Origin: a virus | DNA: 64,000 nt | Direction: 5' to 3' (one strand) | Virus record (IMG/VR): IMGVR_UViG_3300022694_000001 | In this document: one piece after another, positions 1-64,000 of the stretch | How the letters are laid out: every line of letters begins with the position of its first letter | How positions within the stretch are numbered: the stretch's first letter is position 1 | Position numbers and translations under genes: made by a program | Notes under the pieces: model-generated | Seen by the model: only the letters and a program-made list of their open reading frames with translations | Told to the model about the DNA's origin: nothing | The model's database searches: none

Positions 1-100
1 CAATTCGGCCAGCTGAAAGAAACTCATCTAAATATCTAGCAGGCCGATTACCAGCCTTGGCTTGCAAATCCGAAATTCGTATTTTGCCAGGTTCACTCAT
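1..100 (-). CDS. Hypothetical protein, 5' part only (MSEPGKIRISDLQAKAGNRPARYLDEFLSAGRI...), runs off the window
   Basis: ATG at 100 overlaps the TGA of 97..1350 (ATGA coupling); frame open to position 1. Confidence 0.55.
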   Translation of the reverse strand, partial: MSEPGKIRISDLQAKAGNRPARYLDEFLSAGRI

Positions 101-1350
101 GGTGCTGGTAAAAAACCACATGGATCAGGATCACAGTCAGTTCCACTCCCCATAAAAGTTCCGCCATCGACCTCACAAGCGAATTGAGTTACATCACTAT
201 AGCAAATACCGTCTAAACAGCACGCGCCCAGGCACGGATCAGGGTCACAGGTTGTTCCATCACCCTGATAAACTCCAGTAGGATTACTTATACACTCTGC
301 TTCGCTAAGGATAAAACAACCATCACTCGTGCAACACGCGCCTGTTCCCGGCGGTGTCGTGCAAGTATCTTCTTCACACGGGACGTTATCACCCTGAAAT
401 GCTCCTTCGGCAGCGATGCACTCAGCCTCAGTTTTACAGGAGCAATCCTCACCCTCGCAGCACGCGCCTTTGCACTTGTCGGGACAGGCACCAACTACCC
501 TAACGTTCGTGAGCGTAGTTTCGCCATTGACCTCTGGCGCTAAGACTTCATCCCCGATTATCTCAGTCTCTCCTACCGCAATCGTTACAGTCTTCGGTGT
601 ATCTACCAGGTCTCCATCATCATCAGGAACGAAGTGCTCATTATATTTAATGCGAATGTCGATGTCTTGCGGACAAGCTATTGTGAATTTCGGTTTGAAT
701 TTGGAAAGGCTGTCGCTGCTTCCCCCCTCAGTAATTATATCCCGGACAGCACTGCAAGAACCTCCAAAAGTCCCCGGATATGGAACATCATTTAGATGTT
801 CAAGAAGCATCTCATCGGTGTATGGGTCAGATAGATACCAACTGCCAGAAGATACTGTGCGATAACCTTCAAAGGTGTGATCGGAATGCAACGTAGCGGA
901 TGTTGGCGATACATCCCAATCATCATCGCTCGCAAATGGCGGACTAAACCAATCCAAGCTACCATAGGTCGTTGTTGGCGGAGAGGCGTCACAATGAGTG
1001 GTAACGGTAGTGCAGTCGCCAAGGTGTGAATCAGGAAGAAAATCGCAATCAAGTGAAACATCTGGCACCAAACCAAGATGGTGCTCCATATTTGTGCATG
1101 TCTGGACTGCTCCTTCAACGTTCCCTCCACATGGGCCAACCCGCGTAACAGTGGATGTATAATCGTTTATCCCGCGCCTGAGATAATGATCAGTTTCTGT
1201 GCCATCAAAATTGAAAAATCCGCATTTTTGCACCTGAACGGAATCGCAAACTACAGAAACAGCAGGACAACACCCCGGAGCAAACAAAACCTTCTGCTCA
1301 GCAGGGTCATACAGGACCTTGCCCTCAGAATTAACTAAAACCCCGGGCAT
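97..1350 (-). CDS. Cys-rich putative virion/tail accessory protein with three C-terminal GACC repeats
   Basis: 417 aa; repeats GACCxxxxC...C...G.(F/Y)QGD...C..DxC; coupled to neighbouring genes. Confidence 0.7.
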   Translation of the reverse strand: MPGVLVNSEGKVLYDPAEQKVLFAPGCCPAVSVVCDSVQVQKCGFFNFDGTETDHYLRRGINDYTSTVTRVGPCGGNVEGAVQTCTNMEHHLGLVPDVSLDCDFLPDSHLGDCTTVTTHCDASPPTTTYGSLDWFSPPFASDDDWDVSPTSATLHSDHTFEGYRTVSSGSWYLSDPYTDEMLLEHLNDVPYPGTFGGSCSAVRDIITEGGSSDSLSKFKPKFTIACPQDIDIRIKYNEHFVPDDDGDLVDTPKTVTIAVGETEIIGDEVLAPEVNGETTLTNVRVVGACPDKCKGACCEGEDCSCKTEAECIAAEGAFQGDNVPCEEDTCTTPPGTGACCTSDGCFILSEAECISNPTGVYQGDGTTCDPDPCLGACCLDGICYSDVTQFACEVDGGTFMGSGTDCDPDPCGFLPAP

Positions 1351-2027
1351 TACGCGCAGCCTTCCCCATCACCGCACTTGGTAGCGCCGCACTCAGCAAC
1401 GCAAACGGCGATCCACTTTTGATTGCCGTCCGATGAATCGAAACCCCAGATCCAGTTTTTGTCTTCGTCGAGTCCTGTGGTGGGAAGCACTTCGAATACT
1501 ATGTCGCCGCAGATTTCGTTGGTCGGGGTGACAACCGGTGTGGCTCCGGAGCTATCAACTTTTACGTGGCCTATTGTTTTGTAGGCAATGCCACCGGCGT
1601 TGTCTGGCGTGGCTGCGCCGTTGTTGAGCGAGACGCTGGTAATGGTTCCAGTGGATTGGTCTAGTGTGCATTCAGCCCAGATTTCGTCGCCATCGGCTAC
1701 TTCTAACTGATAAGTGTCGCCGCTAGGCATTCCGCTGGGGTCGATGCCGTCGCTGTTGGGATCGTAAACTACGCCGTCGAGGATGAGCACCAGCGCGGTG
1801 CCTGGTTCGCTGGCATCGGAGAGACGGAAGGAGAAACGAACGCCATCTGCCGGATCAGCCCTGCCTGCGCGATCAGCGTCAACTGCCCATACTTTGCCGT
1901 CTGCGCCGACGATTCGCGCGGTCCTTGGCGATTTACTGGCCGGAACGTGGTCGGCGGCCCTGTGGATTTGTTGCAAGCCGCGAATGTGCGGCGGCGCATG
2001 TGACCAATTTGAGGGTTGCCAGGGCAT
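1350..2027 (-). CDS. Hypothetical protein, probably structural (beta-rich)
   Basis: 225-aa ORF whose stop overlaps the start of 97..1350. Confidence 0.7.
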   Translation of the reverse strand: MPWQPSNWSHAPPHIRGLQQIHRAADHVPASKSPRTARIVGADGKVWAVDADRAGRADPADGVRFSFRLSDASEPGTALVLILDGVVYDPNSDGIDPSGMPSGDTYQLEVADGDEIWAECTLDQSTGTITSVSLNNGAATPDNAGGIAYKTIGHVKVDSSGATPVVTPTNEICGDIVFEVLPTTGLDEDKNWIWGFDSSDGNQKWIAVCVAECGATKCGDGEGCA

Positions 2028-2043
2028 TTTAGGGAACCTTTTT

Positions 2044-2073
2044 AACCACGAATGGACACTAATTTACACGAAT
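2044..2073 (+). repeat. CACGAAT-type ~10-bp-period repeat, left arm of a 30-bp inverted repeat
   Basis: aaccacgaatggacactaatttacacgaat; 27/30 identical to the reverse complement of 2277..2306. Confidence 0.8.
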
Positions 2074-2298
2074 AGCTGATTTCCCGGATGGCACGGATTT
2101 TGGTTTAGGAACACCGAGTAGGCTGTTTTGTTGGATAGGGATCGCTTCTGGATGCTCACGCCGATCAACAATATTTCCGTTCGACAGACACCCGCCAAAA
2201 CCAGCTTTGACTACCTCGCGGATCTTACACAAAGCATCCACCTTGGGTTGATCTTCGGGTCTGATCGCCTTCAGAGATTCGTGTTTATTCGTGTCCAT
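2059..2298 (-). CDS. Small hypothetical protein (79 aa) between inverted repeats
   Basis: ATG overlaps the end of the glycosyltransferase; the N-terminus MDTNKHE is encoded by the repeat. Confidence 0.5.
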   Translation of the reverse strand: MDTNKHESLKAIRPEDQPKVDALCKIREVVKAGFGGCLSNGNIVDRREHPEAIPIQQNSLLGVPKPKSVPSGKSAIRVN

Positions 2299-2306
2299 TC
2301 GTGGTT
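2277..2306 (-). repeat. CACGAAT-type repeat, right arm of the inverted repeat
   Basis: Reverse complement reads aaccacgaatggacacgaataaacacgaat. Confidence 0.8.
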
Positions 2307-3391
2307 TTCTTTAAGAGGTCTGCCCACCAAGGCCAGCAGGCATCGGGGTTGCCGTGGCCTGTGGTGACGAGCTGCGCGTAAGCCTGGCTGGCGATGGCGC
2401 GCCGCATGTTTGGGTAAAAGGCCAGTTCGCTGGCGCGGAAAGCGGCTTCATCGGGTGAATCGACCAGAAAACCGGTTTCTTTGTCGGTGATCAGTTCTTT
2501 GGCGCCGCCGCGGTTATCGGCTATGACCACTACGCCGGCAGCCTGCGCTTCGAGCATAATGCGACCCAAAGCTTCTTCCCATTGGTAATCGCACACGTGC
2601 ACAAGCACATGGCTACGGGCGTAAAGCTCCGACAGCGTTTGGCTGTCGTGTATGTGCTGGTGCAACGTGACGTTGAGTTCGTTGTGCCATTTACAGGAAT
2701 TATCGGTTGCCGTTGGGTCGCCTACTTTTGCGGCGGCTTCCGGGCCGAACCCGGCAATTTCGATCTGGACGCTGGCGCCCGCGGGCGCGGTGACACCGCA
2801 AAACATGCGCCACGTGTCGGGATGCCATTTATCGGGGTCGTCCCGGCAGATTTTCAGGGCGCGAAATGTTTTGTCGTCGCGCTCGGTTCTGAAACGCAGT
2901 GGCAGATAGCGGCTTTTGGTGTTGATGAAAGCTTTGTAACCTGAGCGGGCTTTAACGGCTTTATGAGCGCGCCGGGCGATGATGGGGCCGAGTTTGTCTG
3001 CCAACGCGCGGCTTTGAAAAAAAAACTCGTCGATTAAGCCTTCCCGGTGCGCGGCGATCTCGTCGTCGGTGGCGTAGTGCATACAATCGGAGTAAACGAA
3101 ATAACCGGGGCGATCGTTATTTTCCCGGATGAGCGGGAACAGGCGGACGCCTTCACCGAAAGACATGAGGACCTGGCACTCTTTGAACATGCCCGGTGTG
3201 TACTGAACCAGTGTTACGCCAAGTTTGTCCCGGAGATAATCGGCAGCGGGGTTGCCGTGGTCAATGATCGGATCGCCCGGCGGCACGATCATGCGCACAG
3301 GGACTTTGCGCGAGCGCAATAGCTCGATGGCGCCTAATATCTCGGTGCCGCAGCCGCCGCATTGGTGGACGATGCCGAAGAAGTTGATCAT
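2285..3391 (-). CDS. Glycosyltransferase, GT-B fold / GT4-like
   Basis: Motif EEALGRIMLEAQAAGVVVIADNRGGAKELITDKETGFLVD (E-x7-E); ORF open from 3466, likely start MINFFG at 3391. Confidence 0.85.
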   Translation of the reverse strand: MINFFGIVHQCGGCGTEILGAIELLRSRKVPVRMIVPPGDPIIDHGNPAADYLRDKLGVTLVQYTPGMFKECQVLMSFGEGVRLFPLIRENNDRPGYFVYSDCMHYATDDEIAAHREGLIDEFFFQSRALADKLGPIIARRAHKAVKARSGYKAFINTKSRYLPLRFRTERDDKTFRALKICRDDPDKWHPDTWRMFCGVTAPAGASVQIEIAGFGPEAAAKVGDPTATDNSCKWHNELNVTLHQHIHDSQTLSELYARSHVLVHVCDYQWEEALGRIMLEAQAAGVVVIADNRGGAKELITDKETGFLVDSPDEAAFRASELAFYPNMRRAIASQAYAQLVTTGHGNPDACWPWWADLLKKTTNGHE

Positions 3392-3446
3392 CCTGCTTTG
3401 CCAAGGCTTCGCAGGACGAAGGAGATCGTCCAATGTTGAATTAAGA

Positions 3447-4172
3447 TCATGTGGGAACGCCTTCAAAGAACAGGCCGCCGGCTACGGGGATTTCCATTTG
3501 GAAGTCTACGGACACGTCTTCGTAGCGTGTTGAAACTTCCGGGGCAGGATTTTCGGTGGTAGTGGAAGTGCGGCTGCCGTGCGTGGTGCTGGTGGTGCGG
3601 GTCGGATCGGTGTGGGTGGTTTGCCTGCTACTGGAACCGCTTTCAGAGGCTGAGCCGCTGCTAGAAGTGGACGTGGAATGGGAACCACTGCGACTGCCGG
3701 AACTGGATCGGCTTGAACTGGTGCTGCTAGAATGCGTGCCGCTGCGACTAGAGGACGCACTGCGACTGCTCGATGTGCTGGCGCTATGCGTTCCGCTACG
3801 CGAACCGGTGCCACTACGCGACGACGATGTGCTTGCGCTGTGCGTCCCGCTACGCGAACCTGTTCCGCTGCGACTGCTCGACGTACTGGCGCTGTGTGTG
3901 CCACTGCGTGAGCCGGTGCCACTACGCGATGACGATGTGCTGGCACTATGCGTCCCGCTGCGGCTTGAACTGGTGCTGCGACTGCCTGACGTGCTGGCGC
4001 TGTGCGTGGTAGCGCGGCTGGTGCTTCCGCTGCGGCTGCTGGACGTGCTACGGGTGCCGCTGCGGCTACCGGTGGCTGAGCGCGTAGAGGATTGGCTTGT
4101 CGAATGGCTAGATGAACTGTTTTCCGATGTGCCGTGCTCAGTTCTGCGTTGGTATAGACGGTAATCAGCCAT
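3447..4172 (-). CDS. Ser/Thr-rich low-complexity repeat protein
   Basis: 241 aa, five 18-aa repeats SSSRSGTGSRSGTHSAST, unique termini, coupled to 4172..4993. Confidence 0.75.
   Translation of the reverse strand: MADYRLYQRRTEHGTSENSSSSHSTSQSSTRSATGSRSGTRSTSSSRSGSTSRATTHSASTSGSRSTSSSRSGTHSASTSSSRSGTGSRSGTHSASTSSSRSGTGSRSGTHSASTSSSRSGTGSRSGTHSASTSSSRSASSSRSGTHSSSTSSSRSSSGSRSGSHSTSTSSSGSASESGSSSRQTTHTDPTRTTSTTHGSRTSTTTENPAPEVSTRYEDVSVDFQMEIPVAGGLFFEGVPT
3739..4008. repeat. Five tandem 54-bp coding repeats
   Basis: Units start at 3739, 3793, 3847, 3901, 3955. Confidence 0.85.
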
Positions 4173-4993
4173 TATAGGGGTGGTTCCTCGTAATAAAGGG
4201 TTTCGACGTTAGCGCCGCCCGTAACATGATAGGTTACCTGGTCGCCGGCGGACGAACCGCTTTCGGACGACGATTCATCGTGCGTCTCTGAATCCTCGCT
4301 GGTGCTGGTCTCGCTTGAGCTCTGGGTTTCGCCGCCGCCGTCGCCACCGGCGGTTTCAGAGTTTTCTGCGCCTGTAGAATTGTCAGCGGATTGCTCACCG
4401 CCGCTGGAAGCGCCTTCGTCGCTGGATTGGTTGCTTTCAGCGGATTCTTCGCCGCCGCTGGAAGCACCCTCGTCGCTGGATTGGTTGCTTTCAGCCGATT
4501 GCTCGCCTCCGCTGGACGCGCCTTCATCGCTGGATTGGTTAGTTTCGCTGGATTGCTCGCCGCCGGCGGTAGCTGAGTTATCGATGCCACCGCTTTGTTC
4601 GATGGAAGAATCGCCGCCTGCAGCGGATCCCGATTCGACGCCGGCACTGGCCTCGCTGCTTTGGTCGGTGCCGGTGTTGATGCCGTTATCAGTTGAGTTA
4701 CGGGTGGAAGCGGTCACACCGGATTCGACACTGGTGGAAACGACGCCTTCGCGGACTTCGTAAACGGTGGAAGGATCGTCAACGGTGACGCGGACAATGG
4801 GGCCGGAGCGGGACGTGGAACTGATGCGGGTAAGATCGTCTTTGCGAATGATAGCTTCGCCGGAGATGCGAATGGTGGCAGGCTCGAGGACTTGCAGAAT
4901 GTTATCGTCCCGCGTTTTGCGCAGGCCCACGCGTGTTTTATAGCAAAGCTGCGCGATAAAATCGGGCAGATCATTTAGATGAATCTTTGCCAC
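4172..4993 (-). CDS. Ser/Gly/Glu-rich repeat protein
   Basis: 273 aa, globular N-terminus then 18-aa repeats SNQSSDEGASSGGEQSAE; GTG start. Confidence 0.75.
   Translation of the reverse strand: MAKIHLNDLPDFIAQLCYKTRVGLRKTRDDNILQVLEPATIRISGEAIIRKDDLTRISSTSRSGPIVRVTVDDPSTVYEVREGVVSTSVESGVTASTRNSTDNGINTGTDQSSEASAGVESGSAAGGDSSIEQSGGIDNSATAGGEQSSETNQSSDEGASSGGEQSAESNQSSDEGASSGGEESAESNQSSDEGASSGGEQSADNSTGAENSETAGGDGGGETQSSSETSTSEDSETHDESSSESGSSAGDQVTYHVTGGANVETLYYEEPPL
4386..4547. repeat. Three tandem 54-bp coding repeats
   Basis: Units start at 4386, 4440, 4494. Confidence 0.85.
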
Positions 4994-5014
4994 CTTGGGA
5001 AGTGAGCGTAGTTT

Positions 5015-5031
5015 GACAGCGGAGCGCAGTC
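5015..5031 (-). promoter_or_regulatory. Palindromic operator/promoter motif, copy 1 (leftward promoter)
   Basis: GACAGC-ggagc-GCAGTC; minus strand reads TTGACT-17-TACGCT upstream of the 4993 GTG. Confidence 0.75.
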
Positions 5032-5062
5032 AATAGAGAATGGAAAGGCTAGGAATGAAGAA

Positions 5063-5093
5063 AACGCTCAAACGCCGAACGTCCAACGCTCAA
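5063..5093. repeat. AACGYYS heptamer array (intergenic)
   Basis: aacgctc a aacgccg aacgtcc aacgctc aa. Confidence 0.75.
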
Positions 5094-5116
5094 TTTGAGA
5101 AAGATACTATGCTCTT

Positions 5117-5133
5117 GACAGCGGTTAGCTGTC
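5117..5133 (+). promoter_or_regulatory. Palindromic operator/promoter motif, copy 2
   Basis: ttGACAGC-ggtta-GCTGTC. Confidence 0.75.
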
Positions 5134-5152
5134 GTGAGAAACAGCTTTGCTA

Positions 5153-5548
5153 ATGAAAGCGTTTCCGCGGTCGAACAGGATTTTTCGGCACGCGTTTGCG
5201 TTTGCGTTTGATGATGCGCCTAGCGTCTGGCTGGGGGTTGGTTACACCCTGGCTTCGCACAAGATTTCGTTGAACACCAACGATGCGACAAGTGATAAAA
5301 CGCTGCCGCAGTTGACGGACGCCAAGGCTAACGCAACCACGGGCGACATTCGGACAGTGGCGTTTGCGATAGCGGAAGCGTTGTTTCAGGCGTGGCTGGC
5401 ACAGGGAGCCGGTGGGCAGCCACGAAACATGGTTATTCGCCGGAGCGCGAGCAGCGCAGGCACCAACGACACTGTTACCTACACCTACCAGTTGCAGTTC
5501 ACGCTGGACCCGAGCGGGACGTACACTGTAGATGATGAGCCGGCGTAA
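5153..5548 (+). CDS. Hypothetical protein, possibly structural
   Basis: ATG 20 nt after motif copy 2; C-terminal beta strand TYTYQLQFTLD. Confidence 0.65.
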   Translation: MKAFPRSNRIFRHAFAFAFDDAPSVWLGVGYTLASHKISLNTNDATSDKTLPQLTDAKANATTGDIRTVAFAIAEALFQAWLAQGAGGQPRNMVIRRSASSAGTNDTVTYTYQLQFTLDPSGTYTVDDEPA

Positions 5549-5559
5549 TGGCGGAAGAA

Positions 5560-5582
5560 AACGCCGAACGCCGAACGCTCAA
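5560..5582. repeat. AACGYYS heptamer array
   Basis: aacgccg aacgccg aacgctc aa. Confidence 0.7.
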
Positions 5583-5598
5583 TGTAGAATAACAGAAA

Positions 5599-5694
5599 AT
5601 GACAATAAAAGGGATAGCAATAGCGTTTGGGGTGATTTTGCTCGTCATTTTCTTTCTTTGTTTTCTTTTCCTTTTTTTGCCTAGTGGATTGTGA
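5599..5694 (+). CDS. Small single-TM peptide (31 aa)
   Basis: MTIKGIAIAFGVILLVIFFLCFLFLFLPSGL; below the ORF-track cutoff. Confidence 0.4.
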   Translation: MTIKGIAIAFGVILLVIFFLCFLFLFLPSGL

Positions 5695-5737
5695 ACGCAG
5701 GCAACTGAGACGGTCGCGCTACCTTAAACTTGGCATT

Positions 5738-5754
5738 GACAGCGTTTCGCAGTC
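5738..5754 (+). promoter_or_regulatory. Palindromic operator/promoter motif, copy 3
   Basis: ttGACAGC-gtttc-GCAGTC; TTGACA-17-TAAGCG; ATG at 5772. Confidence 0.75.
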
Positions 5755-5771
5755 GTGGTAAGCGCGAGAAC

Positions 5772-6092
5772 ATGATGAAACATTTGCTTCGCTGGCTGCT
5801 GATTCTTTCGATTGTGCCGTTGGTGGCTTACGCTGCCACAATTTATGTGGGGCCGCAGACGGACGGTTATCACATCGGGCTACAGTCGCATGACCGTGTG
5901 GGATTCCGCGGGGCAAAGCCTGTGGGCAAACCGATCATTACCGGTACGGCAACCGCAGACATTATCGCGGCGCTGGCAGCGCAGGGGCTTCTGGCCACGG
6001 CCACGCCAACCTCCACGGCCACTGCAACCTCTACGGCGACCTCAACGGCCACAGCGACCTCAACGGCAACCGCGACTGCGACCGCGCCTTAA
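5772..6092 (+). CDS. Head decoration/fibre-like protein with signal-peptide-like N-terminus and (TA/TS)n tail
   Basis: MMKHLLRWLLILSIVPLVAYA, then GFRGAKPV...IIAALAAQGLL, then TATPTSTATAT... Confidence 0.65.
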   Translation: MMKHLLRWLLILSIVPLVAYAATIYVGPQTDGYHIGLQSHDRVGFRGAKPVGKPIITGTATADIIAALAAQGLLATATPTSTATATSTATSTATATSTATATATAP

Positions 6093-6132
6093 CCACGTAA
6101 AGGCGCTTGCGCGCCCGCGTGGCAAGGGACGC

Positions 6133-6228
6133 ATGTTTGCAGCGATGAAGTGGGTTGGTGACGTTTTTTGGATAGTGCTTGGGATTCTGTCGATCCTATT
6201 CATTTTCTACACTTTGCTGTTTTCGTAA
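6133..6228 (+). CDS. Small single-TM peptide (31 aa)
   Basis: MFAAMKWVGDVFWIVLGILSILFIFYTLLFS. Confidence 0.4.
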   Translation: MFAAMKWVGDVFWIVLGILSILFIFYTLLFS

Positions 6229-6290
6229 CACTGCTTCGCTGAAGCTACGTAGGGGTACCCGCGCTCCTGTCGTTCCTGTTTTTCTTTGTT

Positions 6291-6307
6291 GACAGCGTTT
6301 CGCTGTC
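6291..6307 (+). promoter_or_regulatory. Palindromic operator/promoter motif, copy 4
   Basis: ttGACAGC-gtttc-GCTGTC directly upstream of the scaffold gene. Confidence 0.8.
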
Positions 6308-6312
6308 GTGAT

Positions 6313-7647
6313 ATGCCGCAGTCTCAAATGGATGAGACTCAAACCTCTGGCGAAAGCCGGGGCGAGCAATCTTCTGGTCAAACGGCGGGCGAGAGTCAAT
6401 CGCAAGCGGCTGGTGAAGTGAAGGCTGAAGATACGGCGCATAGCGCCGTGGCTACAGCGGGAACTGAATCGGGTGCTGCCACTGCGTCTGAGAAATCAAC
6501 GACACCACAACAGGGCGAAGCTGAGGGGGAACGCGGCGAGGGCGCTGCGGCTACGGCGGCGAAGCCTGAGCGGTCCAAGACCGCAGTGGGTGTGGAAGAT
6601 TATGAACGGATGAAGGCGGATGCGCTTAGTCCGAAGCCAGCAACTACGGGTCCGGCTGTTGTTTCCGGTGGCGAAAGCCCTGGGAAAACAGAGGAGCAGA
6701 AAACGTCCAACGCTGAACTTCCAACGTCGAACGCCCAAGTAGAAGAGCCGCCTAAAGGCGGGACTCCGAGCGAGGCTCAGGGCGAAGGCGGCGGCGAGGA
6801 GGAGAATAAACTTCCTGATCGGGTTCGGCTGGGCGGGCTTTCGGATGCGGACAAGGGGCACATAGTGGCGGCGAAAGCGATCGCTACGGCTGAAAAGATT
6901 CCGTTTGCGGATGCGTTATTTCGCGTGACTGGAAAGGCGACGGCGAAAGCTGAAGGCGCTACGGGTAGCGAAACGGCTACAGAGACGGCAGCGACGACGG
7001 AGGGTGCATCGAGAACGGTTGAGCAAATCCAGGCGGATATTGCGGCAAAAAAGGCGGAGAAGAAAGACGCGGCCGCGCAGCTTGATCTGAGTAGGACGGC
7101 TGAAATCGATGATGAACTGGATACGTTGCGCGACGAACTCGGTATGGCCCGCAGGGCGGTTGAGGAAGCGAACTGGCTGGCTGAGAACGAACGGCAAACG
7201 CAGTTTCAGACATCGGTGCGCGATTCCAAGAAGCGCCTGCTGGAAGCGTATCCGGACGCGGCAGACGATAACAGCGCGCTCTCGAAAGAAATGCTGGCCA
7301 TCGCAGACGTGATGGAGCAGCAGAATAATCCGCTGGTCTATGAGGCGGACGCGCCGTTTAAGATTGGGCAGATGGCTGCGAACAAGCGCGGGATACCGCC
7401 CCAGAGCGGACCAAGTAAGAAAGAATCTTCCACACCTGCTGCGGGAACACGGGCCGCGGCACCTGCCAAGCCGCAAGGCGTAAGGCAGGAAGCAGTGGTG
7501 TCCAAACCCGCAGGCGGACCGGCAGCAGCCGGGAGCGCCCGCACAACCAGCGGGGGGAACGGACAGACTGCTATTGACCCTGAAAAAATCAGGACGGTGG
7601 AAGATTACGAAGCGGTGAAGGCCGAAGTAACCGGCGCGCGCAGATAA
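6313..7647 (+). CDS. Putative capsid scaffolding protein
   Basis: Acidic, low-complexity N-half plus coiled coil, immediately upstream of the major capsid gene; start 6313 or 6328. Confidence 0.7.
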   Translation: MPQSQMDETQTSGESRGEQSSGQTAGESQSQAAGEVKAEDTAHSAVATAGTESGAATASEKSTTPQQGEAEGERGEGAAATAAKPERSKTAVGVEDYERMKADALSPKPATTGPAVVSGGESPGKTEEQKTSNAELPTSNAQVEEPPKGGTPSEAQGEGGGEEENKLPDRVRLGGLSDADKGHIVAAKAIATAEKIPFADALFRVTGKATAKAEGATGSETATETAATTEGASRTVEQIQADIAAKKAEKKDAAAQLDLSRTAEIDDELDTLRDELGMARRAVEEANWLAENERQTQFQTSVRDSKKRLLEAYPDAADDNSALSKEMLAIADVMEQQNNPLVYEADAPFKIGQMAANKRGIPPQSGPSKKESSTPAAGTRAAAPAKPQGVRQEAVVSKPAGGPAAAGSARTTSGGNGQTAIDPEKIRTVEDYEAVKAEVTGARR

Positions 7648-7730
7648 GTCTTTTCATTCGTTTTCCGGCGCACCTGAGCGGGTGGGCCAGGTCGATCAGC
7701 ACAAGACCAATTCTCTCATTCAGAGAAACA

Positions 7731-7757
7731 TCCTGCTTCGCCAAAGGCTTCGCAGGA
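7731..7757. repeat. REP-like hairpin TCCTGC...GCAGGA
   Basis: tcctgcttcgccaaaggcttcgcagga; near-identical copy at 3391..3416, relatives at 6231..6253 and 60653..60678. Confidence 0.65.
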
Positions 7758-7775
7758 CTACGGGAGAACAAACTT

Positions 7776-9386
7776 ATGAAAACGATCAGAACTTATGGCG
7801 GATGGCTGCTCATGGCCGTCTGCTTTGTGGCAGCGAGCTACGCGCATGGGATAGGCCGCATCGTAGCGGATGCGGTTCCGTTTCTACCGTTGCTCGGGAC
7901 GGTATTTTACGAGGCGAACAACACAGGCACGGCGTTAGCTGCCATGTCACCGGAGGATGTCCGGAAGCTGTGGCAGGCAGGCGTGGATGTGTTCGAACAA
8001 TCGAGCGATTACTTCAAAGATTTCGAAGGTGAGGGGGTGATGTCTTTGATTGATACAGTCACGGACACCAGTAAGGGCAAGGGCCAATCGATTCGGTTCA
8101 CGGTGCAAAGCGGGTTCTACGATGAGCCGCACCTTGGCGAAGAACTCTTTGAGACCAAGGACGATTACGAAGAGATCCTAATCGACGGCAACGATCTTGA
8201 AGTGGATTGGGTGCGTCACGCATACCGATACACAGAGCGCATGGAAGAAGTAATGGGTATGCGCGGTGAGATCGTGAACGGCACGAACGAAGAGCTTGGC
8301 AAATGGTTCGGGCGCCTCAAAACCGAGCAGATGTTTATGATGTTCCGTGAAAAACTGCCGGCAGTGAATACGCTCTACGGCGGGAGTCACGCGCAAAACA
8401 CGCTGGTTAGCGCCGATTCGCTTAACTGGAACTCGATCGTGCTCACCGGTTACATTCAGAAGCGCATGGGTGGCGCGCCGGCAAAAGTCGGCAGCATCAA
8501 AGGGCAACCGGTGTTCAAGAACGTGGTGGTCGCGCCGAGCGACGTACTGGCCAGCTTGGAAGTGGACCCTGAGTTTCGCCAGATTTTGCGCGAGACCAAG
8601 GATGAAGACGCGGCCAAACTGCTCTTTAGCGGTGGCTGGGCCAATGTGCGCGGGCACATCATCTCTGAGTACACGCCGATCGATCACGACGGAGAAGGCG
8701 CGGTAGGCAGCCCGCTCAATGGGAAAGCGTTCCTGGGCGTAGCGATTACTGCCGGCACGGCCGTGTTCGACATTAAAGGCGGCGGAAATGCGACTAGCGC
8801 GGCGAAGACCAAAAAGAAATACTTCAAGTATTTTCCTGGTTACGCCTATCGGTTCCTGCTCTCGGACATTCTCTCTGTGAGCAGCGCGGAGAAGTATTTG
8901 CTGATCATCAATCCGCCGGATGCCGTAACCGACCCGAACAAGGTGGGCATGTATGCCTACACGGTCGGGAACAATGGTAACAAGATCACGATTACAAAGC
9001 GGCTGGGATCCGCTGCCAGTGTCGCGCGGGTCACAACGCTTGGTAACGTGACCTGGAACACGGGCGTATGGCTGGCAGGCGCGGACGGGTTTGCCGGGCA
9101 CACCGATGACCATCCCGAAGGCGCGTTGATTCTTCCCTGTAACGCGAACGGGCAACCGTTTGCGGATGTGCTGATGCTCGGTGCGCGCTGCGCACGGCGC
9201 GGTTACGGAAAATACCGTAACAAGCGGATGAGCGACCAGCACGAGGGCGGGTTCATCCAGGAGAATTACATTGTGAGCGTGTTCGGTCAGGCGCCGCGTA
9301 AGGACCGCTTGCAGCGTGTGCCCGGCGCCTTCCGGATCCGCGTCGCGGTCAATTACCCTGGCGTGCCGCTACCGGTGATCGTCTAA
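7776..9386 (+). CDS. Major capsid protein, N4-gp56/DUF4043-like
   Basis: RKLWQAGVD...SLIDTVTDTSKGKGQSIRFTV...GEELFE...EEILIDGNDLEVDWVRHA matches the N4-gp56 N-terminal pattern as I recall it; position after scaffold. Confidence 0.85.
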   Translation: MKTIRTYGGWLLMAVCFVAASYAHGIGRIVADAVPFLPLLGTVFYEANNTGTALAAMSPEDVRKLWQAGVDVFEQSSDYFKDFEGEGVMSLIDTVTDTSKGKGQSIRFTVQSGFYDEPHLGEELFETKDDYEEILIDGNDLEVDWVRHAYRYTERMEEVMGMRGEIVNGTNEELGKWFGRLKTEQMFMMFREKLPAVNTLYGGSHAQNTLVSADSLNWNSIVLTGYIQKRMGGAPAKVGSIKGQPVFKNVVVAPSDVLASLEVDPEFRQILRETKDEDAAKLLFSGGWANVRGHIISEYTPIDHDGEGAVGSPLNGKAFLGVAITAGTAVFDIKGGGNATSAAKTKKKYFKYFPGYAYRFLLSDILSVSSAEKYLLIINPPDAVTDPNKVGMYAYTVGNNGNKITITKRLGSAASVARVTTLGNVTWNTGVWLAGADGFAGHTDDHPEGALILPCNANGQPFADVLMLGARCARRGYGKYRNKRMSDQHEGGFIQENYIVSVFGQAPRKDRLQRVPGAFRIRVAVNYPGVPLPVIV

Positions 9387-9408
9387 AGCTGTTTCGTGGG
9401 TTGCTACA

Positions 9409-9443
9409 CCGGGGGCCGCCTTGGGGTGTTGGGCGGCTCCCGG
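9409..9443. terminator. GC-rich hairpin after the capsid gene (possible terminator or stabiliser; no U-tract)
   Basis: 12-bp stem ccgggggccgcc/ggcggctcccgg with an 11-nt loop. Confidence 0.4.
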
Positions 9444-9469
9444 AAAGCAGCGTTAGAAACAGCAAACCT

Positions 9470-9913
9470 ATGAATACAGAACATAATCAGTACATCGTTA
9501 CCCTTCGGTGGCCTAGCGCGCGGCCGGTGCCGAAATATGGGCAGTTCACTTGGAACGCGAACCTGCACCGGTTGGTGTGGCGCAATGAGATCGCGGAAAC
9601 GCTTGGGCAACTGGCGGAGCTGGTGAACCAGGCGGTGGCGTTCGTTAAAGATCAGCGCAACGACATGCTCTTTGTGGAAGTCGTGCCGGTGCCGAAGGTG
9701 GAGATTCCGAAGGAAGCAGAGAAGATAGAAGATGGGAGTTCAGAGATGGGGGAAACACTGACGCTTGGCCGCGTACCAATCAGTGAGTGCAAGCTGCAAC
9801 CGCAGGTGATTACACTTCAAGAGCAGATTACAGAACCCCAACTGCCACCCGCGCAGCCGACCCTCGCTGAGAAGATGGAGATGGCTGGGTTGCCGCGCAG
9901 GCAACCGGAATAA
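9470..9913 (+). CDS. Hypothetical protein
   Basis: ORF open from 9401; likely start MNTEHNQ at 9470. Confidence 0.65.
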   Translation: MNTEHNQYIVTLRWPSARPVPKYGQFTWNANLHRLVWRNEIAETLGQLAELVNQAVAFVKDQRNDMLFVEVVPVPKVEIPKEAEKIEDGSSEMGETLTLGRVPISECKLQPQVITLQEQITEPQLPPAQPTLAEKMEMAGLPRRQPE

Positions 9914-9919
9914 CCAACC

Positions 9920-10702
9920 ATGACGTTGGCGGACGCATATTCGAATTTGTTGAAGGTGTTCGGGATGCCGAACCCGGCTAACGCTCCGGATTTTATGCCG
10001 TCGATCATTCTCAATGAGATCAATGCCACGCTGCAGATGATGCAGGCCGGTGGCGAAGATTTTTTTACCCGGGAAGCCTTGGAAGTGGCGCTGGTCACTG
10101 GCCAGGCTGCGTATGATCTGGACGATGACATACAAAGCATCATCAGTCCGGCGCGGTTGTCGGATGACGAATTGCCGCTGCGGAAACTAACTACGCACGG
10201 GCAGCTCGTGCAGTTTGGCCAACTTTTCATGGGCAGGTTGAATAACGACGTGCCAAACGGTCGCCCGCTTGCCTATTTTTTGGATCCGGGGCGCCTTGTG
10301 CCAGATGGCGATGGCGGGGAGAACGTTATGATTACGGTGAACCTGGCGCCGGCGCCGGATTCAACGTTGGCAGATGCGAACGTTAAGTTGCTACTGGAAG
10401 TGATGAAAGAACCGGGAGCAATCAGCGCAGAGGATCTTGAGGACGCGTTAGACGAACCGCCCGATCCGGAGTTGGTGCTCCCTTGCCCGCACAAGTACGT
10501 GGAAAGCATTTTTCTGCCGATCGCGCGTTACAATCTCACGCACAGCTTTTTGTTTTACGATAAGGAGAAGAAACCGCAGTACGAGAGCGATTACGAGCGT
10601 GCACTGCGCGTGCTGGGAGTAGCTGACCCGCGGCGGCCGAAGCCTGTTGAATCGCGCGATGAAGCCTTGTCGAATCCGAAACCACAGATGGCCGCCAAAT
10701 GA
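9920..10702 (+). CDS. Putative head-tail adaptor / tail tubular protein
   Basis: LNEINATL...VTGQAAYDLDDDI...GRPLAYF...PAPD pattern typical of podoviral neck proteins; position. Confidence 0.65.
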   Translation: MTLADAYSNLLKVFGMPNPANAPDFMPSIILNEINATLQMMQAGGEDFFTREALEVALVTGQAAYDLDDDIQSIISPARLSDDELPLRKLTTHGQLVQFGQLFMGRLNNDVPNGRPLAYFLDPGRLVPDGDGGENVMITVNLAPAPDSTLADANVKLLLEVMKEPGAISAEDLEDALDEPPDPELVLPCPHKYVESIFLPIARYNLTHSFLFYDKEKKPQYESDYERALRVLGVADPRRPKPVESRDEALSNPKPQMAAK

Positions 10703-11637
10703 ACACCTTAGAATTATCGCAGCGGTTAGGGCGCAATCTGCGGGTGGAAGATTCCACCGATTTGCCGGCGGCCGCCGCGCTGGATGTGCTTAGCGCCATT
10801 AACGCCGGGGTAAGCTGTTTTTACAAGTATCTAGCCAGCGCGTATCGGCAGACCACGTTGAGCGTGGTGTTGCGCGCGCCGGAGATGATAACAGGCGTGA
10901 CGTTTGCGGCCAGGTACAGCAGGAACCTGTCCGGGGACACGTTTGAAGATCGGCAGCGCGGTTGCACGGTGCGCTTTAACACCGGCGCGGACAACGAAAT
11001 CACAGGGCGGAACACAGTGTTAGACGATTGGCTGGAAGACACGCTTACTGTGGATGCCACAGTGTATCACGACGCGGTTGGCCTCGAGTATGTGATTAAG
11101 CGCATCATAGGCGACGTGCGGATTTACCTCGGGAACGGTCGCAGGGCCGTGCGGGTTCTAATGAGAGACGAACGTCTCCGGCGCGGTTATTGGAATGTGT
11201 CTCCATACGGACCTGGGGAAGCAGGCATTTGGGACATTTACGGGTTTACCAACGCGAGCACGATTGGGTGTCCGCGGTATTATTACATTGACCCGGTAGG
11301 GGCAAGCCAGGGGGGCGATCCGCAGTTTTATCTGCGCGTGTTGCCGTTGCCTGACATCGATTACACGGTGCGCTTTGAAGCTGAGCTAGGGCCGCGCAAG
11401 ATCACGTTTGGCGAGCTGAAGCAGGCTGTGCGCGTCCCGGTCGCGGAAGATTACGCCGAAGACATGCTGGTGCCGCTTTGCGAAGCGCAACTGACCAGGA
11501 GCAGATTTTGGGCGGACGCTGACAGCAAAAAAGACGTGCTGGCAAAAGCTGAGGAAGTGAAAACGCGGGAATTGGCAATGGTAGCGCCGGAGGTCGGGAT
11601 GCGCTGGAACCAGGTTGGAACGCCGGCGGGATTTTAA
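10699..11637 (+). CDS. Second putative neck/adaptor protein
   Basis: LSAINAG...GCPRYYYID...LRVLPLPDIDYTVRFE pattern; coupled to previous gene. Confidence 0.6.
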   Translation: MNTLELSQRLGRNLRVEDSTDLPAAAALDVLSAINAGVSCFYKYLASAYRQTTLSVVLRAPEMITGVTFAARYSRNLSGDTFEDRQRGCTVRFNTGADNEITGRNTVLDDWLEDTLTVDATVYHDAVGLEYVIKRIIGDVRIYLGNGRRAVRVLMRDERLRRGYWNVSPYGPGEAGIWDIYGFTNASTIGCPRYYYIDPVGASQGGDPQFYLRVLPLPDIDYTVRFEAELGPRKITFGELKQAVRVPVAEDYAEDMLVPLCEAQLTRSRFWADADSKKDVLAKAEEVKTRELAMVAPEVGMRWNQVGTPAGF

Positions 11638-11638
11638 A

Positions 11639-11992
11639 ATGAACGCACGAGTAGTTAACGCGGATACGCAACTGGCGATGGTGCCGCTTGCGGATGAAGT
11701 GCTGGTGCCCGCGGGCACGCCGGCGGCTCCGCAGGCTTCTCCTAACTTGTTGTTCGTGTGGGAGGTTAGCTCGCTTAAAGGCACGCCGCCGTCGTTGTGC
11801 TCGGAAGTGGACACGTTTTATCTGCCAACAAAGGCGATGCGAGAGATCGTGGCGGAAGTTGGCGAGTCGCATCAACGGCAGACCTACCAGTTGCTCGGAG
11901 GCGCTGCTGATCCGGATGACGATGGCCAGGGGGAACCGCATGATTACGATGCTGATAGAAATGATCGGCACTGGGAAAGGGTTGGCTCATAA
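11639..11992 (+). CDS. Hypothetical protein
   Basis: ATG 11639 directly after previous stop. Confidence 0.6.
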   Translation: MNARVVNADTQLAMVPLADEVLVPAGTPAAPQASPNLLFVWEVSSLKGTPPSLCSEVDTFYLPTKAMREIVAEVGESHQRQTYQLLGGAADPDDDGQGEPHDYDADRNDRHWERVGS

Positions 11993-14554
11993 ATGAAGCA
12001 AACGCCGAACACTCAACGTCGAACGTCCAACGCTCAATGGAAGATGGTTTGGTGTGTGACTGCGTTTCTATGTCACTTGTCGCTTGTCACTGCTTTTGCG
12101 GAAGGGACTGAGCCTCTTTTACTCGGTACAAAGACGCACAGGATAATTTCGCCGCTTACGATTGACTTCGGCGGCGTGACCATCCTTAATTTCCCAAGCT
12201 CTGGTTTGAATTTCACGCAGTCGCTGGTGAACAACAGCGGCACGGTCACGCTGGTAAACGATTCATTGGCCCCTGGGAACTCGAAGTATTACGGGACGAA
12301 CGGGAGCGGGACACGCGGGTATTTCAACCTTCCATCTAGCGGTGGCATCGGCGGCAGCATCGCCGATCAGCAGGTCGCGTTTGGAAACGGGGCGGACACC
12401 ATAACAGGGAGCGATACTTTTAAGTTTATCTCAGGTTTATTGAACGCTCCGGCGTCAGTGACGCTTCATTCCACCGGCGACAGCGACGATCCCGTCACGC
12501 ATCCATACACAATGTTGAACTCAGGTATCTATGTCACGGACGCGAACGGCGAAGAAGTGTTCAGGCTTTGGGCGAGCGATCCCAATGCTGGTAGCCATGT
12601 GAATGATGCTCAAAATCTGTATCTAGGTTTCCAAGCGGGTTATTCGCAGCCGTCTCCTGACCTTAATGAGGATGCAGGATATAGTAATATCGGAATTGGT
12701 TGGCAGTCGATGTATTCTGTTATTGATGGGTCAGAAAATACAGCTTTAGGTGTGATAGCATTGCAACAAAATACCATAGGTAGCAGTAATACCGCCATTG
12801 GTTACGCAGCATTAAACAGTAATATCGACGGCACCAGTAATGTAGCAGTTGGTGAAGATGCACTGGCTAGTAATCTAAATGGCAACCACAATACAGGAAT
12901 TGGTTTCTCATCGGGAAATGTTGACGGAGATAACAACACCTTTGTTGGCTATAATGCCACTGCCTTGTCTGATGGATTGTCCAATGTCATCGCCGTTGGA
13001 AACGCAGTCACTGTTTCAACTAGTAACACCTTCGTTGGCGGAAATGATGCTGTCGGCGATGCTTGGTTTGGTGGTCAGAATGTCGGCAACGCAATTCTGC
13101 ACGGCATCGGAACAGGCATAACCGGCTTAACGACCGCCAACGTCGCAGATTCAAGCAATAAACGTTACGTCACCGACGCACAACTAACTGTATTAGGAAA
13201 CACCAGCGGCACAAACACCGGCGATCAAACTAGCGTCGTCGGCATCACGGGGACGAAAGCCCAGTTCGACACTGCTCTTACTGACGGCAATTTTCTTTAT
13301 GTCGGCGACGTGAGCCAATACACGGACGAGTTAGCGCAGGATGCGGTGGGCGCGATGATTGATTCGTCGCTTAATTACGTTGACGTCACGCCACTCCTGC
13401 AAAGGGCAGCACTTACCGGAGCGATAACGGCGTCTGCTGGTTCAAACACGACGGCACTCGGATCGTTCAACACGGCGCAATTAAACACAGCGTTGTCAGA
13501 TAATGACATCGCCACGGGCGGCGGAACCGCTACGGGGACAAACACTGGGGACCAAACGAGCATTGTTGGCATCACGGGATCACTTTCTGAGTTCAATACA
13601 GCTTTAACCGGGGCAGATTTTGCAACAGGCGGCGGCACAGTAACGGGCGCGAGCAGTGGGACGAACACCGGCGACCAAACTTTGGTCGGACTCGGCGGCG
13701 TGCCAACGAGCCGCGCACTAACGATTGGCGGAACGGCACTGGATTTGAGCGCGGATCGGTCGTGGCTGGGCAATGTTACTAATGACGCGCAAACGAAGGC
13801 GGCAATCGTCCCGAATACCGCCCCAAGCGCAGGTCAACTTCCTATCGGCAACGCTGGGGGCTCGGCTTACGCGCCAGTATCGCTGTCTGGCCCGGTGTCA
13901 ATCACGTCTGCCGGCGTCACGTCGGTGGGGACACTGAACCAAAATACGACCGGAAGCGCGGCGACCTTAACAACCGGCCGCACAATCGCGACTACCGGAG
14001 ATGTAACATACACTTCCGGTTCATTTAATGGTTCTGACAATGTGACCGGCACCGCAACCGTAGCCAATGTTCCAGCAACAGCTACTTTCGGAAGTGATCT
14101 TGCGACTGCCCCATTGAACACTGGCGGCTGGACTGAATATCACGTTTCTGGTTCTAACTACACCAATTCCACGAATGGATTTACGGACATTTTGGTTTCA
14201 GGAACACTTCAAAATTCTACGCTGTATGAATGGGAATTTGGGTTTCAGGCGCAATGTAATGGTGCTGGTGGTTTTGCGTTTACCTTGCATGGAGCTGGAA
14301 CAGGAAGCGCGGCTGTGGGCGCAGGTGTCGGTTTAGTAGGAAATAACGCAGCTTTCGCTATAACAGCCGTTGACGTAGCTGGGCCAACCGCAGGGACTGC
14401 AACCACGAAATTAACAGGGTGGCTTAGGGGGTTTATGACTACGACCAGCACTGGCACATCAACACTCTCGATCCAAGCCAAGTCCATTACCAACACCCAA
14501 ACCACTACCGTTTACATCGGCGGCGTATTAAGAGTCAGAAAGGCTGGAACATGA
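11993..14554 (+). CDS. Tail fibre / adhesin-like protein
   Basis: 853 aa, G/S/T/N-rich; NTA(I/L)G beta-roll repeats and repeated GTNTGDQT; N-terminus encoded by a heptamer array then a signal-peptide-like stretch. Confidence 0.75.
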   Translation: MKQTPNTQRRTSNAQWKMVWCVTAFLCHLSLVTAFAEGTEPLLLGTKTHRIISPLTIDFGGVTILNFPSSGLNFTQSLVNNSGTVTLVNDSLAPGNSKYYGTNGSGTRGYFNLPSSGGIGGSIADQQVAFGNGADTITGSDTFKFISGLLNAPASVTLHSTGDSDDPVTHPYTMLNSGIYVTDANGEEVFRLWASDPNAGSHVNDAQNLYLGFQAGYSQPSPDLNEDAGYSNIGIGWQSMYSVIDGSENTALGVIALQQNTIGSSNTAIGYAALNSNIDGTSNVAVGEDALASNLNGNHNTGIGFSSGNVDGDNNTFVGYNATALSDGLSNVIAVGNAVTVSTSNTFVGGNDAVGDAWFGGQNVGNAILHGIGTGITGLTTANVADSSNKRYVTDAQLTVLGNTSGTNTGDQTSVVGITGTKAQFDTALTDGNFLYVGDVSQYTDELAQDAVGAMIDSSLNYVDVTPLLQRAALTGAITASAGSNTTALGSFNTAQLNTALSDNDIATGGGTATGTNTGDQTSIVGITGSLSEFNTALTGADFATGGGTVTGASSGTNTGDQTLVGLGGVPTSRALTIGGTALDLSADRSWLGNVTNDAQTKAAIVPNTAPSAGQLPIGNAGGSAYAPVSLSGPVSITSAGVTSVGTLNQNTTGSAATLTTGRTIATTGDVTYTSGSFNGSDNVTGTATVANVPATATFGSDLATAPLNTGGWTEYHVSGSNYTNSTNGFTDILVSGTLQNSTLYEWEFGFQAQCNGAGGFAFTLHGAGTGSAAVGAGVGLVGNNAAFAITAVDVAGPTAGTATTKLTGWLRGFMTTTSTGTSTLSIQAKSITNTQTTTVYIGGVLRVRKAGT
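12001..12037. repeat. AACGYYS heptamer array inside the fibre gene 5' end
   Basis: aacgccg aacactc aacgtcg aacgtcc aacgctc aa. Confidence 0.75.
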
Positions 14555-14952
14555 AACTAGAGGCTATTGACCGGGGGGAATACAAGCTTTGGGGTATCAC
14601 GGCGAACGCAACTCCAAAAGTCCTGACCTTCGATTCAAACAGTGTAACCAGCACCAATCAAATTGCCGTGCCAGCCGCGAGCGGCATGGGGTTTTTGGCG
14701 GAGGTAATAGGTCTCTCCGGCGCAATCGTGTTTCGGCAAAGGATCAAAGGCACAATTAAAACGACTGGCGGCACGACCGCGCTGGTGGGCAGCAACATAG
14801 TGAGCGACAAATGGGCCGATGCCGGTGCAAGCACATGGGCGGCCACGGCGATAGCCGATAATGTGAACAAGGCTCTAAAGATCACGGTTACGGGCCAGGC
14901 AGGGACCTCGATTAACTGGTTCGCTCTTGTTGTCACTTTGGAGGTTGCATGA
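14551..14952 (+). CDS. Beta-rich fibre-associated protein
   Basis: 133 aa, ATGA-coupled to the fibre gene. Confidence 0.65.
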   Translation: MKLEAIDRGEYKLWGITANATPKVLTFDSNSVTSTNQIAVPAASGMGFLAEVIGLSGAIVFRQRIKGTIKTTGGTTALVGSNIVSDKWADAGASTWAATAIADNVNKALKITVTGQAGTSINWFALVVTLEVA

Positions 14953-15027
14953 CAGCGCCAATACAGCACTCGTGCACATTTGGAGATTGAAAATGAAAGG
15001 TTTCAACCATCCTCTTTAATTGTTCCG

Positions 15028-15369
15028 ATGAATAATCACGAGCGGCAAGTGTGGTTTATCAAGTGGGCCATTCGGGTTTCCGTCGTTCTCGGTATTGTGT
15101 TCATCGTGGTCGTGCTGTTTTTCTTTACAGGGTTTACTGTTAAGTGGCTGATCTCGATTAAGACGAAAGCAGAAAACGCAACCACTCAAGCCGTCGAGAA
15201 CACCACTGCTATCCAAGAAAACAGCGATGACATACAGGAGTTGCAAGAAGCCAGCCCGGCGCCTACCGCTACGGCAACGCCGCGAGTTACGGCTGGTCGA
15301 TCAGAGAGGCAGCATAATAAACCGAAACCTCGGCAGCGTTCCTGGCTGGAAAGACTATTCAGGCCGTGA
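15028..15369 (+). CDS. Single-TM protein with coiled coil (spanin-like candidate)
   Basis: TM segment VSVVLGIVFIVVVLFFF, then a coiled-coil and Pro/Thr segment. Confidence 0.55.
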   Translation: MNNHERQVWFIKWAIRVSVVLGIVFIVVVLFFFTGFTVKWLISIKTKAENATTQAVENTTAIQENSDDIQELQEASPAPTATATPRVTAGRSERQHNKPKPRQRSWLERLFRP

Positions 15370-15866
15370 TCGCCTACCTAATCTATCACTGGAAGATCTT
15401 GCCAGTAGCGATAACGCTATGGGTGGCGGCAGCGTTGTTGGCGGTCGAGTCGTCGCTAACGCCTTGGATATTCGGGGCGCTTGTGCCAATCGGAATTTTC
15501 ATCTTGGGCGTGTTGGGTGCGATCTTGAAAGCGGCGTGGACGATTCAAGGGCGCATGAGTACGATGGAAGCGCAGGTGTCGCCGCTCTGGTCGGCTTTCC
15601 AGCAAACGGTAGCAAAGAGCTTACATAATCCCGAAATCCGAGACAAAGAGGCTGACGACCTGATCGACGACTTGGAACACCGGATGACCCCCGCGAAGAT
15701 GGAACGGCTCAGAGTGCTGATGACCGCGCGCGCTGCCGACCCATCCCGTGGCGAACAGGAGCGCAAGCGCGCAGAGCTACTATTGTTCATCATGTCACAG
15801 ATTAAGGAAGAGAACATAAAAAAGGCGGTCACACCCGCGATGAAAAACGGTAACACAATAAAATGA
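15366..15866 (+). CDS. Membrane protein, lysis region
   Basis: Two N-terminal TM segments plus coiled coil. Confidence 0.6.
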   Translation: MIAYLIYHWKILPVAITLWVAAALLAVESSLTPWIFGALVPIGIFILGVLGAILKAAWTIQGRMSTMEAQVSPLWSAFQQTVAKSLHNPEIRDKEADDLIDDLEHRMTPAKMERLRVLMTARAADPSRGEQERKRAELLLFIMSQIKEENIKKAVTPAMKNGNTIK

Positions 15867-16201
15867 GTAAACTATTCGGAGCAAATTGGCAGACAACACT
15901 ATGGGGCGGCATCTTCGCGCTCTCAACGGCAATCGCTACAAGTCCGGCGCTTGTAGAATTTCTACCTGACGCCATTGAGGGATGGGTGCGAGGGTTAGCT
16001 GGAGTAATTGTCGCGGTGTCGGGATTGAAATTCGCTAAAGAAGCAAAATCCAAGGACGTGACAGGCGGTGTGGTGCAACAGACCGCAAGCGGAGCGCCAG
16101 CAGCTAAAGGAACGCAGGACATGGTGGACCTAACTGTAAAGGCAACAGAAGAATCTGGCGAGAAGGTTCCCGACAACCTCAAGACGCCTCCACCAAATTA
16201 G
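15863..16201 (+). CDS. Putative holin
   Basis: NWQTTLWGG...two TM segments...KFAKEAKSKDVTG resembles small phage holins. Confidence 0.55.
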   Translation: MSKLFGANWQTTLWGGIFALSTAIATSPALVEFLPDAIEGWVRGLAGVIVAVSGLKFAKEAKSKDVTGGVVQQTASGAPAAKGTQDMVDLTVKATEESGEKVPDNLKTPPPN

Positions 16202-16249
16202 ATGATTTCTTGTCAGTAAACCAAAACCAAAAACGAAAGGAAAAAAAGT

Positions 16250-16471
16250 ATGACGCTAATTTTAATGGTAATCGCTTGTGTGTGTCTGTTGCTTCAGGCG
16301 CTGCAGGTAAACATCAAACGGATCGAGATTGGCTGGCTGGGGCTGTTTTTTTGGTGCCTGGCGGTGACGCTCCCGATGTTGCTCTCCGGGCAAGTTACGC
16401 CGCTCTACGTTCTGGTGGTGGTGCTGGTGATCGTCGTATTGGTGGTATTCTACCGGAGGCCGAGAGCATGA
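16250..16471 (+). CDS. Small multi-TM protein (holin-like candidate)
   Basis: 73 aa, almost entirely hydrophobic with a basic C-terminus. Confidence 0.55.
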   Translation: MTLILMVIACVCLLLQALQVNIKRIEIGWLGLFFWCLAVTLPMLLSGQVTPLYVLVVVLVIVVLVVFYRRPRA

Positions 16472-16641
16472 GCGCCAAGGGTACTACGAAGAAGAAGAAA
16501 TCACGCCGTGGAAAACAGCATCCGGCGCACGCCGCGAGTTTTGCGAACATTGCCAAAGACTTAAAGCAGTTGCCTGGGTATTACGGCGCCGCGGCGGTAT
16601 TTGAAAAGGAAGCGAACCGGCTGCGGGGCATAGTGCGATAG
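16468..16641 (+). CDS. Small basic protein
   Basis: MSAKGTTKKKKSRRGK..., ATGA-coupled. Confidence 0.5.
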   Translation: MSAKGTTKKKKSRRGKQHPAHAASFANIAKDLKQLPGYYGAAAVFEKEANRLRGIVR

Positions 16642-16646
16642 GTATT

Positions 16647-16663
16647 GACAGCGAAACGCTGTC
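16647..16663 (+). promoter_or_regulatory. Palindromic operator/promoter motif, copy 5
   Basis: ttGACAGC-gaaac-GCTGTC. Confidence 0.8.
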
Positions 16664-16692
16664 AGTGGATAAAGCGAAAGGTGATTCAGTTT

Positions 16693-17316
16693 ATGAAAAA
16701 GAGACCGAAATGGGTTGCGCTGGGAATTGTGGCTGCGCTCTGGGCTGCGGCCGCCGTGACCGCACTGGCTACAGATGGCAGCGTGAAGGACACGACCGCC
16801 ACGGATAACGGCACGAGTAAGGCTGCGGTTTTTAAGACGCAACTGGTCACGGATCCAATCGGCGGGAAACGTGCCAATGTGCCGTATGTGCGTTTGGATG
16901 CGCCGATCGATCTTGACGGGGCCACGGTCAATTTCGATTTAACCGATGTCACCGCCGCGCCCGGGGCGACGCCCAGTCCGAGCCCGGCCAACGCGTTGAT
17001 TGTGCAAGGTATCGCCGGTGGCACAGCTTTGCCTGTTAATACCGGTGGCTGGAGCGTTTCGCATAAAGCTACTAATGCCACGACGACGGCGAAATCTGGC
17101 GCGGGCGTGTTGCACGCGATAACGATCAACACCAAGGGAGCCAGCTCGAATACGATCACGGTTTACGATAATACGGCCGGGAGCGGGACCGTGATGGCAG
17201 TGATCGATTCGACAGCGAGCGTCGGCACGCTGATCTATGACGCTTCGTTCGCTACTGGTCTCACGGTGGTTACGGCAACCGGCACGGCGCCGGATATTAC
17301 GGTCACATACCGGTGA
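16693..17316 (+). CDS. Virion decoration-like beta protein with signal-peptide-like N-terminus
   Basis: MKKRPKWVALGIVAALWAAAAVTALA; C-terminal KSGAGVLHAITIN...ITVYDNTAGSG...FATGLTV. Confidence 0.65.
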   Translation: MKKRPKWVALGIVAALWAAAAVTALATDGSVKDTTATDNGTSKAAVFKTQLVTDPIGGKRANVPYVRLDAPIDLDGATVNFDLTDVTAAPGATPSPSPANALIVQGIAGGTALPVNTGGWSVSHKATNATTTAKSGAGVLHAITINTKGASSNTITVYDNTAGSGTVMAVIDSTASVGTLIYDASFATGLTVVTATGTAPDITVTYR

Positions 17317-17345
17317 ACAAAAACAACGAAAGGAAACCAAAAACC

Positions 17346-17798
17346 ATGAAAATAAAAAAATACATACCATTAGGCGTTGCGATTGCGGGGTCGTGGCTAC
17401 TTGCTACGGCAACGTTAATCGGGCCGAGTGGTTGCCAGAGTTACCCGTGGCCATCAGGTCAGCCATCGCTGACAGAAGCGTCCACGGATCAGGTGATTCT
17501 GCGAGCCGAACAGACCGCGCAAACTGCACGGTTGACGTTCGACACGCTGGTCACATTGGAACGCCAAAACGACGCGTTTCTCAGGCAAGTTAATCCGGCG
17601 ATTCATGCTTATGCGAACAAACTGCGCGCGCATGGACTCGATTGGGTTGACTCGCTTCGAGCGGCTACGAGAACGTTCAAGGCCAACCGCACAGCGGAAA
17701 ACCAAGCGAACCTAACCACGTGGTTAGCGACGCTCACAAACGCAATAACCGAAACAAACAAGTACATTGCAGAAGCCAAGAAAGTAAGCCAACCATGA
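17346..17798 (+). CDS. Putative lipoprotein (lysis region)
   Basis: MKIKKYIPLGVAIAGSWLLATATLIGPSGC lipobox-like cysteine. Confidence 0.6.
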   Translation: MKIKKYIPLGVAIAGSWLLATATLIGPSGCQSYPWPSGQPSLTEASTDQVILRAEQTAQTARLTFDTLVTLERQNDAFLRQVNPAIHAYANKLRAHGLDWVDSLRAATRTFKANRTAENQANLTTWLATLTNAITETNKYIAEAKKVSQP

Positions 17799-17998
17799 CA
17801 TCGATTGTAGCACTAATACTCAAGTATCTACCGTACCTCATCACTGCGTCAGCATCGGTTCCGCAAATCATCACTTTTCTTGCGCAACTGAAGGAAATCT
17901 TCAAACGCGAGAAAATCTGGACACCGGAACAGGAAGCCGAGTTTGATGCGAAGACGACAGCGATGCGCAGCAAACCTGAGTGGCAGATCATCGACTGA
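17795..17998 (+). CDS. Small hypothetical protein
   Basis: ATGA-coupled; amphipathic. Confidence 0.55.
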   Translation: MTSIVALILKYLPYLITASASVPQIITFLAQLKEIFKREKIWTPEQEAEFDAKTTAMRSKPEWQIID

Positions 17999-18081
17999 TG
18001 CTGCGAATCATCGCAACCGTTATCATTGTGGTTCTGTTGCTTACAGCCGTCTTTGGTATGATCGGTCAATGTTTAGGATGA
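17998..18081 (+). CDS. 27-aa TM peptide
   Basis: MLRIIATVIIVVLLLTAVFGMIGQCLG; start overlaps previous stop. Confidence 0.4.
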   Translation: MLRIIATVIIVVLLLTAVFGMIGQCLG

Positions 18082-18158
18082 GAACGGCGTACTATCCGGT
18101 TTTCGGACTGCTATCGAGTGTCGTCCTGATCGTGATTGTTAAATGTCTTTCTGGGTAA
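18078..18158 (+). CDS. 26-aa TM peptide
   Basis: MRTAYYPVFGLLSSVVLIVIVKCLSG; ATGA-coupled. Confidence 0.4.
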   Translation: MRTAYYPVFGLLSSVVLIVIVKCLSG

Positions 18159-18165
18159 CATAGAC

Positions 18166-18363
18166 ATGCCAACGCAGCGCAAGGTAAATCTGCCCGAAAT
18201 GACTTTACGATTTGTTAGGCGCAGTAGATTTAATAATTCCTCGCAGAGTATTTTACTGGTCCTACAACAAAAGGTCTGTGGCGAATGGTGCGATGTGACA
18301 ATTGAGGAAGAAGATTATCCGTTACCCTATGGTCCGACAAACAGGGGCCGTCTAAGAAAATGA
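18166..18363 (+). CDS. Small hypothetical protein
   Basis: ATG 18166; stop overlaps ATG 18360. Confidence 0.5.
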   Translation: MPTQRKVNLPEMTLRFVRRSRFNNSSQSILLVLQQKVCGEWCDVTIEEEDYPLPYGPTNRGRLRK

Positions 18364-18410
18364 ATCTCACCGACGAACTACGCGCCGAATACATCCGGCT
18401 TTTCAAATGA
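18360..18410 (+). pseudogene. 16-codon remnant resembling the N-terminus of a lysozyme-family endolysin
   Basis: MNLTDELRAEYIRLFK*, coupled on both sides by ATGA overlaps. Confidence 0.35.
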
Positions 18411-18928
18411 AACTAATGTTCACCCATCGCAGTGCAGAGAACGCGGGCTACATCTATTACGCTAATGTCATTCTCGATGACACGCGTATCCTCAACGGGA
18501 AACCGTGTTACTTCTGGTTTGGCGACGCTGACAACGACGTGGATGGCGCTCCGTACTGGCACGAGGATCAGTACGGCCAAGCTGGAACTCGCTGGACGTA
18601 TAACGGAAAGCCTATCAATGGGGATGTGATTCCTTACATCGTTGTACCGCCGCAAGTGATCAAAATGACACCTGAAATTGTGGGCGGATGTATCGGTTCG
18701 ATGTACTACAAGGACAAAGAAGTAGCTTGCGTGGTTGGCGATTCCGGTCCTACCAGCAAGATCGGGGAAGCGAGCCCTGCCGCGCTGCGCGCTCTAGGGT
18801 TGCCGGCGCCACACAACGGTAACGGTGGTCTGGATACTCAGGAGATTCTGTACAGAATTTGGCCGGGCGTCAAAAGCGTATTGCAAATAAACGGTCAAAC
18901 CTACGCATTCGAACTACAACCCTCATAA
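18407..18928 (+). CDS. GH75 (chitosanase-like) glycoside hydrolase, candidate endolysin
   Basis: DADNDVDGAP...IPYIVVPP...VVGDSGP...IGEASPA motifs. Confidence 0.7.
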   Translation: MKLMFTHRSAENAGYIYYANVILDDTRILNGKPCYFWFGDADNDVDGAPYWHEDQYGQAGTRWTYNGKPINGDVIPYIVVPPQVIKMTPEIVGGCIGSMYYKDKEVACVVGDSGPTSKIGEASPAALRALGLPAPHNGNGGLDTQEILYRIWPGVKSVLQINGQTYAFELQPS

Positions 18929-19530
18929 TGTTTGACGTTGCGAAAGAAATCACGGGACAGACTTTGGGACGACTGATAGTTCTAAAGCGTAGCGGAACTG
19001 CCAAAGGCAGGGCGATGTGGGAATGCCTATGCGATTGTGGGAATAAAATCGTAATCAGTGGTCACGGACTACGAAGCGGTAACGCCAAGTCATGCGGCTG
19101 CTGGCAACGCGATTGGGCGAAGATCAACTGCGCGAAGATGCATCAACTACCGCACGGATCATTGAAACACGGCGAAGCGATGGTAGGAAAGAAAACCGCG
19201 CGATGGCTGATGTTTCAAGGAGCAAAGAGCCGTGCAAGGCGTGACGGTGTTGACTTCAGTATTTCACTGAATGACATCAAGATACCTACTCATTGTCCAG
19301 TTTTGGGCGTTTCTATAGAACGGCATGTCGGAGGACGTGGCCCTGCTCGAAATAGCCCTACGCTTGATCGTATTTCCGCTTCAGATGGATACGTGAAGGA
19401 TAATGTTCGCGTCGTTAGTCATCGCGCAAACCGTCTAAAAGCAGACGCGAACTCGGATGAATTGAGCGCAATCTTGCGTGATTTGATTATGATTGAGCAG
19501 GAGGAAGTTGACCACTTATGCCGAAGCTGA
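18928..19530 (+). CDS. HNH-type homing endonuclease
   Basis: GRLIV...WECLCDCG...SGNAKSCGC domain plus CPVLG...SPTLDRI...GYVKDNVRVVSHRANRLK. Confidence 0.8.
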   Translation: MFDVAKEITGQTLGRLIVLKRSGTAKGRAMWECLCDCGNKIVISGHGLRSGNAKSCGCWQRDWAKINCAKMHQLPHGSLKHGEAMVGKKTARWLMFQGAKSRARRDGVDFSISLNDIKIPTHCPVLGVSIERHVGGRGPARNSPTLDRISASDGYVKDNVRVVSHRANRLKADANSDELSAILRDLIMIEQEEVDHLCRS

Positions 19531-19545
19531 TTCAGGAAGTCTAGT

Positions 19546-19761
19546 TTGCCCTGCAACACTCATAACGACGACGAGGATTCGGTGTCGCGTGCGCGTTTTC
19601 TCATGTCGCCGTGGAACGTGCGCGAGGCTCGGAGGCGCAGGCGCAATGACAGGCTGTGGATTGCGTTGGCCGTCATTGTGTTCGCGGTTGTGGAACTCAT
19701 TTTGATTTACGCGTTTGCCCTCCAGTGCGGCTGGATCGGGAGCGTAGCGCTGCCAGGGTAG
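19546..19761 (+). CDS. Small TM protein
   Basis: RLWIALAVIVFAVVELILIYAFAL TM segment. Confidence 0.45.
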   Translation: MPCNTHNDDEDSVSRARFLMSPWNVREARRRRRNDRLWIALAVIVFAVVELILIYAFALQCGWIGSVALPG

Positions 19762-20152
19762 CTTCGCGCAGCCGCAACACGTGGCCCATGCCGCGGAGTT
19801 CTGCCACGGGTAGCATGGTTTCAAGGCAACGGCGCAACACGTCGGCGTGCAACAAGTAGCGATCGCGCTGGCTCATGCGCTCATGGATCTCGCGCAATGT
19901 TTTGGCGATTGCTTTGGACGTGCGCACGGTCATCATGGCGTCAAGGGTGTGATCGCCCACTGGCCGGAGGAGGCGCACTTTGCCGGCGTGCGCCAGGAGG
20001 GCAGCGGCTTCCATGCTGTAGCGCAGCACGTCGGCTTCCGGCATTTCGCACGCCTTGCAGATTCTATTGACGGCTTTCCGCAGTCGTTGCGGGACGCGCG
20101 GCGCGAATTTCACACTGAGGTCCGGTTTGTGCTGGCGTGTCATGGCCGACAA
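19697..20152 (-). CDS. Tandem ribbon-helix-helix-like regulator
   Basis: Two units: VKFAPRVPQRLRKAVNRIC...EADVLRY and MMTVRTSKAIAKTLREI...HADVLRRCLE. Confidence 0.6.
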   Translation of the reverse strand: MSAMTRQHKPDLSVKFAPRVPQRLRKAVNRICKACEMPEADVLRYSMEAAALLAHAGKVRLLRPVGDHTLDAMMTVRTSKAIAKTLREIHERMSQRDRYLLHADVLRRCLETMLPVAELRGMGHVLRLREATLAALRSRSSRTGGQTRKSK

Positions 20153-20346
20153 TATTTTATTTGTTTCTTGGGAAGCGCCTGCAATCCTTCATTCGTGGAC
20201 TCTTCGGGGGTTTCCATTATACGCTGGAGCCTTTGAAGAGCCGCGTCTTCGAGCCATTTAGACGCGGACTCGCGGCGAAGTTTTGCAGCGGCTGCAATCT
20301 TTTTGATCACTTCCGTGTCCATACTGACACTCTTCGGAACCTTCAT
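20140..20346 (-). CDS. Ribbon-helix-helix (Arc/CopG-like) repressor
   Basis: KSVSMDTEVIKKIAAAAKLRRESASKWLEDAALQRL. Confidence 0.75.
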   Translation of the reverse strand: MKVPKSVSMDTEVIKKIAAAAKLRRESASKWLEDAALQRLQRIMETPEESTNEGLQALPKKQIKYCRP

Positions 20347-20376
20347 TTTGCTGAATTTTCTAATAATTTAATCAAA

Positions 20377-20396
20377 TCGCAAGTTTTTTCTTGCGA
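20377..20396. promoter_or_regulatory. Operator-like palindrome between the divergent RHH genes
   Basis: TCGCAAG-tttttt-CTTGCGA; contains -35-like TTGCGA on both strands. Confidence 0.65.
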
Positions 20397-20400
20397 AGTC

Positions 20401-20417
20401 TTATTAAGAGTTAATAA
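20401..20417. promoter_or_regulatory. Second operator-like palindrome over the -10 region
   Basis: TTATTAA-gag-TTAATAA. Confidence 0.55.
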
Positions 20418-20428
20418 TCCACATTTAT

Positions 20429-20629
20429 ATGGCACAGACTCCGGAAGCTAATGCGAGAACGAAAAAGCGAGGTAGACCGCAGATGATGCAGTCGCCAGCA
20501 ACGACCAGCATTAGTGTCGAAAAAAAGCTACTTCAAAGGATTCAAAAAATTGCGTATGCAGGGCGGCAATCTGTGAGTCAATGGCTGACTGACGCAGCGA
20601 TGGAGCGATTATCGCGTGAGAACAGATGA
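20429..20629 (+). CDS. RHH regulator with AT-hook-like RGRP (Cro-like position)
   Basis: KKRGRP...TSISVEKKLLQRIQKIAYAGRQSVSQWLTDAAMERL; paralog of 20140..20346. Confidence 0.75.
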   Translation: MAQTPEANARTKKRGRPQMMQSPATTSISVEKKLLQRIQKIAYAGRQSVSQWLTDAAMERLSRENR

Positions 20630-21096
20630 TTGATTACGCTAATCTTCCAAACGTAGCTAATCTGCCGACTGTCGAAATCCCGGCACGAACAGAAAACATT
20701 CGCGGAATGTCGCGACGCGAAAAACAAAATTACGCGCACAATGAATTATCTAGGGCACGCCGGAAACGTTTAGTGCTGATTGGTCCGTGCGCGATGTGCG
20801 GTTCGGATGAGAAAATTCAAGGACATCACCCGAGCTACGATCATCCTAGGCTAATTGTCTGGCTCTGCCCGAAGTGCCACGGGGCGATTCACCGAAAGCA
20901 TAAAGTCCCGATCAATCTTTCGATACGGGCTGACATCACTTTGGCGATTAAGGTACACGTAACGGCGCATCCTGAATGTGGATTCCGCAATGTTTCCGAA
21001 CTTACCGAGAATCTATGGATTTCTTACCTGCGGCGCAAAGGGGCCAAACTCCCGACACTTTTCAAGCAATCCAGCAATGGGAAGGCGCGTAAGTGA
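20626..21096 (+). CDS. HNH-like nuclease with C-terminal RHH-like segment
   Basis: CAMCG...IQGHHPSYDHPRLIVWLCPKCHGAIH. Confidence 0.65.
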   Translation: MIDYANLPNVANLPTVEIPARTENIRGMSRREKQNYAHNELSRARRKRLVLIGPCAMCGSDEKIQGHHPSYDHPRLIVWLCPKCHGAIHRKHKVPINLSIRADITLAIKVHVTAHPECGFRNVSELTENLWISYLRRKGAKLPTLFKQSSNGKARK

Positions 21097-21488
21097 ACGT
21101 GTTCGATGAACTGGCTACGGTGGGCGTCCCTGCGCCTACGGATGCTCTGCACGTGGGGAGCAAAGCCGAAGCTGAAAAGGTGAGCCGGATGGATTGCCGT
21201 GAGATGCAGCCCGATGAGAAATACGTGTTTTTAACCTGCCAGATCGGGAAGCAAGGGTTTGGCCGGTTTCATTTGAAAGCGTTCGGTGCGACGTGGAACG
21301 CGGCGCTGATGATGCTCTGGATGGCGGGAGCGATCAAAAAACCAATTTCAGCCGGAAATAATAAACGGCGTCCAACCGTTGCGCATACTGGGGAAGCAAA
21401 GGAGCCGGGGAGAAATCCGAGCTCGCCGGCTGAAAATCTTTCGCAGGAAGAAATCGAACACCTGCCGTACCAAATAGCGCGCAAATGA
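21093..21488 (+). CDS. Hypothetical early protein
   Basis: Coupled ORF in early operon. Confidence 0.55.
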   Translation: MNVFDELATVGVPAPTDALHVGSKAEAEKVSRMDCREMQPDEKYVFLTCQIGKQGFGRFHLKAFGATWNAALMMLWMAGAIKKPISAGNNKRRPTVAHTGEAKEPGRNPSSPAENLSQEEIEHLPYQIARK

Positions 21489-21685
21489 AAGCTGATAAGG
21501 CGATACGATTTTTGCAGAGACTGTGCGCCGCTCGCTTCGGAAACAAACGCGGCCAGGATTCCAGTGGTGAAGCTACGCTTTATATCGGGTGCGATCATGT
21601 GGAGTTGACCAACAACGAGTCAGTGATTTCAGCGCGCGGTCCGGCGCAGGTGGCGCGGGTGTTGAGAAGGAGGCGGCGGAAATGA
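21485..21685 (+). CDS. Hypothetical protein
   Basis: ATGA-coupled. Confidence 0.5.
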   Translation: MKADKAIRFLQRLCAARFGNKRGQDSSGEATLYIGCDHVELTNNESVISARGPAQVARVLRRRRRK

Positions 21686-21894
21686 AAGATCAAAGAGAAA
21701 ACGTCCAACGCTCAACGCTGAACGTCCAACGTCGAATGGAAGAGCGTGGACTCGAACTGCTTTACTGGACGTGCCGCTGCCACGGTTTCCGTTACTGCTA
21801 TCCGGGTGCGTGTATGCACACCGACGAATCCAATTTAATACCGTCACACGAGATTTTTAGCGGCGGAACGACAGCGAAAGGCAGTCGAAAATGA
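21682..21894 (+). CDS. Small Cys-containing protein with N-terminal heptamer array (21700..21736)
   Basis: SD-like aggagg upstream; ENVQRSTLNVQRR encoded by AACGYYS x5. Confidence 0.5.
   Translation: MKDQRENVQRSTLNVQRRMEERGLELLYWTCRCHGFRYCYPGACMHTDESNLIPSHEIFSGGTTAKGSRK
21870..21886 (+). promoter_or_regulatory. Palindromic motif, copy 6
   Basis: GACAGC-gaaag-GCAGTC, 5 nt before ATG 21891. Confidence 0.65.
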
Positions 21895-22289
21895 CACCTT
21901 GCACCGGAAATCATTCACTGAAGGCGCCCTGCGACGATCCGGACTGCCCGAAGAGCAGGAAGGTGGTGCCGATGGAGCCGGAGACGCCCATGGCCAAGAC
22001 CGAACCGGACAATGTGATGGTGACGCTGGTTATTCTGCTGGCGCGGTTCCTGGGGCTTGTTCAACGCACGCTTGGCCGGCTGCAGACGCGACTGCTCACG
22101 ATCGCGCAATCGTGGGGTTGGCAACCAGATTCGCGTTACGCCGCACTCATGTTGCAAAAACGGCAGGTGGCATTGTCCATCCGCGAAGGGATGCGGGAAG
22201 TAACGCGGCGCGAGGCGCGGTTGAAAGAACAACTCAGCGAAGAGACGACTCGCAAAAAGCGGTTCACCAAAACTTATCCTAGCGAATGA
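21891..22289 (+). CDS. Hypothetical protein
   Basis: Coupled ORF. Confidence 0.55.
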   Translation: MTPCTGNHSLKAPCDDPDCPKSRKVVPMEPETPMAKTEPDNVMVTLVILLARFLGLVQRTLGRLQTRLLTIAQSWGWQPDSRYAALMLQKRQVALSIREGMREVTRREARLKEQLSEETTRKKRFTKTYPSE

Positions 22290-22480
22290 ACGGTTTTGCT
22301 TTCAAGGCTTCAATAACGCAGTCCTGCGGCAAGAACCGCTATCCGGACCGGAAGGCGGCGCAATCGCAGTTGAACATTTCAATGCGGAAGCGTGGGCGGC
22401 ACGGCCGCGCGGAATCGCTGCGGGCGTATCCGTGCCCGAATTGTCACGGCTGGCACATTACAAAGCGAACATCACCATGA
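22286..22480 (+). CDS. Small Zn-ribbon protein
   Basis: CGKNRY...RAYPCPNCHGWHIT. Confidence 0.65.
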   Translation: MNGFAFKASITQSCGKNRYPDRKAAQSQLNISMRKRGRHGRAESLRAYPCPNCHGWHITKRTSP

Positions 22481-22782
22481 ACTTTCTAACGAGCGATCTG
22501 GCTGGCGTGGTGGCGCTGATCTTGGCTGTGCTCACTTATCTTATCACGCGACAGGCGCTAAAGAATCGGAAGCTGAAAAAGCGGCTCAAAATTGCGCTGC
22601 GCGATTGCATGGCCTTTTGCGAGATCGAACAAACGTTTTGCCAGATGCTCTTCGAAATGCACGGAGTCGCTACGTTCGAAATGAAACGCGCGGTGCGCAC
22701 CAAGCTCCGGTTACAGCACGTCAATACTCCCAGCGAACTGGCTACGCCGGTGCAACTGGAACGTGAATTGGAACGTCTATGA
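22477..22782 (+). CDS. Membrane-anchored hypothetical protein
   Basis: N-terminal TM segment; ATGA-coupled. Confidence 0.55.
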   Translation: MNFLTSDLAGVVALILAVLTYLITRQALKNRKLKKRLKIALRDCMAFCEIEQTFCQMLFEMHGVATFEMKRAVRTKLRLQHVNTPSELATPVQLERELERL

Positions 22783-23090
22783 GCACAAAAACAAAAATAG
22801 AAGATAAAGCCGTCGCGGCGGCACTTTCTGAGATTCGAGAGAAACTCGATACGGTCGAGAACTACATGATTTGGCTGATTACACCTGATCAGCGTTTCCG
22901 TATCGGTCAGCGGGTAAAGTGGAGTCGGCGCGCCCACAAAAGAGGCTTTCCGAAAAGGAAATGCGCGCAGAAAGGCGTTATAAAATCGATCGATGGGTTC
23001 AGCGTCGTCGTGCAATTAGACGGCTTAAAGCAGCCTCGCTCCTATCATCACGCGTTCTTCAATCCCATCAATGGATCAAAATTGTTCTGA
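22779..23090 (+). CDS. Hypothetical protein (SH3-like C-terminus)
   Basis: FRIGQRVKW...GVIKSIDGFSVVVQLDG. Confidence 0.6.
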   Translation: MSTKTKIEDKAVAAALSEIREKLDTVENYMIWLITPDQRFRIGQRVKWSRRAHKRGFPKRKCAQKGVIKSIDGFSVVVQLDGLKQPRSYHHAFFNPINGSKLF

Positions 23091-23185
23091 TTAACCGAAA
23101 CAACTCTATGTCAAAACAAGAAGTAGCAACCCAACCGCCGCCTAACAGAGATAACCAGCTCTCATAACCCTAAAGGAGTAATTAT

Positions 23186-24358
23186 ATGAACAACGAAAAC
23201 GCACAAGAAGGACAATACGAAATCGTAACCACCACACCCACCGCGCTCGAATCAATGGAGCGTGCTGGAATAGATATGCAGATTTCCACAGCGAAGCGAT
23301 ACCCGCGCAGTCTCGCCGTCGTGAAAAAGCGGATGCTCGATCTAGCGACTCTAGACCAAGAAACCGCTGCGAGTTGTTTTTACCGGCTGAATCGACAAGG
23401 GCGAAATATCGAAGGTCCAACGATTCGCCTTGCCGAAATCGCTGTCAGTTCATTCGGAAACCTTCGGTACGGGGCTCGTGTCATTTCAAACGACAAAAAG
23501 GTTATCACGGCACAAGGCTACTGCTTCGATCTTGAATCTAATGTGATGAGTCAGGTCGAAGTGCAGCGGCGCATCACAGACAAAAACGGCAATACTTACT
23601 CCGACGATATGCAGGTTGTCACTGGCAACGCTGCTTGCGCTATAGCGGCGCGTAATGCCGTGTTCAAAGTCGTGCCGTTCGCTTTCATAAAGCCGATATT
23701 CTCGGCAGCGAAGAAAGCGGCTGTTGGCGACATCAAAACGTTAGTGGAGCGCCGAACCACAATGCTTAAAACCTTCGCGGCGCTAGGCGTCAATGAGAAA
23801 AGAGTGCTGGCCGTACTTGGTAAAAACGGTCTCGAGGAAATTGGGTTGGCTGAATTGGAAATCCTGATCGGATTACACAACGCAATCGAAGACAAAGAGC
23901 AAACCGTCGAGGAAGCGTTTCCGTCTGTCATAATCGAACGCGCGAAAATCAACGGCAACGCTGCCGCTACGGCAACTCCGCCATCGGACCCAGCGCCGAC
24001 GGGCGAGAAATCGGCTAATCCAAAGGGCCGTAAGAGAGCGCAACAGCCACAAGCTCAAACGCCCAACGCGGCAACTGAGCCCCCTGTCAATGGCGCAACG
24101 TCCTCCGAAGCCTTGGCGAAGGAGGATGAATCACTCGCCGTGCAGGTCGCCGTGAAGTTGAAAGAAGGCGGCTACGATGAATCGGAGTTGGTAGAGCTGG
24201 CCATCGCTAACAACTGGTGCGAGACCACCACCAAAAACCTTTCGCAGATCAGTGAGACGAATCTGCAGGTATTCGTCGATAACTGGCAATCAACGGTCAC
24301 TGAGTTGGACAGCCAACGCGCGGATAAAGCGAAGAAAGAAAAAAGTCCACTGGATTGA
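23186..24358 (+). CDS. Putative single-strand annealing/recombination protein
   Basis: SD aaggag; IDMQISTAKRYPRS...CFYRL...IEGPTIRLAE...FGNL family; acidic C-tail; near exonuclease (function inferred). Confidence 0.6.
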   Translation: MNNENAQEGQYEIVTTTPTALESMERAGIDMQISTAKRYPRSLAVVKKRMLDLATLDQETAASCFYRLNRQGRNIEGPTIRLAEIAVSSFGNLRYGARVISNDKKVITAQGYCFDLESNVMSQVEVQRRITDKNGNTYSDDMQVVTGNAACAIAARNAVFKVVPFAFIKPIFSAAKKAAVGDIKTLVERRTTMLKTFAALGVNEKRVLAVLGKNGLEEIGLAELEILIGLHNAIEDKEQTVEEAFPSVIIERAKINGNAAATATPPSDPAPTGEKSANPKGRKRAQQPQAQTPNAATEPPVNGATSSEALAKEDESLAVQVAVKLKEGGYDESELVELAIANNWCETTTKNLSQISETNLQVFVDNWQSTVTELDSQRADKAKKEKSPLD

Positions 24359-24382
24359 GGGAACCTTAAACCCACGAAACAA

Positions 24383-25096
24383 ATGAGCGCAATATACTCC
24401 AAAGCGCCGGAAGAAGTGTCCGAGCGCGCCAAGCCGTTGCTTGAAAAACATCACTTCGAACTGTTCAACCACGAACTGAAAATCGATTTCATTTTCGCTA
24501 ACGCGTCGGTGGACGATGCCGGGGCGCCGAGCGGGCCTGCCGTGTCGCACAACGGCTACCCGGCAGCAGCAGTGGCGCGGATCCTGTCAATTAAAGACCG
24601 GGTGATGGGCCGGGGCGATTGCGAGATTGTCATCGATGCGGATCGCTGGCCGGTTTACTCCGACGAGGAAAAAGACGCGCTACTCGATCACGAGCTAGAA
24701 CACTTTCAGATTGCCGTGGACAAATACGGCGCGCCGAAGCTGGACGACATTCACCGGCCGAAACTCAAACTGAAGAAACACGATCACCAGTTTGGATGGT
24801 TTGATAATATCGCGCGGCGCTATGGCCTGGCATCGGGCGAAGTGCGCCAGTTCCAGATGCTCTGTTACGATGAGAGCGGCCAGTATTATCTGCCTCACAT
24901 AGGCGTTGGCGATCACGACAGAGTTAAGCAGTCAATTCGCGCGCTGATGCCGCCGCGTCCGGAGCCAGAGCAGAAGATCGGGCAAATCGCAAAAAGATTC
25001 GTGAAGAACATTCGGAAGAGTATCGCCAAGGGCGAGATCGGTTCTGTCACGATCAGCACGCCTGGCATGGAGCCTGTCGAGATCAAAGGCGAGTAA
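24383..25096 (+). CDS. Putative phage metallopeptidase
   Basis: ALLDHELEH (HExxH) plus HDHQFGWF. Confidence 0.75.
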   Translation: MSAIYSKAPEEVSERAKPLLEKHHFELFNHELKIDFIFANASVDDAGAPSGPAVSHNGYPAAAVARILSIKDRVMGRGDCEIVIDADRWPVYSDEEKDALLDHELEHFQIAVDKYGAPKLDDIHRPKLKLKKHDHQFGWFDNIARRYGLASGEVRQFQMLCYDESGQYYLPHIGVGDHDRVKQSIRALMPPRPEPEQKIGQIAKRFVKNIRKSIAKGEIGSVTISTPGMEPVEIKGE

Positions 25097-25103
25097 CAAT
25101 CTC

Positions 25104-25607
25104 GTGCTGTCCTTGGAATTAACGCCGGAACAGTCGGCTCGATTTTGGAAGAAAGTCGATAAAATCGGTTTCTCTGGTTGTTGGATTTGGACAGGCGCTG
25201 TTCGTCGTGACGGCTATGGACTGTTCGCGCTGAAACCGGGTATCAGGTTAAGCAGTCACCGAATTTCATTCCTTTTGGCGGGTGGTCTCCTGTCAGATGA
25301 GAAGCCATGCGTTTTACATCGTTGTGATGTTAGACTTTGCGTAAATCCAGATCATTTATTTGCTGGCAGTTTCTCGGATAATAGTCGGGACATGGCCGCA
25401 AAGGGGCGGCATCCATCGACGCTGTATCCAGAAAAATATCGCGGCGAAAATAACGGTAATGCGCGTCTTTGCGCGCAGGACATTCTCGATATTAGGCAGC
25501 GGTATTCGGAGGGTTGTATTAGTTACGCTGGGCTTGGCCGAGAATATGGCGTTCCGAAGTCACACATCTCTCGCATCATTCTTAGGAAGGCTTGGACGCA
25601 CATATGA
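25104..25607 (+). CDS. HNH homing endonuclease
   Basis: FWKKVDK...CWIWTG...VLHRCDVRLCVNPDHLFAGSFSDN. Confidence 0.85.
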   Translation: MLSLELTPEQSARFWKKVDKIGFSGCWIWTGAVRRDGYGLFALKPGIRLSSHRISFLLAGGLLSDEKPCVLHRCDVRLCVNPDHLFAGSFSDNSRDMAAKGRHPSTLYPEKYRGENNGNARLCAQDILDIRQRYSEGCISYAGLGREYGVPKSHISRIILRKAWTHI

Positions 25608-26797
25608 GACCTGTTACTAGCGCCAGTAACATCGACCGGCGCCGGCAATGCCCCGGCAGTGAGCGGATGGAAGCTGGTTTTACGGACGAAGATTCGAAGG
25701 AATCTCGCGAAGGCACACTCCTGCATAAACTCGATGCTGATCCGTCGCTTGATCGATCAAAACTGAAACCAAATCAGCGCGACCTACTGGAAACGGCTGC
25801 ACGGCTGGATGAAGTGATTTTTGAAGCAGTGGACCGGCAGTTTGGCGTCGGTGATCTGAAACACACTAAGGCTTGGCATATGGGTAGGGTAATGGGTGGC
25901 CGGGAGCGAACAATGTTTTTACATAGGGGCATTAAGTCGCTCTTCCCAGGCACGTGCGATCTGTGGGCCTATTTCCCGGATAAGAAGCTGCTGGTCATCA
26001 TCGATAAGAAGTTTGGATATAAAGAACAGACTTTTGCTGCTGCCAATATGCAGTTGCGCGCTTACGCAGTAATGGGAGCTGAGCAGCACGATGTCGAGCA
26101 TTGTGTTGTGGCTATTACCCAACCGCGGCTGGAGTTTAAAAAACGCCTAACGATGGCGGTTTACGGCCGGGACGAGATCAAAGCGTCACGGGAGCAGTTG
26201 TATGAAATTTGGGACAACTCCAAAAAGCCGGACGCGCCGTTGGTCGTTGGCGAAGAGCAATGCCGCTATTGCAAGGCCAAAGACCACGGAATCTGCCCGG
26301 CTTACAACGCAGCGGTGAAGGATGGATTGGCCATTATCCCGTCACCCACTGGGAATGAAACAGTTGCAGCCCGTGAGTCGAGAATTGAACAGGCGGCGGC
26401 TCAGGCCAGCGACCCCGAACTAGCAGAAGTATACAGAGCTATCCAGCTAGCGGGATTTGCCAAAGACCCAGTGTCCGATGAGATCCGACGTCGCATACAG
26501 GCTGGCGGAATGCCGGGGTTCCGACTGGGCAAAGCAAAGGATATGCGCAACGTGATCGACGTAGCGGCTGCGGTGGAGCGTTTGGAATCGGCTGGCATCG
26601 CAAAGGAAAAGATCATGGCCTGCTGTTCGATGTCGCTTGGCGACGATGGCGGGATTGCCGAAGTCTGGCGCGATACCAAGGGCGGCACCTGGAAAGCCGC
26701 CAAAGACGGCATCAACGCACTCTTAGGCGATGCGATTGAGCATAGCACGTCGCGGCCATCGATCGAGAAGGTGAAGGAGGCGCTGCCGGAGCGATGA
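25604..26797 (+). CDS. DUF2800-like PD-(D/E)XK (Cas4-like) exonuclease
   Basis: CPGS...EGTLLH...GTCD...IIDKKFG...NMQLRAYA...QPR...GEEQCRYCKAKDHGICP. Confidence 0.8.
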   Translation: MRPVTSASNIDRRRQCPGSERMEAGFTDEDSKESREGTLLHKLDADPSLDRSKLKPNQRDLLETAARLDEVIFEAVDRQFGVGDLKHTKAWHMGRVMGGRERTMFLHRGIKSLFPGTCDLWAYFPDKKLLVIIDKKFGYKEQTFAAANMQLRAYAVMGAEQHDVEHCVVAITQPRLEFKKRLTMAVYGRDEIKASREQLYEIWDNSKKPDAPLVVGEEQCRYCKAKDHGICPAYNAAVKDGLAIIPSPTGNETVAARESRIEQAAAQASDPELAEVYRAIQLAGFAKDPVSDEIRRRIQAGGMPGFRLGKAKDMRNVIDVAAAVERLESAGIAKEKIMACCSMSLGDDGGIAEVWRDTKGGTWKAAKDGINALLGDAIEHSTSRPSIEKVKEALPER

Positions 26798-28587
26798 GCG
26801 CTCAATTAAGAGTGTTGCACGGCAACGCGCTGGAAAAGCTCCGGGAGTTGCCGGATGAGAGCGTTCATTGCATCGTGAGCAGCCCTCCATACTGGGGTTT
26901 ACGCGATTACAAATTGCCGCCGGTTATTTGGCCGCGTAAAACTGATGATTCAGCCACGCGGCTTTGTCGGCATAAATGGGGCGCGAACGGCAGGGCATAT
27001 CATCCCGGCCAAGTCGAGCAAACGAAGTGGAAATCGGCTGACGCAGCGGGGGCAGGACAAAACGCGCACAGTGGCGCTTTCTGTGCGAAATGCGGGGCGT
27101 GGCGGGGATCGCTTGGGCTGGAGCCGACGCCGGAGCTCTACGTGGAACATTTGGTGGCCGTCTTACGCGAGGCGAAACGGGTTTTGCGTAAGGATGGGAC
27201 GCTCTGGCTGAATCTGGGGGATAGTTACGTTTCAAGCGCGCAAGGAACGATGGGTGATCCGTTACATCAACGAGGCGTGTTGGCTGGTGTATCAGAGCGA
27301 CGGGCGTTGGCATCGAAGCATTTTAGGAACAAGGTGCCTAGTCTTAAATCAGGCGATCTTGTCGGGATTCCGTGGCGGGTTGTATTCGCGCTGCAAGCTG
27401 ATGGCTGGTGGCATCGCCGGGACAATATCTGGTTCAAGCCGAATCCGATGCCGGAAAGCGTGAATGGCTGGCGGTGGGAGAAGCACCGCGTAAAAGTCCA
27501 GCCATCGACTCGATACGATTGCGGTAAGAATTTCGCTCACGCGCATTCGACGCCTCAGTCGGCTGGACTCACGCGGGCTGCCCGTGAAGGTCGCGTCGAT
27601 CATCTAGCGGAGTATGCAGATTGTCTTGGCTGCGAGAAGTGCGCGCCGAATGGCGGATTGATTTTGCGGAAGGGGAACTGGCGGTGCACGACGAGCCATG
27701 AATACGTGTTTCAGTTTTCCAAGAGCGCGTCTTATTTTTGCGATGCGGAAGCGGCAAGAGAGCGGCAGCAATCCGAACCGAAGGCTTGTGGCAGAAACTC
27801 GCGAGAGTTTGTCGACCGCGACGTGGCGCATCTGCGTCGGAGCGGAAACAAAGAGCGATTCCGCTCTCGGCTAAATAATCATCTCGGCAGTGGCGTGCCT
27901 TGGACTGGATTCGCGGGCAATCGAAACCGGCGCTCGGTGTGGACTGCGGACGGTGAGAATCCGCTGCTTTGGTGGTTAGGCGAGAAGTATCCGGACGTTG
28001 CGATTGAGTTTTTGGAGCAGGCAATTGCGATGGAGGATGTGTGGCGCATTGCGACTGCGCCGTATCCTGAAGCGCATTTTGCTACGTTCCCGCCGGCGTT
28101 GGTGCGGCCGATTATTCTAGCGGCAACGAGTCCGAAAGTCTGTGCTGAATGCGGGGCGCCGTACGCGCCGGTAATCGAGCGCGGTGAGCCGCGGCGGGAA
28201 CAGCAAATCGCGTGCGGTAGCGATAAGGATGGAACATACACCGGCGAAGCGACAAAAGATTTCTTGAGCAATAGTGCGGAAGACGCAAGCGCGGTTAAGG
28301 CGCGAATCCTAGCCGGGATGGTGGAGAAGCGCGTAATCGGTTATCGCGCGACGTGCGGATGCAACTGCGCTGAGACAGCGCGCGCTACAGTACTCGATCC
28401 GTTTGGCGGCTCTGGAACGGTCGGGCAAGTCGCGCTCGAGGCTGGGCGCGCCGCGATCCTGATTGAATTGGCTGAGCATTATCTGCCGCTCATCGCGAAA
28501 CGCTGCGGTGAACTCCTACCACTCGGATTCGCTTCCACGATTCAACCCTTAAACGCTTCAACGAACATTTTATGCCGAAAAACATAG
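26794..28587 (+). CDS. DNA amino-methyltransferase (beta class, SPPY: likely N4-cytosine) with large insertions
   Basis: SSPPYWG (motif IV), HFATFPP, VLDPFGGSGT (motif I). Confidence 0.85.
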   Translation: MSAQLRVLHGNALEKLRELPDESVHCIVSSPPYWGLRDYKLPPVIWPRKTDDSATRLCRHKWGANGRAYHPGQVEQTKWKSADAAGAGQNAHSGAFCAKCGAWRGSLGLEPTPELYVEHLVAVLREAKRVLRKDGTLWLNLGDSYVSSAQGTMGDPLHQRGVLAGVSERRALASKHFRNKVPSLKSGDLVGIPWRVVFALQADGWWHRRDNIWFKPNPMPESVNGWRWEKHRVKVQPSTRYDCGKNFAHAHSTPQSAGLTRAAREGRVDHLAEYADCLGCEKCAPNGGLILRKGNWRCTTSHEYVFQFSKSASYFCDAEAARERQQSEPKACGRNSREFVDRDVAHLRRSGNKERFRSRLNNHLGSGVPWTGFAGNRNRRSVWTADGENPLLWWLGEKYPDVAIEFLEQAIAMEDVWRIATAPYPEAHFATFPPALVRPIILAATSPKVCAECGAPYAPVIERGEPRREQQIACGSDKDGTYTGEATKDFLSNSAEDASAVKARILAGMVEKRVIGYRATCGCNCAETARATVLDPFGGSGTVGQVALEAGRAAILIELAEHYLPLIAKRCGELLPLGFASTIQPLNASTNILCRKT

Positions 28588-29189
28588 GCGAACAGGCAGC
28601 TTATCCGCTCTCATGGCCGACGGGTTGGCCTCGACACAAAACGCGAACGCACTCGCGATTCGGCAGGTTTAATAGGCCGCCGACTGTCGCCCAAGCGCGC
28701 GATGCCATTCTTACTGAATTGAGCAGGATAAACATCGGTGATTGGAATGTTGTCATTTCGACCAATTTACCTCTTCGACGCGACGGATTGCCTTACAGCG
28801 ATCGCAGCCAACCAGAAGATACCGGCGCATCAGTCTGGTGGAAGCGGAAAGAAAAGCAGTACGTCATGGCGTGCGACAAGTACAACACCGTCGGCGACAA
28901 CCTATGGGCGATCGCTAAAACCATCGAAGCAACGCGCGGAATCGAGCGTTGGGGATCTGTTACGGCGGAGCAGGCTTTCTCCGGTTACACGACGCTAGTG
29001 GAAAAGACTGGCCCGAGTTGCTGGGAAACGCTGGATATTTCGATAGACGCAACCGAGCAGCAAATTCTCGACGCCTACCGGCGTAAAGCGCGCGAGACGC
29101 ACCCCGATAACGGTGGCTCAAGTGAAGCGTTCTCCGCTGTGGTAGCAGCTAAAGACATCGCGCTGGCAACACGGAGGCAAGCAGCATGA
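28572..29189 (+). CDS. J-domain-containing phage protein
   Basis: C-terminal YRRKARETHPDNGG (HPD motif). Confidence 0.8.
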   Translation: MPKNIGEQAAYPLSWPTGWPRHKTRTHSRFGRFNRPPTVAQARDAILTELSRINIGDWNVVISTNLPLRRDGLPYSDRSQPEDTGASVWWKRKEKQYVMACDKYNTVGDNLWAIAKTIEATRGIERWGSVTAEQAFSGYTTLVEKTGPSCWETLDISIDATEQQILDAYRRKARETHPDNGGSSEAFSAVVAAKDIALATRRQAA

Positions 29190-29962
29190 GCGCGAACAGC
29201 AAAATTCAGTGGTGCCATCACACGCACAATCCGTGGCTAGGATGCCGTAAGGTGGCGCCGGAGTGCGACAACTGTTACATCGTGCATCAGACTCCGTTGC
29301 GCGTTCGAAACATCGTGCATGGCTCCGAACGGCATAGATGCGCCGAGAGCACCCTGCGACAGCCGTTCTCATGGAATCGAAAGGCCATCAAAGCAGGAGA
29401 GCGGCATCGCGTGTTTTGCCTGAGTTTAGGCGATTGGGCGGACGGCGAAGTATCGGATGAATGGCGAGACCATCTTTTCAAAGTTATCACACTGACGCCG
29501 CAACTGGACTGGTTGCTTTTAACGAAACGACCGAAGCTCGCGTTACGCTATCTCGATAGCAGATTTGTTCCTTTGAATGTCTGGATGGGCGTTTCGGCCG
29601 GCGTAGATCCTGAACCGATTTTCGATATTCCGGCACGGATTCACTTCCTAAGCTGCGAGCCGATGTTGCGCCCTATGGACGAAAAACACGCCGAACGATT
29701 CAGTTGGATCATATTCGGAGGCGAAAGTGATCCCGGGGGCAATGCCCGTTTGTGCTACGTACGATGGATTCTAGACGGAGTTGGATTTTGCTTAAAGCAC
29801 GGAATACCAGCGTTTGTGAAACAGCTAGGCGCAAAGCCATATTATCTAGCAGAAATCCTTAAATTGAAGGATTCGCATGGCGGCGATCCGGATGAGTGGC
29901 CGGAAGAGTTGCGAGGTTTTCTTGTCCGTGAATTTCCAAAGCCTACGGAGGCCGCAATATGA
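29186..29962 (+). CDS. DUF5131 / phage Gp37-Gp68 family protein
   Basis: SKIQW...TLNPW-like HNPWLGCRKVAPECDNCY, LLTKRP, FLSCEPML, WIIFGGES, AFVKQLG. Confidence 0.85.
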   Translation: MSANSKIQWCHHTHNPWLGCRKVAPECDNCYIVHQTPLRVRNIVHGSERHRCAESTLRQPFSWNRKAIKAGERHRVFCLSLGDWADGEVSDEWRDHLFKVITLTPQLDWLLLTKRPKLALRYLDSRFVPLNVWMGVSAGVDPEPIFDIPARIHFLSCEPMLRPMDEKHAERFSWIIFGGESDPGGNARLCYVRWILDGVGFCLKHGIPAFVKQLGAKPYYLAEILKLKDSHGGDPDEWPEELRGFLVREFPKPTEAAI

Positions 29963-30153
29963 CTACCATAATCGGTTGGCCGCGCTTCATGCCCACTGAT
30001 TGGGCGATGGTGTACGTCGGCGGGCAGACCATCTTTGATGATTTGAAGGCTAAAGACCTTCTCAAAGCCCGCGTGCAAAGGAAAGGATTAACGCGCTACG
30101 ACCGTGTGGAATTAGATGATGCGCTCGATAAATGGGAGGGATTCTCGGAGTGA
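29959..30153 (+). CDS. Putative excisionase / recombination directionality factor
   Basis: 64-aa winged-helix-like (...TRYDRVELDDALD) near the integrase. Confidence 0.55.
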   Translation: MTTIIGWPRFMPTDWAMVYVGGQTIFDDLKAKDLLKARVQRKGLTRYDRVELDDALDKWEGFSE

Positions 30154-30410
30154 ACTCACTAACTCTTAAATGGGGTACAGTTAAGGGCTGGAATCTTGAC
30201 TCACCAGAGGCGCAAGCTGCCCTGCAAAAATGGGCTGACTTCGGTCATTCAGTAAGTGCTGCGTGTCAGCACGACACTCCGGAACAGAAACAAGCTCTTT
30301 TGGAAGCCATCGACCACATGGATGAAATCTACTTGGATTGGGACGGGAAATATGTGTCCCGGGAAGAAGCCAAGGAATACGTGCGTAATTACGGCAAGGC
30401 TACTGCATGA
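30132..30410 (+). CDS. Hypothetical protein
   Basis: 92-aa ORF convergent on the integrase. Confidence 0.6.
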   Translation: MGGILGVNSLTLKWGTVKGWNLDSPEAQAALQKWADFGHSVSAACQHDTPEQKQALLEAIDHMDEIYLDWDGKYVSREEAKEYVRNYGKATA

Positions 30411-31462
30411 AAGGCTTTATCCAGAGCGCCGCGGCGCGGTCGCAGTTTGGCGTAGGTGCGCTGGTACGTGCGAAGGTCTATTCCCATCCACGTGCAAATC
30501 TCAAAATCGCTCGGACCGCCCAGCATAGGGTCCATCGATGCCAGCAAACTAGCGAATGTATGTCGCATGATGTGCGGTGTTACCCAGGCGCATTTCTGTT
30601 CTTTCATGTAGAGCGTGAACGGCCGCTTGAAATCGTAGCGATACCGGTTTTTTCCGTGCTTGTTTTCCGGATGCAACATGAACGGCTCCTGCAGGCCGTA
30701 ATCATCCCGCAGGAACGTTTGGAAATCACTCGTCAACGGAATCGTGCGCTCTTCCAAATCTTTGAAATTGATCGTCGGCGTCTTGCGCAAGTGCAGGTGC
30801 CCGCGTTTCAGGTCGAACCACCAAGGCACCGATTCAACTATCTCAAGCGCGCGCAGGCCGGTGTGAAACCCGCAGTAGAGCACGTATTTCAGATCGGCGC
30901 GCGGACATTCACTAATGAGTTTCGCCACCAGTTCAAGCGAGCAAAAGTCTTTGCGAGCCGCACGCGGCGGCGTTTCCACCTTTACCAGGATACAAGGATT
31001 CTCGCGCGCCAAGTGTTCGGTCACGCACCAGTTAAAGAAGCTGCGCACCGTCATGTAATTGCCGTAGGCAGTCTGGGCGTTGAGCGAGCGCAGCCGCATC
31101 TGATAAAACTTGCGGATATGCTCGCTGGTTACACGCTCCGGAGTGAGCTTTCCGACGTAATCGGAAAACTGGCGCAGCGTGTAAATCTTAGAATCAGCCG
31201 TGCGCCGGGCCCAGCCTTTGCGGGCACCACGTTCGCGCGCTGCGGCCATGTCGCGCACGAATCGGTCAACGCAGTTAATCAACAGCAGGCCAGACGTGAT
31301 TGTTGGCGAATGGCGGATCTGCGCGGCCTTGCGAATCGCAGTCGCCAGGTCCGCAGTGTTAAGCGAGAAAAATTTGCGCTTTTTATCCTTCTGATGGCTA
31401 AACCAGTACAGATTCCCGCGCTTATAGATGCCGCGGGTAAGCCGTTTGTCGCTGACTGTCAC
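30389..31462 (-). CDS. int: Tyrosine integrase
   Basis: HTGLRALEI (R), HIMRHTFAS (HxxR), terminal Tyr; N-terminal arm-binding-like GIYKRGNLYW. Confidence 0.9.
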   Translation of the reverse strand: MTVSDKRLTRGIYKRGNLYWFSHQKDKKRKFFSLNTADLATAIRKAAQIRHSPTITSGLLLINCVDRFVRDMAAARERGARKGWARRTADSKIYTLRQFSDYVGKLTPERVTSEHIRKFYQMRLRSLNAQTAYGNYMTVRSFFNWCVTEHLARENPCILVKVETPPRAARKDFCSLELVAKLISECPRADLKYVLYCGFHTGLRALEIVESVPWWFDLKRGHLHLRKTPTINFKDLEERTIPLTSDFQTFLRDDYGLQEPFMLHPENKHGKNRYRYDFKRPFTLYMKEQKCAWVTPHIMRHTFASLLASMDPMLGGPSDFEICTWMGIDLRTYQRTYAKLRPRRGALDKAFHAVALP

Positions 31463-31484
31463 ATTTTTAGTGTCACATTTTTAG
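31457..31484. repeat. Tandem 14-bp repeat, putative integrase arm sites (left)
   Basis: TGTCACATTTTTAG x2 at 31457 and 31471. Confidence 0.75.
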
Positions 31485-31527
31485 GTGTTTCTTTTGGCCT
31501 GTGCAAGTCTCTACAGGGTAAACTCAC

Positions 31528-31572
31528 CGGAGCCTACGGGGCTCGAACCCGCAACCTCCGCCGTGACAGGGC
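31528..31572 (-). mobile_element. attP core: 3' half of tRNA-Asp(GTC)
   Basis: Minus strand gccCTGTCACggcggaggttgcgggTTCGAGCcccgtaggctccg = anticodon loop, T-arm and acceptor 3' strand; no 5' half. Confidence 0.85.
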
Positions 31573-31590
31573 TGTGGTCTGCATAGGTGT

Positions 31591-31611
31591 TGTCACACCG
31601 TTTTTGTCACA
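31591..31611. repeat. Putative arm sites (right)
   Basis: TGTCACA at 31591 and 31605, again 14 bp apart. Confidence 0.7.
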
Positions 31612-31635
31612 CTTTGATGACGAAAGGGGCGAACC

Positions 31636-31947
31636 GTGAAGCATTGGGTTTCACTTTGGCGGGTGCCGCCGCCGGCAAACCAGGTCATCAGCGTCCGGCA
31701 TGGATCTTCTGTCTGTTTTGCGGCTTATTCCAGGGTACTGGACCAGTGGTTCTTGATCGCTAATGGTAGCGAGGAGGAGATAGCCGCCCCGGAGATGTGG
31801 TTTTGTGATGATGAATACGCGGCGCAACATCAGATCAACGGCGCCGTGGAACCGCAGCGCGAGCGCGTGTCGCTGCGGGTAGATCGTCGGCCACGGCAAC
31901 TACAGTTATTTGGTGACAGCGTTTCGCTGTCTGGGAGAGCGGCGTGA
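31636..31947 (+). CDS. Hypothetical protein
   Basis: SD-like gaaagggg, GTG start. Confidence 0.55.
   Translation: MKHWVSLWRVPPPANQVISVRHGSSVCFAAYSRVLDQWFLIANGSEEEIAAPEMWFCDDEYAAQHQINGAVEPQRERVSLRVDRRPRQLQLFGDSVSLSGRAA
31915..31931 (+). promoter_or_regulatory. Palindromic motif, copy 7
   Basis: gtGACAGC-gtttc-GCTGTC, 13 nt before GTG 31944. Confidence 0.7.
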
Positions 31948-32378
31948 ATAAATTTCATCGTGGCAATAGCTCGGATGGCAAACACTACTGGCTCACGCCA
32001 CCGGAGCTGTATGCGGATCTGGACGCTGAATTTGATTTCGATTTCGACCCGTGCCCTTATCCCGTGCCTGATGGCTTCGATGGGCTGACGTGTGAATGGG
32101 GGCAACGAAATTATGTCAATCCTCCGTTTGGATCGATCACGCATGAAGGCCGTAAAAAGGGGCCGACAGCGTGGATGAAGAAGGCCATCGCTGAGCAGTC
32201 TAAGGGGAAGCTGTCGGTCGTAGTGTATCCAATAGACAAATGGGTTTTGATGATGCTGAAAGCCATCGGTGTGACAGAGGTTCGCAATCTCGGCGATGTG
32301 CGGTGGCTTTCGTGCGAGGATGGCTTGCCCGGGCTTGGAACGGGGCGCCATATCGCGGCTTTCGTTCTGAGACCTTAA
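31944..32378 (+). CDS. Phage Dam-like N6-adenine methyltransferase (short)
   Basis: WLTPPE...FDFDPCP...DGL...YVNPPFG. Confidence 0.75.
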   Translation: MNKFHRGNSSDGKHYWLTPPELYADLDAEFDFDFDPCPYPVPDGFDGLTCEWGQRNYVNPPFGSITHEGRKKGPTAWMKKAIAEQSKGKLSVVVYPIDKWVLMMLKAIGVTEVRNLGDVRWLSCEDGLPGLGTGRHIAAFVLRP

Positions 32379-32386
32379 AAATCGTC

Positions 32387-33931
32387 ATGCCAAAATCCCC
32401 GGACGAAATCAGGCAGGATCTTGAGCGCCGAGAACGACAGCGTTCGGCTGTCGCCAAGCCCGCCGATAACGGGGCACAGGCTGCTCACACGCCACGCCAG
32501 AAGGCGCAACGCGCTTCCGCCTGGTCAGGAGAGCGGCCAACTCGTTCACGGGCATCTACGGGCGTTTCGCAAGACATTCACCGGACCCCGCCGCACTCGG
32601 TCGAAGCTGAGCAAGGCGTGATTGGATCGATGTTACTTTCGCCGCGGGACACCATTGCTGAAGTGGTGGCCCAGGTGAATGAGAATTACTTCTACGTGCC
32701 TGCGCACGTCACGATCTACAACGCGTTGGTCAAAATGTGGGATTCGTCTCAAGCCATTGATATGATCACGCTTACAGAGTATCTCCGTAACGTGGGTCAG
32801 CTTGAGGCTGTAGGTGGGCCAGCTTTCTTGGCGCATGTCCAAACGTTCGTTCCGACAGCCGCAAACGTCCTCTATTACGTCGGGATTGTCATCGATAAGT
32901 TCCTTTTGCGGCAGATGATCGCCGGCGCCACAGAGACCGTGCGACGCGCTTACGAAGAGCAGGATGAAGTCAGGCTGTTACTGGACGACGTAGAGCAGCG
33001 GTTTATCTCGATCGGCGACACAGTGACTTCGGTCAGCGTCACGTCCATGAAGGATAATGTCATGCACGCGATCGAGGTCATCGAAAGCGCGCACGAACGT
33101 AAGGGCATCACAGGACTTTCAACCGGCTTCGTCGAGTTTGACCGGATGACCAACGGTTTGCAGCCGTCTGAAATGATCGTGATCGCGGGGCGGCCGAGCA
33201 TGGGGAAAACCGGACTCTGCATGAACATCGTGGAACACGTAGCACTGGTGAACAAAACGGCAGTGGGCGTGTTCAGTCTTGAAATGAGCACCAATCAGTT
33301 GACCCAGCGCCTATTGTGTTCCCGGGCTCGCGTCAATTCGCAGAAGGTCCGCGATGGTTTTCTATCAGAGCGCGATTTTCCGGCTCTAACTGCGGCAGCA
33401 TCTAAATTTGGGGAAGCTCCAATCTACATCGACGACAGCTCGAGCATGAGCATCCTTGAACTGCGTGCCAAGGCTCGCCGGCTAAAGTCGCGTTACGATA
33501 TTGGATTGGTCGTTGTCGATTATCTACAGCTGTTGTCCTCAATGTCGAAGCGCGGCCAGGAGAATCGACAGGTGGAAGTCTCTGAGATTTCTAAGGGGCT
33601 AAAAAGTCTGGCCAAGGAGTTAAAGCTACCTGTATTGGTCGCCGCGCAGCTTAACCGGCAACCAGAGGGCCGCTACCACGGCAAGCCGCGTCTGAGCGAT
33701 CTTCGCGAGTCAGGATCCATCGAGCAGGATAGCGATACCGTTTGTTTGCTCACACGCCCTGAAGTTTACGAGGATGACCAGGAGCTTAGGCATGAAATGG
33801 CCGGCGAAGCCGAGCTTATCATTGCCAAACAACGCAATGGGCCAACTGGCGAAGTGTACCTTACTTTTATCAAGGAATTCACGCGCTTCGAGACGCGAGC
33901 GCGCAACATTGGAATAGAGGAGGAGTTTTGA
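32387..33931 (+). CDS. dnaB: Replicative DNA helicase
   Basis: PPHSVEAEQ, GRPSMGKT, FSLEM, VVDYLQL, AQLNR, DLRESGSIEQD, KQRNGPTG. Confidence 0.95.
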   Translation: MPKSPDEIRQDLERRERQRSAVAKPADNGAQAAHTPRQKAQRASAWSGERPTRSRASTGVSQDIHRTPPHSVEAEQGVIGSMLLSPRDTIAEVVAQVNENYFYVPAHVTIYNALVKMWDSSQAIDMITLTEYLRNVGQLEAVGGPAFLAHVQTFVPTAANVLYYVGIVIDKFLLRQMIAGATETVRRAYEEQDEVRLLLDDVEQRFISIGDTVTSVSVTSMKDNVMHAIEVIESAHERKGITGLSTGFVEFDRMTNGLQPSEMIVIAGRPSMGKTGLCMNIVEHVALVNKTAVGVFSLEMSTNQLTQRLLCSRARVNSQKVRDGFLSERDFPALTAAASKFGEAPIYIDDSSSMSILELRAKARRLKSRYDIGLVVVDYLQLLSSMSKRGQENRQVEVSEISKGLKSLAKELKLPVLVAAQLNRQPEGRYHGKPRLSDLRESGSIEQDSDTVCLLTRPEVYEDDQELRHEMAGEAELIIAKQRNGPTGEVYLTFIKEFTRFETRARNIGIEEEF

Positions 33932-34629
33932 ACACCGAAGTATATCAGGAAATAGCGCAAGTAGCGCGCGAACAGGAGCTAGCCGCAAATGAAAAGAAGG
34001 CTGTCGCAATGACGCGCGTTTGCCTTTGGTATTTGAAAGAACAACGTCGTGCTATTCAAGATAGTAAAGGTGATAACGCTATTCCTGCTTATCTGAACCG
34101 CTGCATTGACAAACTCTCATGCTTTGAGCCAGCCGCACAACCGCAGCGTAGTGAGCAATGCACCTGCGATAACGCATCTGGACTACATTGGGGTAGATGT
34201 CCGTTGAACGTTAAGCTGCTACCAGCTACGGACGACAAGTGTTGGATATGGAAAGGTTCATTAAATAGCAATGGGTATGGGCAGCTAAAAGTATCAGGCA
34301 AGTGGAAAGCCGCCCATCGTGTCTCATGGGAAGCGTTTAAGGGAGCAATTCCAGATGGGAAATTCGTGTGTCACAAATGTGATACTCCGGCTTGCGTGAA
34401 TCCACGCCACCTGTTTCTTGGAACACACTCCGAAAACATTAAGGACTCTTACAACAAGGGCAGAAGTAATCAACGCGGAGAGCGCAACGGGAATTGCAAG
34501 CTAAACCAAACCCAAGTCCAAGAAATACGATCATCTACGGAATCTTGCCGTGTTCTGTCCGAACGCTTCGGGGTTGGGAAATCCCAAATCGCAAATATAA
34601 AGAAAGGACTCAAATGGACGAATCTTTGA
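33928..34629 (+). CDS. HNH endonuclease fused to an unrelated N-terminal segment
   Basis: CWIWKG...AHRVSWE...VCHKCDTPACVNPRHLFLGTHSEN. Confidence 0.8.
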   Translation: MNTEVYQEIAQVAREQELAANEKKAVAMTRVCLWYLKEQRRAIQDSKGDNAIPAYLNRCIDKLSCFEPAAQPQRSEQCTCDNASGLHWGRCPLNVKLLPATDDKCWIWKGSLNSNGYGQLKVSGKWKAAHRVSWEAFKGAIPDGKFVCHKCDTPACVNPRHLFLGTHSENIKDSYNKGRSNQRGERNGNCKLNQTQVQEIRSSTESCRVLSERFGVGKSQIANIKKGLKWTNL

Positions 34630-35024
34630 AGCAGGCGTGGACACCGGAATATGTCGCTGGTCTAATGGCGCGTTCGCCGCTGGAAAGTAGAGAAGCATCG
34701 ATTCTTAGAGGCTACGGGGTGGTATCATACGCCCACAACGCCGCACTCGCCGCCGAGCGTGAGAAACGCCCCACCCTAAGATGGGAACACGGCAATGCGG
34801 AGGATCAACTTCTCGCAGCACAGGCGGCGATAGAGAGGCACAATGAACTGAATTGGAATACCTGTGACGTAATAGAATTTGACCTCTCACTACTCCACGC
34901 CCACGACGAACAGGTGCGAAAGCCGCTGGTGGAGGCGCTGGAGCAGATTGCCGAAAATGACACGATTGGCAGCTTTGAAGCGTGTAATCTCGCTGCCGAC
35001 GCGCTGGCAAAGGTGAAGCCATGA
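34614..35024 (+). CDS. Hypothetical protein
   Basis: SD gaaagga before ATG 34614. Confidence 0.55.
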   Translation: MDESLKQAWTPEYVAGLMARSPLESREASILRGYGVVSYAHNAALAAEREKRPTLRWEHGNAEDQLLAAQAAIERHNELNWNTCDVIEFDLSLLHAHDEQVRKPLVEALEQIAENDTIGSFEACNLAADALAKVKP

Positions 35025-35203
35025 AACGTCGCTGGCGACCTATCCCGTTACAGGGTTTCATCCACACTTGCTGCACCTGCGGAGCAAAGCATGATGTCGA
35101 TGTGCGCCTGCACCGCGGCGTATTGGACTTCCGTTGGACACCAATAATTACCCCCAAGAGGAGGAAGACTAAGCTCAAAAACGCACGCAATGATGCCAAG
35201 TGA
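35021..35203 (+). CDS. Small Cys-containing protein
   Basis: HTCCTCGAKH; ATGA-coupled. Confidence 0.5.
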   Translation: MKRRWRPIPLQGFIHTCCTCGAKHDVDVRLHRGVLDFRWTPIITPKRRKTKLKNARNDAK

Positions 35204-35218
35204 CAGAGAAACGCAGTC
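35202..35218. promoter_or_regulatory. Palindromic motif, one-mismatch copy upstream of the replication gene
   Basis: GACAGa-gaaac-GCAGTC. Confidence 0.5.
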
Positions 35219-35267
35219 AAAGCAACTTGACACGGTTGACACGCCGTGATTACCGTAGCGAAACTAT

Positions 35268-35942
35268 ATGCCATACGTCAAAATTGATACCGGAATCCTT
35301 AATTCAACGCTGTGGTTCGAGAAGATGTGTCGTGACGTTTTTCTTACCGCCTTATTCATGGCCGAACCCTTCACGACAGACAAAGAAATGGAGCAGATCG
35401 AAGTTCAGTCTCTCAACAAAACAGGGTGGAAAATTCCGCCTGGTTTATACGGCTTCGTTCATGCCGCTGGCATAGGTATTTTACGTCGCGCGTTGATTGA
35501 CAATGAAGATGCGGGACTTACTGCGCTCGAACAACTTGGGAGTCCAGAGAACACAAGCCGAAGTCAGGACTTTGAAGGCAGGCGTTTGGTCCGAGTTGAT
35601 GGTGGATATTTGGTCCTAAATTACTTCAAATATCGCGACCGCGATTACACCGCCGCCACTCGCTCAAAACGATACAGAGAACGCCTCAAACGTCACACCG
35701 TTGCGTCACAGGAACACACCGTGGCGACACGTAACATCACGCATGCAGTAAGCATAAGCAATAAAGAGAAATCTATAAAGAGAAAAAACCTCGTAAGCCA
35801 AGAACAAGAAAACCCAGACCCACATTACTCCGAAACTCCACAGGTCTTGTCAGAAGAACAAAAAGATGCAAATCGAAAACGTCTCTCCGATCTCTGCAAA
35901 CCACTCATCCAGAAACTCAAAGCCGGTGAGAAAATCGAATGA
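35268..35942 (+). CDS. Putative replication initiator
   Basis: YVKIDTGILNSTLW...VDGGYLVLNYFKYR...RSKRYRERLK pattern of phage replication proteins. Confidence 0.7.
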   Translation: MPYVKIDTGILNSTLWFEKMCRDVFLTALFMAEPFTTDKEMEQIEVQSLNKTGWKIPPGLYGFVHAAGIGILRRALIDNEDAGLTALEQLGSPENTSRSQDFEGRRLVRVDGGYLVLNYFKYRDRDYTAATRSKRYRERLKRHTVASQEHTVATRNITHAVSISNKEKSIKRKNLVSQEQENPDPHYSETPQVLSEEQKDANRKRLSDLCKPLIQKLKAGEKIE

Positions 35943-36145
35943 GCCTCAAAGAGATTATCAAACCGCACATCGAAGCCATGAAGCATCGTGAGCAAAACGA
36001 GATGAGACTTCGTGATGAGGCGATCATTCGCTATGACCGCATTTTTAAAGAACGCCGCGAACTCGAAGACTTCATTGATCGCTTGGATGAGCAATCAGAG
36101 TCGATTGTTGAAAAAATGAGATCATTGGCCGGAGAACCATTGTGA
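35939..36145 (+). CDS. Small coiled-coil protein
   Basis: ATGA-coupled. Confidence 0.5.
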   Translation: MSLKEIIKPHIEAMKHREQNEMRLRDEAIIRYDRIFKERRELEDFIDRLDEQSESIVEKMRSLAGEPL

Positions 36146-36717
36146 GCCTCCAACAACTCATCGAACAGGCGAATAAAGAGAATAAAGGTAGCGGCTTCGT
36201 CAGAGAGAAGATGGCCAGATATAATGTGACAAAGCCAAAAAAGGGCGATCCTGACGCGCGCGCGGGCCTGCGCATCGGTCAAGAGGCACGCAAAAGTAAC
36301 GCGAAGATGGTAAAAATCCCAAAAGTGATTCGGACGCTCTTGGATGCCATGAACGACGACGATCTTGACCAAGTGGCCAGGGTGTGGCGCGAGGCAATGA
36401 ACGCGACGCAACAACGCTGGATCGATCAAGGAAAAGATGAAAGTGGCCGGGCCCAAGGTTACGTAGACGAGACTCCGGACCACAAGACGCGATTGGCGGC
36501 CGCGAACATGGTTGCAGCCTACAAGGAAGGGTTGCCGGTGCAGCGCCAGATCCGATTAGACGCGCATTTCGACGAGTTGAGTGATGTGGTGGAGCGATTC
36601 AAGCGATCGCCGGCGGCTCAGGATTTCGTTCGGCGCATGGCTGCAGGCCAGGTTCAAAAATCGGGGGGTGAAAAGCCGGTGGAAAATGCGAGGGAGATCG
36701 AGCCCAGCGAAGGGTAA
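36142..36717 (+). CDS. Putative terminase small subunit
   Basis: PDHKTRLAAANMVAAYKEGLPVQRQ helical pattern; upstream of large terminase (inferred). Confidence 0.5.
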   Translation: MSLQQLIEQANKENKGSGFVREKMARYNVTKPKKGDPDARAGLRIGQEARKSNAKMVKIPKVIRTLLDAMNDDDLDQVARVWREAMNATQQRWIDQGKDESGRAQGYVDETPDHKTRLAAANMVAAYKEGLPVQRQIRLDAHFDELSDVVERFKRSPAAQDFVRRMAAGQVQKSGGEKPVENAREIEPSEG

Positions 36718-36954
36718 TCATTTTTGGAGCCTTTAATGAAGATAACTGATGACGCTGGCCAAGTTGGTTTGTAATGGCTCAGTGATGAAAACAACACGGT
36801 TAGAATACGAGGACGGTGACTGTTCCGAGTCTGCGGATGATCTTCGAGAGTTTTTCACTCCCGAAGAGCGACGCACAATCGACGTTAGCGATTACATATC
36901 ATCCATGACTAAACGTGGCGACTGGCGCGACCCAAGCGAAATCAGGATGGGCGC

Positions 36955-37152
36955 ATGAAGCCGAGTTACCCAAACATGAGCAACGAGGAGTTTAAGGACC
37001 GCATCAAAGCGATCTGCGGTCCGGCGCCAAAGGCTGACCGGCCTTGCGTGCGCAAACCCACTGACCGCGGCTACCATCCGCCACCGACGGCTGTATGGGT
37101 TGAGAACTCGACTATGTGTGTGCTCTACGGTCCACCGAAGGAGGCAGTATGA
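36955..37152 (+). CDS. Hypothetical protein
   Basis: Coupled small ORF. Confidence 0.45.
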   Translation: MKPSYPNMSNEEFKDRIKAICGPAPKADRPCVRKPTDRGYHPPPTAVWVENSTMCVLYGPPKEAV

Positions 37153-37385
37153 GTCCAACCGCGCACGAAATGGAACTTGAACCAGAGCCACCGGACCCGA
37201 GCGAGCTATGCCCGGTCTGCGGCAAGCTGGACTGCGTATGTCCGGCTGACAGCGAAAAGCAGTCGCTTGAGAAGACGTTTTACCGTGACGGTTCGCGCGA
37301 GATCGGGAAAGAGGATGCAATCACTCGTTCCGACATTCAAACCACTGGCGAGAAGATCCCCTTCTTCCGAAGGAGGAAGCAATGA
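37149..37385 (+). CDS. Small Cys-containing protein
   Basis: CPVCGKLDCVC; SD ggagg. Confidence 0.5.
   Translation: MSPTAHEMELEPEPPDPSELCPVCGKLDCVCPADSEKQSLEKTFYRDGSREIGKEDAITRSDIQTTGEKIPFFRRRKQ
37248..37264 (+). promoter_or_regulatory. Palindromic motif, copy 8 (intragenic)
   Basis: GACAGC-gaaaa-GCAGTC. Confidence 0.6.
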
Positions 37386-37615
37386 ACAAAACCTATCTGG
37401 GTGATGGCGTTTACGCTGCCATAGAGAATGGCATGATTAAACTCACGACCGAGAACGGCATCTCTCCAACGAACACGATCTATCTTGAGCCGCAGGTTTA
37501 CGACTCCCTCACGAAATGGGTGGCTCACATCAGTGAACAGGCGACAGAGGAACGCAGGCGTCCGCATGAGGCCAGGGGGTCAAGTGCGTCCAATGCTTGC
37601 TTTGGCGCGTTATGA
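37382..37615 (+). CDS. Hypothetical protein
   Basis: KTYLGDGVYA...NTIYLEPQV conserved-looking phage peptide; SD aggagg. Confidence 0.65.
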   Translation: MNKTYLGDGVYAAIENGMIKLTTENGISPTNTIYLEPQVYDSLTKWVAHISEQATEERRRPHEARGSSASNACFGAL

Positions 37616-38214
37616 AGCGCGTGGCCCTTTACTATCGGGTCTCGACTTACGAGCAATCTGTTGATTCGCAGGCATTGACGTTACGCGAGTATTGCCGGCG
37701 CCGGGGGTGGTCTGAGATCAGGGAGTATTCGGATACTGTGAGCGGCGCGAAGTTTAGCCGTAAAGGACTGGACAAACTGATGGCCGACGTGCGCCGGCGT
37801 AGCGTCGATGCAGTGCTTTGCGTGAAACTGGACAGACTTGGGCGATCGTTACCGCATTTGGCGCAGTTGGTAGGAGAATTAACATCGCATCGTGTGGCTT
37901 TGATTTGTCCGGAGCAAGGCATCGACACGAGCGAAGAAAATCCGGCTGGCAGATTACAGATGCACGTACTGATGGCTATTGCGGAGTTTGAACGGGAGTT
38001 GATCAGGGATCGGACCAGGGCTGGGTTACAAATGGCGCTGGCTCGAGGGGTAAAGCTGGGGCGCCGAAAATTTGAGATGACGATTGATCGCAAGATAATT
38101 CTGGCCAACTGGCGAGAGGGTCGCGGGAACGGGAATGGGTGCACGATCGAGAGCTTGTCGAAAGAGCTTGGCTGCTCGGTCGGAACGGCGCACGCATTGG
38201 CGAAGGAACCATGA
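37612..38214 (+). CDS. Small serine recombinase (resolvase/invertase)
   Basis: ALYYRVST (catalytic Ser), VKLDRLGRS, C-terminal HTH. Confidence 0.9.
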   Translation: MKRVALYYRVSTYEQSVDSQALTLREYCRRRGWSEIREYSDTVSGAKFSRKGLDKLMADVRRRSVDAVLCVKLDRLGRSLPHLAQLVGELTSHRVALICPEQGIDTSEENPAGRLQMHVLMAIAEFERELIRDRTRAGLQMALARGVKLGRRKFEMTIDRKIILANWREGRGNGNGCTIESLSKELGCSVGTAHALAKEP

Positions 38215-38384
38215 GTCTTCACGAAACAAACCAGCTTCGTAAATGGAGTAAAGAAAACCGTGGTAGCGGATCGCGGCGACGCGCTCCGATGTGTGGTCTT
38301 TGCGGTAAACGCCACCGATATGAGGTCCCATGTAAACAAACGCGGACCAACCCAGAACTTCTTGACAGCGAAAAGCAGTCGTGA
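38211..38384 (+). CDS. Small Zn-finger-like protein
   Basis: CGLCGKRH...C. Confidence 0.45.
   Translation: MSLHETNQLRKWSKENRGSGSRRRAPMCGLCGKRHRYEVPCKQTRTNPELLDSEKQS
38364..38380 (+). promoter_or_regulatory. Palindromic motif, copy 9
   Basis: ttGACAGC-gaaaa-GCAGTC upstream of the terminase operon. Confidence 0.75.
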
Positions 38385-38400
38385 TTGACTGCGTAGCGTT

Positions 38401-38622
38401 ATGGCAAGATTCATCGTTTCTCGTGATACCCGGTCCAAGGTTGCCGTTGAAGCTGACGACGCGCAGAAGGCGCAGGAGATGGTGAAAACAGGCAAGGGCG
38501 ACGTGATCGACTACGACGAGACGTTTCGCGCGTCGGCGGACAAACGGCCGTTGACAGCATTGCCGACTGAACCGCCAGGTGTGGCGCCCGATGTGGTGCC
38601 CAAGACGGCTTTGCGTAAGTAA
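38401..38622 (+). CDS. Small hypothetical protein
   Basis: ATG 21 nt after motif copy 9. Confidence 0.6.
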   Translation: MARFIVSRDTRSKVAVEADDAQKAQEMVKTGKGDVIDYDETFRASADKRPLTALPTEPPGVAPDVVPKTALRK

Positions 38623-38629
38623 GGCCAGG

Positions 38630-40444
38630 ATGCCAGCGGCAGCCACGGACGAGCGCGAGATTGTTCTTGAGGCGTTAAAGCTCAATCGCGCGGCGAGCTT
38701 CGAAGTGCTTGGGGCGATAAAGCCGAAGGTTGGTCCGATCATTGAGGCACCAGAATTACAGGCCAATTACCTGCAGCGACTGGAGAGCGAAGTTGTCGAG
38801 CATTGCCTGGTCAACGAGATTCCGTGTCGCATCATCAAATTAAAACCACGGCAGAAAGGCAGCTCTACGTTTTCGGTGTGGAATTTGTTTTGCCACTGCG
38901 GGGATTCACAGAGTAACGCGGCGATCATCGGGAGCACGCACACGCAGGGCGACAATCTGATGAAGATGTTGCGGGTGTATGCCGAGCACAACAAAACGAA
39001 GAACCCGTGTCGGGTGATTGATCGGTTCGCGGACTGGGCGAACGGGAGCATGTGCGACCAGTTGACGGCGAAGAACAAGGAAGCCGGTCGGTCCGGCACG
39101 TATCAAGTGGTGATTGTGACCGAGTATGCGCGTTGGGCTGAGGAAGGCGTAGCGAACGCGGCCGACGTGTTATCGGGGTTAATCAAGACGGTGGCCGATT
39201 CGCCATTTACGCTGATCGAGATTGAGAGCACGGCGAATGGCGCAAGTGGAGATTTCTACCAGCGTTGGACTGACGCGATTACGTTCGAAGAATTGAAGGC
39301 TGGGAAGCAAGGGTATGTGCGCGTGTTCGCGGCATGGTGGCAGTTCAAAGATTCGCGGCGGGATCCGGCGAAGGAAGCCGACCAGGAGCAGTGCATACCT
39401 CCGGATAAAGTCGAGGAAGTCCGACAGAAATTTAACTTGGACGACTGGCAGATTGCGTGGATGCAATGGGCGTGTCGCGAGGAGTGCAAAAAGGATTTCG
39501 ACGTTTTCTGTGAGGAATATCCGTTTGACGCGGAGAGCGCGTTTCGCGTGAGTGGCCGGCGCCGGTTCAACATCCGCAATTTAGAGGCGATGAAAGAGCG
39601 GGCACGCAGTTTCAGTCCGGCGTTTGGGATATTGGACAGCTTTAAGGACGGGAACCAGGAGAAAGTGGTGTGGCGTCCGTGTTCGGTGGAAGAGTGCCGG
39701 GTACTACGATGGGAGCAACCGAAAGTCGGTGCGAAATATCTGCTTTCGGCTGACACGATGACTGGTGAGACGCAGGTTAGCGGGAAAGATCCTGACAACC
39801 ACGGGGTAGGCGTGATTCGGGCCGGGATGATTCAGCAAGGCGTGGGATGGGTGCCGCCGCGGTTGGTGGCGCGGTTAGTGGACGATTACAGCGAATGGGA
39901 GCGCAACAAACGTTACGCGTTACGATGGGACATCGACGTGTTGGAAGAACAAGTCTGGCGACTGGCCGCCTATTACGGCAACTGCATGATCGTGCCGGAG
40001 ATCAACATGGACCGCGGGTTAGTGGAACTGTTGAAGTTGAGGACTGGGGCGCGGCTGTACGAAGAGGAACGTTTTAACCGCCGTGAGCAGACCAAAACGA
40101 AAATGCTGGGTTGGCGGACGGACCAGCACACGCGCGAAATGATGATTGAGAACCTGGCGCGGGCGATACGCGAGCAGGGCAGGCCCGGGGAAGGCGTGGA
40201 CATTTTCTGCGAGATTACGTTGAGCGAGCTACGCGATTTCGTGGTGAAAATGAACGGGCGCAGTGAAGCGATGGCTGGCCGGCACGACGACACAGTGCTT
40301 CAAATGGCGATTGGGTTGATGTGCATTAACGCGGCGACGACGTATGCGCAGCAGCGAATCGAGATCGCGTTGCCGCGGGAATTACAGTTACTGGAAAAGA
40401 TGGAGCGCAGCCAGGAGAACGAGGCGTTAGCGATGAAATGGTGA
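38630..40444 (+). CDS. terL: Terminase large subunit
   Basis: IIKLKPRQKGSST (Walker A), IEIESTANG, LLSADTMTG, GRHDDTVLQMAIG. Confidence 0.9.
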   Translation: MPAAATDEREIVLEALKLNRAASFEVLGAIKPKVGPIIEAPELQANYLQRLESEVVEHCLVNEIPCRIIKLKPRQKGSSTFSVWNLFCHCGDSQSNAAIIGSTHTQGDNLMKMLRVYAEHNKTKNPCRVIDRFADWANGSMCDQLTAKNKEAGRSGTYQVVIVTEYARWAEEGVANAADVLSGLIKTVADSPFTLIEIESTANGASGDFYQRWTDAITFEELKAGKQGYVRVFAAWWQFKDSRRDPAKEADQEQCIPPDKVEEVRQKFNLDDWQIAWMQWACREECKKDFDVFCEEYPFDAESAFRVSGRRRFNIRNLEAMKERARSFSPAFGILDSFKDGNQEKVVWRPCSVEECRVLRWEQPKVGAKYLLSADTMTGETQVSGKDPDNHGVGVIRAGMIQQGVGWVPPRLVARLVDDYSEWERNKRYALRWDIDVLEEQVWRLAAYYGNCMIVPEINMDRGLVELLKLRTGARLYEEERFNRREQTKTKMLGWRTDQHTREMMIENLARAIREQGRPGEGVDIFCEITLSELRDFVVKMNGRSEAMAGRHDDTVLQMAIGLMCINAATTYAQQRIEIALPRELQLLEKMERSQENEALAMKW

Positions 40445-40450
40445 AGGTCT

Positions 40451-40639
40451 ATGGGATTTCCCATAAACATCAAAAATCTGTCTGATGACTGGCCGGCTGG
40501 AAGTTTTGACGAGAAAGGAAACATAACCGGCACGGGTGCTCGGGCGCTGCATGAAGAACTTTGGCGTCAGTCTGGCATGACGGCTGATGAGATAATTGCG
40601 ACTTGGAATGAAAAATCTGATCCTGACGACCAATGGTGA
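40451..40639 (+). CDS. Small hypothetical protein
   Basis: 62-aa ORF after terL. Confidence 0.45.
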   Translation: MGFPINIKNLSDDWPAGSFDEKGNITGTGARALHEELWRQSGMTADEIIATWNEKSDPDDQW

Positions 40640-40932
40640 AGACGGCGTTGCCGACATTATTCTCCCGGATTCGAGAGTTTCAAGCGGCGGCTATTGGTCA
40701 GGGACGGAAAACAGGCATCATCAGGGCTATATCACTGTCATTCCTGAATCGAGATACATTGATGAGCCGTATTATGGTCGCCCAAAACTAAGTGCCGCTG
40801 CCGAGCGCGCTCAATACGATCGCGTTCACTTCGCTCCAAAATCAAAGGTTGAGAAGAAGCCACCACGCCCATTGATTCAATGGGCGCGAGGACGGCGGCC
40901 GACGGCTGCTGATGTTTGGAGTCACTGAATCC

Positions 40933-41277
40933 ATGAGAAATGCGCGTAAGATCAACACCGGGTTCAAAGCGGCAGCAATCATGCCGCCACTGCCGGCAAC
41001 CGAGGTCGAGGAGTGGCTTGCTAATCAGCCACAGATTCAACAGGCAATCCGCGTCATGTACGAGAGAAGCGGAGCAATCATCTGGGATGATGAAAGAAAG
41101 ACCTGGCATGGTAAAGATTGGTTTCCGGGTCTAAGGGTAGTCGTGAAAGCTCGTTCTAAGGGGTGGACGTGGGCTTCCACAAACGGTGTTGACAGCCAAA
41201 GGCCGACGACGGAAACGCGCGGAACCATTATAGGGGAGAAGATTCGACAGGCACACCAGCGACTGAAACCTGCTTGA
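40933..41277 (+). CDS. Hypothetical protein
   Basis: ORF open from 40912; likely ATG 40933. Confidence 0.5.
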   Translation: MRNARKINTGFKAAAIMPPLPATEVEEWLANQPQIQQAIRVMYERSGAIIWDDERKTWHGKDWFPGLRVVVKARSKGWTWASTNGVDSQRPTTETRGTIIGEKIRQAHQRLKPA

Positions 41278-41292
41278 CAGCCAAAGGCAGTC
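41276..41292 (+). promoter_or_regulatory. Palindromic motif, copy 10
   Basis: ttGACAGC-caaag-GCAGTC; TTGACA-17-TAACGA. Confidence 0.75.
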
Positions 41293-41312
41293 GGCTTAAC
41301 GAATCAAGCTAT

Positions 41313-41489
41313 ATGAGCAAAAAAGCATCGACAGCGAAACCGAAGGCAGCGAAAAAGGCAGTGAAGAAAAAAAGTTCCACGGGGAACACGGTCACGCCGG
41401 CGGCGGACATCCCGATTACCCCGAGCAAGACGCCTTATCGTGACATAAACGAAGCGGACCACCAGCAGCAGATCGAAGCCAAAGCCTAA
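41313..41489 (+). CDS. Small Lys-rich (histone-like) protein
   Basis: MSKKASTAKPKAAKKAVKKKSS. Confidence 0.55.
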   Translation: MSKKASTAKPKAAKKAVKKKSSTGNTVTPAADIPITPSKTPYRDINEADHQQQIEAKA

Positions 41490-41493
41490 GTTT

Positions 41494-41802
41494 TCAGTAT
41501 CTGGTGGTAACTTTGCCCGTCCAGCGGTCGAGGATAACGATGCGACTGGGGCCGCGGGATTTGTCTATCATGGCGTGGTAACGGTGGGTGACACTATAGA
41601 TCAGGGCAAAAGCGATGATGGCCACGGCGATAATGAGTGCGCGCGAGTTCTCTTTTAGGAAGGCAACCACTGTGGCGGGGTGTAGCACCGGTTCTGGACT
41701 GGCGCAAACGAATCGTGATTGACAGCGAACCGCTGTCGTGATAGTCGCGTTTACATGCCCGAACCGAACGAAGACGAGCTGAGGAAGCATCCAGCTTACC
41801 AA
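41494..41802 (-). CDS. Small membrane protein on the opposite strand (start uncertain)
   Basis: TM ALIIAVAIIAFALIY plus IVILDRWTGKV. Confidence 0.5.
   Translation of the reverse strand: MVSWMLPQLVFVRFGHVNATITTAVRCQSRFVCASPEPVLHPATVVAFLKENSRALIIAVAIIAFALIYSVTHRYHAMIDKSRGPSRIVILDRWTGKVTTRY
41721..41737 (+). promoter_or_regulatory. Palindromic motif, copy 11
   Basis: ttGACAGC-gaacc-GCTGTC; TTGACA-17-TAGTCG; ATG 41755. Confidence 0.8.
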
Positions 41803-42903
41803 TTAGCGATGCGCGATGCTTCAAGCGGCGCCGTTGACCCACAGAAATTCGGACCACCGGCAGCACTTGGGGCTACTGCAACGCCGACAGCGACCGCCAC
41901 GGCATCGCCGCCGACTGGCGCTACGACGGGCACGACTCCCAGAATAAACCCGCCGGCATCACGTCTCGGTCCAGTTGCGCAGGCAGCGGCTGGCGGACTG
42001 GCAGGTATTCCGCGGCAGGCTCCGGTTGGTGTTGTTGATCGTCCTCCTCCGGTGGGACCGCCTGGAACCGCGCAGCTTTCTCGGATTCTGACTGCGAAGG
42101 CGGCGGGTCAACCGTATGTAGAAGGTGGCCGCGTGAACAATCAGCCTGCCGGAACGGCTGGGATGGATTTCAATACGAACACTGGCGATTGGATCCCTAA
42201 GAGCACAGTTGGAACGATCAATGGGCAACCGGCCAGTGAAGCCATTGCCGCCGCGCGGGCGCGTAACGTTGAGCGACGTGCGCAAATAGCTGGAGCTGCT
42301 GGTGCGTTGCCGCGAGTGCAAACTGCCGGTCCGACGCCTCCAGTTGGCGGGACACAGGCGGTAAAGATCATACCGACTTCCTACTACGCGAAAGGCGGGA
42401 TGGTCCGTCGTCCGGTGATGCGTATGCAGGACGGCGGAATAGTGGACACGATCAGGGATCGAAACCGCGACATATCATCGTTGACAAACGACGGCGACTT
42501 TCCTGCGGCGGCTCAACCTAGCCCGACTCCTACACCAACTCCGCTGGCGTCGGCTCCTCCGGTAACAGGGCAAGAAGCAGCCGCCGTTGATCGCACTATA
42601 GTTGCTGCGGACAAATTCGCCACGGTTGCTCGAGGAGACTTCGACAGGCGTGCTAGAACGTATGCCGGCGGCGGAAAGGTTGCCGGGCCACCGGTAAAAC
42701 GGGACGTGGTTCCGGCGATGCTCACGCCTGGGGAAGCGGTGTTGAACTCGAACCAGCAACAGGCGGTTCGTATAATGCCAAATTTCCGCGATCAGATGAG
42801 TCCTGATGAAGCGGACGCGATGGATAAAATGAATCTGCCGCGAATGCGAACGAGAAATCAGAAGGCTATCAATCCGGTAAACAGATTCGCTAAAGCAGCA
42901 TGA
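41755..42903 (+). CDS. Putative internal virion (ejection) protein
   Basis: YAKGGMV / MQDGGIV / YAGGGKV repeats and DVVPAMLTPGEAVLN, as in phage DNA-delivery proteins. Confidence 0.7.
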   Translation: MPEPNEDELRKHPAYQLAMRDASSGAVDPQKFGPPAALGATATPTATATASPPTGATTGTTPRINPPASRLGPVAQAAAGGLAGIPRQAPVGVVDRPPPVGPPGTAQLSRILTAKAAGQPYVEGGRVNNQPAGTAGMDFNTNTGDWIPKSTVGTINGQPASEAIAAARARNVERRAQIAGAAGALPRVQTAGPTPPVGGTQAVKIIPTSYYAKGGMVRRPVMRMQDGGIVDTIRDRNRDISSLTNDGDFPAAAQPSPTPTPTPLASAPPVTGQEAAAVDRTIVAADKFATVARGDFDRRARTYAGGGKVAGPPVKRDVVPAMLTPGEAVLNSNQQQAVRIMPNFRDQMSPDEADAMDKMNLPRMRTRNQKAINPVNRFAKAA

Positions 42904-42904
42904 G

Positions 42905-45900
42905 ATGGCTGATGAGAATGACGAGCAGCAGCCAGAGCCGCCGGTAATCAACCGGGAGATCGGTCAGAATCCCCTAGTTCCGAGCGCGCCGGCAGACGCC
43001 GAAGAGGCCGCGCCGTTATCGTCGTTCATTCCTCCGGATCAACCTGCGCCACGGGTAATCGTGTTACCGCGGCCACGGCGACAAGGACCGTTGTATCCGC
43101 GCGACAGAATCAATCCGAGTTGGCATCCGAGGGATCGGGCGCCGAAGTACGGGCGTGCTGTAGATCAATTTGATGAAGCGGCCATGTACCGCGAGCAGCA
43201 TCCAGTCGAACGGGATCCAGAGACGGGTGCACTGCGACCGATGCGCGCTGATCAATATCGTCCCGGAAAAAACGTCATTAGTTACGACCAGCAGGGGCGC
43301 CCGAAACCCTTCGATATAGAGGACATGTACCGTGAGGAACAGGGGCAACGGACGAAATTAAACCGTGAAGCCGCGCAGACGTTAAAAGAAGCGCATGTTC
43401 AACTCGAGCGAGATCCGGACACGGGGGTAGTTAGCCCGGTACGCGACGATTCCGGCAACATTCAATATCGTCCGGGGAAAGGCGCGGTCAGTTACGACCA
43501 GCAAGGGCGCGCCATTCAAACACAGTACGACACCAGCGGTCCGAAGCAGGTGGAATTGGATAAGGACTCGGAGATTGGGCCAATCGAAGGGCGACCGCCT
43601 AACGAGCTTTACAAGCAGAACAAGTATTCCCCTTTTGAATACGTCGGCACGATTGATGAAGGCCTGAAACATTCGGACAAGAACATTCAGCAGGCTGCAC
43701 AAACGGCAAAATTGAAGCTGGAACACCGATTGCACGCCGCGGTGGCTAACGACCTGGGCCAGACAGTCAGCGAGCAATCGTTAGTGGTCCAGGGAAAGAT
43801 CAGCGATTTCAAGAGTAAGGGGAAATTACTCGGGCAGTTGAGTCAGCAACTCGATAATTTCGACGCTGAACATCCGGGCATTACCGAAACGGAAGGCGGT
43901 TTTCTGGGGATGGGCGCGCGGCCTAGTCAGACGGCGACAACGTTGCAGGCGCAAAAGGCTGATTTGCAAAAGCAGATCGAAGATTTACAAGGGCAAGGCT
44001 ATTCGACGGACCCGAAGGCGGTAACTGAGTTCACAAAAACCGATCGTGAATCGTTGGCGGCAACGCGCGCGGTGCACGGGGAGTGGTCGTCTGGCACACC
44101 GAAGGAACCCGGCGATTTTGACAGGCTGATTGACAGGCGCAAAGCGATCTTGGCCGAGCAAGGCGTTGACGTGGGCGAAGATCCAATTTTGCAATCGCTT
44201 GAGAAACGGCGCGCGGAGCTTGGGGTTGGAGCGCCGACACCGAAAGATCACGCGGCGGAGGATGAACTGCGCAAAGACGCTACGTTTGGGCCGTTACTGC
44301 AGGAGCGCGACCAGTTGCACTCCGCGCATGAGGCTGCCAGCAACGAGTTGCAAGGTATTCAGGACGAATACGACAAAGTGATCGGTCCGGTCCGCGAACG
44401 ATTGCGCGTGGGCCAGGCGCAGATCGCGCCGATACAAGCCGAAGTCGAGGCTTACAGCCACAAACTCGATCAGGTGCTAGGGATGCCGACGCCAGCGGCG
44501 GGCGACGAACAGGCGCTTGCGGCGCGTGAAGCTGAGTGGAGCACTCGAATCTCGCAGTTGACCGATCCGCGACAAAAAGCGCGGGTGCAAACAGTGTTGA
44601 ACGCTCTGGAGCCTGCAAAACAGCAACTCAGGATGGCGCAAGCGCAGTTGCAACCGGTGCAGGATACGCATGACGCGCTGGTAGAAGAGAACCAGCGGAT
44701 GATCGCGGACCGCCATGCGCAATTTGAGAACGAGTTGGGGCCGCAGAGAGAGGATCTGCAGGCGCGAATGGGTGCTGCGCATCAGCAACGGACCGTGACT
44801 GAGGCTGTGCGTAAAAGCGATGTGCTCGCAAACGTGCTTGGGCCGTTAATGGTGAACCCTAACGACCCAGGGTTTACGCCGTCGTTAGTCCAATCGATTC
44901 AAGAAAATTTAGATCGCCGGAAGCAGGAAGCGATCAAGTCTTGGGATTTTGAGCCAAACGATTTCGAGCGGGAATTATTCGGTGCGCCGTTTCGCATGGT
45001 CGGGGAAGGCTTAAAAGGCTTCGCGCATCTCTCTGAAGGTTTGTTAAAGCTGTTCCCGCAGGAAAAGAACGTTTCTGATCACGAGCAACACGCGGTCTTA
45101 ACCCGATGGGTGGCTGACCAACTTCTGAAAGTGCCAGGGGTGCTTTCGACGCCGCAAAGCGAGAAATCGTTAGCCGGCAAGGCTGGTGGATTTATCGGGG
45201 GCGTTGCTGGCGCAGTCGGCGCGGGGTTAATCGACCCGGCGATATTGGTGCCACAGTTTTTCGGTCAAGGTGTCAACGGTCAGATGGAAGCGGCGAAGCA
45301 AGCGGGAGCTGACGACGCGACGGCGCTAAAGGCTGGTGTTCTCGGTGGCACAATCAACGCGCTTCTGGCAATTCCGTTCGAAGGATTCGGTAAGGCGCTC
45401 ACGGAGACGTTTGGCAGCGCGAAACAGAGCGCGATTCAGAAAGCGTTAAAGGAATCATACGAGCGCGGAGGCGCGGAAGCTGTTGCCAATGATTTAACGA
45501 TTCTGCGTAACTCGATGATAAAAACCGCCGGGCGGTCCGCGTTTCAAAAGACTGCCGTGGATGCGTTGCAGCCCATCATTGAAGAAATCACCAAAACACC
45601 GTTGCAACGGGCGGGACAGGTTGGAATCGAAGTGCTAAAAGATAGCGCGCTTTTTGCCGGCGTTCAGGCAGCTCAAAACGCGGTTACAAAGACGTACAAT
45701 CCGGACACCGGGCTTTTCGAGAATGTTCCGACAGCGGCCTTTGAAGGCGGAGTGCTTGGGGCGTTCTTTGGTGGGTTACGGCAGGTTGGCCGGGCGCAAA
45801 AGGCTGGGGCGGCACGTGAAGAAATTGCGACTGGCTTGGCGAAACAGGCGCGTGCTGGCGAAGTGCAGCCGATGGGTGTGGAGAGAGCTTTGCCGGAGAC

Positions 45901-48900
45901 GGGGGTTACGGAGGGGCCGACCGAAACGCATGAACAGGCTTCTCGTAATGCTGGGGTTAGTCCGGTTGAAGGTGTTGATGAAGCGGGCCAAGGGCCAGGA
46001 CCGATCGAACAGGCGCACGGCGAGATAAACAATCTTGTGGTGCCGGATGTGTCGCCGGCTGTGAATACGGCGACGCAACATGCGTTGCGCGGGCTGATCA
46101 AAATTGCCAACGGCGAATCGATGGAAGCGTTGACCACGGCAGAAAAGGCGGCGGTGAACGCAAAGACGACCGATGGATTGCCTCGAGTTGTGATGGTGAA
46201 AAGGGCTGACGGCAAACAACAGCCGGTTATCACGGACGCGACGCTCGAACGGATCCGGCAGATTGCGCCGGTTACTGCACAAGTGATGCCGCAGAGCGAG
46301 GGTGAGCAACGGCAGCGGATACTTAATCCTGTTGAAGAAATAACGCCGGAATCTGGTTCAGTTGAAAAGGGAGAGATTCAACCAAACAAGAAAACTCCTG
46401 AGATTTCTCAACCGAGCTTCGAAGTGGCCATTGAGCGGCCGAGTGGCGAAGTGGAGACGCGGACGGTGCAGGCTGCGAGTGCAGAGGCCGCAAAGGGACA
46501 GGTCGCTGGTTCAATTTCTCCCGGACAGGGGATGGTGCGCGATGTTTCCGAAGTTCCACAGGCGATGTCCGGTTTTGTCCCCTTAGATGAGGGGCAAAAA
46601 ATGGACACGGCTACAGCCTTGTCGGATGAGATGGTGGGCCAGGTGCGGGAGCAGGCTGGCCGCGAGCTCCAACCGGAAGAGGAGCAGGCGGTGCGCGGTA
46701 TCGCGGAACGCGTTACGCCTGCGATTGAGAAGTTTCGAGGGGCGTTCAGTTCGATTCAGGCCACGCTTGAGCCGCGGGGGTCGATGGGTGCGTTCACGAC
46801 TATTCCCGAAGGTAAATTAGTGCTTTCGCTGCCGGACATTGTGCGGCACGCGCAGGAATGGGGCGAGCCGGAAGGTCCGGACCTGGTTGTTGAACAGGAA
46901 GCGATTCATGCGGTCGCGGACCAACTGCATCAGCAGGGCAAGATCGATCCGGAAGGTATTGCGCGCGATATGCCCGCTGAACTGCGGGAGCATGTGGCCG
47001 GCGTTTACAACCCGGACGTTCCGATGGAGGAGCGGAATGATCTCGAGGACGGCCACGAATTTTTGCGCTTACTGGTGCAACACCAGTTGAGAGTGGACGA
47101 AGGCAAAGTGGTCGATGCCGACGGGAAAGTAATCACCGAAAACTTGTCGCCTGGCTTTATCGCACGGATCCGGCAGGCGTTGGTGCGCTTGTTCGAAGTG
47201 TTTCGGGACATGGCGAAACGGCTCGGGGAGATGGGCGCGAAACCGGAGTACGTCGAGCAGGTGCAAAAAGCGCGGGATTTAATCGTTACCCGATTAAGAG
47301 AAGTTGACGCTGGCAGCCGCGGTGCGTATGAGACAACCAATGGCGGTAAGACGGCTCAGGTCAAAGGTAAAGGTGGTAAAGCTCCCGCAGAACGATCTGT
47401 GGAAGGGGAATTACGTGTCGAGCCTAAGCCGACAGCAGGCCAGGGACAAGTTGCGGGTGCTGGTGTTGGTGGAGCAGTTGGACAACCACATGGAGTCATG
47501 TCGGCTGCGACGAAAACTCTTACTGGCCAGGCTGGATCAGGTGCCGGAGCGGAACTGACCTCCAAGGAGATCGCTCAGGCGGCAATCGCGATTGGTGCTC
47601 CTCGGGATAAGATTACAAAACCGTGGTGGGATAAGGTCGGCAATAAGCACGTTCTCTCTCAGGGTGGGCGCTCGGTGAACGTGGCGTATGTTGCCCAGGA
47701 AGCCAGCAAGGGGCGCACGTCGCATGACGCGCTGGGTAATGCGTCGTCCGGTTACGATCTGAGTTTGCAGCCGCGTGACCGGAGCTTGGCGCAGTACCGG
47801 AAGCAATCGCAAAATATCGCGCAGAATTTGGACTTTGCGCAGGCGGCTTTCTTTCCCGAAACGACTACGCCGGCGACGACGGGCGACATCGGCGCGCCAG
47901 TGATGACGCCTACGGGAGACACGCTGATTGGGAACGGACGCGAGATAGGGATTAAAGCTGCGTACGCTGCGAACAGCCCGCAGGCGCGCGCTTACAAGCG
48001 AGATTTTGTGCATAACGCTGCCAGGTTCGGGATTGACCCTGCCGCTGTGATGAAGATGCGGCAGCCGGTGTTGAAACGGGTGATTCTGGATGATTTGCCG
48101 AAGGACGAGCTGATCAGGCTCAGCCAGGAATCCAATGAAGGCGTGGCGATGGGTGTGAACGCGACTGAGATCGCGAATCGCGACGCGACGCGGCTGACTC
48201 CTGAGATACTTTCCGAGTTTGATCCGAATTACGCGCTGGACGCGGCGAAGAATCGCGGGTTTTTGCGGAGTTACCTGCAGAACGTGGTCAGCGGCGCGGG
48301 CGCGAACGAGGCAAATATCAACTGGCCGGACCTTGCGCGGCGGGTGCGCGCTGCGGTGTTCACGTATGCGTATGGCGCGGATGAAGCGGGTCGGGCCGCG
48401 CTCGAGCGGTTACAAGGCGAAGACTCGAGCCGCAAAATCACGGACGGGCTTTTAACGGTGGCGCCGATCGTGGCTCGGATGAAGGCCGATATTGCCAGTG
48501 GCGATTTGTTTCCGCTGGATATTTCTCCGGAAATCGCGCGGGCGGTCCAGGATATTTCGGAGGCGCTTCGGGACAGGCCGAAAGGACAGAGCGCGAGCGT
48601 GGCGTTGGATGGGCTTGTTGCGCAGGGCGAGTTAATTCCGGCAGGCGACGCGCCTGCCCTACAACAATCGGTTCGTGATTTTGTGATTGCGAACCGCGGG
48701 AACCGGGCGGCGATCGAGGAGGCGTTGAGCAATTACGTCGAATCGGTGTATGAGATTGGGAATCCGAAGCAGCCGAACTTGTTTGGTGAACAGGCGGGAG
48801 AAGAATCGGATCGGACGCAACTTTGGAATTTAGCGACCAAGCCAGAAGCGATTGCGCCGAAGACAGAGCAGAGAGAACTTGCTGCGCAAGCTCTCAGAAG

Positions 48901-51900
48901 TCGGATGTCAGAGGACAGAGGGCAGCTTACGCCTCTGGATCACGTGATTCATCGGAAACTACGTGCCGGAAAGAGCGTGGAAACGGTCGCGAAAGAACAC
49001 GGCATGAAAGTGGAGCATGTCGAGCGGACTTATGACCGGGTGAATCGATCCCAGGAAATTCGAACTCTCCTATCACAACAAACATTTCGATCTGAAACCG
49101 ATGCTTTTGCTGCGGCAGAGAAGGCTAAACCGAGTTTCGATCAGACATTGGAAGACGTAGCTAAGGCTACCGGGGCGCGCGCAATGACTACGCCAATCAA
49201 GAGCAGGGAGCGCGCTGCGGCGAAGGTGGCGGCAGATTACAGGGGCGATTGGAGCAAGATCAAAGATTTGGTTCGCGGAACGATTGTGGTGCGCGATCTC
49301 GACCAGGCGAAGGCAGTCGTCGGAGCGTTGGCGCAACGGTTCGGAGTGGAACCCAAGCGTGACTTCAATCAGCCGTTACAGAGCGGCTACAGGGACGCTT
49401 TGTTTAATCCGATTATCAATGGCTACGTCGCCGAGATTCAGGTTCATATCGAACCGATCATTCACGCGAAAAGCACGTCGCACACATTTTACAAAAGACA
49501 TCAAGAAATTCAGCGCGCTGCGCAGGTAGAAAATCGTGCGTTAAACAGCCAGGAACTTCGGACTATCGAGCGTCTTAATATGGCGCAGCAGAGAATTTAC
49601 GCGGCGGCTTTCGGCAACATCTCGGGAGAGATCAGTTCGACGGCATCTGAAGGCTTGCAAGGAAAGGCACCGACCGATTTGATTTCTTCTGGCGTTATTG
49701 GTCGCGGAGAATCGCCGTCGAAAGCCCAAGCGGTCCCGTCCTTATCTACCACGATTCCGAAGCCGGCGGGGGCTTCCATGAAGGATTTAGCGTCGGGGAA
49801 GGCGGCGATTGCTTCTTCGTCTGTCATTCCACCTTCTCTTACACCGACTGGTGGTGTTCGTCATCAAGAAGTTTTGCTGGCGCAGAAACTCAAAGACACT
49901 GGGACGCTAGACCTATTCGGGGATTACGTGGGCGCGTTGCCGGCGGCGGCGAAAGCGAGTAAACCGGCGCTCAAACGCGAGGTTGAAAAGGATGTGCCGA
50001 GCCTTGCGGAGAGCGGGGCGGCGCTGAGCAATCTTTTTGAGTTGGCGCAGCCGGGGAAGACCTATGAGGTTTCTAACCCAGTCCAATTCCCGAAAGTTCT
50101 TTCGGCTACGAGATACAGTGACTCGACTGTTGCGAAGGTGGCACATAACTATGTTACCCACCAAACGGAATACGGATACCGTGTCGAGCTAGAGGATGGG
50201 CGTCAGTGGATCGGTTCGGCCAAGAATCGAGACGCAGCCATCACGAAAGCGCAATACGAGTTTCGAAAAACGTTGACGGAAGCGCCTGCGGCGGGTATTC
50301 CACAGGCAAATGAAGACGCAGTTCGAAAAACCGCCAGAGCTAACCGAAAAGCGAAGGTTGGCACTGAGACAGCAACCGGAGTGGATGACTTGTTTTCGCT
50401 CCTGGCTGAACAGCACGGATCCGAGCGAGATACGGGATTGGCTGGGGGGGTCGTACAAGACGCTATTGGAGCACCTGGACGAACTGACGTGGCGGGTGCT
50501 GGCGATCTACCTGGACACGAAACAGACGCCGGACGACCTGGCGGAAGCGTTACGGCAGGAGATACCGATGGAGGACGAGGACTCGCAGAACCCACTGACA
50601 CCGGAGGAAACGCAGCGCCTAGTGAAACTGGCGGAAAGCGCACACTTCCCAAGTTAGTTAGTCGGCCCGCGGACCCGAACGCTCGGAATTACGTCATTCC
50701 GCGCGACACAAAAGAGATTGCTCCACGCGGAGCGATGGCCAAACTGCGCGCCAATCAGGACGCGATCAAGTTACTGAAACAGATCGAGACCGAACAGCGT
50801 CTCGCGACTCCTGAAGAAAAATCGCAACTGGTCAAGTATTCGGGTTGGGGCGCGCTCTCCCAGGCGTTCGATGACGCAAAGGCGGATCGAATTGCCGCTG
50901 GTGAGATCTCGGAACTGAATACCGAGCTGCAACGTTATCGTGGCTACCAGGAGAGGAATCGCGAGTCCAGTTATTACAGCGGCGAGATTGGGCGACTAGA
51001 AAAAGACATCCGCAGCCTTGAAAGCTGGCAAAGCAAGTGGGGCGACATTCACTCCGAACTAAAGTCGATGCTCACCCCGGACGAATACAAGCGCGCGATG
51101 CGAAGCACGATCAACGCGCATTATACCTCTCCAGAGATGATCAAGTCCATGTGGGACATTGCCGCGCATCTCGGATTCAAGGGCGGTAACGTGCTCGAGC
51201 CCGGCGCCGGTATCGGTCATTTCTTTGGGCTTATGCCGGAAGAGCTTTTATCCCGGTCCAGTCTTCATGCAGTAGAGCTCGACGACATTAGCGGCCGGTT
51301 GACCAAGATGCTTTATCCGGAGGCCGACGTGCAAATCACTGGCTTCCAAAACGCGGACATCGCCGATGGGTCAGTGGACCTGTCGATTTCAAATGTGCCT
51401 TTCGCGAATGTGCCGGTCACGGACAAGGCGATGGAACTCTCCGGCGGGCCTACGGATAACCTGCACGATTATTTCCTGGCCAACATGATCAAGAAGTTGC
51501 GCCCCGGCGGATTAAACATCGCTATTACAAGCGCGTTCACGATGGACAAGGGCGCGAGCGAAAACCGAAAATGGATGGCAGACCGCGCGGACCTGGTAGC
51601 GGCGTTCCGGTTGCCGAACAACGCTTTCAAGGCCAATGCAGGCACGGATGTGGTGACTGATATTTTGGTGTTTCGCAAAAAAGATGGACAGATTTTTCCG
51701 CACGCGAAGGATTGGACGATGCTGGATAACGCTACGACACAAAAAGGCGATCCGATTCGGGTAAACCAATATTTCGCGCAGCATCCACAGGATATTCTTG
51801 GGTTCCTGGCAGACGACGGCGAGATGTTCGCGCACGGCGCCGGCGAAAAAGAGATGACGGTGCACGCGGACCCAAACCGGCCGCCTGCGGTGGCGCTGGA

Positions 51901-54900
51901 GCAAGCCATTGACAATTTACCGAAGGACATCGCAGGCGACGGGAACGCGGCCGAAGTGCGCAGCAACGATCCGACCATCTCGAAGATGGGGAATATCGTG
52001 GAGAAAGACGGCAAGTATTTCTTCCACGGGCAAGCGGAGCCGGACGAGGCGTTGAATGATCCTAAGAACGCGAAGCGAGTTCGAAAGTTTATTGAGACGC
52101 GCGACGTTTTGAATGAGCAGTACCGGCTGGAACTGGATCCGGAAGCGACCGACGAAGATGTTGAAGCTAATCGTCGGATGTTGAACGCGCGTTACGATTC
52201 GTTCACCGCCGATTTCAGTAATTTTCATACTCCGAAAAACAAAGGGCTATTCATTGACGATCCGGATTGGTTCCGGTTGGCCGGCGCGGAGACACCGATT
52301 CAGGTTTCAGGCGGCGTTAAAGAGATGTTGTCGATTTTGGACGGCAAAAAGAGCCGACAATTTACAAAGGCCGACGTGTTCAAGAAACGCGTGCTTACGC
52401 CGATCATTGAACCCACGAAAGCTGACAGTCTAGAAGACGCTTTCGGAATGAGTCTCGGTTGGCGCGGTCGCGTGGACCTTGGCTACATTTCGGATTTAAC
52501 CGGCCAAAGCCGGGAACAAGTGGAACAAGGATTGGTCGCATCCGGCATCGTGGTGCGCGACCCAGAAAACGGGCAACTTCAATCTCGCGAGCAATACCTG
52601 GCTGGCAATGTGCGTAAGAAACTCGACATCGCTAAAGCCGCAGGCCCGGATTACGAGCGCAACGCTCAAATGCTAGAGGCGGTTCAACCGGAGGACGTGC
52701 CAATCGACGAAATCCGGTTCAAGATCGGCGCGACATGGGTGCCAGTGGACGCTTACCAGCAATTCCTGAGCACGATCGGGATTGAGTTACCCATTGAATA
52801 CCACACAGCTCTCGCCGGCGGGCGCGACTTTTACACCGTAGGCTTGCGTGATTACCGTGCGACCGGTGTAGCGCACAAAGATTTCAGGACAGACCAGGTG
52901 AGTGTGCCTGAGTTGATGGACTCGATGCTGAACATGAAGCGCATCGAGGTTCTCCACACCGACAAGGATCGAAAGGGTGATACCGATGAAGGCGCAACTA
53001 TGGCGGCTAGGGATGCGGGTAAACGGTTGAGTGACGCTTTTGTGGCTTACGCGAAAGGCAATGCGGAGCTTGGTCCGCGGCTCGCGCAAATCTATAACCG
53101 CGAGGCGAACGGGTTCGCGCAACGGACGTATGACGGACAATTCCTTACTCTCCCGTGGAAAAATAAGGATTTCGATCTTTTCCCCGACAAAAAGAACGTC
53201 ATTTGGCGCGCGATACAAGATCGATATGCACTAATTGCGTGGGGCGTTGGCGGCGGCAAAACAGTGATTGCGGCCGGGATCGCGCTTGAATTGCGTCGCC
53301 TCAAACTAGCGTTAAAGCCGATGGTGGTGGTGCACAACTCCACGCTGGAGCAGTACGCCGACGAGATTGCGGTGATTGCGCCGAGCGCCCGGGTATTGAT
53401 CGGACGCAAAGACGAACTCTCTGGCGCGAAACGGAAAGAGTTCCTGATGCGAATTGCTGCCGGCGACTGGGACGCGGTAGTTATCGCGCATAGCACCTTC
53501 GGATTGATCGAAGACGACCCAGTGTTTCAGACAAAACACATGGAATCGCTCGTGGACGAAGCGATGCAGAGTTTAACGGATCGCGGATACAACTCAGTCT
53601 CGGATGCCAAGAAATCGCGCGAACCCAGTGTGAAGCAACTAGTCAAGATGATCGAGCAGCTTGAGACGAAGATTCAGGCACTTTCCGAGCGAAAAACCGA
53701 CACGGGCCTCTTGAATTTCCAACAACTCGGCGTGGACGCGCTGATCGTGGATGAAGTGCACAAGTTTAAGAAAATGCCGTTCTCGACCAAGCTGGACGTA
53801 AAAGGCATCGACAGCGGCATGAGCCAGCGCGGTTACGCCATGTTGCTCCGAGCCAGGTCAATTCAGGAGCGTAACGGCGGCAAAAACGTGTTCTCGATGA
53901 CTGGCACGCCAGTCACGAATACGCTGGGGGAAATCTGGAACCAGGTAAGACTGGTGGCGCCGCATCTCCTGAAAGAATACGGCGTTGAAACGTTCGATCA
54001 ATTCGTCAGCAAGTTTGCCGAGGTCGAGACGATCAGCGAAGCCGGCCCGAGCGGTGAACGCAAGATGGTGGAGCGCCTATCGAAGATCGTAAACCTGCCT
54101 GAGTGGTCCACATTTTTCCGGCAAGCTGCCGACGTGAAACTGGGCGACGACATGGTGGTAAAGAATCGTCCGGGCATCAAAGGAGGCGGCGGACAACTGA
54201 TCGCGCTGGAGCGCACACCTGGCACGGCCGCGTGGGTTAATTATATCCGCAACGTGCTCGAAGGGTTCAAAGAGCTAAAATACGACGATTTTAAGGATAA
54301 TAAGAGCCTGTTTGCTGTGCCGGTGCAGGCTTACATCGCGAGCCGAGCCGCAGCGATCGACATTCGGTTGATCGAACCGCGCGCCAAAGATGAGTCGGGC
54401 AGTAAGGCTAACAGGGCGGTTCGCGGCATAATCAAACTCTATCGAGAGACCACGCCATACAACGGGACACAGGTGATCTTCTCCGACTCGTTCAACCAAG
54501 TCAAAACCAGTTTGTTTGATGCCGTGGTGCCACGGTCGAATCTCAACCTAGAGCTCGACCCCAGTAAACCGCCAGGAACGACATTTAATCTTTACGAAGA
54601 CATCAAGGCGAAACTGATAGCTCTCGGCGTGCCGGCGGAAGAAATCGCGATTGTTGCCGACAAAGAATTTGATAATGCCAAGCGAAAAAAATCACTCTTC
54701 GAGGATGTGAATAAGGGCAAGGTTCGCATCGTGATGGGCAGCACGGAGAAACTCGGCACCGGCGTCAACATGCAGGAGCGGATGCTTGCGGCGTGGAACC
54801 TGGACGTTCCGTGGACAGCCGCAGGGTTAGAGCAACGCGACGGGCGCGTGTATCGGCAAGGCAATGTGCACGCGGAGATGGGCGTACCCGTGGAATTGAC

Positions 54901-57900
54901 GCGGTTGGGAATGAAAGACACGCTGGATGAATCGCTCTGGAAAATTATTGAGCGCAAACTGCGGATCCAGAAACAGGCGTTAAGCGGTAAGATCGTGGGG
55001 CGCGAACTCGAAGAGATGAGCGATGTCCTGAGTCTCGCGGAGCAAGCCTCGATTTTAAGCGGCCCATACGGAGCCGAGAGTTTCGAGCTGGATAGCCGGA
55101 TTCGGGAATTAGAAGGGAGCCGGGCCGGGCACGACCGTCAAGTTGCAAACCGAGATTCGGAGATCAGGTCGTCGAAAGAATGGCTGCGCCAGCAGGAAGC
55201 CGAAGAGGCGCGGTCTGAGCCGGCGATGCAGTTAATGGCAAAACTCGGTGAGCGCGTCTCGAAAGACGGTGCTCAGATCACGGTAGATGGCGATTCGTTT
55301 GAGACTAAGACGGCGATGGTGGAGCGTGTGAACGCGTTATTGGACGCGGAGAAAAACAAACCGACCAACGAAAAAAGCAAAGCCATTTTCTCAGTGGCGG
55401 TCAACGGCGTTCCGGTGCGGTTGGATGTTACTCCTACAGAATATGACGAATGGGATGTTGCGGGTGTAGAAAGCAAGAGGGTAACGAAACCGTCCGCGCA
55501 GTTCGATCTGATGGCGACGGATTCCAATAGCCCGAAATTCGGGCGCGTAACCAGCGCGGCGACGCTGTTGGCGCGCCTCGAGGAATTAAGCGGGACGGTG
55601 GACGGAATCAGGGAAGGCCGAAAGAATAACACGGCGCGATTACGGCAACTGGCCGAGATGCAGCAATTGGGTAAATGGCCGTTTAAAGAGGAATACCAGA
55701 GAGCACTTGCGCGACAGAAAGAGCTTTTGAAGCTGATGCGCGGGGAAGAACTCAAAAAAACAGGAGAAGGAGAAGAAACGCCGAACGCTCAACGCCCAAC
55801 GCCCAACGCTCAACCGGCAGAATTGCGAGCACAGGCGACGGCGGATGCTGCCAAGACGCCGGCGGAACGGTTTAAGGATGCGTGGCCGTTGGCTGAATCG
55901 ATTGCACGCTCGTATTCGAATATCCCCGGCGTGACGCTGAAGGACGTGGAGCAACATGCCCGGATTGCTCTGGTGCGCGCGGCGCGTGAGTTTGATCCTG
56001 CTCGCGGGGCCGCAATGGACACGTTTGCGCGCAAAGTGGTCGGGAATGAGTTGCGCAGTCTTTACGGCAGGCAGATGCGAACGGCGGGGCGGGAATCGAC
56101 GGTGCTGGATGTTCCCGTCTCCGCCGAAGGCTCTGCCGCGGTTTCACAAAAAGAAAACATCGTCGGGCCGAGCGATGTTCGGGCGGACGTGGCGCGGACT
56201 GAGGCGACACAAATGCTTTCGACCGCGATTGACGAGTTGCCGGACAAAATGCGAGACGTGATGAATGGAATCTTGTCCGGGAAAGAGACGCTGGGCGAGA
56301 TCGGGGAACGGCTTGGCGGATTACCGAAACAAGCCGTAGGCCGGCTGGCGAGTGCGGCTATGCGCCGGTTGAAAGGGAAACTTGGTGAGAAAGGCGTTTC
56401 TGGTGTGACGGATCTGTTGAGTCAGGAAACGACCACGGATAACACGGATACGGAGAAAAAGACGTTATCGGATTTCTTGGCGAAGCATGATGCGTCGAAG
56501 GGCACCGTTCCCGCTAAAAAGATAGCTGAGCCGACTAGGAGGAATGTTAAGTTAGCTGAGAAGCTCGGAAATCAATCAACGAGAGACTCGTCTGTTGTTC
56601 CTAATTTTCGGCCTGTGGAGCAGGAAATCGCGATTGGAAGGGCTTATGGCTACAGCGATAACGACATCGCAGCATACTTGCAGCGCAATTACGTGGATCG
56701 AATACCCGAACGTGTTGCGCAAACGTCTGTAGGCGTTCGACCACCGCAGGAGCTAATTGACAAGTATCCAGAGTTAAAACACGCCATTAAAGTTTCCGAG
56801 AAATATGGGCATTTAGTGAAACTCAGCGAGCAACTGGAACTACTGAGTCAGGTCGTCGAGGATGAAGTGAAGCTGTCTGAATCGGCTGATCCGGTGGCGT
56901 CGTTCATGGAGCTTATGCGGGATGATCCGGTTGAGAAGTTGCGCGGTATAAAAGGCATTGGGCGGCCTGATCTGGCGCTGGGCGCGGAGCCTGCCATGCG
57001 GCCGGTGCACGAGTTTCATACTGCCACGGCTACGCCGCAAAAACTGGATGATTGGGACAAACAAGGCGAAGCGATTTTGCGCAGCCGCGGCGACAAATTG
57101 CCAGCGGATGTTACTAAACGTTGGCTGGATGGCTCAGTGCTCGAGCCCGCGGAAGTGCGCGCGACACAGCAATATCTCATCGAAAAACAGGGGCAACCGA
57201 AGACGCCAGAGGAACAACGCGGGTATGACGCGTTGGCGTACGCTTATACCAAGATCGGGGAAGCGACCGCACGGGCGTTGTCTGCGCGCCGTGATCCGTT
57301 CAAAACGCCGGAGGAGAGGAACCGTGAATTTATCGGGAAAGCTCTTGTGCATTTGTCGGCTACTGAAGATCGCGAACTGGACGCGATTGCCGATCACAAG
57401 GAGAAAGTGGCGCGCTTGGAGCAGATCGTTCAGGGGCGACGCACTCAGATCAACGCGGCGCTGGAGCATGTCGCCGGAAAGGGCGTGACGATTGACGATA
57501 TTTTGTCCGGCGGCACGGAATTGCGGTTAAAAGGCGCCAAAATGATCGAGAATCAGATGGCGGGTTACGGCGAATCGGAAAAGAAAGTGATCAAGCTGGC
57601 GCAGACCGGGGCGCGCAGCGCTGCGGAGATTGCGAAAGCGACAGGGCTCAGCGTCAAACAGGTCAACGACATCAACGACCAGTTCGTATCCGATCTGGAA
57701 ACGAAATTGATGGCTAAGACTCGGGCCGGGGCGACGCTTGAGAATTTGGATGCGCAGCAGATTGCACTTTTGGCGCAGGAGACGGAACGGCGGCCAGGGG
57801 CCTCCGCTACAGTATCCGAAGACGTTGCTCGCGCTGAGGCGCGAAAAATGATCAAGGCGATGGGGTTTGTGGCGAGCAAGGATTTGGGCACGATGAAAGT

Positions 57901-60097
57901 GGTTAGGCGGAAGCGATCGAAATTGTTTATTCCTCCTTCGCCAAGACCTGCGGCCGACACGGCCGCCCCTACACCTGGTGAGTTGCCTACGGGACAAGAG
58001 ACGCAGGCTCCGATGATGTTTGGCGGTGAGCGCAGTCCGGTGGCGCCGCGCGAAGGTGAGTTGCCGCGTCCGGCAGGACAGCAAGCGCCTTACACCGGAC
58101 GCGTGCTGGGGCAGATCGGGTTGCCGCTTTATCAGGAAATGATGATTCGTAAAGGAGCGGACATGAGTGAGCCGACTGACGTGGCGCGGCTTGGGAACGT
58201 GATTCACGCGGCAACGAGCGGGAACGCGTTCGACATGGTTTATGAAGCGTGGATTAACAACATTCTTTCGGGGCCGGCTACGCACATGGCGAACATTACC
58301 GGCAACGCGGTCTCTACGGCGTGGGATTTTAGTTTACAACGCGGTTTGGAGTCGTTGGTGAACCTGGCTTATCGCGACGCGGATTCGGCGCAGCTCGGGG
58401 AGTTTAAGCATATCGTGAACGGCATTGTGCCGGGGTTGCGTCGCGGGTTGTCGATCGCGGTCAAGGCGTGGGGCGCAGAAGCCGATTTCTTCCGGAACGA
58501 CGTGCTCAATGAGCAGGTGGAAATGTTCCAGGACTTCGAGAAAGGATCAGGCGGCGCTCTTGGTCCTGCTATTCCCGGCCGGACCGGACGCGTGATCAGG
58601 ATGCCGGGACGCGCGCTGATGTTCATGGACGCGGCGTTCAAGGGGTTAATCGGGCAAATGGAAGCAGGCGCGGTCGCGTATCGGATCGCGAAGCGCGAAG
58701 GGTTGACCGGCGACGCGATGGCCACGCGTATGAACGAACTGGTCGCCACACCGAACAGCGAAGCGTGGCAGCGCGCAGTGGATAAAGCTGTAAACCTCAC
58801 GTTCCAAGATCAGATGCGAACCAAAGAAGAGGGCGGCAACCCGTTTGAGAACGCCGTTGCGCGGTTTAACCAGATGCGGACCGGCAGCCATTTGCTGGGG
58901 TTCTTTTTCCCGTTTATCCGGACGCCATACAACATTTTCAAGATGGGCCTGCGCAAAACGCCATTGGGCAGCGCGAACATGGCCTGGCGCTTTTCGAAAG
59001 CGGGTTTTTACCGGTTCAAGGATGGCAAGCCGATGTTCGAAAGCTACGATAAAGGCGAGCAGGTGAGGCATTTGGCGGAGCAATTGATCGCATGGGCGAC
59101 GTTCGCTGCGCTCTGGGCGGCGACGACCGGCGATGATGACGATGACAAAAAAGCGTTGCTCTTTACCGGGTCCACGCCGGTAACGGAAGTAAGGCGCAGT
59201 GAACGCGAGTTGAGGACGCGGTTGCACGGCGGGCAGTACCAGATTCGGGTAGGCGGCCGCAACGGTGTTTACATCAATTACGGGCGTTATGAGCCGTTCG
59301 CGACGGTGATCGGGACTGTGGTGGACGCGATTACGAACCTCAAAAAGATCAAGCGCGGCCAGACGCTCGGTGAAAGTCTGGACGCGATGTACGGTTATTT
59401 TCTGGCACAGGCGAAATCGAAAACGTTTTTACAGGGGTTTGCCGAGATTGCGGACTCGCTCGAGAGCGGCGGTGGCGTTAGGGGTGGCATCACTGAGGCG
59501 GGCAAAAAGATGTTGTTAAGCGCGCTAGTGCCGAATCTCGTCAGGCAACCGTTACGCAACCTCGATGAATGGGTGCGCGACACGAAAGGCGCTGCACCCA
59601 TTTACCAGATGCTTCCCGCGGGTTCGTTAGCGGAAAGGAAAGCTGATCTGTGGGGGCGCGACGTGCAAAAGAGCGGAAACATCTTCAGCAGGTTATTCCT
59701 GGCGACCGGGACAAAGGTTGAGCCGGACGCGCAAAAGGTAGATTTGCTGTTGCAGAATTGGGTTCATCAAAACCCGGGTGGGGCGCGCGAATTGAGCGTG
59801 CCGTCGAGCGCGATCAACAGGACGTACAAGGACGCGATCGGTAAAGAAGCGCAAATGACACCCGAGCAGTTTCACCGGTTTACGGTGGACTCCGGGAAAC
59901 TGGCGCTAACTCGGTTACGGGGGAAATTCACGCAACGTCAGATCGATCATCCGAAGGCGGAAGATGTGAAGATGATTCGGGGCGCGCTGGAAGATGCGCG
60001 GCGTGAAGTGAAAGAGCGGATGTTTCCGGCGGGACCACGCGGCTTCGGGCATCCACGGCAGGCGATTAACTTACGCGAAGTGATGTGGGCCGCATGA
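42905..60097 (+). CDS. 5730-aa polyvalent virion protein: ejection-like N-terminus, degenerate zincin, ddrB-type ParB, HTH, RelA/SpoT-like, DarB-like N6-MTase + SNF2 helicase, sigma-70-like, HTH, internal-virion C-terminus
   Basis: EQEAIHAV; YDLSLQPRDR...LIGNGR; KSRERAAAK/DLVRG/GYRD/EIQ; VLEPGAGIGHF, SNVPF; GVGGGKT, DEVHKFK, STEKLGTGVNMQ, EQRDGRVYRQGN; FDPARG and region-4 HTH; AWINNILSGPATH. Confidence 0.9.
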   Translation: MADENDEQQPEPPVINREIGQNPLVPSAPADAEEAAPLSSFIPPDQPAPRVIVLPRPRRQGPLYPRDRINPSWHPRDRAPKYGRAVDQFDEAAMYREQHPVERDPETGALRPMRADQYRPGKNVISYDQQGRPKPFDIEDMYREEQGQRTKLNREAAQTLKEAHVQLERDPDTGVVSPVRDDSGNIQYRPGKGAVSYDQQGRAIQTQYDTSGPKQVELDKDSEIGPIEGRPPNELYKQNKYSPFEYVGTIDEGLKHSDKNIQQAAQTAKLKLEHRLHAAVANDLGQTVSEQSLVVQGKISDFKSKGKLLGQLSQQLDNFDAEHPGITETEGGFLGMGARPSQTATTLQAQKADLQKQIEDLQGQGYSTDPKAVTEFTKTDRESLAATRAVHGEWSSGTPKEPGDFDRLIDRRKAILAEQGVDVGEDPILQSLEKRRAELGVGAPTPKDHAAEDELRKDATFGPLLQERDQLHSAHEAASNELQGIQDEYDKVIGPVRERLRVGQAQIAPIQAEVEAYSHKLDQVLGMPTPAAGDEQALAAREAEWSTRISQLTDPRQKARVQTVLNALEPAKQQLRMAQAQLQPVQDTHDALVEENQRMIADRHAQFENELGPQREDLQARMGAAHQQRTVTEAVRKSDVLANVLGPLMVNPNDPGFTPSLVQSIQENLDRRKQEAIKSWDFEPNDFERELFGAPFRMVGEGLKGFAHLSEGLLKLFPQEKNVSDHEQHAVLTRWVADQLLKVPGVLSTPQSEKSLAGKAGGFIGGVAGAVGAGLIDPAILVPQFFGQGVNGQMEAAKQAGADDATALKAGVLGGTINALLAIPFEGFGKALTETFGSAKQSAIQKALKESYERGGAEAVANDLTILRNSMIKTAGRSAFQKTAVDALQPIIEEITKTPLQRAGQVGIEVLKDSALFAGVQAAQNAVTKTYNPDTGLFENVPTAAFEGGVLGAFFGGLRQVGRAQKAGAAREEIATGLAKQARAGEVQPMGVERALPETGVTEGPTETHEQASRNAGVSPVEGVDEAGQGPGPIEQAHGEINNLVVPDVSPAVNTATQHALRGLIKIANGESMEALTTAEKAAVNAKTTDGLPRVVMVKRADGKQQPVITDATLERIRQIAPVTAQVMPQSEGEQRQRILNPVEEITPESGSVEKGEIQPNKKTPEISQPSFEVAIERPSGEVETRTVQAASAEAAKGQVAGSISPGQGMVRDVSEVPQAMSGFVPLDEGQKMDTATALSDEMVGQVREQAGRELQPEEEQAVRGIAERVTPAIEKFRGAFSSIQATLEPRGSMGAFTTIPEGKLVLSLPDIVRHAQEWGEPEGPDLVVEQEAIHAVADQLHQQGKIDPEGIARDMPAELREHVAGVYNPDVPMEERNDLEDGHEFLRLLVQHQLRVDEGKVVDADGKVITENLSPGFIARIRQALVRLFEVFRDMAKRLGEMGAKPEYVEQVQKARDLIVTRLREVDAGSRGAYETTNGGKTAQVKGKGGKAPAERSVEGELRVEPKPTAGQGQVAGAGVGGAVGQPHGVMSAATKTLTGQAGSGAGAELTSKEIAQAAIAIGAPRDKITKPWWDKVGNKHVLSQGGRSVNVAYVAQEASKGRTSHDALGNASSGYDLSLQPRDRSLAQYRKQSQNIAQNLDFAQAAFFPETTTPATTGDIGAPVMTPTGDTLIGNGREIGIKAAYAANSPQARAYKRDFVHNAARFGIDPAAVMKMRQPVLKRVILDDLPKDELIRLSQESNEGVAMGVNATEIANRDATRLTPEILSEFDPNYALDAAKNRGFLRSYLQNVVSGAGANEANINWPDLARRVRAAVFTYAYGADEAGRAALERLQGEDSSRKITDGLLTVAPIVARMKADIASGDLFPLDISPEIARAVQDISEALRDRPKGQSASVALDGLVAQGELIPAGDAPALQQSVRDFVIANRGNRAAIEEALSNYVESVYEIGNPKQPNLFGEQAGEESDRTQLWNLATKPEAIAPKTEQRELAAQALRSRMSEDRGQLTPLDHVIHRKLRAGKSVETVAKEHGMKVEHVERTYDRVNRSQEIRTLLSQQTFRSETDAFAAAEKAKPSFDQTLEDVAKATGARAMTTPIKSRERAAAKVAADYRGDWSKIKDLVRGTIVVRDLDQAKAVVGALAQRFGVEPKRDFNQPLQSGYRDALFNPIINGYVAEIQVHIEPIIHAKSTSHTFYKRHQEIQRAAQVENRALNSQELRTIERLNMAQQRIYAAAFGNISGEISSTASEGLQGKAPTDLISSGVIGRGESPSKAQAVPSLSTTIPKPAGASMKDLASGKAAIASSSVIPPSLTPTGGVRHQEVLLAQKLKDTGTLDLFGDYVGALPAAAKASKPALKREVEKDVPSLAESGAALSNLFELAQPGKTYEVSNPVQFPKVLSATRYSDSTVAKVAHNYVTHQTEYGYRVELEDGRQWIGSAKNRDAAITKAQYEFRKTLTEAPAAGIPQANEDAVRKTARANRKAKVGTETATGVDDLFSLLAEQHGSERDTGLAGGVVQDAIGAPGRTDVAGAGDLPGHETDAGRPGGSVTAGDTDGGRGLAEPTDTGGNAAPSETGGKRTLPKLVSRPADPNARNYVIPRDTKEIAPRGAMAKLRANQDAIKLLKQIETEQRLATPEEKSQLVKYSGWGALSQAFDDAKADRIAAGEISELNTELQRYRGYQERNRESSYYSGEIGRLEKDIRSLESWQSKWGDIHSELKSMLTPDEYKRAMRSTINAHYTSPEMIKSMWDIAAHLGFKGGNVLEPGAGIGHFFGLMPEELLSRSSLHAVELDDISGRLTKMLYPEADVQITGFQNADIADGSVDLSISNVPFANVPVTDKAMELSGGPTDNLHDYFLANMIKKLRPGGLNIAITSAFTMDKGASENRKWMADRADLVAAFRLPNNAFKANAGTDVVTDILVFRKKDGQIFPHAKDWTMLDNATTQKGDPIRVNQYFAQHPQDILGFLADDGEMFAHGAGEKEMTVHADPNRPPAVALEQAIDNLPKDIAGDGNAAEVRSNDPTISKMGNIVEKDGKYFFHGQAEPDEALNDPKNAKRVRKFIETRDVLNEQYRLELDPEATDEDVEANRRMLNARYDSFTADFSNFHTPKNKGLFIDDPDWFRLAGAETPIQVSGGVKEMLSILDGKKSRQFTKADVFKKRVLTPIIEPTKADSLEDAFGMSLGWRGRVDLGYISDLTGQSREQVEQGLVASGIVVRDPENGQLQSREQYLAGNVRKKLDIAKAAGPDYERNAQMLEAVQPEDVPIDEIRFKIGATWVPVDAYQQFLSTIGIELPIEYHTALAGGRDFYTVGLRDYRATGVAHKDFRTDQVSVPELMDSMLNMKRIEVLHTDKDRKGDTDEGATMAARDAGKRLSDAFVAYAKGNAELGPRLAQIYNREANGFAQRTYDGQFLTLPWKNKDFDLFPDKKNVIWRAIQDRYALIAWGVGGGKTVIAAGIALELRRLKLALKPMVVVHNSTLEQYADEIAVIAPSARVLIGRKDELSGAKRKEFLMRIAAGDWDAVVIAHSTFGLIEDDPVFQTKHMESLVDEAMQSLTDRGYNSVSDAKKSREPSVKQLVKMIEQLETKIQALSERKTDTGLLNFQQLGVDALIVDEVHKFKKMPFSTKLDVKGIDSGMSQRGYAMLLRARSIQERNGGKNVFSMTGTPVTNTLGEIWNQVRLVAPHLLKEYGVETFDQFVSKFAEVETISEAGPSGERKMVERLSKIVNLPEWSTFFRQAADVKLGDDMVVKNRPGIKGGGGQLIALERTPGTAAWVNYIRNVLEGFKELKYDDFKDNKSLFAVPVQAYIASRAAAIDIRLIEPRAKDESGSKANRAVRGIIKLYRETTPYNGTQVIFSDSFNQVKTSLFDAVVPRSNLNLELDPSKPPGTTFNLYEDIKAKLIALGVPAEEIAIVADKEFDNAKRKKSLFEDVNKGKVRIVMGSTEKLGTGVNMQERMLAAWNLDVPWTAAGLEQRDGRVYRQGNVHAEMGVPVELTRLGMKDTLDESLWKIIERKLRIQKQALSGKIVGRELEEMSDVLSLAEQASILSGPYGAESFELDSRIRELEGSRAGHDRQVANRDSEIRSSKEWLRQQEAEEARSEPAMQLMAKLGERVSKDGAQITVDGDSFETKTAMVERVNALLDAEKNKPTNEKSKAIFSVAVNGVPVRLDVTPTEYDEWDVAGVESKRVTKPSAQFDLMATDSNSPKFGRVTSAATLLARLEELSGTVDGIREGRKNNTARLRQLAEMQQLGKWPFKEEYQRALARQKELLKLMRGEELKKTGEGEETPNAQRPTPNAQPAELRAQATADAAKTPAERFKDAWPLAESIARSYSNIPGVTLKDVEQHARIALVRAAREFDPARGAAMDTFARKVVGNELRSLYGRQMRTAGRESTVLDVPVSAEGSAAVSQKENIVGPSDVRADVARTEATQMLSTAIDELPDKMRDVMNGILSGKETLGEIGERLGGLPKQAVGRLASAAMRRLKGKLGEKGVSGVTDLLSQETTTDNTDTEKKTLSDFLAKHDASKGTVPAKKIAEPTRRNVKLAEKLGNQSTRDSSVVPNFRPVEQEIAIGRAYGYSDNDIAAYLQRNYVDRIPERVAQTSVGVRPPQELIDKYPELKHAIKVSEKYGHLVKLSEQLELLSQVVEDEVKLSESADPVASFMELMRDDPVEKLRGIKGIGRPDLALGAEPAMRPVHEFHTATATPQKLDDWDKQGEAILRSRGDKLPADVTKRWLDGSVLEPAEVRATQQYLIEKQGQPKTPEEQRGYDALAYAYTKIGEATARALSARRDPFKTPEERNREFIGKALVHLSATEDRELDAIADHKEKVARLEQIVQGRRTQINAALEHVAGKGVTIDDILSGGTELRLKGAKMIENQMAGYGESEKKVIKLAQTGARSAAEIAKATGLSVKQVNDINDQFVSDLETKLMAKTRAGATLENLDAQQIALLAQETERRPGASATVSEDVARAEARKMIKAMGFVASKDLGTMKVVRRKRSKLFIPPSPRPAADTAAPTPGELPTGQETQAPMMFGGERSPVAPREGELPRPAGQQAPYTGRVLGQIGLPLYQEMMIRKGADMSEPTDVARLGNVIHAATSGNAFDMVYEAWINNILSGPATHMANITGNAVSTAWDFSLQRGLESLVNLAYRDADSAQLGEFKHIVNGIVPGLRRGLSIAVKAWGAEADFFRNDVLNEQVEMFQDFEKGSGGALGPAIPGRTGRVIRMPGRALMFMDAAFKGLIGQMEAGAVAYRIAKREGLTGDAMATRMNELVATPNSEAWQRAVDKAVNLTFQDQMRTKEEGGNPFENAVARFNQMRTGSHLLGFFFPFIRTPYNIFKMGLRKTPLGSANMAWRFSKAGFYRFKDGKPMFESYDKGEQVRHLAEQLIAWATFAALWAATTGDDDDDKKALLFTGSTPVTEVRRSERELRTRLHGGQYQIRVGGRNGVYINYGRYEPFATVIGTVVDAITNLKKIKRGQTLGESLDAMYGYFLAQAKSKTFLQGFAEIADSLESGGGVRGGITEAGKKMLLSALVPNLVRQPLRNLDEWVRDTKGAAPIYQMLPAGSLAERKADLWGRDVQKSGNIFSRLFLATGTKVEPDAQKVDLLLQNWVHQNPGGARELSVPSSAINRTYKDAIGKEAQMTPEQFHRFTVDSGKLALTRLRGKFTQRQIDHPKAEDVKMIRGALEDARREVKERMFPAGPRGFGHPRQAINLREVMWAA
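47328..47558 (+). CDS. Nested +1-frame ORF inside the giant gene (76 aa)
   Basis: MRQPMAVRRLRSKVKVVKLPQNDLWKG...KLRVLVLVEQLDNHMESCRLRRKLLLARLD; third positions GC-rich in this frame, A/T-rich in the main frame. Confidence 0.5.
   Translation: MRQPMAVRRLRSKVKVVKLPQNDLWKGNYVSSLSRQQARDKLRVLVLVEQLDNHMESCRLRRKLLLARLDQVPERN
49597..49827 (-). CDS. Nested antisense gene behind the RelA/SpoT-like domain (76 aa), candidate immunity protein
   Basis: MTDEEAIAAFPDAKSFMEAPAGFGIVVDKDGTAWAFDGDSPRPITPEEIK...; purine-rich aagagaaggtgga before ATG; sense frame here is S/A/G/P-rich. Confidence 0.6.
   Translation of the reverse strand: MTDEEAIAAFPDAKSFMEAPAGFGIVVDKDGTAWAFDGDSPRPITPEEIKSVGAFPCKPSDAVELISPEMLPKAAA
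50310..50657 (+). CDS. Nested +1-frame ORF inside the giant gene (115 aa, or 90 aa from ATG 50385)
   Basis: ...IRDWLGGSYKTLLEHLDELTWRVLAIYLDTKQTPDDLAEALRQEIPMEDEDSQNPLTPEETQRLVKLAES; codons ctg gac gaa ctg acg tgg cgg gtg ctg gcg atc tac. Confidence 0.6.
   Translation: MKTQFEKPPELTEKRRLALRQQPEWMTCFRSWLNSTDPSEIRDWLGGSYKTLLEHLDELTWRVLAIYLDTKQTPDDLAEALRQEIPMEDEDSQNPLTPEETQRLVKLAESAHFPS
55777..55813. repeat. AACGYYS heptamer array inside the giant ORF
   Basis: aacgccg aacgctc aacgccc aacgccc aacgctc aa (TPNAQRPTPNAQ). Confidence 0.75.
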
Positions 60098-60258
60098 AAA
60101 AGTTAGCAGTGGTTTATCTATGGTGTCTTCCATTCGTATGCTTTGCCGCCGCAGCCTTCATATTCATTAGATCGGAAACGATTCTGGAAAAGGTAGCAGT
60201 ATTCGTCATTCTAGTTGGGGGTCTCAATGCGTTGCTTATGGCACGAACGGTAAGATAA
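60094..60258 (+). CDS. Small two-TM protein (54 aa)
   Basis: MKKLAVVYLWCLPFVCFAAAAFIFIRSETILEKVAVFVILVGGLNALLMARTVR; ATGA-coupled to the giant ORF. Confidence 0.5.
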   Translation: MKKLAVVYLWCLPFVCFAAAAFIFIRSETILEKVAVFVILVGGLNALLMARTVR

Positions 60259-60264
60259 AAATGT

Positions 60265-60281
60265 GACAGCGGAAAGCAGTC
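60265..60281 (+). promoter_or_regulatory. Palindromic motif, copy 12
   Basis: gtGACAGC-ggaaa-GCAGTC; GTGACA-17-TATAAA; ATG 60297. Confidence 0.75.
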
Positions 60282-60296
60282 CGGCTATAAAGCGAC

Positions 60297-60524
60297 ATGG
60301 GCGCTGATCAACAGACGTGGGACTATGGCGTGAAGTTCACCGGCAAGAAAAGCAAGCCGTTGACGCCGCTGGAGCGGGCGCACGACCACGACCTGAAGCT
60401 CGACAGCCGGGACAAGCGTTGGCGGTGCGCGTGCGGCTACGCGCTGGGCGACGGGCGCGAGAAGTTTCTGGCGCGATGCCCGTTGTTGGGAGTCAATAAT
60501 CCGGAACCGCAGCCAAGCCGTTAG
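60297..60524 (+). CDS. Small Zn-finger-like protein
   Basis: H..D...WRCACG...CP. Confidence 0.55.
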   Translation: MGADQQTWDYGVKFTGKKSKPLTPLERAHDHDLKLDSRDKRWRCACGYALGDGREKFLARCPLLGVNNPEPQPSR

Positions 60525-60536
60525 ATTTTTGTTTAC

Positions 60537-60553
60537 GACAGCGTTTCGCAGTC
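60537..60553 (+). promoter_or_regulatory. Palindromic motif, copy 13
   Basis: GACAGC-gtttc-GCAGTC inside TTTACG-17-TATAAC, upstream of a tRNA-like sequence. Confidence 0.75.
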
Positions 60554-60576
60554 GTATAACATCGGGGCAATGATGA

Positions 60577-60652
60577 AGCTGGGTGGAGAAGTGGCAAGGC
60601 GTGAGCCTCATAAACTCAAAACCGCGGGTTCGATTCCCGCCCCTGCAATCCA
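60577..60652 (+). tRNA. Degenerate tRNA-Met(CAT)-like RNA
   Basis: T-arm gcggg-TTCGATT-cccgc is perfect; anticodon loop ctCATaa with 4/5 stem pairs; acceptor 5/7 pairs; D-stem unpaired; ends ...gcaaTCCA. Confidence 0.5.
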
Positions 60653-61002
60653 CCTTTGCCAAGGCTACGGCGGACAGGCCATTTTCGACGAAGCCGAAGA
60701 GCACCGTCGCGATCTTGAATACGAAAGCGTGCGCGATTGGTACAGCCTCTACGAGCCACAGAATGAGGATGAGCAATGACCTGGCATCAAGGCATGGTCC
60801 TCCTTCAACTGCTGACCCTCGTGGGAGTGGTGATGTGCGCGTGTCTCATTTCCAGCATCCGACGATGAAAGTTGTAAATGCCGATTGATCCTTATTTCAC
60901 CAGTGGGCACAAGGCGGAAATAATTCGGCCTACGGACAGGTATCTGGCTCGTGTGCGGTATCGGTCGAGCAGGTTTTCTAAGGATCATCCGAGTAGGAAA
61001 GC

Positions 61003-61030
61003 AACCACGGATTTCACGGATGGCACGGAT
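61003..61030. repeat. CACGGAT nonamer repeat
   Basis: aaccacggatttcacggatggcacggat; relatives at about 2078..2100 and 56432..56451. Confidence 0.65.
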
Positions 61031-61066
61031 AAGAAAGAGACCCCATCCGTGGGTTAGTGGGCTACT

Positions 61067-61816
61067 TTGAATGAGCTACATCTATTTGCAGGAGCAGGGG
61101 GAGGAATCCTTGGCGGAATCCTTCTCGGACATACCTGCGTGTGTGCTGTCGAGATTGAACCTTATTGCCGACAGGTATTACTCCAACGGCAACGGGACGG
61201 AATCTTGCCAAAGTTCCCGATCTGGGATGATGTCCGAACTTTCGATGGAAAACCGTGGCGAGGGAAAGTCGATGTCGTCTGCGGTGGCTTCCCCTGCCAA
61301 GACATCAGCGAGGCTGGCACGCGACGAGGAATATGTGGCCATCGAAGCTCCCTATGGATCGAAATGGCGCGTATTGTCCGAGAAATTAAACCGCGTTTCG
61401 TGTTCATCGAAAACAGCCGGAGAATTATTCAGTCAGGAATGGGAAGAGTTCTCAGCGACTTGGCCCAAATGGGGTATGATGCGCGCTGGGGTCTTGTGGG
61501 AGCATCCAGCGCCGGTGCTCCGCAAGGGCGGGAAAGGTTCTGGATGGTGGCCGACTCCAACGGCTTCGGATTCGATCCGCTGCCGGAAATGGCCGGAGTG
61601 GTTGGCTCGCCATCGGGACAAGCAACATTCACATGGAACGGGAGGAGCGTCGGGTATCTTCGAGGTCGCAGCCAGCGAGTTTTCCCGGCTACCGAAAGTG
61701 ACTTTCTCGGAGTGGCTGAACGGCATCCCAGAGAAATGGTTGAACCATTCCGAGCCTCTGGAAATCTACAAGTTCCGGCAGTGGTTAAACTCGCTTGGGA
61801 GACACTAGCAGCATGA
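61067..61816 (+). CDS. dcm: C5-cytosine DNA methyltransferase, alpha chain (motifs I-VIII and X)
   Basis: LHLFAGAGG, GGFPCQD, FIENS, GAPQGRERFW, RASGNLQVP. Confidence 0.9.
   Translation: MNELHLFAGAGGGILGGILLGHTCVCAVEIEPYCRQVLLQRQRDGILPKFPIWDDVRTFDGKPWRGKVDVVCGGFPCQDISEAGTRRGICGHRSSLWIEMARIVREIKPRFVFIENSRRIIQSGMGRVLSDLAQMGYDARWGLVGASSAGAPQGRERFWMVADSNGFGFDPLPEMAGVVGSPSGQATFTWNGRSVGYLRGRSQRVFPATESDFLGVAERHPREMVEPFRASGNLQVPAVVKLAWETLAA
61071..61808 (+). CDS. Overlapping +1-frame beta chain of the C5 methyltransferase
   Basis: WWPTPTASD...FSEWLNGIPEKW (motif IX-like) in the alternative frame. Confidence 0.7.
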   Translation: MSYIYLQEQGEESLAESFSDIPACVLSRLNLIADRYYSNGNGTESCQSSRSGMMSELSMENRGEGKSMSSAVASPAKTSARLARDEEYVAIEAPYGSKWRVLSEKLNRVSCSSKTAGELFSQEWEEFSATWPKWGMMRAGVLWEHPAPVLRKGGKGSGWWPTPTASDSIRCRKWPEWLARHRDKQHSHGTGGASGIFEVAASEFSRLPKVTFSEWLNGIPEKWLNHSEPLEIYKFRQWLNSLGRH

Positions 61817-62100
61817 AGAAAAAAATTGTCGCGCCGGTTTATCCGAAATTTATCGGGCCTGATGGCGCTGGGGTGACTGCGGTCCAGGCGGAACTTGATT
61901 ACGAAGGGCGCAAGGCGCTTGGCCGGTTTTGTAATAGGATTGTGCAAAAGACGTTTTCGAACCAGGGAACGTTTGTGTCCACGCCGGAGGGCGACGTGCA
62001 GGTGAACACTGGCGATTGGGTGATTAAGACCGGGGACGGGTTTCGGGTGGAAGGCGATCCGGTTTTTCGGGAGCACTATGAGGAAGTGACCGCGGAATGA
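61813..62100 (+). CDS. Hypothetical protein
   Basis: TPEGDVQVNTGDWVIK...VFREHYEE conserved-looking phage pattern. Confidence 0.65.
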   Translation: MKKKIVAPVYPKFIGPDGAGVTAVQAELDYEGRKALGRFCNRIVQKTFSNQGTFVSTPEGDVQVNTGDWVIKTGDGFRVEGDPVFREHYEEVTAE

Positions 62101-62456
62101 CGATGACACCTGAAGCCCAACGAATAGCAATCGCGGAAGCGTGCCGCATTTCTCAAATCCGCACGAGCGGTAGATGGGAAGTTACAGACCCGCCAGAAAA
62201 CCCTCGCATCCTTGTCGGTATGAACCAATCTAGAATCGTTGCTGTCCCCGACTACCTAAACGACCTCAATGCCATGCACGAAGCGGAGAAGATATTCGTG
62301 ACTCACGGAAATCCACATCGAGTTGCCTATAAACACGCACTCATGGACGTGGCTGGTGCGGACGATTGGTCTTTAATTCACGCCACCGCTGCTCAACGCG
62401 CAGAAGCCTTCCTGCGAACACTTGGACTGTGGAAAGATAGCCCACACGCGGAATGA
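62097..62456 (+). CDS. Phage hypothetical (ABA-sandwich-like)
   Basis: IAIAEACR...PDYLNDLNAMHEAEK...ATAAQRAEAFL. Confidence 0.65.
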   Translation: MTMTPEAQRIAIAEACRISQIRTSGRWEVTDPPENPRILVGMNQSRIVAVPDYLNDLNAMHEAEKIFVTHGNPHRVAYKHALMDVAGADDWSLIHATAAQRAEAFLRTLGLWKDSPHAE

Positions 62457-62842
62457 CGATGACTTTATCTCTGGATGAAAAACGCCTCCGAGCCATGTTC
62501 CCAAGAGCAAGCGCCGATTTTATTAAAGCCAACAATCCGGTTGGTGCTGCACGGGTATCTAACGCCGTCGTTAAACGCGATGCACCACAAGCATTGGACG
62601 GTGGCGTATCGGCAGAAGGAAACGGCAAGGCGCGCGCTCGTGTGCGCATTACACGATTCGCTTGCCGCTTGCTTGACGAAGACAACCTCAGTGGAGGCGT
62701 CAAGCCGTTACTCGACAGCATTAAGCAGGCTGGTCTTATCGAAGACGATTCGCCGGAGTGCATCGAATTGTGTGTGCGCCAGGAGAAAGTGACTAACAAG
62801 GTGCATGAGCGGACGGAAGTGGAGATTGAGTGGGATGAATAA
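62453..62842 (+). CDS. RusA-like Holliday junction resolvase (catalytic half)
   Basis: RVRITRF...LLDEDNL..GVKPLLDSI...LIEDDS. Confidence 0.75.
   Translation: MTMTLSLDEKRLRAMFPRASADFIKANNPVGAARVSNAVVKRDAPQALDGGVSAEGNGKARARVRITRFACRLLDEDNLSGGVKPLLDSIKQAGLIEDDSPECIELCVRQEKVTNKVHERTEVEIEWDE
62475..62792 (+). CDS. Overlapping +1-frame ORF carrying a RusA-like N-terminal segment
   Basis: IRLVLHGYLTPSLNAMHHKHWTVAYRQKETARRAL. Confidence 0.45.
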   Translation: MKNASEPCSQEQAPILLKPTIRLVLHGYLTPSLNAMHHKHWTVAYRQKETARRALVCALHDSLAACLTKTTSVEASSRYSTALSRLVLSKTIRRSASNCVCARRK

Positions 62843-63104
62843 GAAGGCAAATACCGTTTGTATAGAGTGTGGCCACGAAATGAAACTCAAGTATGAGGAC
62901 GTGTGGGGCAAAATCGTGCGCTGCACATCCTGCACTGCAGTAATCTTAAACGGCCTGCATCTGCCACCGCCGAAATATCCTACTGAAGCGGAGAGACGGC
63001 GGAAGCTGAAGCTTGGGGTGCCGTTTATTAGCCGGCGCGAACTGCTCGAGACTGCGCGGGCTTTGAGTGATCGCGATGATGAAATGCAGGCTTATGACGA
63101 TTGA
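62835..63104 (+). CDS. Zn-ribbon protein
   Basis: CIECG...CTSC. Confidence 0.55.
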   Translation: MNKKANTVCIECGHEMKLKYEDVWGKIVRCTSCTAVILNGLHLPPPKYPTEAERRRKLKLGVPFISRRELLETARALSDRDDEMQAYDD

Positions 63105-63339
63105 AACGCACACACAAACCGAAAACGAAACGACTAGCAGCTTTCAGAAAGGCTACTTCAACGTCGTGGCTGGCATGGCGTGCATTTTAATTTCGATAAT
63201 AAACATCGTTCAAGACAAAGCACCTGAATGGATGGTGCTGGGGGTTTTGGCTGGCCTATTCAGCATCTTGGCCGCGCCAGTAATTAGACGCGCGATAGCT
63301 CAACAACTCCGGGTGATCGCGAATTGGTTAAACTGCTAA
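63094..63339 (+). CDS. Small two-TM membrane protein
   Basis: Two hydrophobic segments. Confidence 0.55.
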   Translation: MTIETHTQTENETTSSFQKGYFNVVAGMACILISIINIVQDKAPEWMVLGVLAGLFSILAAPVIRRAIAQQLRVIANWLNC

Positions 63340-63341
63340 CA

Positions 63342-64000
63342 ATGGCTACTCAAAACGATAAATCGCAGACGCAACAGTTCGTGGATCGGTTGCCGGAAAC
63401 GCCACAGGACGAGGAGCAGGCTAATAAGCCGCGGATGCCGTTCAAGACTTCGTATGTGCTTGATCGCCTTCAGGAAGATGAATTGTGCCGGTATGTGTCG
63501 GACGCGGTGGAGCAGATGTCGAAACAGCTCGGGCGCGATGATGTGCTCGATGACGCGAGCGCGGGCAGCGGTGCGTGGGGCCAGGGCGTTGCGCCGGGGA
63601 AGATCCGGAAACGCGGCGGCGCTTCCAAGGTTGAAAGTTGGATGGGGAAACGGGCGCGATACACTGCGCGTTACGAGAATAATGTGGATGATCGGGTTGA
63701 ACCGAAAACGCTTTTTGAGCACTCGAATCTTACGGCGTCGTTGTCGCAGCGGATTGTACGACAGATGGTGGCTCGGGCTGTGGCGTTCTTTTTCGGGCAA
63801 CCGGATGACACTGATTGGTTCACCACTGAAGCGGTGGGCGAAGAGGACCAGGTACTGGCGGACAAGATTAAGAAACATTCCAGGTGGAAAGTGGACCAGT
63901 GCCAATCGAAAAAGACTTTGGTCAACTCATTTGAGTATGCCTTTGTGCGCGGCGAGGCGGTGGTGAAACCGACGCATCAACAGCGGTTCCAGATTTACAA
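63342..64000 (+). CDS. Putative portal protein, 5' part (runs off the window)
   Basis: Open frame from ATG 63342 to the window end: ...HSNLTASLSQRIVRQMVARAVAFFFG...FTTEAVGEEDQVLADKIKK..., P22-like portal pattern; absent from the ORF track because no stop. Confidence 0.65.
   Translation, partial: MATQNDKSQTQQFVDRLPETPQDEEQANKPRMPFKTSYVLDRLQEDELCRYVSDAVEQMSKQLGRDDVLDDASAGSGAWGQGVAPGKIRKRGGASKVESWMGKRARYTARYENNVDDRVEPKTLFEHSNLTASLSQRIVRQMVARAVAFFFGQPDDTDWFTTEAVGEEDQVLADKIKKHSRWKVDQCQSKKTLVNSFEYAFVRGEAVVKPTHQQRFQIY

Follow-up and report, generated by a model that had tools for sequence, protein, structure and literature searches.

A 0.8-kb segment within a 64,000-nucleotide stretch of viral DNA (IMG/VR record IMGVR_UViG_3300022694_000001; the whole stretch is referred to here as the window) is, on balance, probably a two-strand toxin–immunity cassette that forms part of a polyvalent protein of a phage. 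One strand specifies a synthetase domain of the Tas1/Apk1 type as part of a giant open reading frame. The other carries, nested at the 3' edge of that domain, a small gene for a candidate immunity protein of 76 residues.

The giant ORF that hosts the toxin-type domain runs on the plus strand (42905..60097) and its translation is 5730 aa long. Residues 1588–1726 match the ddrB-like ParB domain (47666..48082; Pfam PF18763, E = 3.4e-15), a hallmark of polyvalent proteins. Further along the same strand are a DarB-like methyltransferase and SF2 helicase module (50747..55924; phrog_10089, E = 0, 1098 bits), in which ResIII and Helicase_C matches are also found, and sigma-70 regions 2 and 4 (55886..56374; PF04542 and PF04545, both above cut-offs), for which phrog_1740 is the PHROGs match. 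A very large phage protein with several unrelated conflict domains fits the polyvalent-protein class, and on its domain content the giant ORF would be assigned to it. The window comes from a freshwater-sediment phage contig; phage genes surround the giant ORF, a terminase-like gene lies upstream of it at 38579–40444, and scanning of ten further window proteins revealed no integrase.

Residues 2063–2236 of the giant ORF (49091..49612, plus strand) form a RelA/SpoT-fold pyrophosphokinase domain that terminates in ...RIYAAAF. The sequence-only reading of this DNA had proposed a small-alarmone-synthetase-like domain here, and both sequence and fold bear out an RSH-type domain; the motifs KSRERAAAK, DLVRG, GYRD and EIQ on which the proposal was based are all located within these residues. 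The closest relative in a phmmer search of the PDB is Tas1 (6ox6_A; E = 7.1e-13), with an alignment that covers the Syn motifs. The AF2 model of the domain has a pLDDT of 94.9, and Tas1 6ox6_A is again the top match when this model is compared by Foldseek (E = 7.5e-10; TM 0.74/0.67), followed by SaEAS, Rel, SAS1, RelP, RelA and SpoT among 57 matches at E ≤ 1e-3. The same reading had named the FaRel, PhRel and CapRel type of enzyme. This assignment has to be revised in favour of Tas1/Apk1, the closest relative by sequence and by fold; CapRel appears only at ranks 42 and 50 of the fold matches (E = 3–5e-4), far behind Tas1.

The motifs of the window domain align with those of Tas1. In an 11-sequence alignment the K, R and K of KSRERAAAK, the D of KDLVRG, GYRD, the E and Q of EIQ, and the His and Tyr of a His-x-x-Tyr motif are invariant, and all are kept in the window; catalytic or nucleotide-binding roles are ascribed to these RSH motifs in the literature (PMC12226406, PMC12691689). 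Homologues of the domain number 2254 at E ≤ 1e-3. No Pfam family, RelA_SpoT (PF04607) included, matches residues 2040–2340 at E ≤ 10, and the Tas1/Apk branch is outside the reach of the PF04607 model. We conclude that the domain is a RelA/SpoT-homologue synthetase of the Tas1/Apk branch, presumably toxic by homology.

Directly behind the domain lies the minus-strand ORF of the first reading, 49827..49597, which begins with ATG, spans 76 codons and closes with TAA at 49599–49597; on the plus strand, the letters paired with this TAA straddle an Ile codon and a Tyr codon of the sense frame (ATT TAC). The purine-rich leader claimed for this ORF is also present, GAGAAGGTGGA being followed by the ATG, and a Shine–Dalgarno-like GAAGGTGG lies 1 nt before the start (49829..49836, minus strand; alternatively GAAGG with a 4-nt spacer). 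A weak promoter-like TTGATG-N18-TGTAAG can be read from the sequence at 49838..49867 on the same strand and is not significant alone. Domain and ORF were said to be bracketed by short motifs, and LLSQ upstream of the domain (49067..49078) and LLAQ downstream of the nested gene (49874..49885) do occupy these places in the plus-strand translation. Of two relatives, P0003 and P0004, both have L-x-[SA]-Q at the place of LLSQ; at the place of LLAQ, P0004 has LRSQ and P0003 has no such motif.

By itself, without comparison, the antisense ORF proves nothing beyond chance. In the giant gene, antisense ORFs that reach 76 aa or more number 31, and 13 start with ATG. Stops in this antisense frame need, as we reason, a sense Tyr, or a His or Gln after a codon ending in T; since they arise only at those codons, a linker in which these three residues are scarce stays open on the opposite strand. 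The sense-frame tail (residues 2237–2309; 49613..49830, plus strand) is of low complexity and appears from comparison to be a read-through of the antisense gene. It had been described as filler, and richness in S, A, G, T and P is indeed what is seen, but it is a conserved segment that mirrors the antisense protein and not free filler. The impression that its translation looks like that of a folded protein is a weak argument alone, because sense sequence rich in S/T/A/G/P/K necessarily gives D/E/V/A/P/G/F/L when read from the other strand. A conserved sense linker might therefore have produced the ORF as a by-product, and a decision on this point has to come from relatives.

Of the 150 homologues that match the domain best, at least 56 also have the tail profile. 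For the comparative tests we used 21 distinct loci, with the adjacent synthetase domain as the control; the sense protein was held fixed, synonymous codons were resampled and the antisense conservation was re-measured. No antisense stop occurs in any of the 21 loci, compared with 9.9 ± 2.8 expected, and none of 300 randomisations reached zero. Antisense identity is 0.431 as observed and 0.340 after synonymous resampling (z = 26; domain control, z = 4.3), and the corresponding BLOSUM scores are 1.85 and 1.03 (z = 23.7; domain control, z = 1.6). In the reverse test, in which sense conservation is measured given the antisense protein, z is 7.6 in the tail as against 59 in the domain. A conserved antisense Trp requires C at the sense third position, and C is found there in nine of nine sequences. 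Judged by these tests, the antisense protein accounts for nearly all of the tail's sense conservation and the reverse is not so; selection in this stretch evidently acts mainly on the minus-strand protein.

With zero stops in 21 loci and such strong frame-specific conservation, the ORF is more than chance. Synonymous resampling lowers antisense conservation (z = 24–26) and adds about 10 stops while the domain control stays nearly flat; in relatives, moreover, GGAGG, start codon and promoter lie at fixed positions, and the ORF itself yields a confident AF2 model. A chance by-product, expected though it was from the linker composition and the 31 ORFs, is rejected by the codon-resampling tests, and we consider it scarcely credible. 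The homologue check proposed in the sequence-only reading thus came out in its favour, the antisense frame being open at 21 of 21 loci with purifying selection in the minus frame. From this codon-level evidence we conclude that the antisense ORF is a real gene, under purifying selection in its own frame.

This gene is kept across toxin domains with only 35–57% identity to that of the window. Gene finders have called 119 homologues of the 76-aa protein, and in 14 contigs for which gene tables exist, standard gene finders called the ORF in none. The protein matches no Pfam or PHROGs family and belongs to a conserved family that had no name before.

Expression signals are well defined in the relatives. 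An exact GGAGG is found 4–8 nt before ATG or GTG in 15 of the 21 loci, and the starts share one alignment column. In 10 of the 21 loci the 3' end of a TAnnnT lies exactly 19 nt ahead of the start, and in six loci TTG(A/C/T)CA is located 17 nt upstream of this TAnnnT. These signals indicate that the small gene carries its own promoter in many relatives, and GGAGG with a start codon in most. The signals of the window copy are weaker than in most relatives, with no canonical GGAGG and no clear promoter: its Shine–Dalgarno-like site falls short of the exact GGAGG of the 15 relatives, and a consensus promoter scan over 49300–50300 returned no site. In the one metatranscriptome holding part of this DNA no RNA was found over the antisense ORF; the contig in question covers 151 nt at 50317–50467, outside the ORF, and contigs of this data set are without strand information.

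The family gene could then be real and the window copy a silent relic, open because the sense linker tolerates it. Such a reading takes support from the absence of an exact GGAGG and of a promoter found by scan, and from the divergence of the window clade (WIN, L001 and L009), which has only 17–27% identity to the main group. The clade nevertheless still preserves the antisense protein at sense-synonymous sites when analysed alone (z = 7.4 and 7.1, with control values of 2.1 and 1.3), the ATGs of WIN and L001 fall at one alignment position, and it is the window sequence itself that folds with high confidence. We therefore hold a silent relic to be quite improbable. A −10-like box lies near the ATG in WIN and L001 and would fit a near-leaderless transcript, a speculation that would, if correct, also tell against a relic.

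All 23 loci with DNA, 11 from metagenomes and 12 from IMG/VR, have the antisense ORF nested directly behind the domain at its 3' edge, and the proteins that host the pair range from 290 to 5730 aa. Domain and ORF hence stay together while the carriers differ, in keeping with the earlier proposal that the pair moves as one unit. Many relatives of the window domain are found in proteins of 650–850 aa with a conserved phage gene order. In most relatives a separate small gene after the toxin is absent and there is no other candidate immunity ORF. Two relatives are proteins of 5.4 kaa; four others (P0156, a tandem double, and P0239, P0233 and P0267) are possibly free-standing or duplicated. Close relatives were found neither by domain-pattern scans of IMG/VR nor by tblastn against GenBank phages; a search of a genome collection gave one distant match only, and 401 sampled genomes of one phylum gave one weak match, which contains a stop.

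The AF2 model of the window's 76-aa ORF, computed from 11 sequences, has a pLDDT of 90.8 and a pTM of 0.76. When it was compared with 48,161 solved chains, the first was Tis1 (6ox6_B, itself 76 residues), a weak match with Z = 4.0, an rmsd of 5.0 Å and 59 aligned residues; the comparison tool's own warning is that Z below 8 may mean only a shared arrangement. A second comparison again placed Tis1 6ox6_B first, with the runner-up chain at Z = 2.7. Foldseek with the same model found nothing in the PDB at E ≤ 1e-3, and only small uncharacterised proteins in the AlphaFold DB clusters. A protein-atlas shape search gave as its top match a 349-aa HD_4/HD cluster (TM 0.58), a weak similarity that is at most suggestive of alarmone hydrolase fusions, and a feature search of the atlas gave no usable match. 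At the sequence level, profiles of 11 and of 101 sequences searched against the PDB brought up no Tis1 chain at E ≤ 10. Divergence is usual in the Tis1 family, Tis1 and BcTis1 sharing 24% identity (PMC10083569). Apk toxins are always accompanied by a tis1-like gene, and Tis1 occludes the active site of its toxin (PMC10083569). From the linkage, the size, the top-ranked Tis1 match and the Apk/tis1 precedent, we infer that the 76-aa protein is a candidate immunity protein.

A real antisense gene may also have a function other than immunity: its product might regulate the toxin gene, for instance by convergent transcription, serve the polyvalent protein as a chaperone or packaging adaptor, or be an unrelated small phage protein whose gene shares this DNA by coincidence. 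All the coding evidence fits such a gene equally well; the co-fold of domain and ORF scored 0.23, below the mark of 0.32, a value that decides nothing about binding either way; and the Tis1 match has a low Z with no sequence similarity behind it. Against these points stand the placement of the gene, strictly and exclusively at the 3' edge of a Tas1-like domain whatever the carrier, the fact that the chain ranked highest of all those compared is the very protein that confers immunity to the homologous toxin, and the lack of any other candidate immunity ORF at most loci. We regard a function unrelated to immunity as rather unlikely, and continue with the immunity gene as the preferred reading.

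As a toxin–immunity cassette, the segment might work as follows. The plus strand specifies a Tas1/Apk-type enzyme that, by homology, converts ATP/ADP to (p)ppApp and so depletes the adenine-nucleotide pool. The toxin ORF has no stop before the small gene and continues across its reverse complement, with the third codon positions coinciding, and this read-through gives a hydrophilic linker to which further domains can be fused downstream. The 76-aa protein, most likely Tis1-like, would dock onto the synthetase domain and obstruct the active site, protecting the virion-producing cell and possibly also lysogens into which a related phage brings the toxin. In line with what is published on polyvalent proteins, the giant protein may be delivered together with the phage DNA; the place of the giant gene after the terminase-like gene is a positional fit to packaging and injection. 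As to origin, we see an evenly balanced case for an old Tis1-like gene, complete with promoter and ribosome-binding site, having been swallowed by the toxin frame to give a self-contained module, free of stops on the toxin strand, that could be inserted in frame into any carrier protein. If this is true, MuF-like head proteins, short effectors and polyvalent proteins of 5700 aa could all serve as carriers, with immunity always included, and the shuffling of toxin domains into phage polyproteins without death of the producer would be explained.

Phage polyvalent and MuF-type proteins raise the question of how producers survive their toxin domains, and the answer may lie on the opposite strand of the same DNA. 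Surveys of immunity genes that are limited to annotated neighbours will overlook an antisense-nested class, as gene finders usually leave such ORFs unreported. Embedded antisense genes in prokaryotes and viruses are contested, and most of the proposed cases are young; the gene in the window is conserved, belongs to a family with fixed signals and has a confident fold. It differs further in that selection is mainly on the embedded frame, the host gene merely reading through. The literature we searched yielded no previous account of an immunity gene that lies antisense within its own toxin gene. In pore-forming colicins the immunity gene is likewise opposite the toxin strand and has its own promoter, but it is situated between the colicin and lysis genes and does not overlap the toxin coding sequence.

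The embedded genes of Escherichia coli O157:H7 and Pseudomonas aeruginosa (PMC9927249, PMC8850804) resemble the window gene in being coding ORFs fully antisense within another gene. In the accessible parts of those papers they are described as novel or evolutionarily novel, whereas the window gene is conserved and dominates the constraint over its host gene. The toxSAS modules FaRel, PhRel and CapRel (PMC7229694, PMC11782079) also combine a toxic RSH synthetase with a neutralising protein; they are stand-alone small synthetases encoded in toxin–antitoxin operons, while the window domain is one part of a protein of 5730 aa and has its candidate partner encoded antisense, an arrangement outside that class.

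The ddrB-ParB, DarB-like and RelA/SpoT domains are shared with the polyvalent proteins of Iyer, Burroughs, Anand, de Souza and Aravind (2017; PMC5512222). The accessible part of that paper proposes the injection of such proteins with DNA, places the RelA/SpoT domain in prophages of Spirochaetes and Epsilonproteobacteria, as opposed to the freshwater-sediment phage contig here, and describes neither an immunity partner for this domain nor an antisense gene. The MuF-Apk2 toxins of prophages, whose immunity proteins are IapK/BcTis1 and Aph1, likewise have a phage-borne (p)ppApp-synthetase domain on a virion-associated carrier, and a Tis1-like binder is always present (PMC10083569, PMC12226406, PMC11699363). 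Their immunity genes are separate ORFs after the toxin, often with the hydrolase Aph1 in addition; the window has no downstream small ORF, its candidate binder is antisense-nested, and there is no hydrolase among the proteins scanned.

The closest solved relative of the toxin domain belongs to the Tas1 (Apk1)–Tis1 T6SS pair of P. aeruginosa PA14 (PDB 6OX6; PMC10083569). The 76-aa protein is, like Tis1, a single-domain protein and has the same size, and Tis1 is its top structural match; sequence similarity between the two small partners is undetectable. Tas1 is delivered by a PAAR/T6SS module, and the window domain would be delivered as part of a phage polyvalent protein. Finally, tis1 and tas1 are two separate genes that are expressed together (PMC10083569), whereas the putative counterpart of tis1 in the window is enclosed entirely by the toxin ORF and runs antisense to it.

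In the window, a piece of phage DNA obtained from freshwater-sediment metagenomes, genes for DNA methyltransferases, a DnaB-like helicase, an HNH endonuclease and a terminase-like product precede a single giant ORF (42905–60097, + strand) encoding 5730 aa. Its phage replication region includes a DnaJ-domain protein (28572–29189, +) adjoined by a DUF5131 protein (29186–29962, +). The giant protein contains a ddrB-type ParB domain, a DarB-like methyltransferase–helicase module (matching phrog_10089 with 1098 bits) and sigma-70 regions 2 and 4 (55886–56374, +; residues 4328–4490), both scoring above Pfam cut-offs. The sigma-like module would be of interest by itself if virion-delivered; the relative P0003 is labelled an RNA polymerase sigma factor by JGI. 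The architecture is that of the class published as 'polyvalent proteins', for which RelA/SpoT domains are already recorded (PMC5512222). Within the giant ORF but outside the nested gene described below, 50317–50467 is matched without a difference by a 151-nt metatranscriptome contig, also from freshwater sediment, whose source could be RNA or carried-over DNA.

Pfam analysis of residues 2040–2340 of the giant protein gave no match even at an E-value of 10. A direct sequence search of solved structures matched the domain at residues 2063–2236 (nt 49091–49612) to Tas1, a T6SS toxin of Pseudomonas aeruginosa and a (p)ppApp synthetase (PMC10083569), with an E-value of 7.1e-13 and an alignment spanning PIKSRERA..K, IKDL.R.TI.V and EIQV. 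The AF2 model of the domain has a pLDDT of 94.9, and Foldseek again placed Tas1 first (E 7.5e-10, TM 0.74), followed by the exported alarmone synthetase SaEAS and then Rel, SAS1, RelP, RelA and SpoT, with CapRel much lower. All invariant residues of an 11-sequence domain alignment are present in the window. The RelA/SpoT-like assignment made in the sequence-only reading thus stands on match, fold and motifs, but the branch named there, FaRel/PhRel/CapRel, gives way to Tas1/Apk. Among 1.8 billion representative proteins, 2254 homologues of the domain were found at E ≤ 1e-3, the best 150 of which range from 158 to 5894 aa. One homologue, P0006 (594 aa), has two tandem Tas1-like domains with the tail discussed below behind neither. 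On the contig of another, the tail-bearing P0133 (NCBI GCA_041447055.1), an HD_4-domain gene of the small-alarmone-hydrolase type lies two genes upstream and might provide an additional immunity, an enzymatic one like that of Aph1.

The 76-aa antisense ORF (49827–49597, − strand) is present exactly as the sequence-only reading described it. Its frame shares third codon positions with the sense frame, and a stop can arise there only where the sense strand encodes Tyr, or encodes His or Gln following a T-ending codon. Its TAA mirrors the ATT-TAC (Ile-Tyr) junction in RIY, and the stop upstream mirrors CGT-CAT. With 31 antisense ORFs this long or longer in the giant gene, such an ORF in a single sequence is no evidence of a gene. 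In all 23 loci with DNA (11 metagenome and 12 IMG/VR), the tail is open in the antisense frame and the stop falls at the conserved sense Tyr or, a few codons on, at a second one. These 21–23 loci are a modest sample, and every relative is uncultivated. The antisense protein follows the pattern M..LP..FP.G.EFFDVEG.PVS......AWD..PPR.F...S..RNGAP.SE..F..LV throughout. In a subgroup (L019–L021, L026–L028) the ORF ends at the second sense Tyr (..IYDAAY..), slightly further on in L028; these ends come 4–10 codons earlier than at other loci, with a different C-terminus (..KARS).

The sense frame across the ORF had been taken for filler, a description that does not hold. At least 56 of the best 150 homologues, proteins of 290 to 5894 aa, match a profile of this tail (about 80 aa) directly after the domain, and the tail's sense consensus is hydrophilic (..ATSARNS.SETGAPLR.AES.GN.RG...SQA...TG.PSTSKNS...GN..). 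The linker segments ISSTASEGLQ and ASSSVIP are common to P0003 and P0004 (5.4 kaa), which are the window's nearest two relatives. Since conservation of one strand is automatically mirrored in the other, each frame was tested with the protein of the other held fixed, in codon alignments guided by the sense protein, on 11 loci initially and then on 21, the latter giving the figures below. With the sense protein held and synonymous codons resampled by each gene's own usage, antisense identity in the tail was 0.431 against a null of 0.340 (z 26) and the BLOSUM score 1.85 against 1.03 (z 23.7); no antisense stops were observed against 9.9 ± 2.8 expected, and 0 of 300 resamplings came down to zero stops. 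The adjacent catalytic domain gave 0.367 against 0.357 for identity (z 4.3), 0.969 against 0.932 for BLOSUM (z 1.6) and 114 stops against 99; these control z values of 1.6–4.3 gauge the effect of shared ancestry, which the resampling ignores. In the reciprocal test, with the antisense protein held and its synonymous codons resampled, sense identity was 0.439 against 0.294 in the domain (z 59) and 0.399 against 0.374 in the tail (z 7.6). The window clade alone (the window's copy, L001 and L009) gave z values of 7.4 and 7.1, compared with 2.1 and 1.3 in its own control. Individual codons can also be followed. A conserved antisense Trp needs a C-ending sense codon before Gln, and 9 of 9 sequences comply with four different preceding amino acids. 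For the Glu and Asp of EFFDVEG the relevant sense sites are four-fold degenerate, and must carry a pyrimidine for Glu and a purine for Asp; all 11 sequences retain the Glu and eight retain the Asp, which is Glu in the three window-clade sequences. We conclude from the outcomes of the two tests that the tail is conserved in the sense frame on account of the antisense protein, and not the reverse. The purifying selection in the minus frame is thereby borne out.

Of 21 distinct loci, 15 have an exact GGAGG 4–8 nt ahead of an ATG or GTG; most of these starts fall in the same alignment column (±1), and the encoded proteins are of 63–78 aa. The GGAGG mirrors a sense ACC-TCC pair in which the two third positions are conserved as well. 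The antisense start is preceded in 10 of the 21 loci by a TAnnnT hexamer whose end is exactly 19 nt away, and in three more by one ending 22–25 nt away; six loci have TTG(A/C/T)CA 17 nt upstream of the hexamer. The positions of these elements suggest that the family carries a full promoter–RBS–ORF unit on the antisense strand. Across L010–L029, a sigma-70-type promoter sequence is conserved on that strand approximately 19–60 nt upstream of the start codons, and the sense-frame motif S-I-P/I-V-P is its mirror. The window's own copy is weaker, having GAAGGTGG adjoining the ATG and only a promoter-like TTGATG-N18-TGTAAG; a consensus promoter scan across 49300–50300 found no promoter.

The domain and ORF recur together in carriers of many sizes. 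Polyvalent proteins of 5.4–5.7 kaa have the pair in their middle; open frames measuring 2365, 1211 and 1121 aa contain it, as do 630–850-aa proteins encoded in a phage gene order that is conserved; open frames of 460–500 aa carry it at their C-terminus, and one protein of 290 aa has it too. This recurrence in carriers of 290 aa to 5.7 kaa fits a module travelling as a single piece, as had been proposed. In the window the pair is flanked by L-x-[SA]-Q motifs, which may be cleavage sites or chance occurrences: the upstream motif (49067–49078) is kept in P0003 (LGSQ) and P0004 (LKAQ), and the downstream motif (49874–49885) in P0004 (LRSQ), P0003 being without it.

The window's 76 residues are modelled by AF2, from an alignment of 11 antisense sequences only, with a pLDDT of 90.8 and a pTM of 0.76, as a helix, a small sheet and three short helices. 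A profile search retrieved 119 proteins of 63–136 aa called by gene finders, all of them outside Pfam families and without an informative name. Within this set, P0156 (136 aa) has the domain in two tandem copies, and P0239, P0233 and P0267 have extra C-terminal or N-terminal sequence beside it; these four may be free-standing genes. Sequence searches with the antisense product gave no functional clue, and Foldseek with its model no clear match. When the model was structurally aligned with every one of 48,161 solved chains, Tis1 (6ox6_B) came first, with an rmsd of 5.0 Å over 59 residues and a Z score of 4.0, a low value of a kind that the alignment tool cautions against taking as homology. Tis1 was again first in a second look, the next chain having a Z of 2.7. 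The 76-residue 6ox6_B is the immunity protein crystallised together with Tas1, and it is unlikely to be chance that first place goes to the cognate partner of just the toxin family that the other strand encodes. Co-folding of domain and ORF product scored 0.23, below the 0.32 mark, which weighs neither for nor against binding. We infer that the antisense product is most likely an immunity protein, because Tis1 heads the fold ranking, Apk toxins are invariably paired with a tis1-like gene and Tis1 occludes the active site of its toxin (PMC10083569), and in most relatives examined the toxin has no small gene behind it.

Both RSH domains in polyvalent proteins and Apk–Tis1 pairs are already known. 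A literature search found no immunity gene embedded antisense in its own toxin gene, and the published embedded antisense genes of bacteria are called novel or evolutionarily novel (PMC9927249, PMC8850804).

Follow-up and report, generated by a model that had tools for sequence, protein, structure and literature searches.

Results

Genomic context of the nested ORF

The window that we analysed, 64,000 nucleotides in its full length (IMG/VR virus record IMGVR_UViG_3300022694_000001), is phage DNA and belongs to a freshwater-sediment phage. It was matched at 100% in three freshwater-sediment metagenome runs, and its other genes include those for a major head protein, a tail spike, a terminase, a DnaB-like helicase and a DNA methyltransferase. 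The plus strand carries a giant polyvalent ORF at 42905-60097 (17.2 kb, 5730 aa) with ddrB-ParB, methylase, ResIII/SNF2 helicase and sigma-70 r2/r4 domains. Inside this ORF, on the same strand and in its +1 frame, we found a second, complete ORF at 50310-50657, which runs from an ATG to a TAG and encodes a product of 115 aa (hereafter P0001); it is supported by ORF, homologue, selection and AF2 evidence. The same segment read in the main frame (50309-50656, plus strand) is a G/D/T/A/R-rich linker, disordered as judged from its translation, alignment A6 and AF2. The conserved methylase region (50657-53194, plus strand; motifs RN..I and KLRAN..AI..LK, mean column identity of 70% in alignment A5) begins directly after the nested stop, and the nested ORF occupies the linker just before the methylase-helicase module.

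An earlier note on this DNA, made without database searches, had claimed a gene hidden at this place, and the boundaries it gave are correct: the ATG at 50310 does span the main-frame codons AAT-GAA (N-E), the TAG ends at 50657 and the product has 115 aa. The 90-aa alternative it mentioned would result from a second in-frame ATG (M26) at 50385-50387 on the plus strand, which has a GGAG 3 bases upstream. As far as the alignments tell, this ATG is probably not the main start of the nested gene, since the family conserves the preceding 25 residues (LT..R..LR....W) and a start with M(K/Q)T is common to several members.

A stop codon in the +1 frame lies 11 codons upstream of the ATG at 50310 (1-14 codons in relatives). 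The only resemblance to a Shine-Dalgarno sequence at this ATG is an AGG at -6, which is not a good site; just 14 of the 32 gene starts in the window have a Shine-Dalgarno sequence. Among the 21 nested ORFs of the P0001 family and of the sister classes described below, 11 have GGAG-type sites 6-9 nt upstream. Scanning for promoters around the nested start gave nothing promoter-like, and RNA folding of the same region gave nothing special. The RNA-library signal over the nested ORF consists of one 151-nt contig at 50317-50467. This contig may be DNA carry-over and is uninformative on the frame, and transcription is not proven by it.

The composition of the segment departs from that of the giant ORF. 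GC at codon positions 1/2/3 is.63/.44/.63 for the giant ORF, while across the nested region it is.73/.60/.41 in the main frame and.60/.41/.74 in the +1 frame, the latter being near the values usual for the genome. Of 57 bins of 300 nt, the one at 50405 is lowest in main-frame GC3 (0.41-0.43). We further scanned the giant ORF by codon-usage log-likelihood in 1123 windows of 116 codons each, where the +1 frame beats the main frame only in scan windows starting at 50240-50420, with a minimum of -16.6 against a mean of +49.9 (sd 12.5). The nested region is the sole stretch of the giant ORF that fits the +1 frame better by both composition and codon usage. Both the contrast asserted in the earlier note, A/T third positions in the main frame and GC3 codons in the +1 frame (.41 vs.74), and the frame-specific codon preference that it proposed to look for were therefore borne out.

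The length and openness of the ORF are unremarkable on their own. Four same-strand ORFs of at least 100 aa lie in alternative frames inside the giant ORF, and synonymous resampling of the linker leaves the +1 frame open with a probability of 0.13 in the window and of 0.05-1.0 in relatives, because the linker is without residues whose codons have T at position 2. The significance of the ORF comes from comparative evidence.

Homologues of the +1 product

A phmmer search with P0001 against 1.84 billion representative proteins returned 18 homologue clusters (E 9e-42 to 2e-4, 31-67% identity), which are small proteins aligning over their full length. They share the motifs LT..R..LR....W.TCF.SWL.S..PSE.R.WL, LL.HLD.LTW and D.AEAL and an acidic tail with PLT..E. 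The pI of P0001 is 4.74, and all 24 members lie at 4.0-4.7. The window copy is full length, has the invariant or near-invariant family residues W32, P38, D57 and E79, and gives the best score of all loci against the family HMM (143 bits, 3.9e-44).

Other searches were negative within their scope. No family for the +1 product was found in the libraries Pfam, NCBIfam and PHROGs, and a tblastn search of 50,697 phage records with P0001 produced a chance match only. A pattern scan of IMG/VR for the upstream 267 aa gave nothing; alignment A2 was too diverse to serve such scans, and neither species genomes nor IMG/VR yielded a match when scanned with the close sub-family A3. In the literature on TnpV, PLxRFG, DarB/Ulx and overprinting we found no description of a nested gene of the P0001 type.

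Using the family HMM and ORF reading, we found a P0001-type ORF nested at the same position and in the same frame in another 12 distinct giant-gene loci from metagenomes (L001-L008, L028, L029, L034, L047 and L048, where L004 equals L005 in the results). There are thus 13 distinct nested loci including the window, and 14 loci in all. The DNA of the closest giant relatives, whose proteins P0003, P0004 and P0005 have more than 5000 residues each, is not among these loci. The ORF is always in the +1 frame relative to the methylase, its ATG comes only a few codons after a +1 stop, and the main frame reads through without interruption. L001-L008 are the IMG/VR loci whose methylases are closest to that of the window (50-57% identical over the query region); in these the methylase follows directly after the ORF, and no stop interrupts the main frame over the full length of each 6.6-kb locus. 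The contigs encoding P0020, P0021, P0025, P0027 and P0029 show the nesting as in the window.

Members of the family also occur in other settings. There is one clean stand-alone copy (P0028 at L033), which has GAGGAGG upstream, a -1 frame closed on both sides and no methylase after it. An intact copy lies within a truncated giant-gene remnant (L045/L046). In the longer proteins P0017 (242 aa) and P0018 (206 aa), encoded beside tyrosine integrases on bacterial contigs, the P0001 family makes up the C-terminal half. DNA homology between the window and the two islands L026 and L027 is confined to 50331-50661 and 50326-50601, i.e. to the small ORF without the flanks of the linker, and +1 position 3 is the least conserved in these comparisons. 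Two of the three 'stand-alone' copies, namely these islands, could be rearranged relics and not working genes, because in them the family module is joined to a piece homologous to the antisense strand elsewhere in the giant gene. The case for the +1 ORF is independent of the island copies P0017 and P0018.

The antisense piece corresponds to a 76-aa ORF at 49597-49827 on the minus strand of the giant gene, which is homologous to the N-terminal part of P0017 and P0018; the homology ends exactly at the antisense ATG. Substitution phase cannot tell which strand is selected here, because the wobble positions of the antisense ORF coincide with those of the main frame. No small-protein homologues of its product were found. 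Either a second hidden gene exists, fused with the +1 family in the islands, or the island genes are rearranged relics of the giant gene.

Selection by reading frame

The translations of 10 nested loci agree best in the +1 frame, with an amino acid identity of 39.5%; the main frame reaches 30.3% and the third frame, interrupted by 2-12 stops in each sequence, 30.5%. Counted by +1 codon position, nucleotide identity is.53/.60/.47, the usual coding pattern, whereas by main-frame position it is.485/.542/.564, so that the main-frame wobble base is the most conserved. Six control segments from the methylase-helicase have main-frame position 3 as the least conserved (.38-.46).

In a resampling test, the main-frame proteins were kept fixed and synonymous codons were resampled, which gives the +1 identity expected from the main frame alone. 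The observed +1 identity was 37.6% compared to an expected 18.2±0.7% (z=28). For eight control segments, z ranged from -2 to 10, with an excess of at most.03-.08 and a +1 identity never above that of the main frame, which off-frame identity did not even come near. Judged from these substitution patterns, purifying selection acts on the +1 frame of the nested DNA beyond what the main frame demands, and the +1 protein is inferred to be the dominant constraint on the segment. The main-frame linker has one conserved short motif, G-x-D-L-F-S..A.QR.AER, near 50378-50425, which overlaps the most conserved +1 motif, W.TCF.SW. Some nucleotide conservation at this overlap may serve the main frame.

Predicted structure

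With the family alignment, AF2 predicted six helices for the +1 product with a mean pLDDT of 88.4 and a pTM of 0.79. The main-frame product of the same nucleotides, modelled with its own 11-sequence alignment, reached a pLDDT of 50.3 and a pTM of 0.17 and had no more than a single helix, located at the GDLFS motif. The family to which the +1 product belongs is conserved and consists of small acidic all-helical proteins.

Searches with the predicted fold of the +1 product found no match in the PDB with Foldseek at E<=0.001, no usable match by shape in the ESM Atlas (TM<0.5) and no usable match in BFVD. A wide VIA-align search gave a best Z of 4.6 and listed no DNA mimic, by which such a fold is not excluded. 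Feature searches of the Atlas with P0001 and with the N-terminus of P0017 returned nothing. When the small protein and the 846-aa methylase region were modelled as a complex, the result (score 0.14, mark 0.32) was no evidence for or against an interaction.

Nested ORFs in other phages and plasmids

In IMG/VR relatives at a greater distance (L010-L025), the place before the methylase is taken by other +1 ORFs, with a weaker selection signal (z=11 vs 5.9 for the other off-frame). A further class lies under DarB-like genes of nine cultured phages from eight host genera (Pavtok, PEp14, SopranoGao, Itty13, VvAW1, PBC5, POI1126, Mwe-JY07 and Atu_ph08), among them Erwinia, Klebsiella, Pseudomonas, Vibrio, rhizobial and cyanobacterial phages. 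This nested +1 ORF is well conserved, starting with MNLNNW and sharing the motifs HWKEH.P..Y and YLFPPEE, and it is annotated in none of the nine phage records. In Itty13, the nested ORF is on the opposite strand from the annotated CDS.

Plasmid equivalents are annotated as a separate upstream gene in Paenarthrobacter pYJN5-3 ('TnpV protein') and in a P. fulva plasmid. In these plasmids the frame of the large gene is open past the annotated small gene, and in the P. fulva plasmid the upstream translation suggests that the start annotated for the large gene cuts into its conserved N-terminal region.

Like the P0001 ORF, those of these sister classes lie in the +1 frame of an uninterrupted main frame and immediately precede the methylase domain, and their products are helical and acidic, with about 100-130 aa and a PLT/PEE-type tail. 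Unlike P0001, they belong to different sequence families. Comparison with hhalign gave a probability of 0.4% for the P0001 family against the cultured-phage class, and of 60% (E 8e-5, 88 colinear columns) against the class formed by IMG/VR and plasmid ORFs. On these alignments, the P0001 family is not demonstrably related to the former class and only possibly to the latter.

Only the sister classes come near Pfam TnpV, at 17.7-24.7 bits (17.7-21.9 for the cultured-phage class), which is below the gathering score of 27. P0001 and 23 relatives had no hit to this family (PF14198) at E up to 1. P0001 does not reach the 27 bits required for assignment to TnpV.

Discussion

Our data indicate that 50310-50657 is very likely a real, selected, nested coding gene, a judgement which does not extend to its function. 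The earlier note had regarded the small +1-frame gene as real and the G/D/T/A-rich linker as its shadow; it had pointed to homology search and structure prediction as checks, and had named lack of conservation of the +1 frame among relatives as one of two outcomes that would refute it, the other being a lack of detected translation. The search of the 115-aa product yielded 18 clusters (E down to 9e-42), its predicted structure is confident (pLDDT of 88.4), and the +1 frame is kept in the 12 further distinct loci, so that the first of these outcomes did not occur. Together with the +1-phased substitutions (z=28), the contrast of fold and disorder, and the stand-alone copy, these results uphold its central claim.

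So far as sequence comparison can decide, the nested segment is dual-coding, since the +1 frame is under purifying selection and the giant ORF is intact in every relative examined. The giant ORF must be continuous, because the upstream modules and the methylase stand in one stop-free frame in every locus. The small protein would then be made by independent initiation at the ATG at 50310 on the mRNA of the giant gene. There is no direct evidence of translation, and we infer initiation from the conserved Met, the near upstream +1 stop and the GGAG-type sites in about half (11 of 21) of the nested ORFs.

Several other readings of the locus have to be weighed against a selected nested gene. The ORF might be a by-product of composition: because few linker codons have T at position 2, the +1 frame would stay open and have a helix-like, L/E/K/Q-rich translation that is never produced, and its conservation would merely echo the main frame. 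Resampling does keep the +1 frame open in 13% of the trials for the window and in up to 100% for relatives, and the window copy has neither a clear Shine-Dalgarno sequence nor a promoter-like site or special RNA structure at its start. Against this reading stand a +1 identity that is twice the main-frame prediction and above the main-frame identity itself, a substitution phase following the +1 frame, a conserved M(K/Q)T start, a confident fold where the main-frame product is predicted to be disordered, and a copy outside any giant ORF (L033). The substitution-phase and resampling tests strongly disfavour this explanation on the sequence evidence available, and we consider it scarcely credible. 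It is also very improbable that the family is real while the window copy is a decaying, unexpressed relic. Its weak ribosome-binding site would fit decay, as would the truncated giant-gene remnant that still holds an intact copy, but the window ORF is full length with W32, P38, D57 and E79, its HMM score is the best among the loci, its codon usage is genome-typical and its sequence is identical in the three metagenome runs. Equally little weight can be given to ribosomal frameshifting out of the giant ORF, which would yield a truncated N-terminal product of ~2470 aa ending in the 115-aa domain and no free protein. The domain does form the C-terminal part of the longer island proteins P0017 and P0018, and in Sinorhizobium phage PBC5 an annotated upstream CDS ends at the stop codon of the nested ORF. 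A +1 stop nevertheless precedes the ATG by 11 codons in the window and by 1-14 in relatives, the ATG is always present, the N-terminal residues are conserved and align from the Met onward, and many relatives have Shine-Dalgarno sites. A programmed-frameshift C-terminal extension is ruled against by the stop, the ATG and the alignment of the N-terminus; frameshift-dependent expression of the +1 frame is unlikely, with no data on a slippery site.

What the small protein does is less clear. It would work with or regulate the methylase-helicase in the producing cell, as an accessory protein or, in line with the guess of the earlier note, as a chaperone or inhibitor; this proposal, which rests on position only, with no support from family, fold or binding, is tentative and falls somewhat short of an even chance. 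A function independent of the giant protein, for example as an acidic, DNA-mimic-like anti-defence protein or as a regulator of the mobile element, with a linker that merely tolerates the second frame, is rather unlikely and yet cannot be dismissed. It would fit the acidity of every member (pI 4.0-4.7), a property that together with small size is also found in DNA mimics of the Ocr and ArdA type. It would equally fit the copies without an adjoining methylase-helicase (L033, L026, L027), the unrelated-looking small ORFs that fill the same slot in other lineages, and the fact that P1 DarB functions with neither linker nor nested ORF. Tolerance alone can hardly explain why all 13 distinct loci of the family have the ORF right before the methylase domain, a position that recurs in the sister classes, in phages as well as plasmids. 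The copies outside the methylase-helicase context argue that the small protein can also act alone.

As to the origin of the arrangement, a small gene standing before the methylase-helicase would have been read through in the other frame once the upstream modules were fused on. We infer, and have not shown, that the small gene is probably the older reading, since codon usage typical of the genome and a predicted fold are found in the +1 frame and not in the main frame. A wider version is that 'linkers' in the giant polyvalent proteins of phages and plasmids are no spacers but read-through of pre-existing small genes, which would have happened twice here, at the +1 ORF and at the antisense ORF (49827-49597), and that both encode real proteins working together. 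The ground for this is that P0017 and P0018 fuse homologues of both on one strand. We regard it as doubtful; if true, the two proteins could, for example, form a two-part system that regulates or inhibits the injected methylase-helicase.

To our knowledge, few genes nested on the same strand are well supported outside tiny viruses. The present case is a nested gene in a 17-kb gene, in a frame that codon usage and foldability mark as the older. An overlooked conserved partner or regulator of DarB-like anti-restriction proteins may exist, because the same slot is filled in cultured phages and plasmids and is unannotated in the phage records. Annotation pipelines miss such a nested gene, or trim the start of the large gene to fit it, and engineering or 'silent' recoding of these linkers would change a second protein.

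One parallel is DarB/Ulx of phage P1. As in the window, a phage methylase-helicase anti-restriction protein is accompanied by a small accessory gene, although the role of Ulx is taken here from titles and annotation only. In contrast to the giant protein, P1 DarB starts directly at the methylase domain, without a linker or nested ORF, and ulx lies downstream as a gene of its own. Ulx was also considered as a relative of P0001 and rejected, as there is no similarity (hhalign probability of 0.2%).

Complete same-strand genes in another frame of a longer phage gene are found in Rz1 within Rz, the spanins of phage lambda, and in B-in-A and E-in-D of phiX174, where both products are made. The nested gene of the window is likewise complete, with its own start and stop, and lies wholly inside the longer gene. 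It differs from these cases in that its two products are not known as partners and that its host gene is 17 kb long. Moreover, the overlap here falls in a disordered inter-domain linker and not in a folded part, and it is the nested frame that looks older.

Discussion

The nested ORF studied here lies in the +1 frame of a giant gene (42905-60097, plus strand), in the linker just before the methylase domain. The giant protein combines a ddrB-ParB domain with a methylase and a ResIII/SNF2 helicase; sigma-70 region 2/4-like domains occur in it as two sets. It is a polyvalent virion-type protein of unusually rich domain content.

Inside the giant gene we also found an antisense ORF of 76 aa (49597-49827, minus strand, ATG at 49827), which shares 65-69% identity with the N-terminal part of P0017 and P0018, two island proteins encoded beside tyrosine integrases whose C-terminal part belongs to the nested-ORF family. 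This homology ends precisely at the ATG at 49827. The main frame across the same interval is rich in S, T, A and G, and its conservation in P0004, a giant relative, is unusually high. The antisense ORF may thus far be read in two ways, as another hidden gene or merely as a shadow ORF.

Two soil metagenomes and an RNA library from sediment contain short contigs that are 93-100% identical to the N-terminal half of the nested ORF (50295-50546), and in a comparison of 1.4 kb these contigs did not match the flanking giant gene. The matches may be restricted in this way because the dual-coding DNA is more strongly conserved, or just because the contigs are short.

In two samples a giant gene survives as a truncated remnant (L045, 3-1136; also L046), consisting of the upstream part, the linker and about 60 aa of the methylase, after which unrelated genes follow. 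The nested gene, here the family member P0024, is still intact in both.

In Pseudomonas phage Itty13, where a nested ORF occupies the same position, the sole CDS annotated across this ORF and the start of the methylase lies on the opposite strand; the giant gene looks mis-annotated there. In Sinorhizobium phage PBC5 (L041, 1-709), the DarB-like CDS as annotated shares its stop codon with the nested ORF found there, so that the upstream part and the small ORF are read in one frame, and the open methylase frame begins only at base 133. Either the old record contains a sequencing frameshift, or PBC5 has a natural variant in which the small domain closes the N-terminal part.

On two plasmids, a small gene (L030, 1364-1750; L031, 1400-1804) lies upstream of the methylase-helicase gene, whose RefSeq start is placed 3' of it. 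The methylase-helicase frame stays open for about 460-550 nt upstream of that start, and in L031 the annotated start apparently excludes a conserved motif preceding the methylase domain. As in the phage, the small gene is probably nested in both plasmids.

Follow-up and report, generated by a model that had tools for sequence, protein, structure and literature searches.

The window analyzed here is a 64,000-nucleotide stretch of viral DNA (IMG/VR record IMGVR_UViG_3300022694_000001). A single open frame on its plus strand encodes a giant protein of 5,730 amino acids (P0002), and the sigma module under study (P0001) lies inside this frame. The gene sits after the terminase, in the packaging and structural block. 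The main parts of the giant gene are as follows:

42905..60097, plus strand: giant ORF P0002, a candidate polyvalent or ejection protein with the sigma module (open frame, Pfam, PHROG)
48929..49102, plus strand: weak extra sigma4-like helix-turn-helix, residues 2009-2066, followed by LLSQ (family sigma4 + tail profile, hmmsearch against P0002, i-E 0.0058 in a one-sequence search)
50516..55792, plus strand: DarB-like methylase-helicase antirestriction block, residues 2538-4296 (phrog_10089; Pfam ResIII/SNF2/Helicase_C)
55835..56425, plus strand: complete ECF-type sigma module P0001, residues 4311-4507, 197 aa (Pfam, NCBIfam, profile against PDB, AlphaFold2, Foldseek)
57539..57715, plus strand: weak extra sigma4-like helix-turn-helix, residues 4879-4937 (Pfam Sigma70_r4_2, E 0.0068, under the cut-off; family profile i-E 0.017)
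58142..60097, plus strand: C-terminal block like internal virion protein D (T7 gp16 type), residues 5080-5730 (phrog_6651, tblastn)

Pfam profiles matched ddrB-ParB, ResIII/SNF2/Helicase_C and Sigma70_r2/r4 on P0002, and phrog_10089, annotated as DarB-like antirestriction, matched it at E-values of 6e-182 and 4e-190. The N-terminal half of the protein carries changeable anti-defence modules (ParB, alarmone-synthetase-like or RelA/SpoT-like, DarB-like). The C-terminal half is conserved in the order of sigma module, helix-turn-helix region and gp16-like internal-virion block.

The last ~650 residues of P0002 resemble T7 gp16 (internal virion protein D), as they match both phrog_6651 and annotated phage genes. 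The profile phrog_6651 (internal virion protein) was matched by the C-terminal block of 18 of the 21 family members, with a best E-value of 1e-20. In tblastn searches this block matched genes of Pelagibacter, Roseobacter and Synechococcus T7-like phages annotated as internal virion protein D, with E-values down to 6e-9 and 22-25% identity over ~70% of the block, whereas a search of the PDB sequences with the same block gave no match. The relation is weak but consistent. Differences from the T7 gp16 type are the low identity (22-25%), the absence of any Pfam match to a lytic transglycosylase, N-terminal in that type, anywhere in P0002, and the sigma, which gp16 of the T7 type lacks. In T7 infection gp16 enters the cell by ejection, and transcription completes the entry of the DNA.

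P0002 also resembles polyvalent proteins in being a giant protein with several conflict-related domains encoded beside packaging and structural genes. It shares with these proteins, which include P1 DarB, the ddrB-type ParB, the DarB methylase-helicase dyad, the RelA/SpoT-like domain and the position beside packaging genes (Iyer et al. 2017, PMC5512222), and such proteins were also noted in Verrucomicrobia (pro)phages (PMC5512222). It differs from them in that the zincin peptidase proposed for their processing (PMC5512222) was not found in P0002, and in its gp16-like C end. The word "sigma" does not occur in the main text of that founding paper (PMC5512222). Since P0002 carries both the DarB-like block and the gp16-like C-terminal block, we propose that it is quite probably a virion-internal protein that is ejected. 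The sequence-only reading had placed the sigma module within an injected protein; the two blocks of the carrier agree with this placement, and the injection itself is argued from homology.

Relatives of the giant protein

A search with the C-terminal block alone yielded 87 giant proteins of 3.2-7.4 kaa. The sigma profile matched 62 of them; the distance of the module from the C end was mostly 950-1,550 aa, and the N-terminal domains varied. Since the arrangement is kept in 62 of the 87 related giant proteins, it is under selection; the other 25 gave no sigma-profile match, and therefore the module is not indispensable. Both halves of the module are kept over essentially the full profile length in 56 of the 62 copies, and half-modules were found at the same place in a few relatives (sigma4 only in P0157-P0160, sigma2 only in P0166). 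Several of the giant genes have been named "sigma-70 family RNA polymerase sigma factor" by JGI and NCBI, and these automatic names are misleading.

All five species-genome matches were to Verrucomicrobiota, and the source labels of three homologues were Verrucomicrobiae, Verrucomicrobiales and Opitutaceae. Copies that resemble prophages are present in Opitutaceae and Luteolibacter genomes. The window contains an SU10-type adaptor, and in relatives a portal of the SU10 type is encoded after the giant gene. When the capsid protein and residues 4200-4700 were compared by tblastn with 50,697 phage records, no cultured relative was found, and the module gave one weak match in these records.

The embedded sigma module

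The sequence-only reading had described a sigma-70-like region 2 and a region 4 helix-turn-helix at 55835-56425. The peptides it quoted are present in frame 1, and both regions could be placed within the module:

55886..56080, plus strand: sigma region 2, residues 4328-4392, with the core-binding helix 2.2 and the 2.3/2.4 part (PF04542 over P0001 residues 18-82)
56225..56374, plus strand: sigma region 4 helix-turn-helix, residues 4441-4490 (PF04545 over P0001 residues 131-180)

The HMM search that had been suggested as a check gave matches over the cut-off for both regions in the context of P0002. Sigma70_r2 (PF04542, cut-off 24) scored 25.4 bits within P0002 and 30.0 bits on the 197 aa alone, and Sigma70_r4 (PF04545, cut-off 24.1) scored 27.3 bits within P0002 and 23.3 bits, just below the cut-off, on the 197 aa alone. 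The NCBIfam model TIGR02937 (sigma70-ECF, cut-off 42.9) scored 49.4 bits and was covered from position 7 to 165 of 165. A profile built from 52 family members matched 104 sigma-factor chains among the PDB sequences at E <= 0.001, with a best E-value of 3.5e-25; the matches include SigA, RpoS and FliA, with the region-2 and region-4 stretches separate and an alignment to region 4 of SigA and RpoS.

The AlphaFold2 model of the module had a mean pLDDT of 90.1 and consisted of two helical domains joined by a linker of ~40 residues. The best 50 Foldseek matches in the PDB were all sigma factors (probability 1.00), with low TM-scores of 0.30-0.37 because the two domains are packed otherwise than in holoenzymes. 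The module comprises sigma2 and sigma4 alone, without region 1.1 or sigma3, as in ECF (group 4) sigma factors. Being embedded in a 5,730-aa ORF, it is not a free, dissociable subunit with a gene of its own. Taken as a domain assignment, we regard the identification of this stretch as sigma as nearly certain.

The nearest free-standing relatives, with 35-38% identity, are cellular sigma genes located beside FHA-Ser/Thr kinases and a metallophosphatase. These proteins (179-260 aa) align nearly end to end, from ~10 residues after the module start to the module tail, in keeping with the earlier description of a unit of ~197 aa with the size of an alternative sigma. The Ser/Thr-kinase gene neighbourhood defines ECF43-type groups (PMC8999054), and the likeness of the module to such sigmas (ECF43 EcfP/EcfK and related) lies in the kinase neighbourhood shared by its nearest free-standing relatives and in a common G..D..(G)-[LF]-L-x-S tail. 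It differs from ECF43 in that the phage family invariably has an acidic residue at position 37 of its sigma 2.2 patch, and from the kinase-linked sigmas in general in that no kinase was found among the window ORFs scanned.

The positions expected to contact the polymerase and those expected to read DNA are both conserved in the embedded copies. In helix 2.2, the acidic residue at position 37 is present in 44 of 44 family members, Gln40 in 34/44 and Arg43 in 39/44. Asn71 in region 2.4 is invariant (44/44), and in the region 4.2 recognition helix, [ST]-[KR]-Q-A-V, the residues [ST]164, [KR]165 and Gln166 are each kept in 41/44. These sigma-specific positions are retained at family identities of 27-57%. 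Two deviations of P0001 itself count against sigma function: it has Pro at position 164, where 41/44 have Ser/Thr, and it reads T-L-K-D at the canonical ECF acidic D-A-E-D patch (PMC8999054).

Polymerase contact, promoters and module edges

In a complex model of the module with residues 1-420 of the Opitutus terrae beta-prime subunit, the score was 0.73, compared with 0.02 for the best of three controls. The modelled contacts join beta-prime residues 263-310 (the clamp helices) to sigma residues 32-48 (region 2.2); the runs share at least 78% of the contacts, and the partner pLDDT is at least 73. This mark was attained in 58 of the 80 solved complexes used for reference and in 2 of the 110 mismatched pairs; since our own alignment was used, these counts are a rough calibration. 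The sequence-only reading had called for a structural model on the RNA polymerase core, and the model places region 2.2 on the beta-prime clamp helices; as this is a textbook pair, the result means likeness to solved holoenzymes and not proof that this copy binds. We consider it likely that the module binds core RNA polymerase.

Binding to the core would also be expected of a decoy or competitor, which would bind the core or displace the host sigma without reading promoters, with host shut-off or a polymerase held at the entry site as the outcome. The conserved core-binding helix and the predicted beta-prime contact agree with such a role, and so do the empty search for a cognate promoter described below and the few relatives with one half only. 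Against this, the DNA-reading positions (Asn71, Gln166, [KR]165) are as conserved as the core-binding ones, and most copies retain both halves. The conservation of the DNA-reading positions leans towards a sigma over a decoy, and we consider the decoy improbable.

No cognate promoter for the module was found in the palindromic sites and 11 related loci examined, and a repeat search of three related loci gave no usable shared promoter word. The genome-wide palindrome GACAGC-N5-GCWGTC is real, with 34 strand-matches against 0.68 expected, and its abundant sites read as a sigma-70-type promoter (TTGACA-17-TAnnnn) with an overlapping operator. It occurs once in the 11 related loci, most of which are largely coding and hence a weak test of its absence, though the sigma4 recognition helix is conserved family-wide. 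In view of its sigma-70-type look and this single occurrence, the palindrome was dropped as a candidate promoter of the module. For a free form of the sigma, no start codon with a ribosome-binding site was found at the module border, and no promoter-like site was found in 55000-57000.

The sequence-only reading had also proposed that the module could be excised at both ends. It had noted LRAQ and LLSQ at the flanks, and both motifs are present:

55754..55816, plus strand: linker before the module, residues 4284-4304, predicted flexible (extended AlphaFold model of residues 4241-4577)
55823..55834, plus strand: LRAQ at the first helix of the module, residues 4307-4310 (motif located in sequence)
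56414..56425, plus strand: LLSQ at the short last helix of the module, residues 4504-4507 (motif located in sequence)

In the extended model, residues 46-56 (model numbering) have pLDDT values under 50 and residues 44-64 no predicted secondary structure, and the pLDDT drops below 50 again just past LLSQ, so that the module lies between two low-confidence linkers. The motifs are enriched in P0002, with five occurrences of LL[AS]Q against 0.34 expected from shuffles and seven of L[LRA][AS]Q against 1.1. Most of the ~13 close relatives inspected have L-x-[AS]-Q at both flanks. In these relatives the LRAQ site reads L-x-[AS]-Q(P), for example LAAQP, LYAQP or LRSQP; in distant relatives it reads [DN]P[NG][QE]xx[LF][DN]F, and more distant members have other motifs at both flanks.

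The free-standing cellular relatives have a homologous tail, G-x-x-x-D-x-x-(G)-[LF]-L-x-S. The LL-[AS] part of the DLLSQ stretch is thus an inherited sigma-family tail, because it is also found in these stand-alone proteins. No protease was tied to the L-x-[AS]-Q motif; P0002 itself has no Pfam peptidase family and no HExxH, and a separate PF18894 metallopeptidase gene lies outside the giant ORF, at 24383-25096. The module is fused in all 62 sigma-bearing relatives, a pattern equally compatible with tethering and with excision. The flank motifs therefore stand as a trait of the close clade at the linker edges, while the ancestral tail and the lack of a linked protease weaken the proposed excision, and release of the module by cleavage seems rather unlikely. 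One relative (locus L008), in which a 1,359-aa ORF carries the sigma and the gp16-like block, looked like a natural split before the sigma, but the break is a frameshift inside a RadC domain that is continued in the next frame. A second locus (L009) was rejected as split evidence, as its upstream part is broken into small ORFs.

Proposed role at the start of infection

We propose that the module is a whole ECF-type sigma (sigma2-linker-sigma4) captured from cellular sigmas of the Ser/Thr-kinase-adjacent kind, and that it now forms a permanent component of the giant protein, within its conserved C-terminal half. The protein would be packed in the head of a ~67-kb podophage of Verrucomicrobiota with an SU10-type adaptor and would be ejected together with the DNA. 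The ejected module would then grip the host core RNA polymerase through the contact between region 2.2 and the beta-prime clamp helices, either while its flexible linkers still join it to the carrier or once it has been cut free at the L-x-[AS]-Q edges. In this way the polymerase would gain a promoter specificity chosen by the phage before any phage gene is expressed. A dependence on the host enzyme is supported, as no RNA polymerase was matched among the window ORFs scanned and no other sigma-like sequence was found in the six frames of the window.

Two points count against delivery: its support is 22-25% identity to proteins that are internal virion proteins by annotation, and the 630-kDa carrier would need to traverse the tail and refold. 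For the proposal as a whole, from capture to redirection of the host polymerase, we consider the chances about even, and the chance that the module acts as a promoter-specific sigma in the newly infected cell slightly less than even.

A close functional parallel among podophages is found in phiEco32 gp36 and SU10 gp32, small two-domain proteins of the sigma-70 family with which a podophage without a polymerase of its own redirects the host core (PMC4281155, PMC12276001). SU10 also shares its adaptor type with the present phage and its portal type with the relatives. The sigma of phiEco32 is the product of a free-standing middle gene, whereas here it is a module of a predicted ejection protein of 5,730 aa. 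The SU10 sigma was represented by a single peptide in PEG-precipitated particles, in which products of other middle genes were detected as well (PMC4281155). A specific kinship to phiEco32 gp36 was rejected (hhalign of the family profile, probability 0.2%, E 0.26), and none was detectable to gp26 of phiEco32.

These sigmas act on middle and late promoters in the infected cell (phiEco32 gp36, PMC4281155; SU10 gp32, PMC12276001), and the present module could likewise be a late sigma, expressed alongside the virion genes to initiate or enhance late transcription in the producing cell ahead of packaging, its presence in the particle being incidental. The position of the gene in the packaging and structural block, after the terminase, would suit this role. 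However, a late sigma would gain nothing from fusion at a fixed place beside the gp16-like ejection block in 62 lineages, and a sigma made only late could not start its own expression. The closest matches of the module search are moreover all embedded, with no free-standing version among close relatives. We give the late sigma a low probability.

A further alternative is that the sigma is never released. Flexible linkers would hold it on the gp16-like block, which would make up the end of the ejection channel facing the cytoplasm. At the mouth of this channel it might capture the host core polymerase and load it on the first phage promoter to arrive. The resulting transcription would set off the phage programme and also draw in the genome, with no need for a host sigma. 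Such a mechanism is improbable on present evidence; if true, it would be a third coupling of genome entry to transcription, beside the injected polymerase of N4 and the reliance of T7 on the host holoenzyme.

The weakest alternative is an inert passenger, a captured sigma that has lost its polymerase function and serves as a structural or DNA-holding helix-turn-helix spacer; the two further weak sigma4-like segments in P0002 and the relatives without a sigma-profile match could be read this way, but the sigma-specific invariant positions kept at low family identity, the confident model throughout (pLDDT 90) and the canonical polymerase interface predicted by a wide margin over controls make it very improbable.

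Early redirection of the host polymerase by an ejected sigma, as we propose it, can be set beside two known strategies. As with the N4 virion RNA polymerase, a giant virion protein is predicted to bring in a transcription component together with the DNA, and polyvalent proteins have been proposed to "jump-start transcription", for example by an N4-like RNA polymerase (PMC5512222). N4 imports a whole single-subunit polymerase, whereas the present phage would import only the promoter-specificity subunit for the multisubunit enzyme of the host, and there is no sequence relation between the two. T4 Alt is likewise a virion-delivered protein that redirects the host polymerase as soon as infection begins (PMC5512222, PMC7824862), but it is an ADP-ribosyltransferase that modifies the alpha subunit and not a polymerase subunit, and it is loaded by means of a cleaved capsid-targeting leader.

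Known phage strategies comprise the import of a complete polymerase, as in N4, the import of enzymes acting on the host polymerase, such as T4 Alt, and sigmas that the phage encodes and that are made after entry. Full-text literature searches turned up no account of a sigma factor carried in the particle and delivered from it. The arrangement described here is not a single odd gene, as it recurs across the related giant proteins of uncultured Verrucomicrobiota phages, and the family offers a ready module of 197 residues for pull-downs and in vitro transcription. If the proposal is true, the phage could dictate promoter specificity from time zero, and this would explain how a phage without a polymerase gene can escape early transcription controlled by the host.

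Identity and origin of the sigma module

The segment under study translates without a stop into 197 residues, identical to the peptide quoted in the sequence-only reading, and lies inside a giant protein, as follows.

42905..60097, + strand: giant ORF P0002, a single open frame of 5,730 residues
55835-56425, + strand: sigma module P0001, residues 4311-4507 of P0002

When the 197-aa stretch was scanned alone with Pfam, Sigma70_r2 scored 30.0 bits (cut-off 24) and Sigma70_r4 23.3 bits (cut-off 24.1); with the whole of P0002 both were above the cut-off, at 25.4 and 27.3 bits, respectively. The NCBIfam model TIGR02937 (sigma70-ECF) scored 49.4 against a cut-off of 42.9 and was covered from position 7 to 165 of 165. 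A profile built from 52 family members (A2) matched 104 sigma chains of solved structure at E <= 0.001, the best at 3.5e-25 (SigA, RpoS, FliA), with region 2 and region 4 aligning as separate stretches. AlphaFold2 with the A2 alignment gave a mean pLDDT of 90.1 and a fold of two helical domains joined by a linker of ~40 residues of lower confidence, and the best 50 Foldseek matches of this model in the PDB were sigma factors without exception (50/50). The sequence-only reading had proposed a sigma-70-like region 2 and a region 4 helix-turn-helix (HTH) here, naming the Sigma70_r2/r4 search and the fold beforehand as tests; Pfam in the context of P0002, TIGR02937, the A2 profile and the predicted fold all agree with it. 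Since region 1.1 and the sigma3 domain are both absent from P0001, it has the architecture of group 4 (ECF-type) sigma factors. By every test available, P0001 is a sigma factor.

When 1.84 billion representatives were searched exhaustively with P0001 by phmmer, 952 proteins matched at E <= 0.001, of which 106 reached <= 1e-10. The top matches were nearly all giants of 1.4-6.8 kaa carrying the module internally, and free-standing proteins of 179-260 aa entered the list from about E 1e-22. In the alignment their starts are ~10 residues or less from the first helix of the module, and the module end is also where their sigma4 and tail stop, so that the module has the extent of a whole sigma, as its length of ~197 aa had led the earlier reading to suppose. 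The closest free-standing relatives, P0033 and P0036 on the cellular contigs L001-L007, are cellular genes in conserved operons adjoining metallophosphatase and FHA-Ser/Thr kinases, a neighbourhood typical of kinase-linked ECF groups (PMC8999054). The operon order is metallophosphatase, sigma, FHA and Ser/Thr kinase, large TPR/Sel1/WD40 kinases and a ClpB-like AAA+ protein, and the operons may represent a kinase-controlled ECF sigma inside a conflict or defence-like island. Given its whole-gene extent and its kinase-linked cellular relatives, the phage module appears to be an ECF-type sigma captured from a cell.

In an alignment of 44 embedded copies with 23-44% identity to P0001 (A4), the best-kept positions were those important in sigma factors. 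In helix 2.2, position 37 is acidic in all copies, and Gln40 and Arg43 are kept in 34/44 and 39/44. Asn71, aligned with Gln437 of E. coli sigma-70 region 2.4, is invariant (44/44), and the recognition helix of region 4.2 has the pattern [ST]-[KR]-Q-A-V, with Gln166 in 41 of the 44. At the first position of that helix P0001 itself has Pro (residue 164, window 56324-56326), where 41/44 members have Ser or Thr.

A complex of P0001 with residues 1-420 of Opitutus terrae beta-prime was modelled in three runs. It scored 0.73 compared with 0.02 for the best control. Of 80 solved complexes 58 attain this mark, as do 2 of 110 mismatched pairs; these counts hold only roughly, because the alignment was our own. 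At least 78% of the contacts were common to the three runs, the partner pLDDT was at least 73, and the modelled interface lies between the clamp coiled coil of beta-prime (263-310) and helix 2.2 of the sigma (residues 32-48). Many structures of this textbook interface have been solved, and we therefore read the score as likeness: the modelled surface of P0001 appears still sigma-like, which is not proof of binding. Polymerase binding is something that we infer, as are promoter choice by the module, its delivery and its excision.

The carrier protein, its family and its phage

Pfam found a ddrB-type ParB domain and ResIII/SNF2/Helicase_C domains in P0002, and phrog_10089 'DarB-like antirestriction' aligned with a long part of it (E 6e-182 and 4e-190). 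For the C-terminal ~650 residues the match was phrog_6651 'internal virion protein' (E 1.4e-9), which also matched 18 of 21 aligned C-terminal blocks of the family (best E 1e-20). By tblastn this C-terminal block matched genes with the annotation 'internal virion protein D' in T7-like phages of Pelagibacter, Roseobacter and Synechococcus, at 22-25% identity across ~70% of its length and E values down to 6e-9; a sequence search against solved structures gave zero matches. These sequence matches suggest that P0002 is probably ejected together with the phage DNA. The earlier claim of a sigma in an injected protein is supported in part: the module is true and complete and ejection of its carrier probable, while delivery is a step that we infer. 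Two weak sigma4-like HTHs lie elsewhere in P0002, at residues 2009-2066 (window 48929-49102), followed by LLSQ, and at 4879-4937 (window 57539-57715), with LLAQ ~20 residues on.

The family was collected with the C-terminal block alone, leaving sigma out of the query, and comprised 87 proteins, 3.2-7.4 kaa long, whose contigs mostly measure 25-70 kb. The sigma-module profile was positive in 62 of them, covering essentially its full length in 56, mostly 950-1,550 residues from the C end; it did not find the module in the other 25, the more distant members. Half-modules occur as far from the C end as complete ones usually do, with sigma4 only in the giants P0157-P0160 and sigma2 only in P0166; they may be decay intermediates or functional in their own right. 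Among 75 sigma-bearing giants mapped on P0002, 42 share the gp16-like C-terminal block but only 14-15 the DarB block (residues 2538-4296), and hence the constant part of the family is, in order, sigma, an HTH region and the gp16-like block. The N-terminal modules found by Pfam vary across the family (Zeta toxin, ART, RadC, DarB, InPase). The sigma module in P0002 is true, complete and kept by selection.

Full-length copies were found on five viral contigs in IMG/VR. Among 185,579 species genomes the C-terminal block had five matches, all in Verrucomicrobiota assemblies (Chthoniobacterales, Verrucomicrobiales (two), Luteolibacter and one unclassified), and the source names of three homologues are Verrucomicrobiae, Verrucomicrobiales and Opitutaceae TAV3.

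The window is phage DNA, encoding a major head protein, tail spike, exonuclease, DNA methylase, DnaB-type helicase and terminase, the last immediately upstream of the giant gene. It has an SU10-type adaptor gene, and in relatives an SU10-type portal gene lies 3' of the giant gene. P0002 was recorded on a contig of 67,122 bases, so the giant gene takes up about a quarter of the genome. No RNA polymerase was found among the window ORFs scanned, and no second sigma-like sequence in its six frames. Other genes are as follows.

2285-3466, - strand: GT4 glycosyltransferase gene
24383-25096: stand-alone PF18894 'phage metallopeptidase'
28572-29189: DnaJ-domain protein gene
29186-29962: DUF5131 gene
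37597-38214: serine recombinase (Resolvase)

The recombinase gene, together with homologues in bacterial genomes and MAGs, suggests a temperate lifestyle.

Module edges and proposed excision

The sequence-only reading held that the module is flanked by LRAQ and LLSQ and excisable at both ends. Both words are present, and their type is enriched above chance in P0002: LL[AS]Q occurs 5 times (0.34 expected) and L[LRA][AS]Q 7 times (1.1 expected). Per 1,000 residues, P0002 has 1.92 copies of L-x-[AS]-Q (11 in 5,730 aa) and the remaining 49 ORFs of the window 0.40 (5 in 12,522 aa), roughly a fivefold difference; the head proteins have none. Most of ~13 close relatives inspected have L-x-[AS]-Q at both edges of the module, often followed by P (LAAQP, LYAQP or LRSQP before the module; DLLSQ or DLLAQP after). 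An extended model (residues 4241-4577) showed the folded module between low-confidence segments, with pLDDT below ~50-58 at model residues 46-56 and from ~271 onwards; LRAQ falls in the first helix of the module and LLSQ in its short last helix.

Three findings count against cleavage. Free-standing cellular relatives share a hydrophobic pair and a small residue after 'G-I-x-x-x-D' (GLLAS, GFLKS, LLARG), so that the C-terminal motif is for the most part a tail inherited in this sigma family. More distant members differ at both edges: upstream of the module they have [DN]P[NG][QE]xx[LF][DN]F, downstream LMAR, LLSR, ILSA or GILF. Neither a peptidase domain nor HExxH was found in P0002 by Pfam and motif scan, and no protease could be tied to L-x-[AS]-Q, the sole candidate being the separate PF18894 gene. 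In none of the 62 lineages with the module is it a separate gene, and no internal start or promoter yielding free sigma was found for it. Of the earlier claim the flanking motifs stand, but cleavage that cuts the module out seems to us rather unlikely. The sigma2 N terminus and sigma4 C terminus are exposed in holoenzymes, and therefore a tethered module could still work.

In most members, [DN]-P-[NGD]-[QE]-x-x-[LF]-[DN]-F stands ~10 residues before the module in the low-confidence linker (e.g., DPNQLELDFD, DPNQENFDFD, NPGEFDF), a sequence resembling the beta-clamp-binding QLxLxF word. Its site corresponds to P0002 residues ~4296-4310 (window 55790-55834), where the close clade has L-x-[AS]-Q-P instead. 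The giant gene of the related phage locus L008 is split, which was rejected as a natural split at a domain border: the frameshift is inside the RadC domain, which carries on in the next frame (L008 5582-5616). Sequencing error, pseudogene formation or programmed frameshifting would account for it.

Promoters and comparison with known systems

The palindrome GACAGC-N5-GCWGTC, also noted in the earlier reading, is strongly over-represented in the window: allowing up to one mismatch there are 34 strand-matches, where 0.68 would be expected. Exact matches number 17, e.g. at these positions.

5117, 6291, 16647, 31915, 38364, 41721, 60265, 60537: palindrome sites

In most copies the sequence is TTGACAGC...GCWGTCGTGATA, with TTGACA, a spacer of 17 bases and a TA-rich hexamer (TAnnnn) preceded by TG; this looks like a primary-sigma-type promoter with an overlapping operator. 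The palindrome was not adopted as the target of the module, because the sigma4 recognition helix is conserved family-wide; the 11 related loci, mostly coding and so a weak test, hold one copy, directly behind the giant gene of the nearest relative (L009 8176-8192).

The phage sigma nearest to P0001 in function is phiEco32 gp36 (SU10 gp32), a free-standing middle gene product with a solved holoenzyme structure (PMC4281155, PMC12276001), but it has no specific sequence relation to P0001. Our literature search on sigma with polyvalent, virion or internal virion proteins found nothing relevant. Giant polyvalent proteins, with examples in Verrucomicrobia, have been proposed to be transferred with the DNA, to be processed by embedded peptidases and to 'jump-start transcription' via an N4-like polymerase or modifying enzymes (PMC5512222); the word 'sigma' has zero occurrences in the main text of that paper. 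Several giant genes of the family are already auto-labelled 'sigma-70 family' by annotation pipelines, and hence it is the reading of the domain match that is new, not the match. P0002 and P0001 belong with the polyvalent and ejection proteins and with the phage-encoded ECF-like sigmas.
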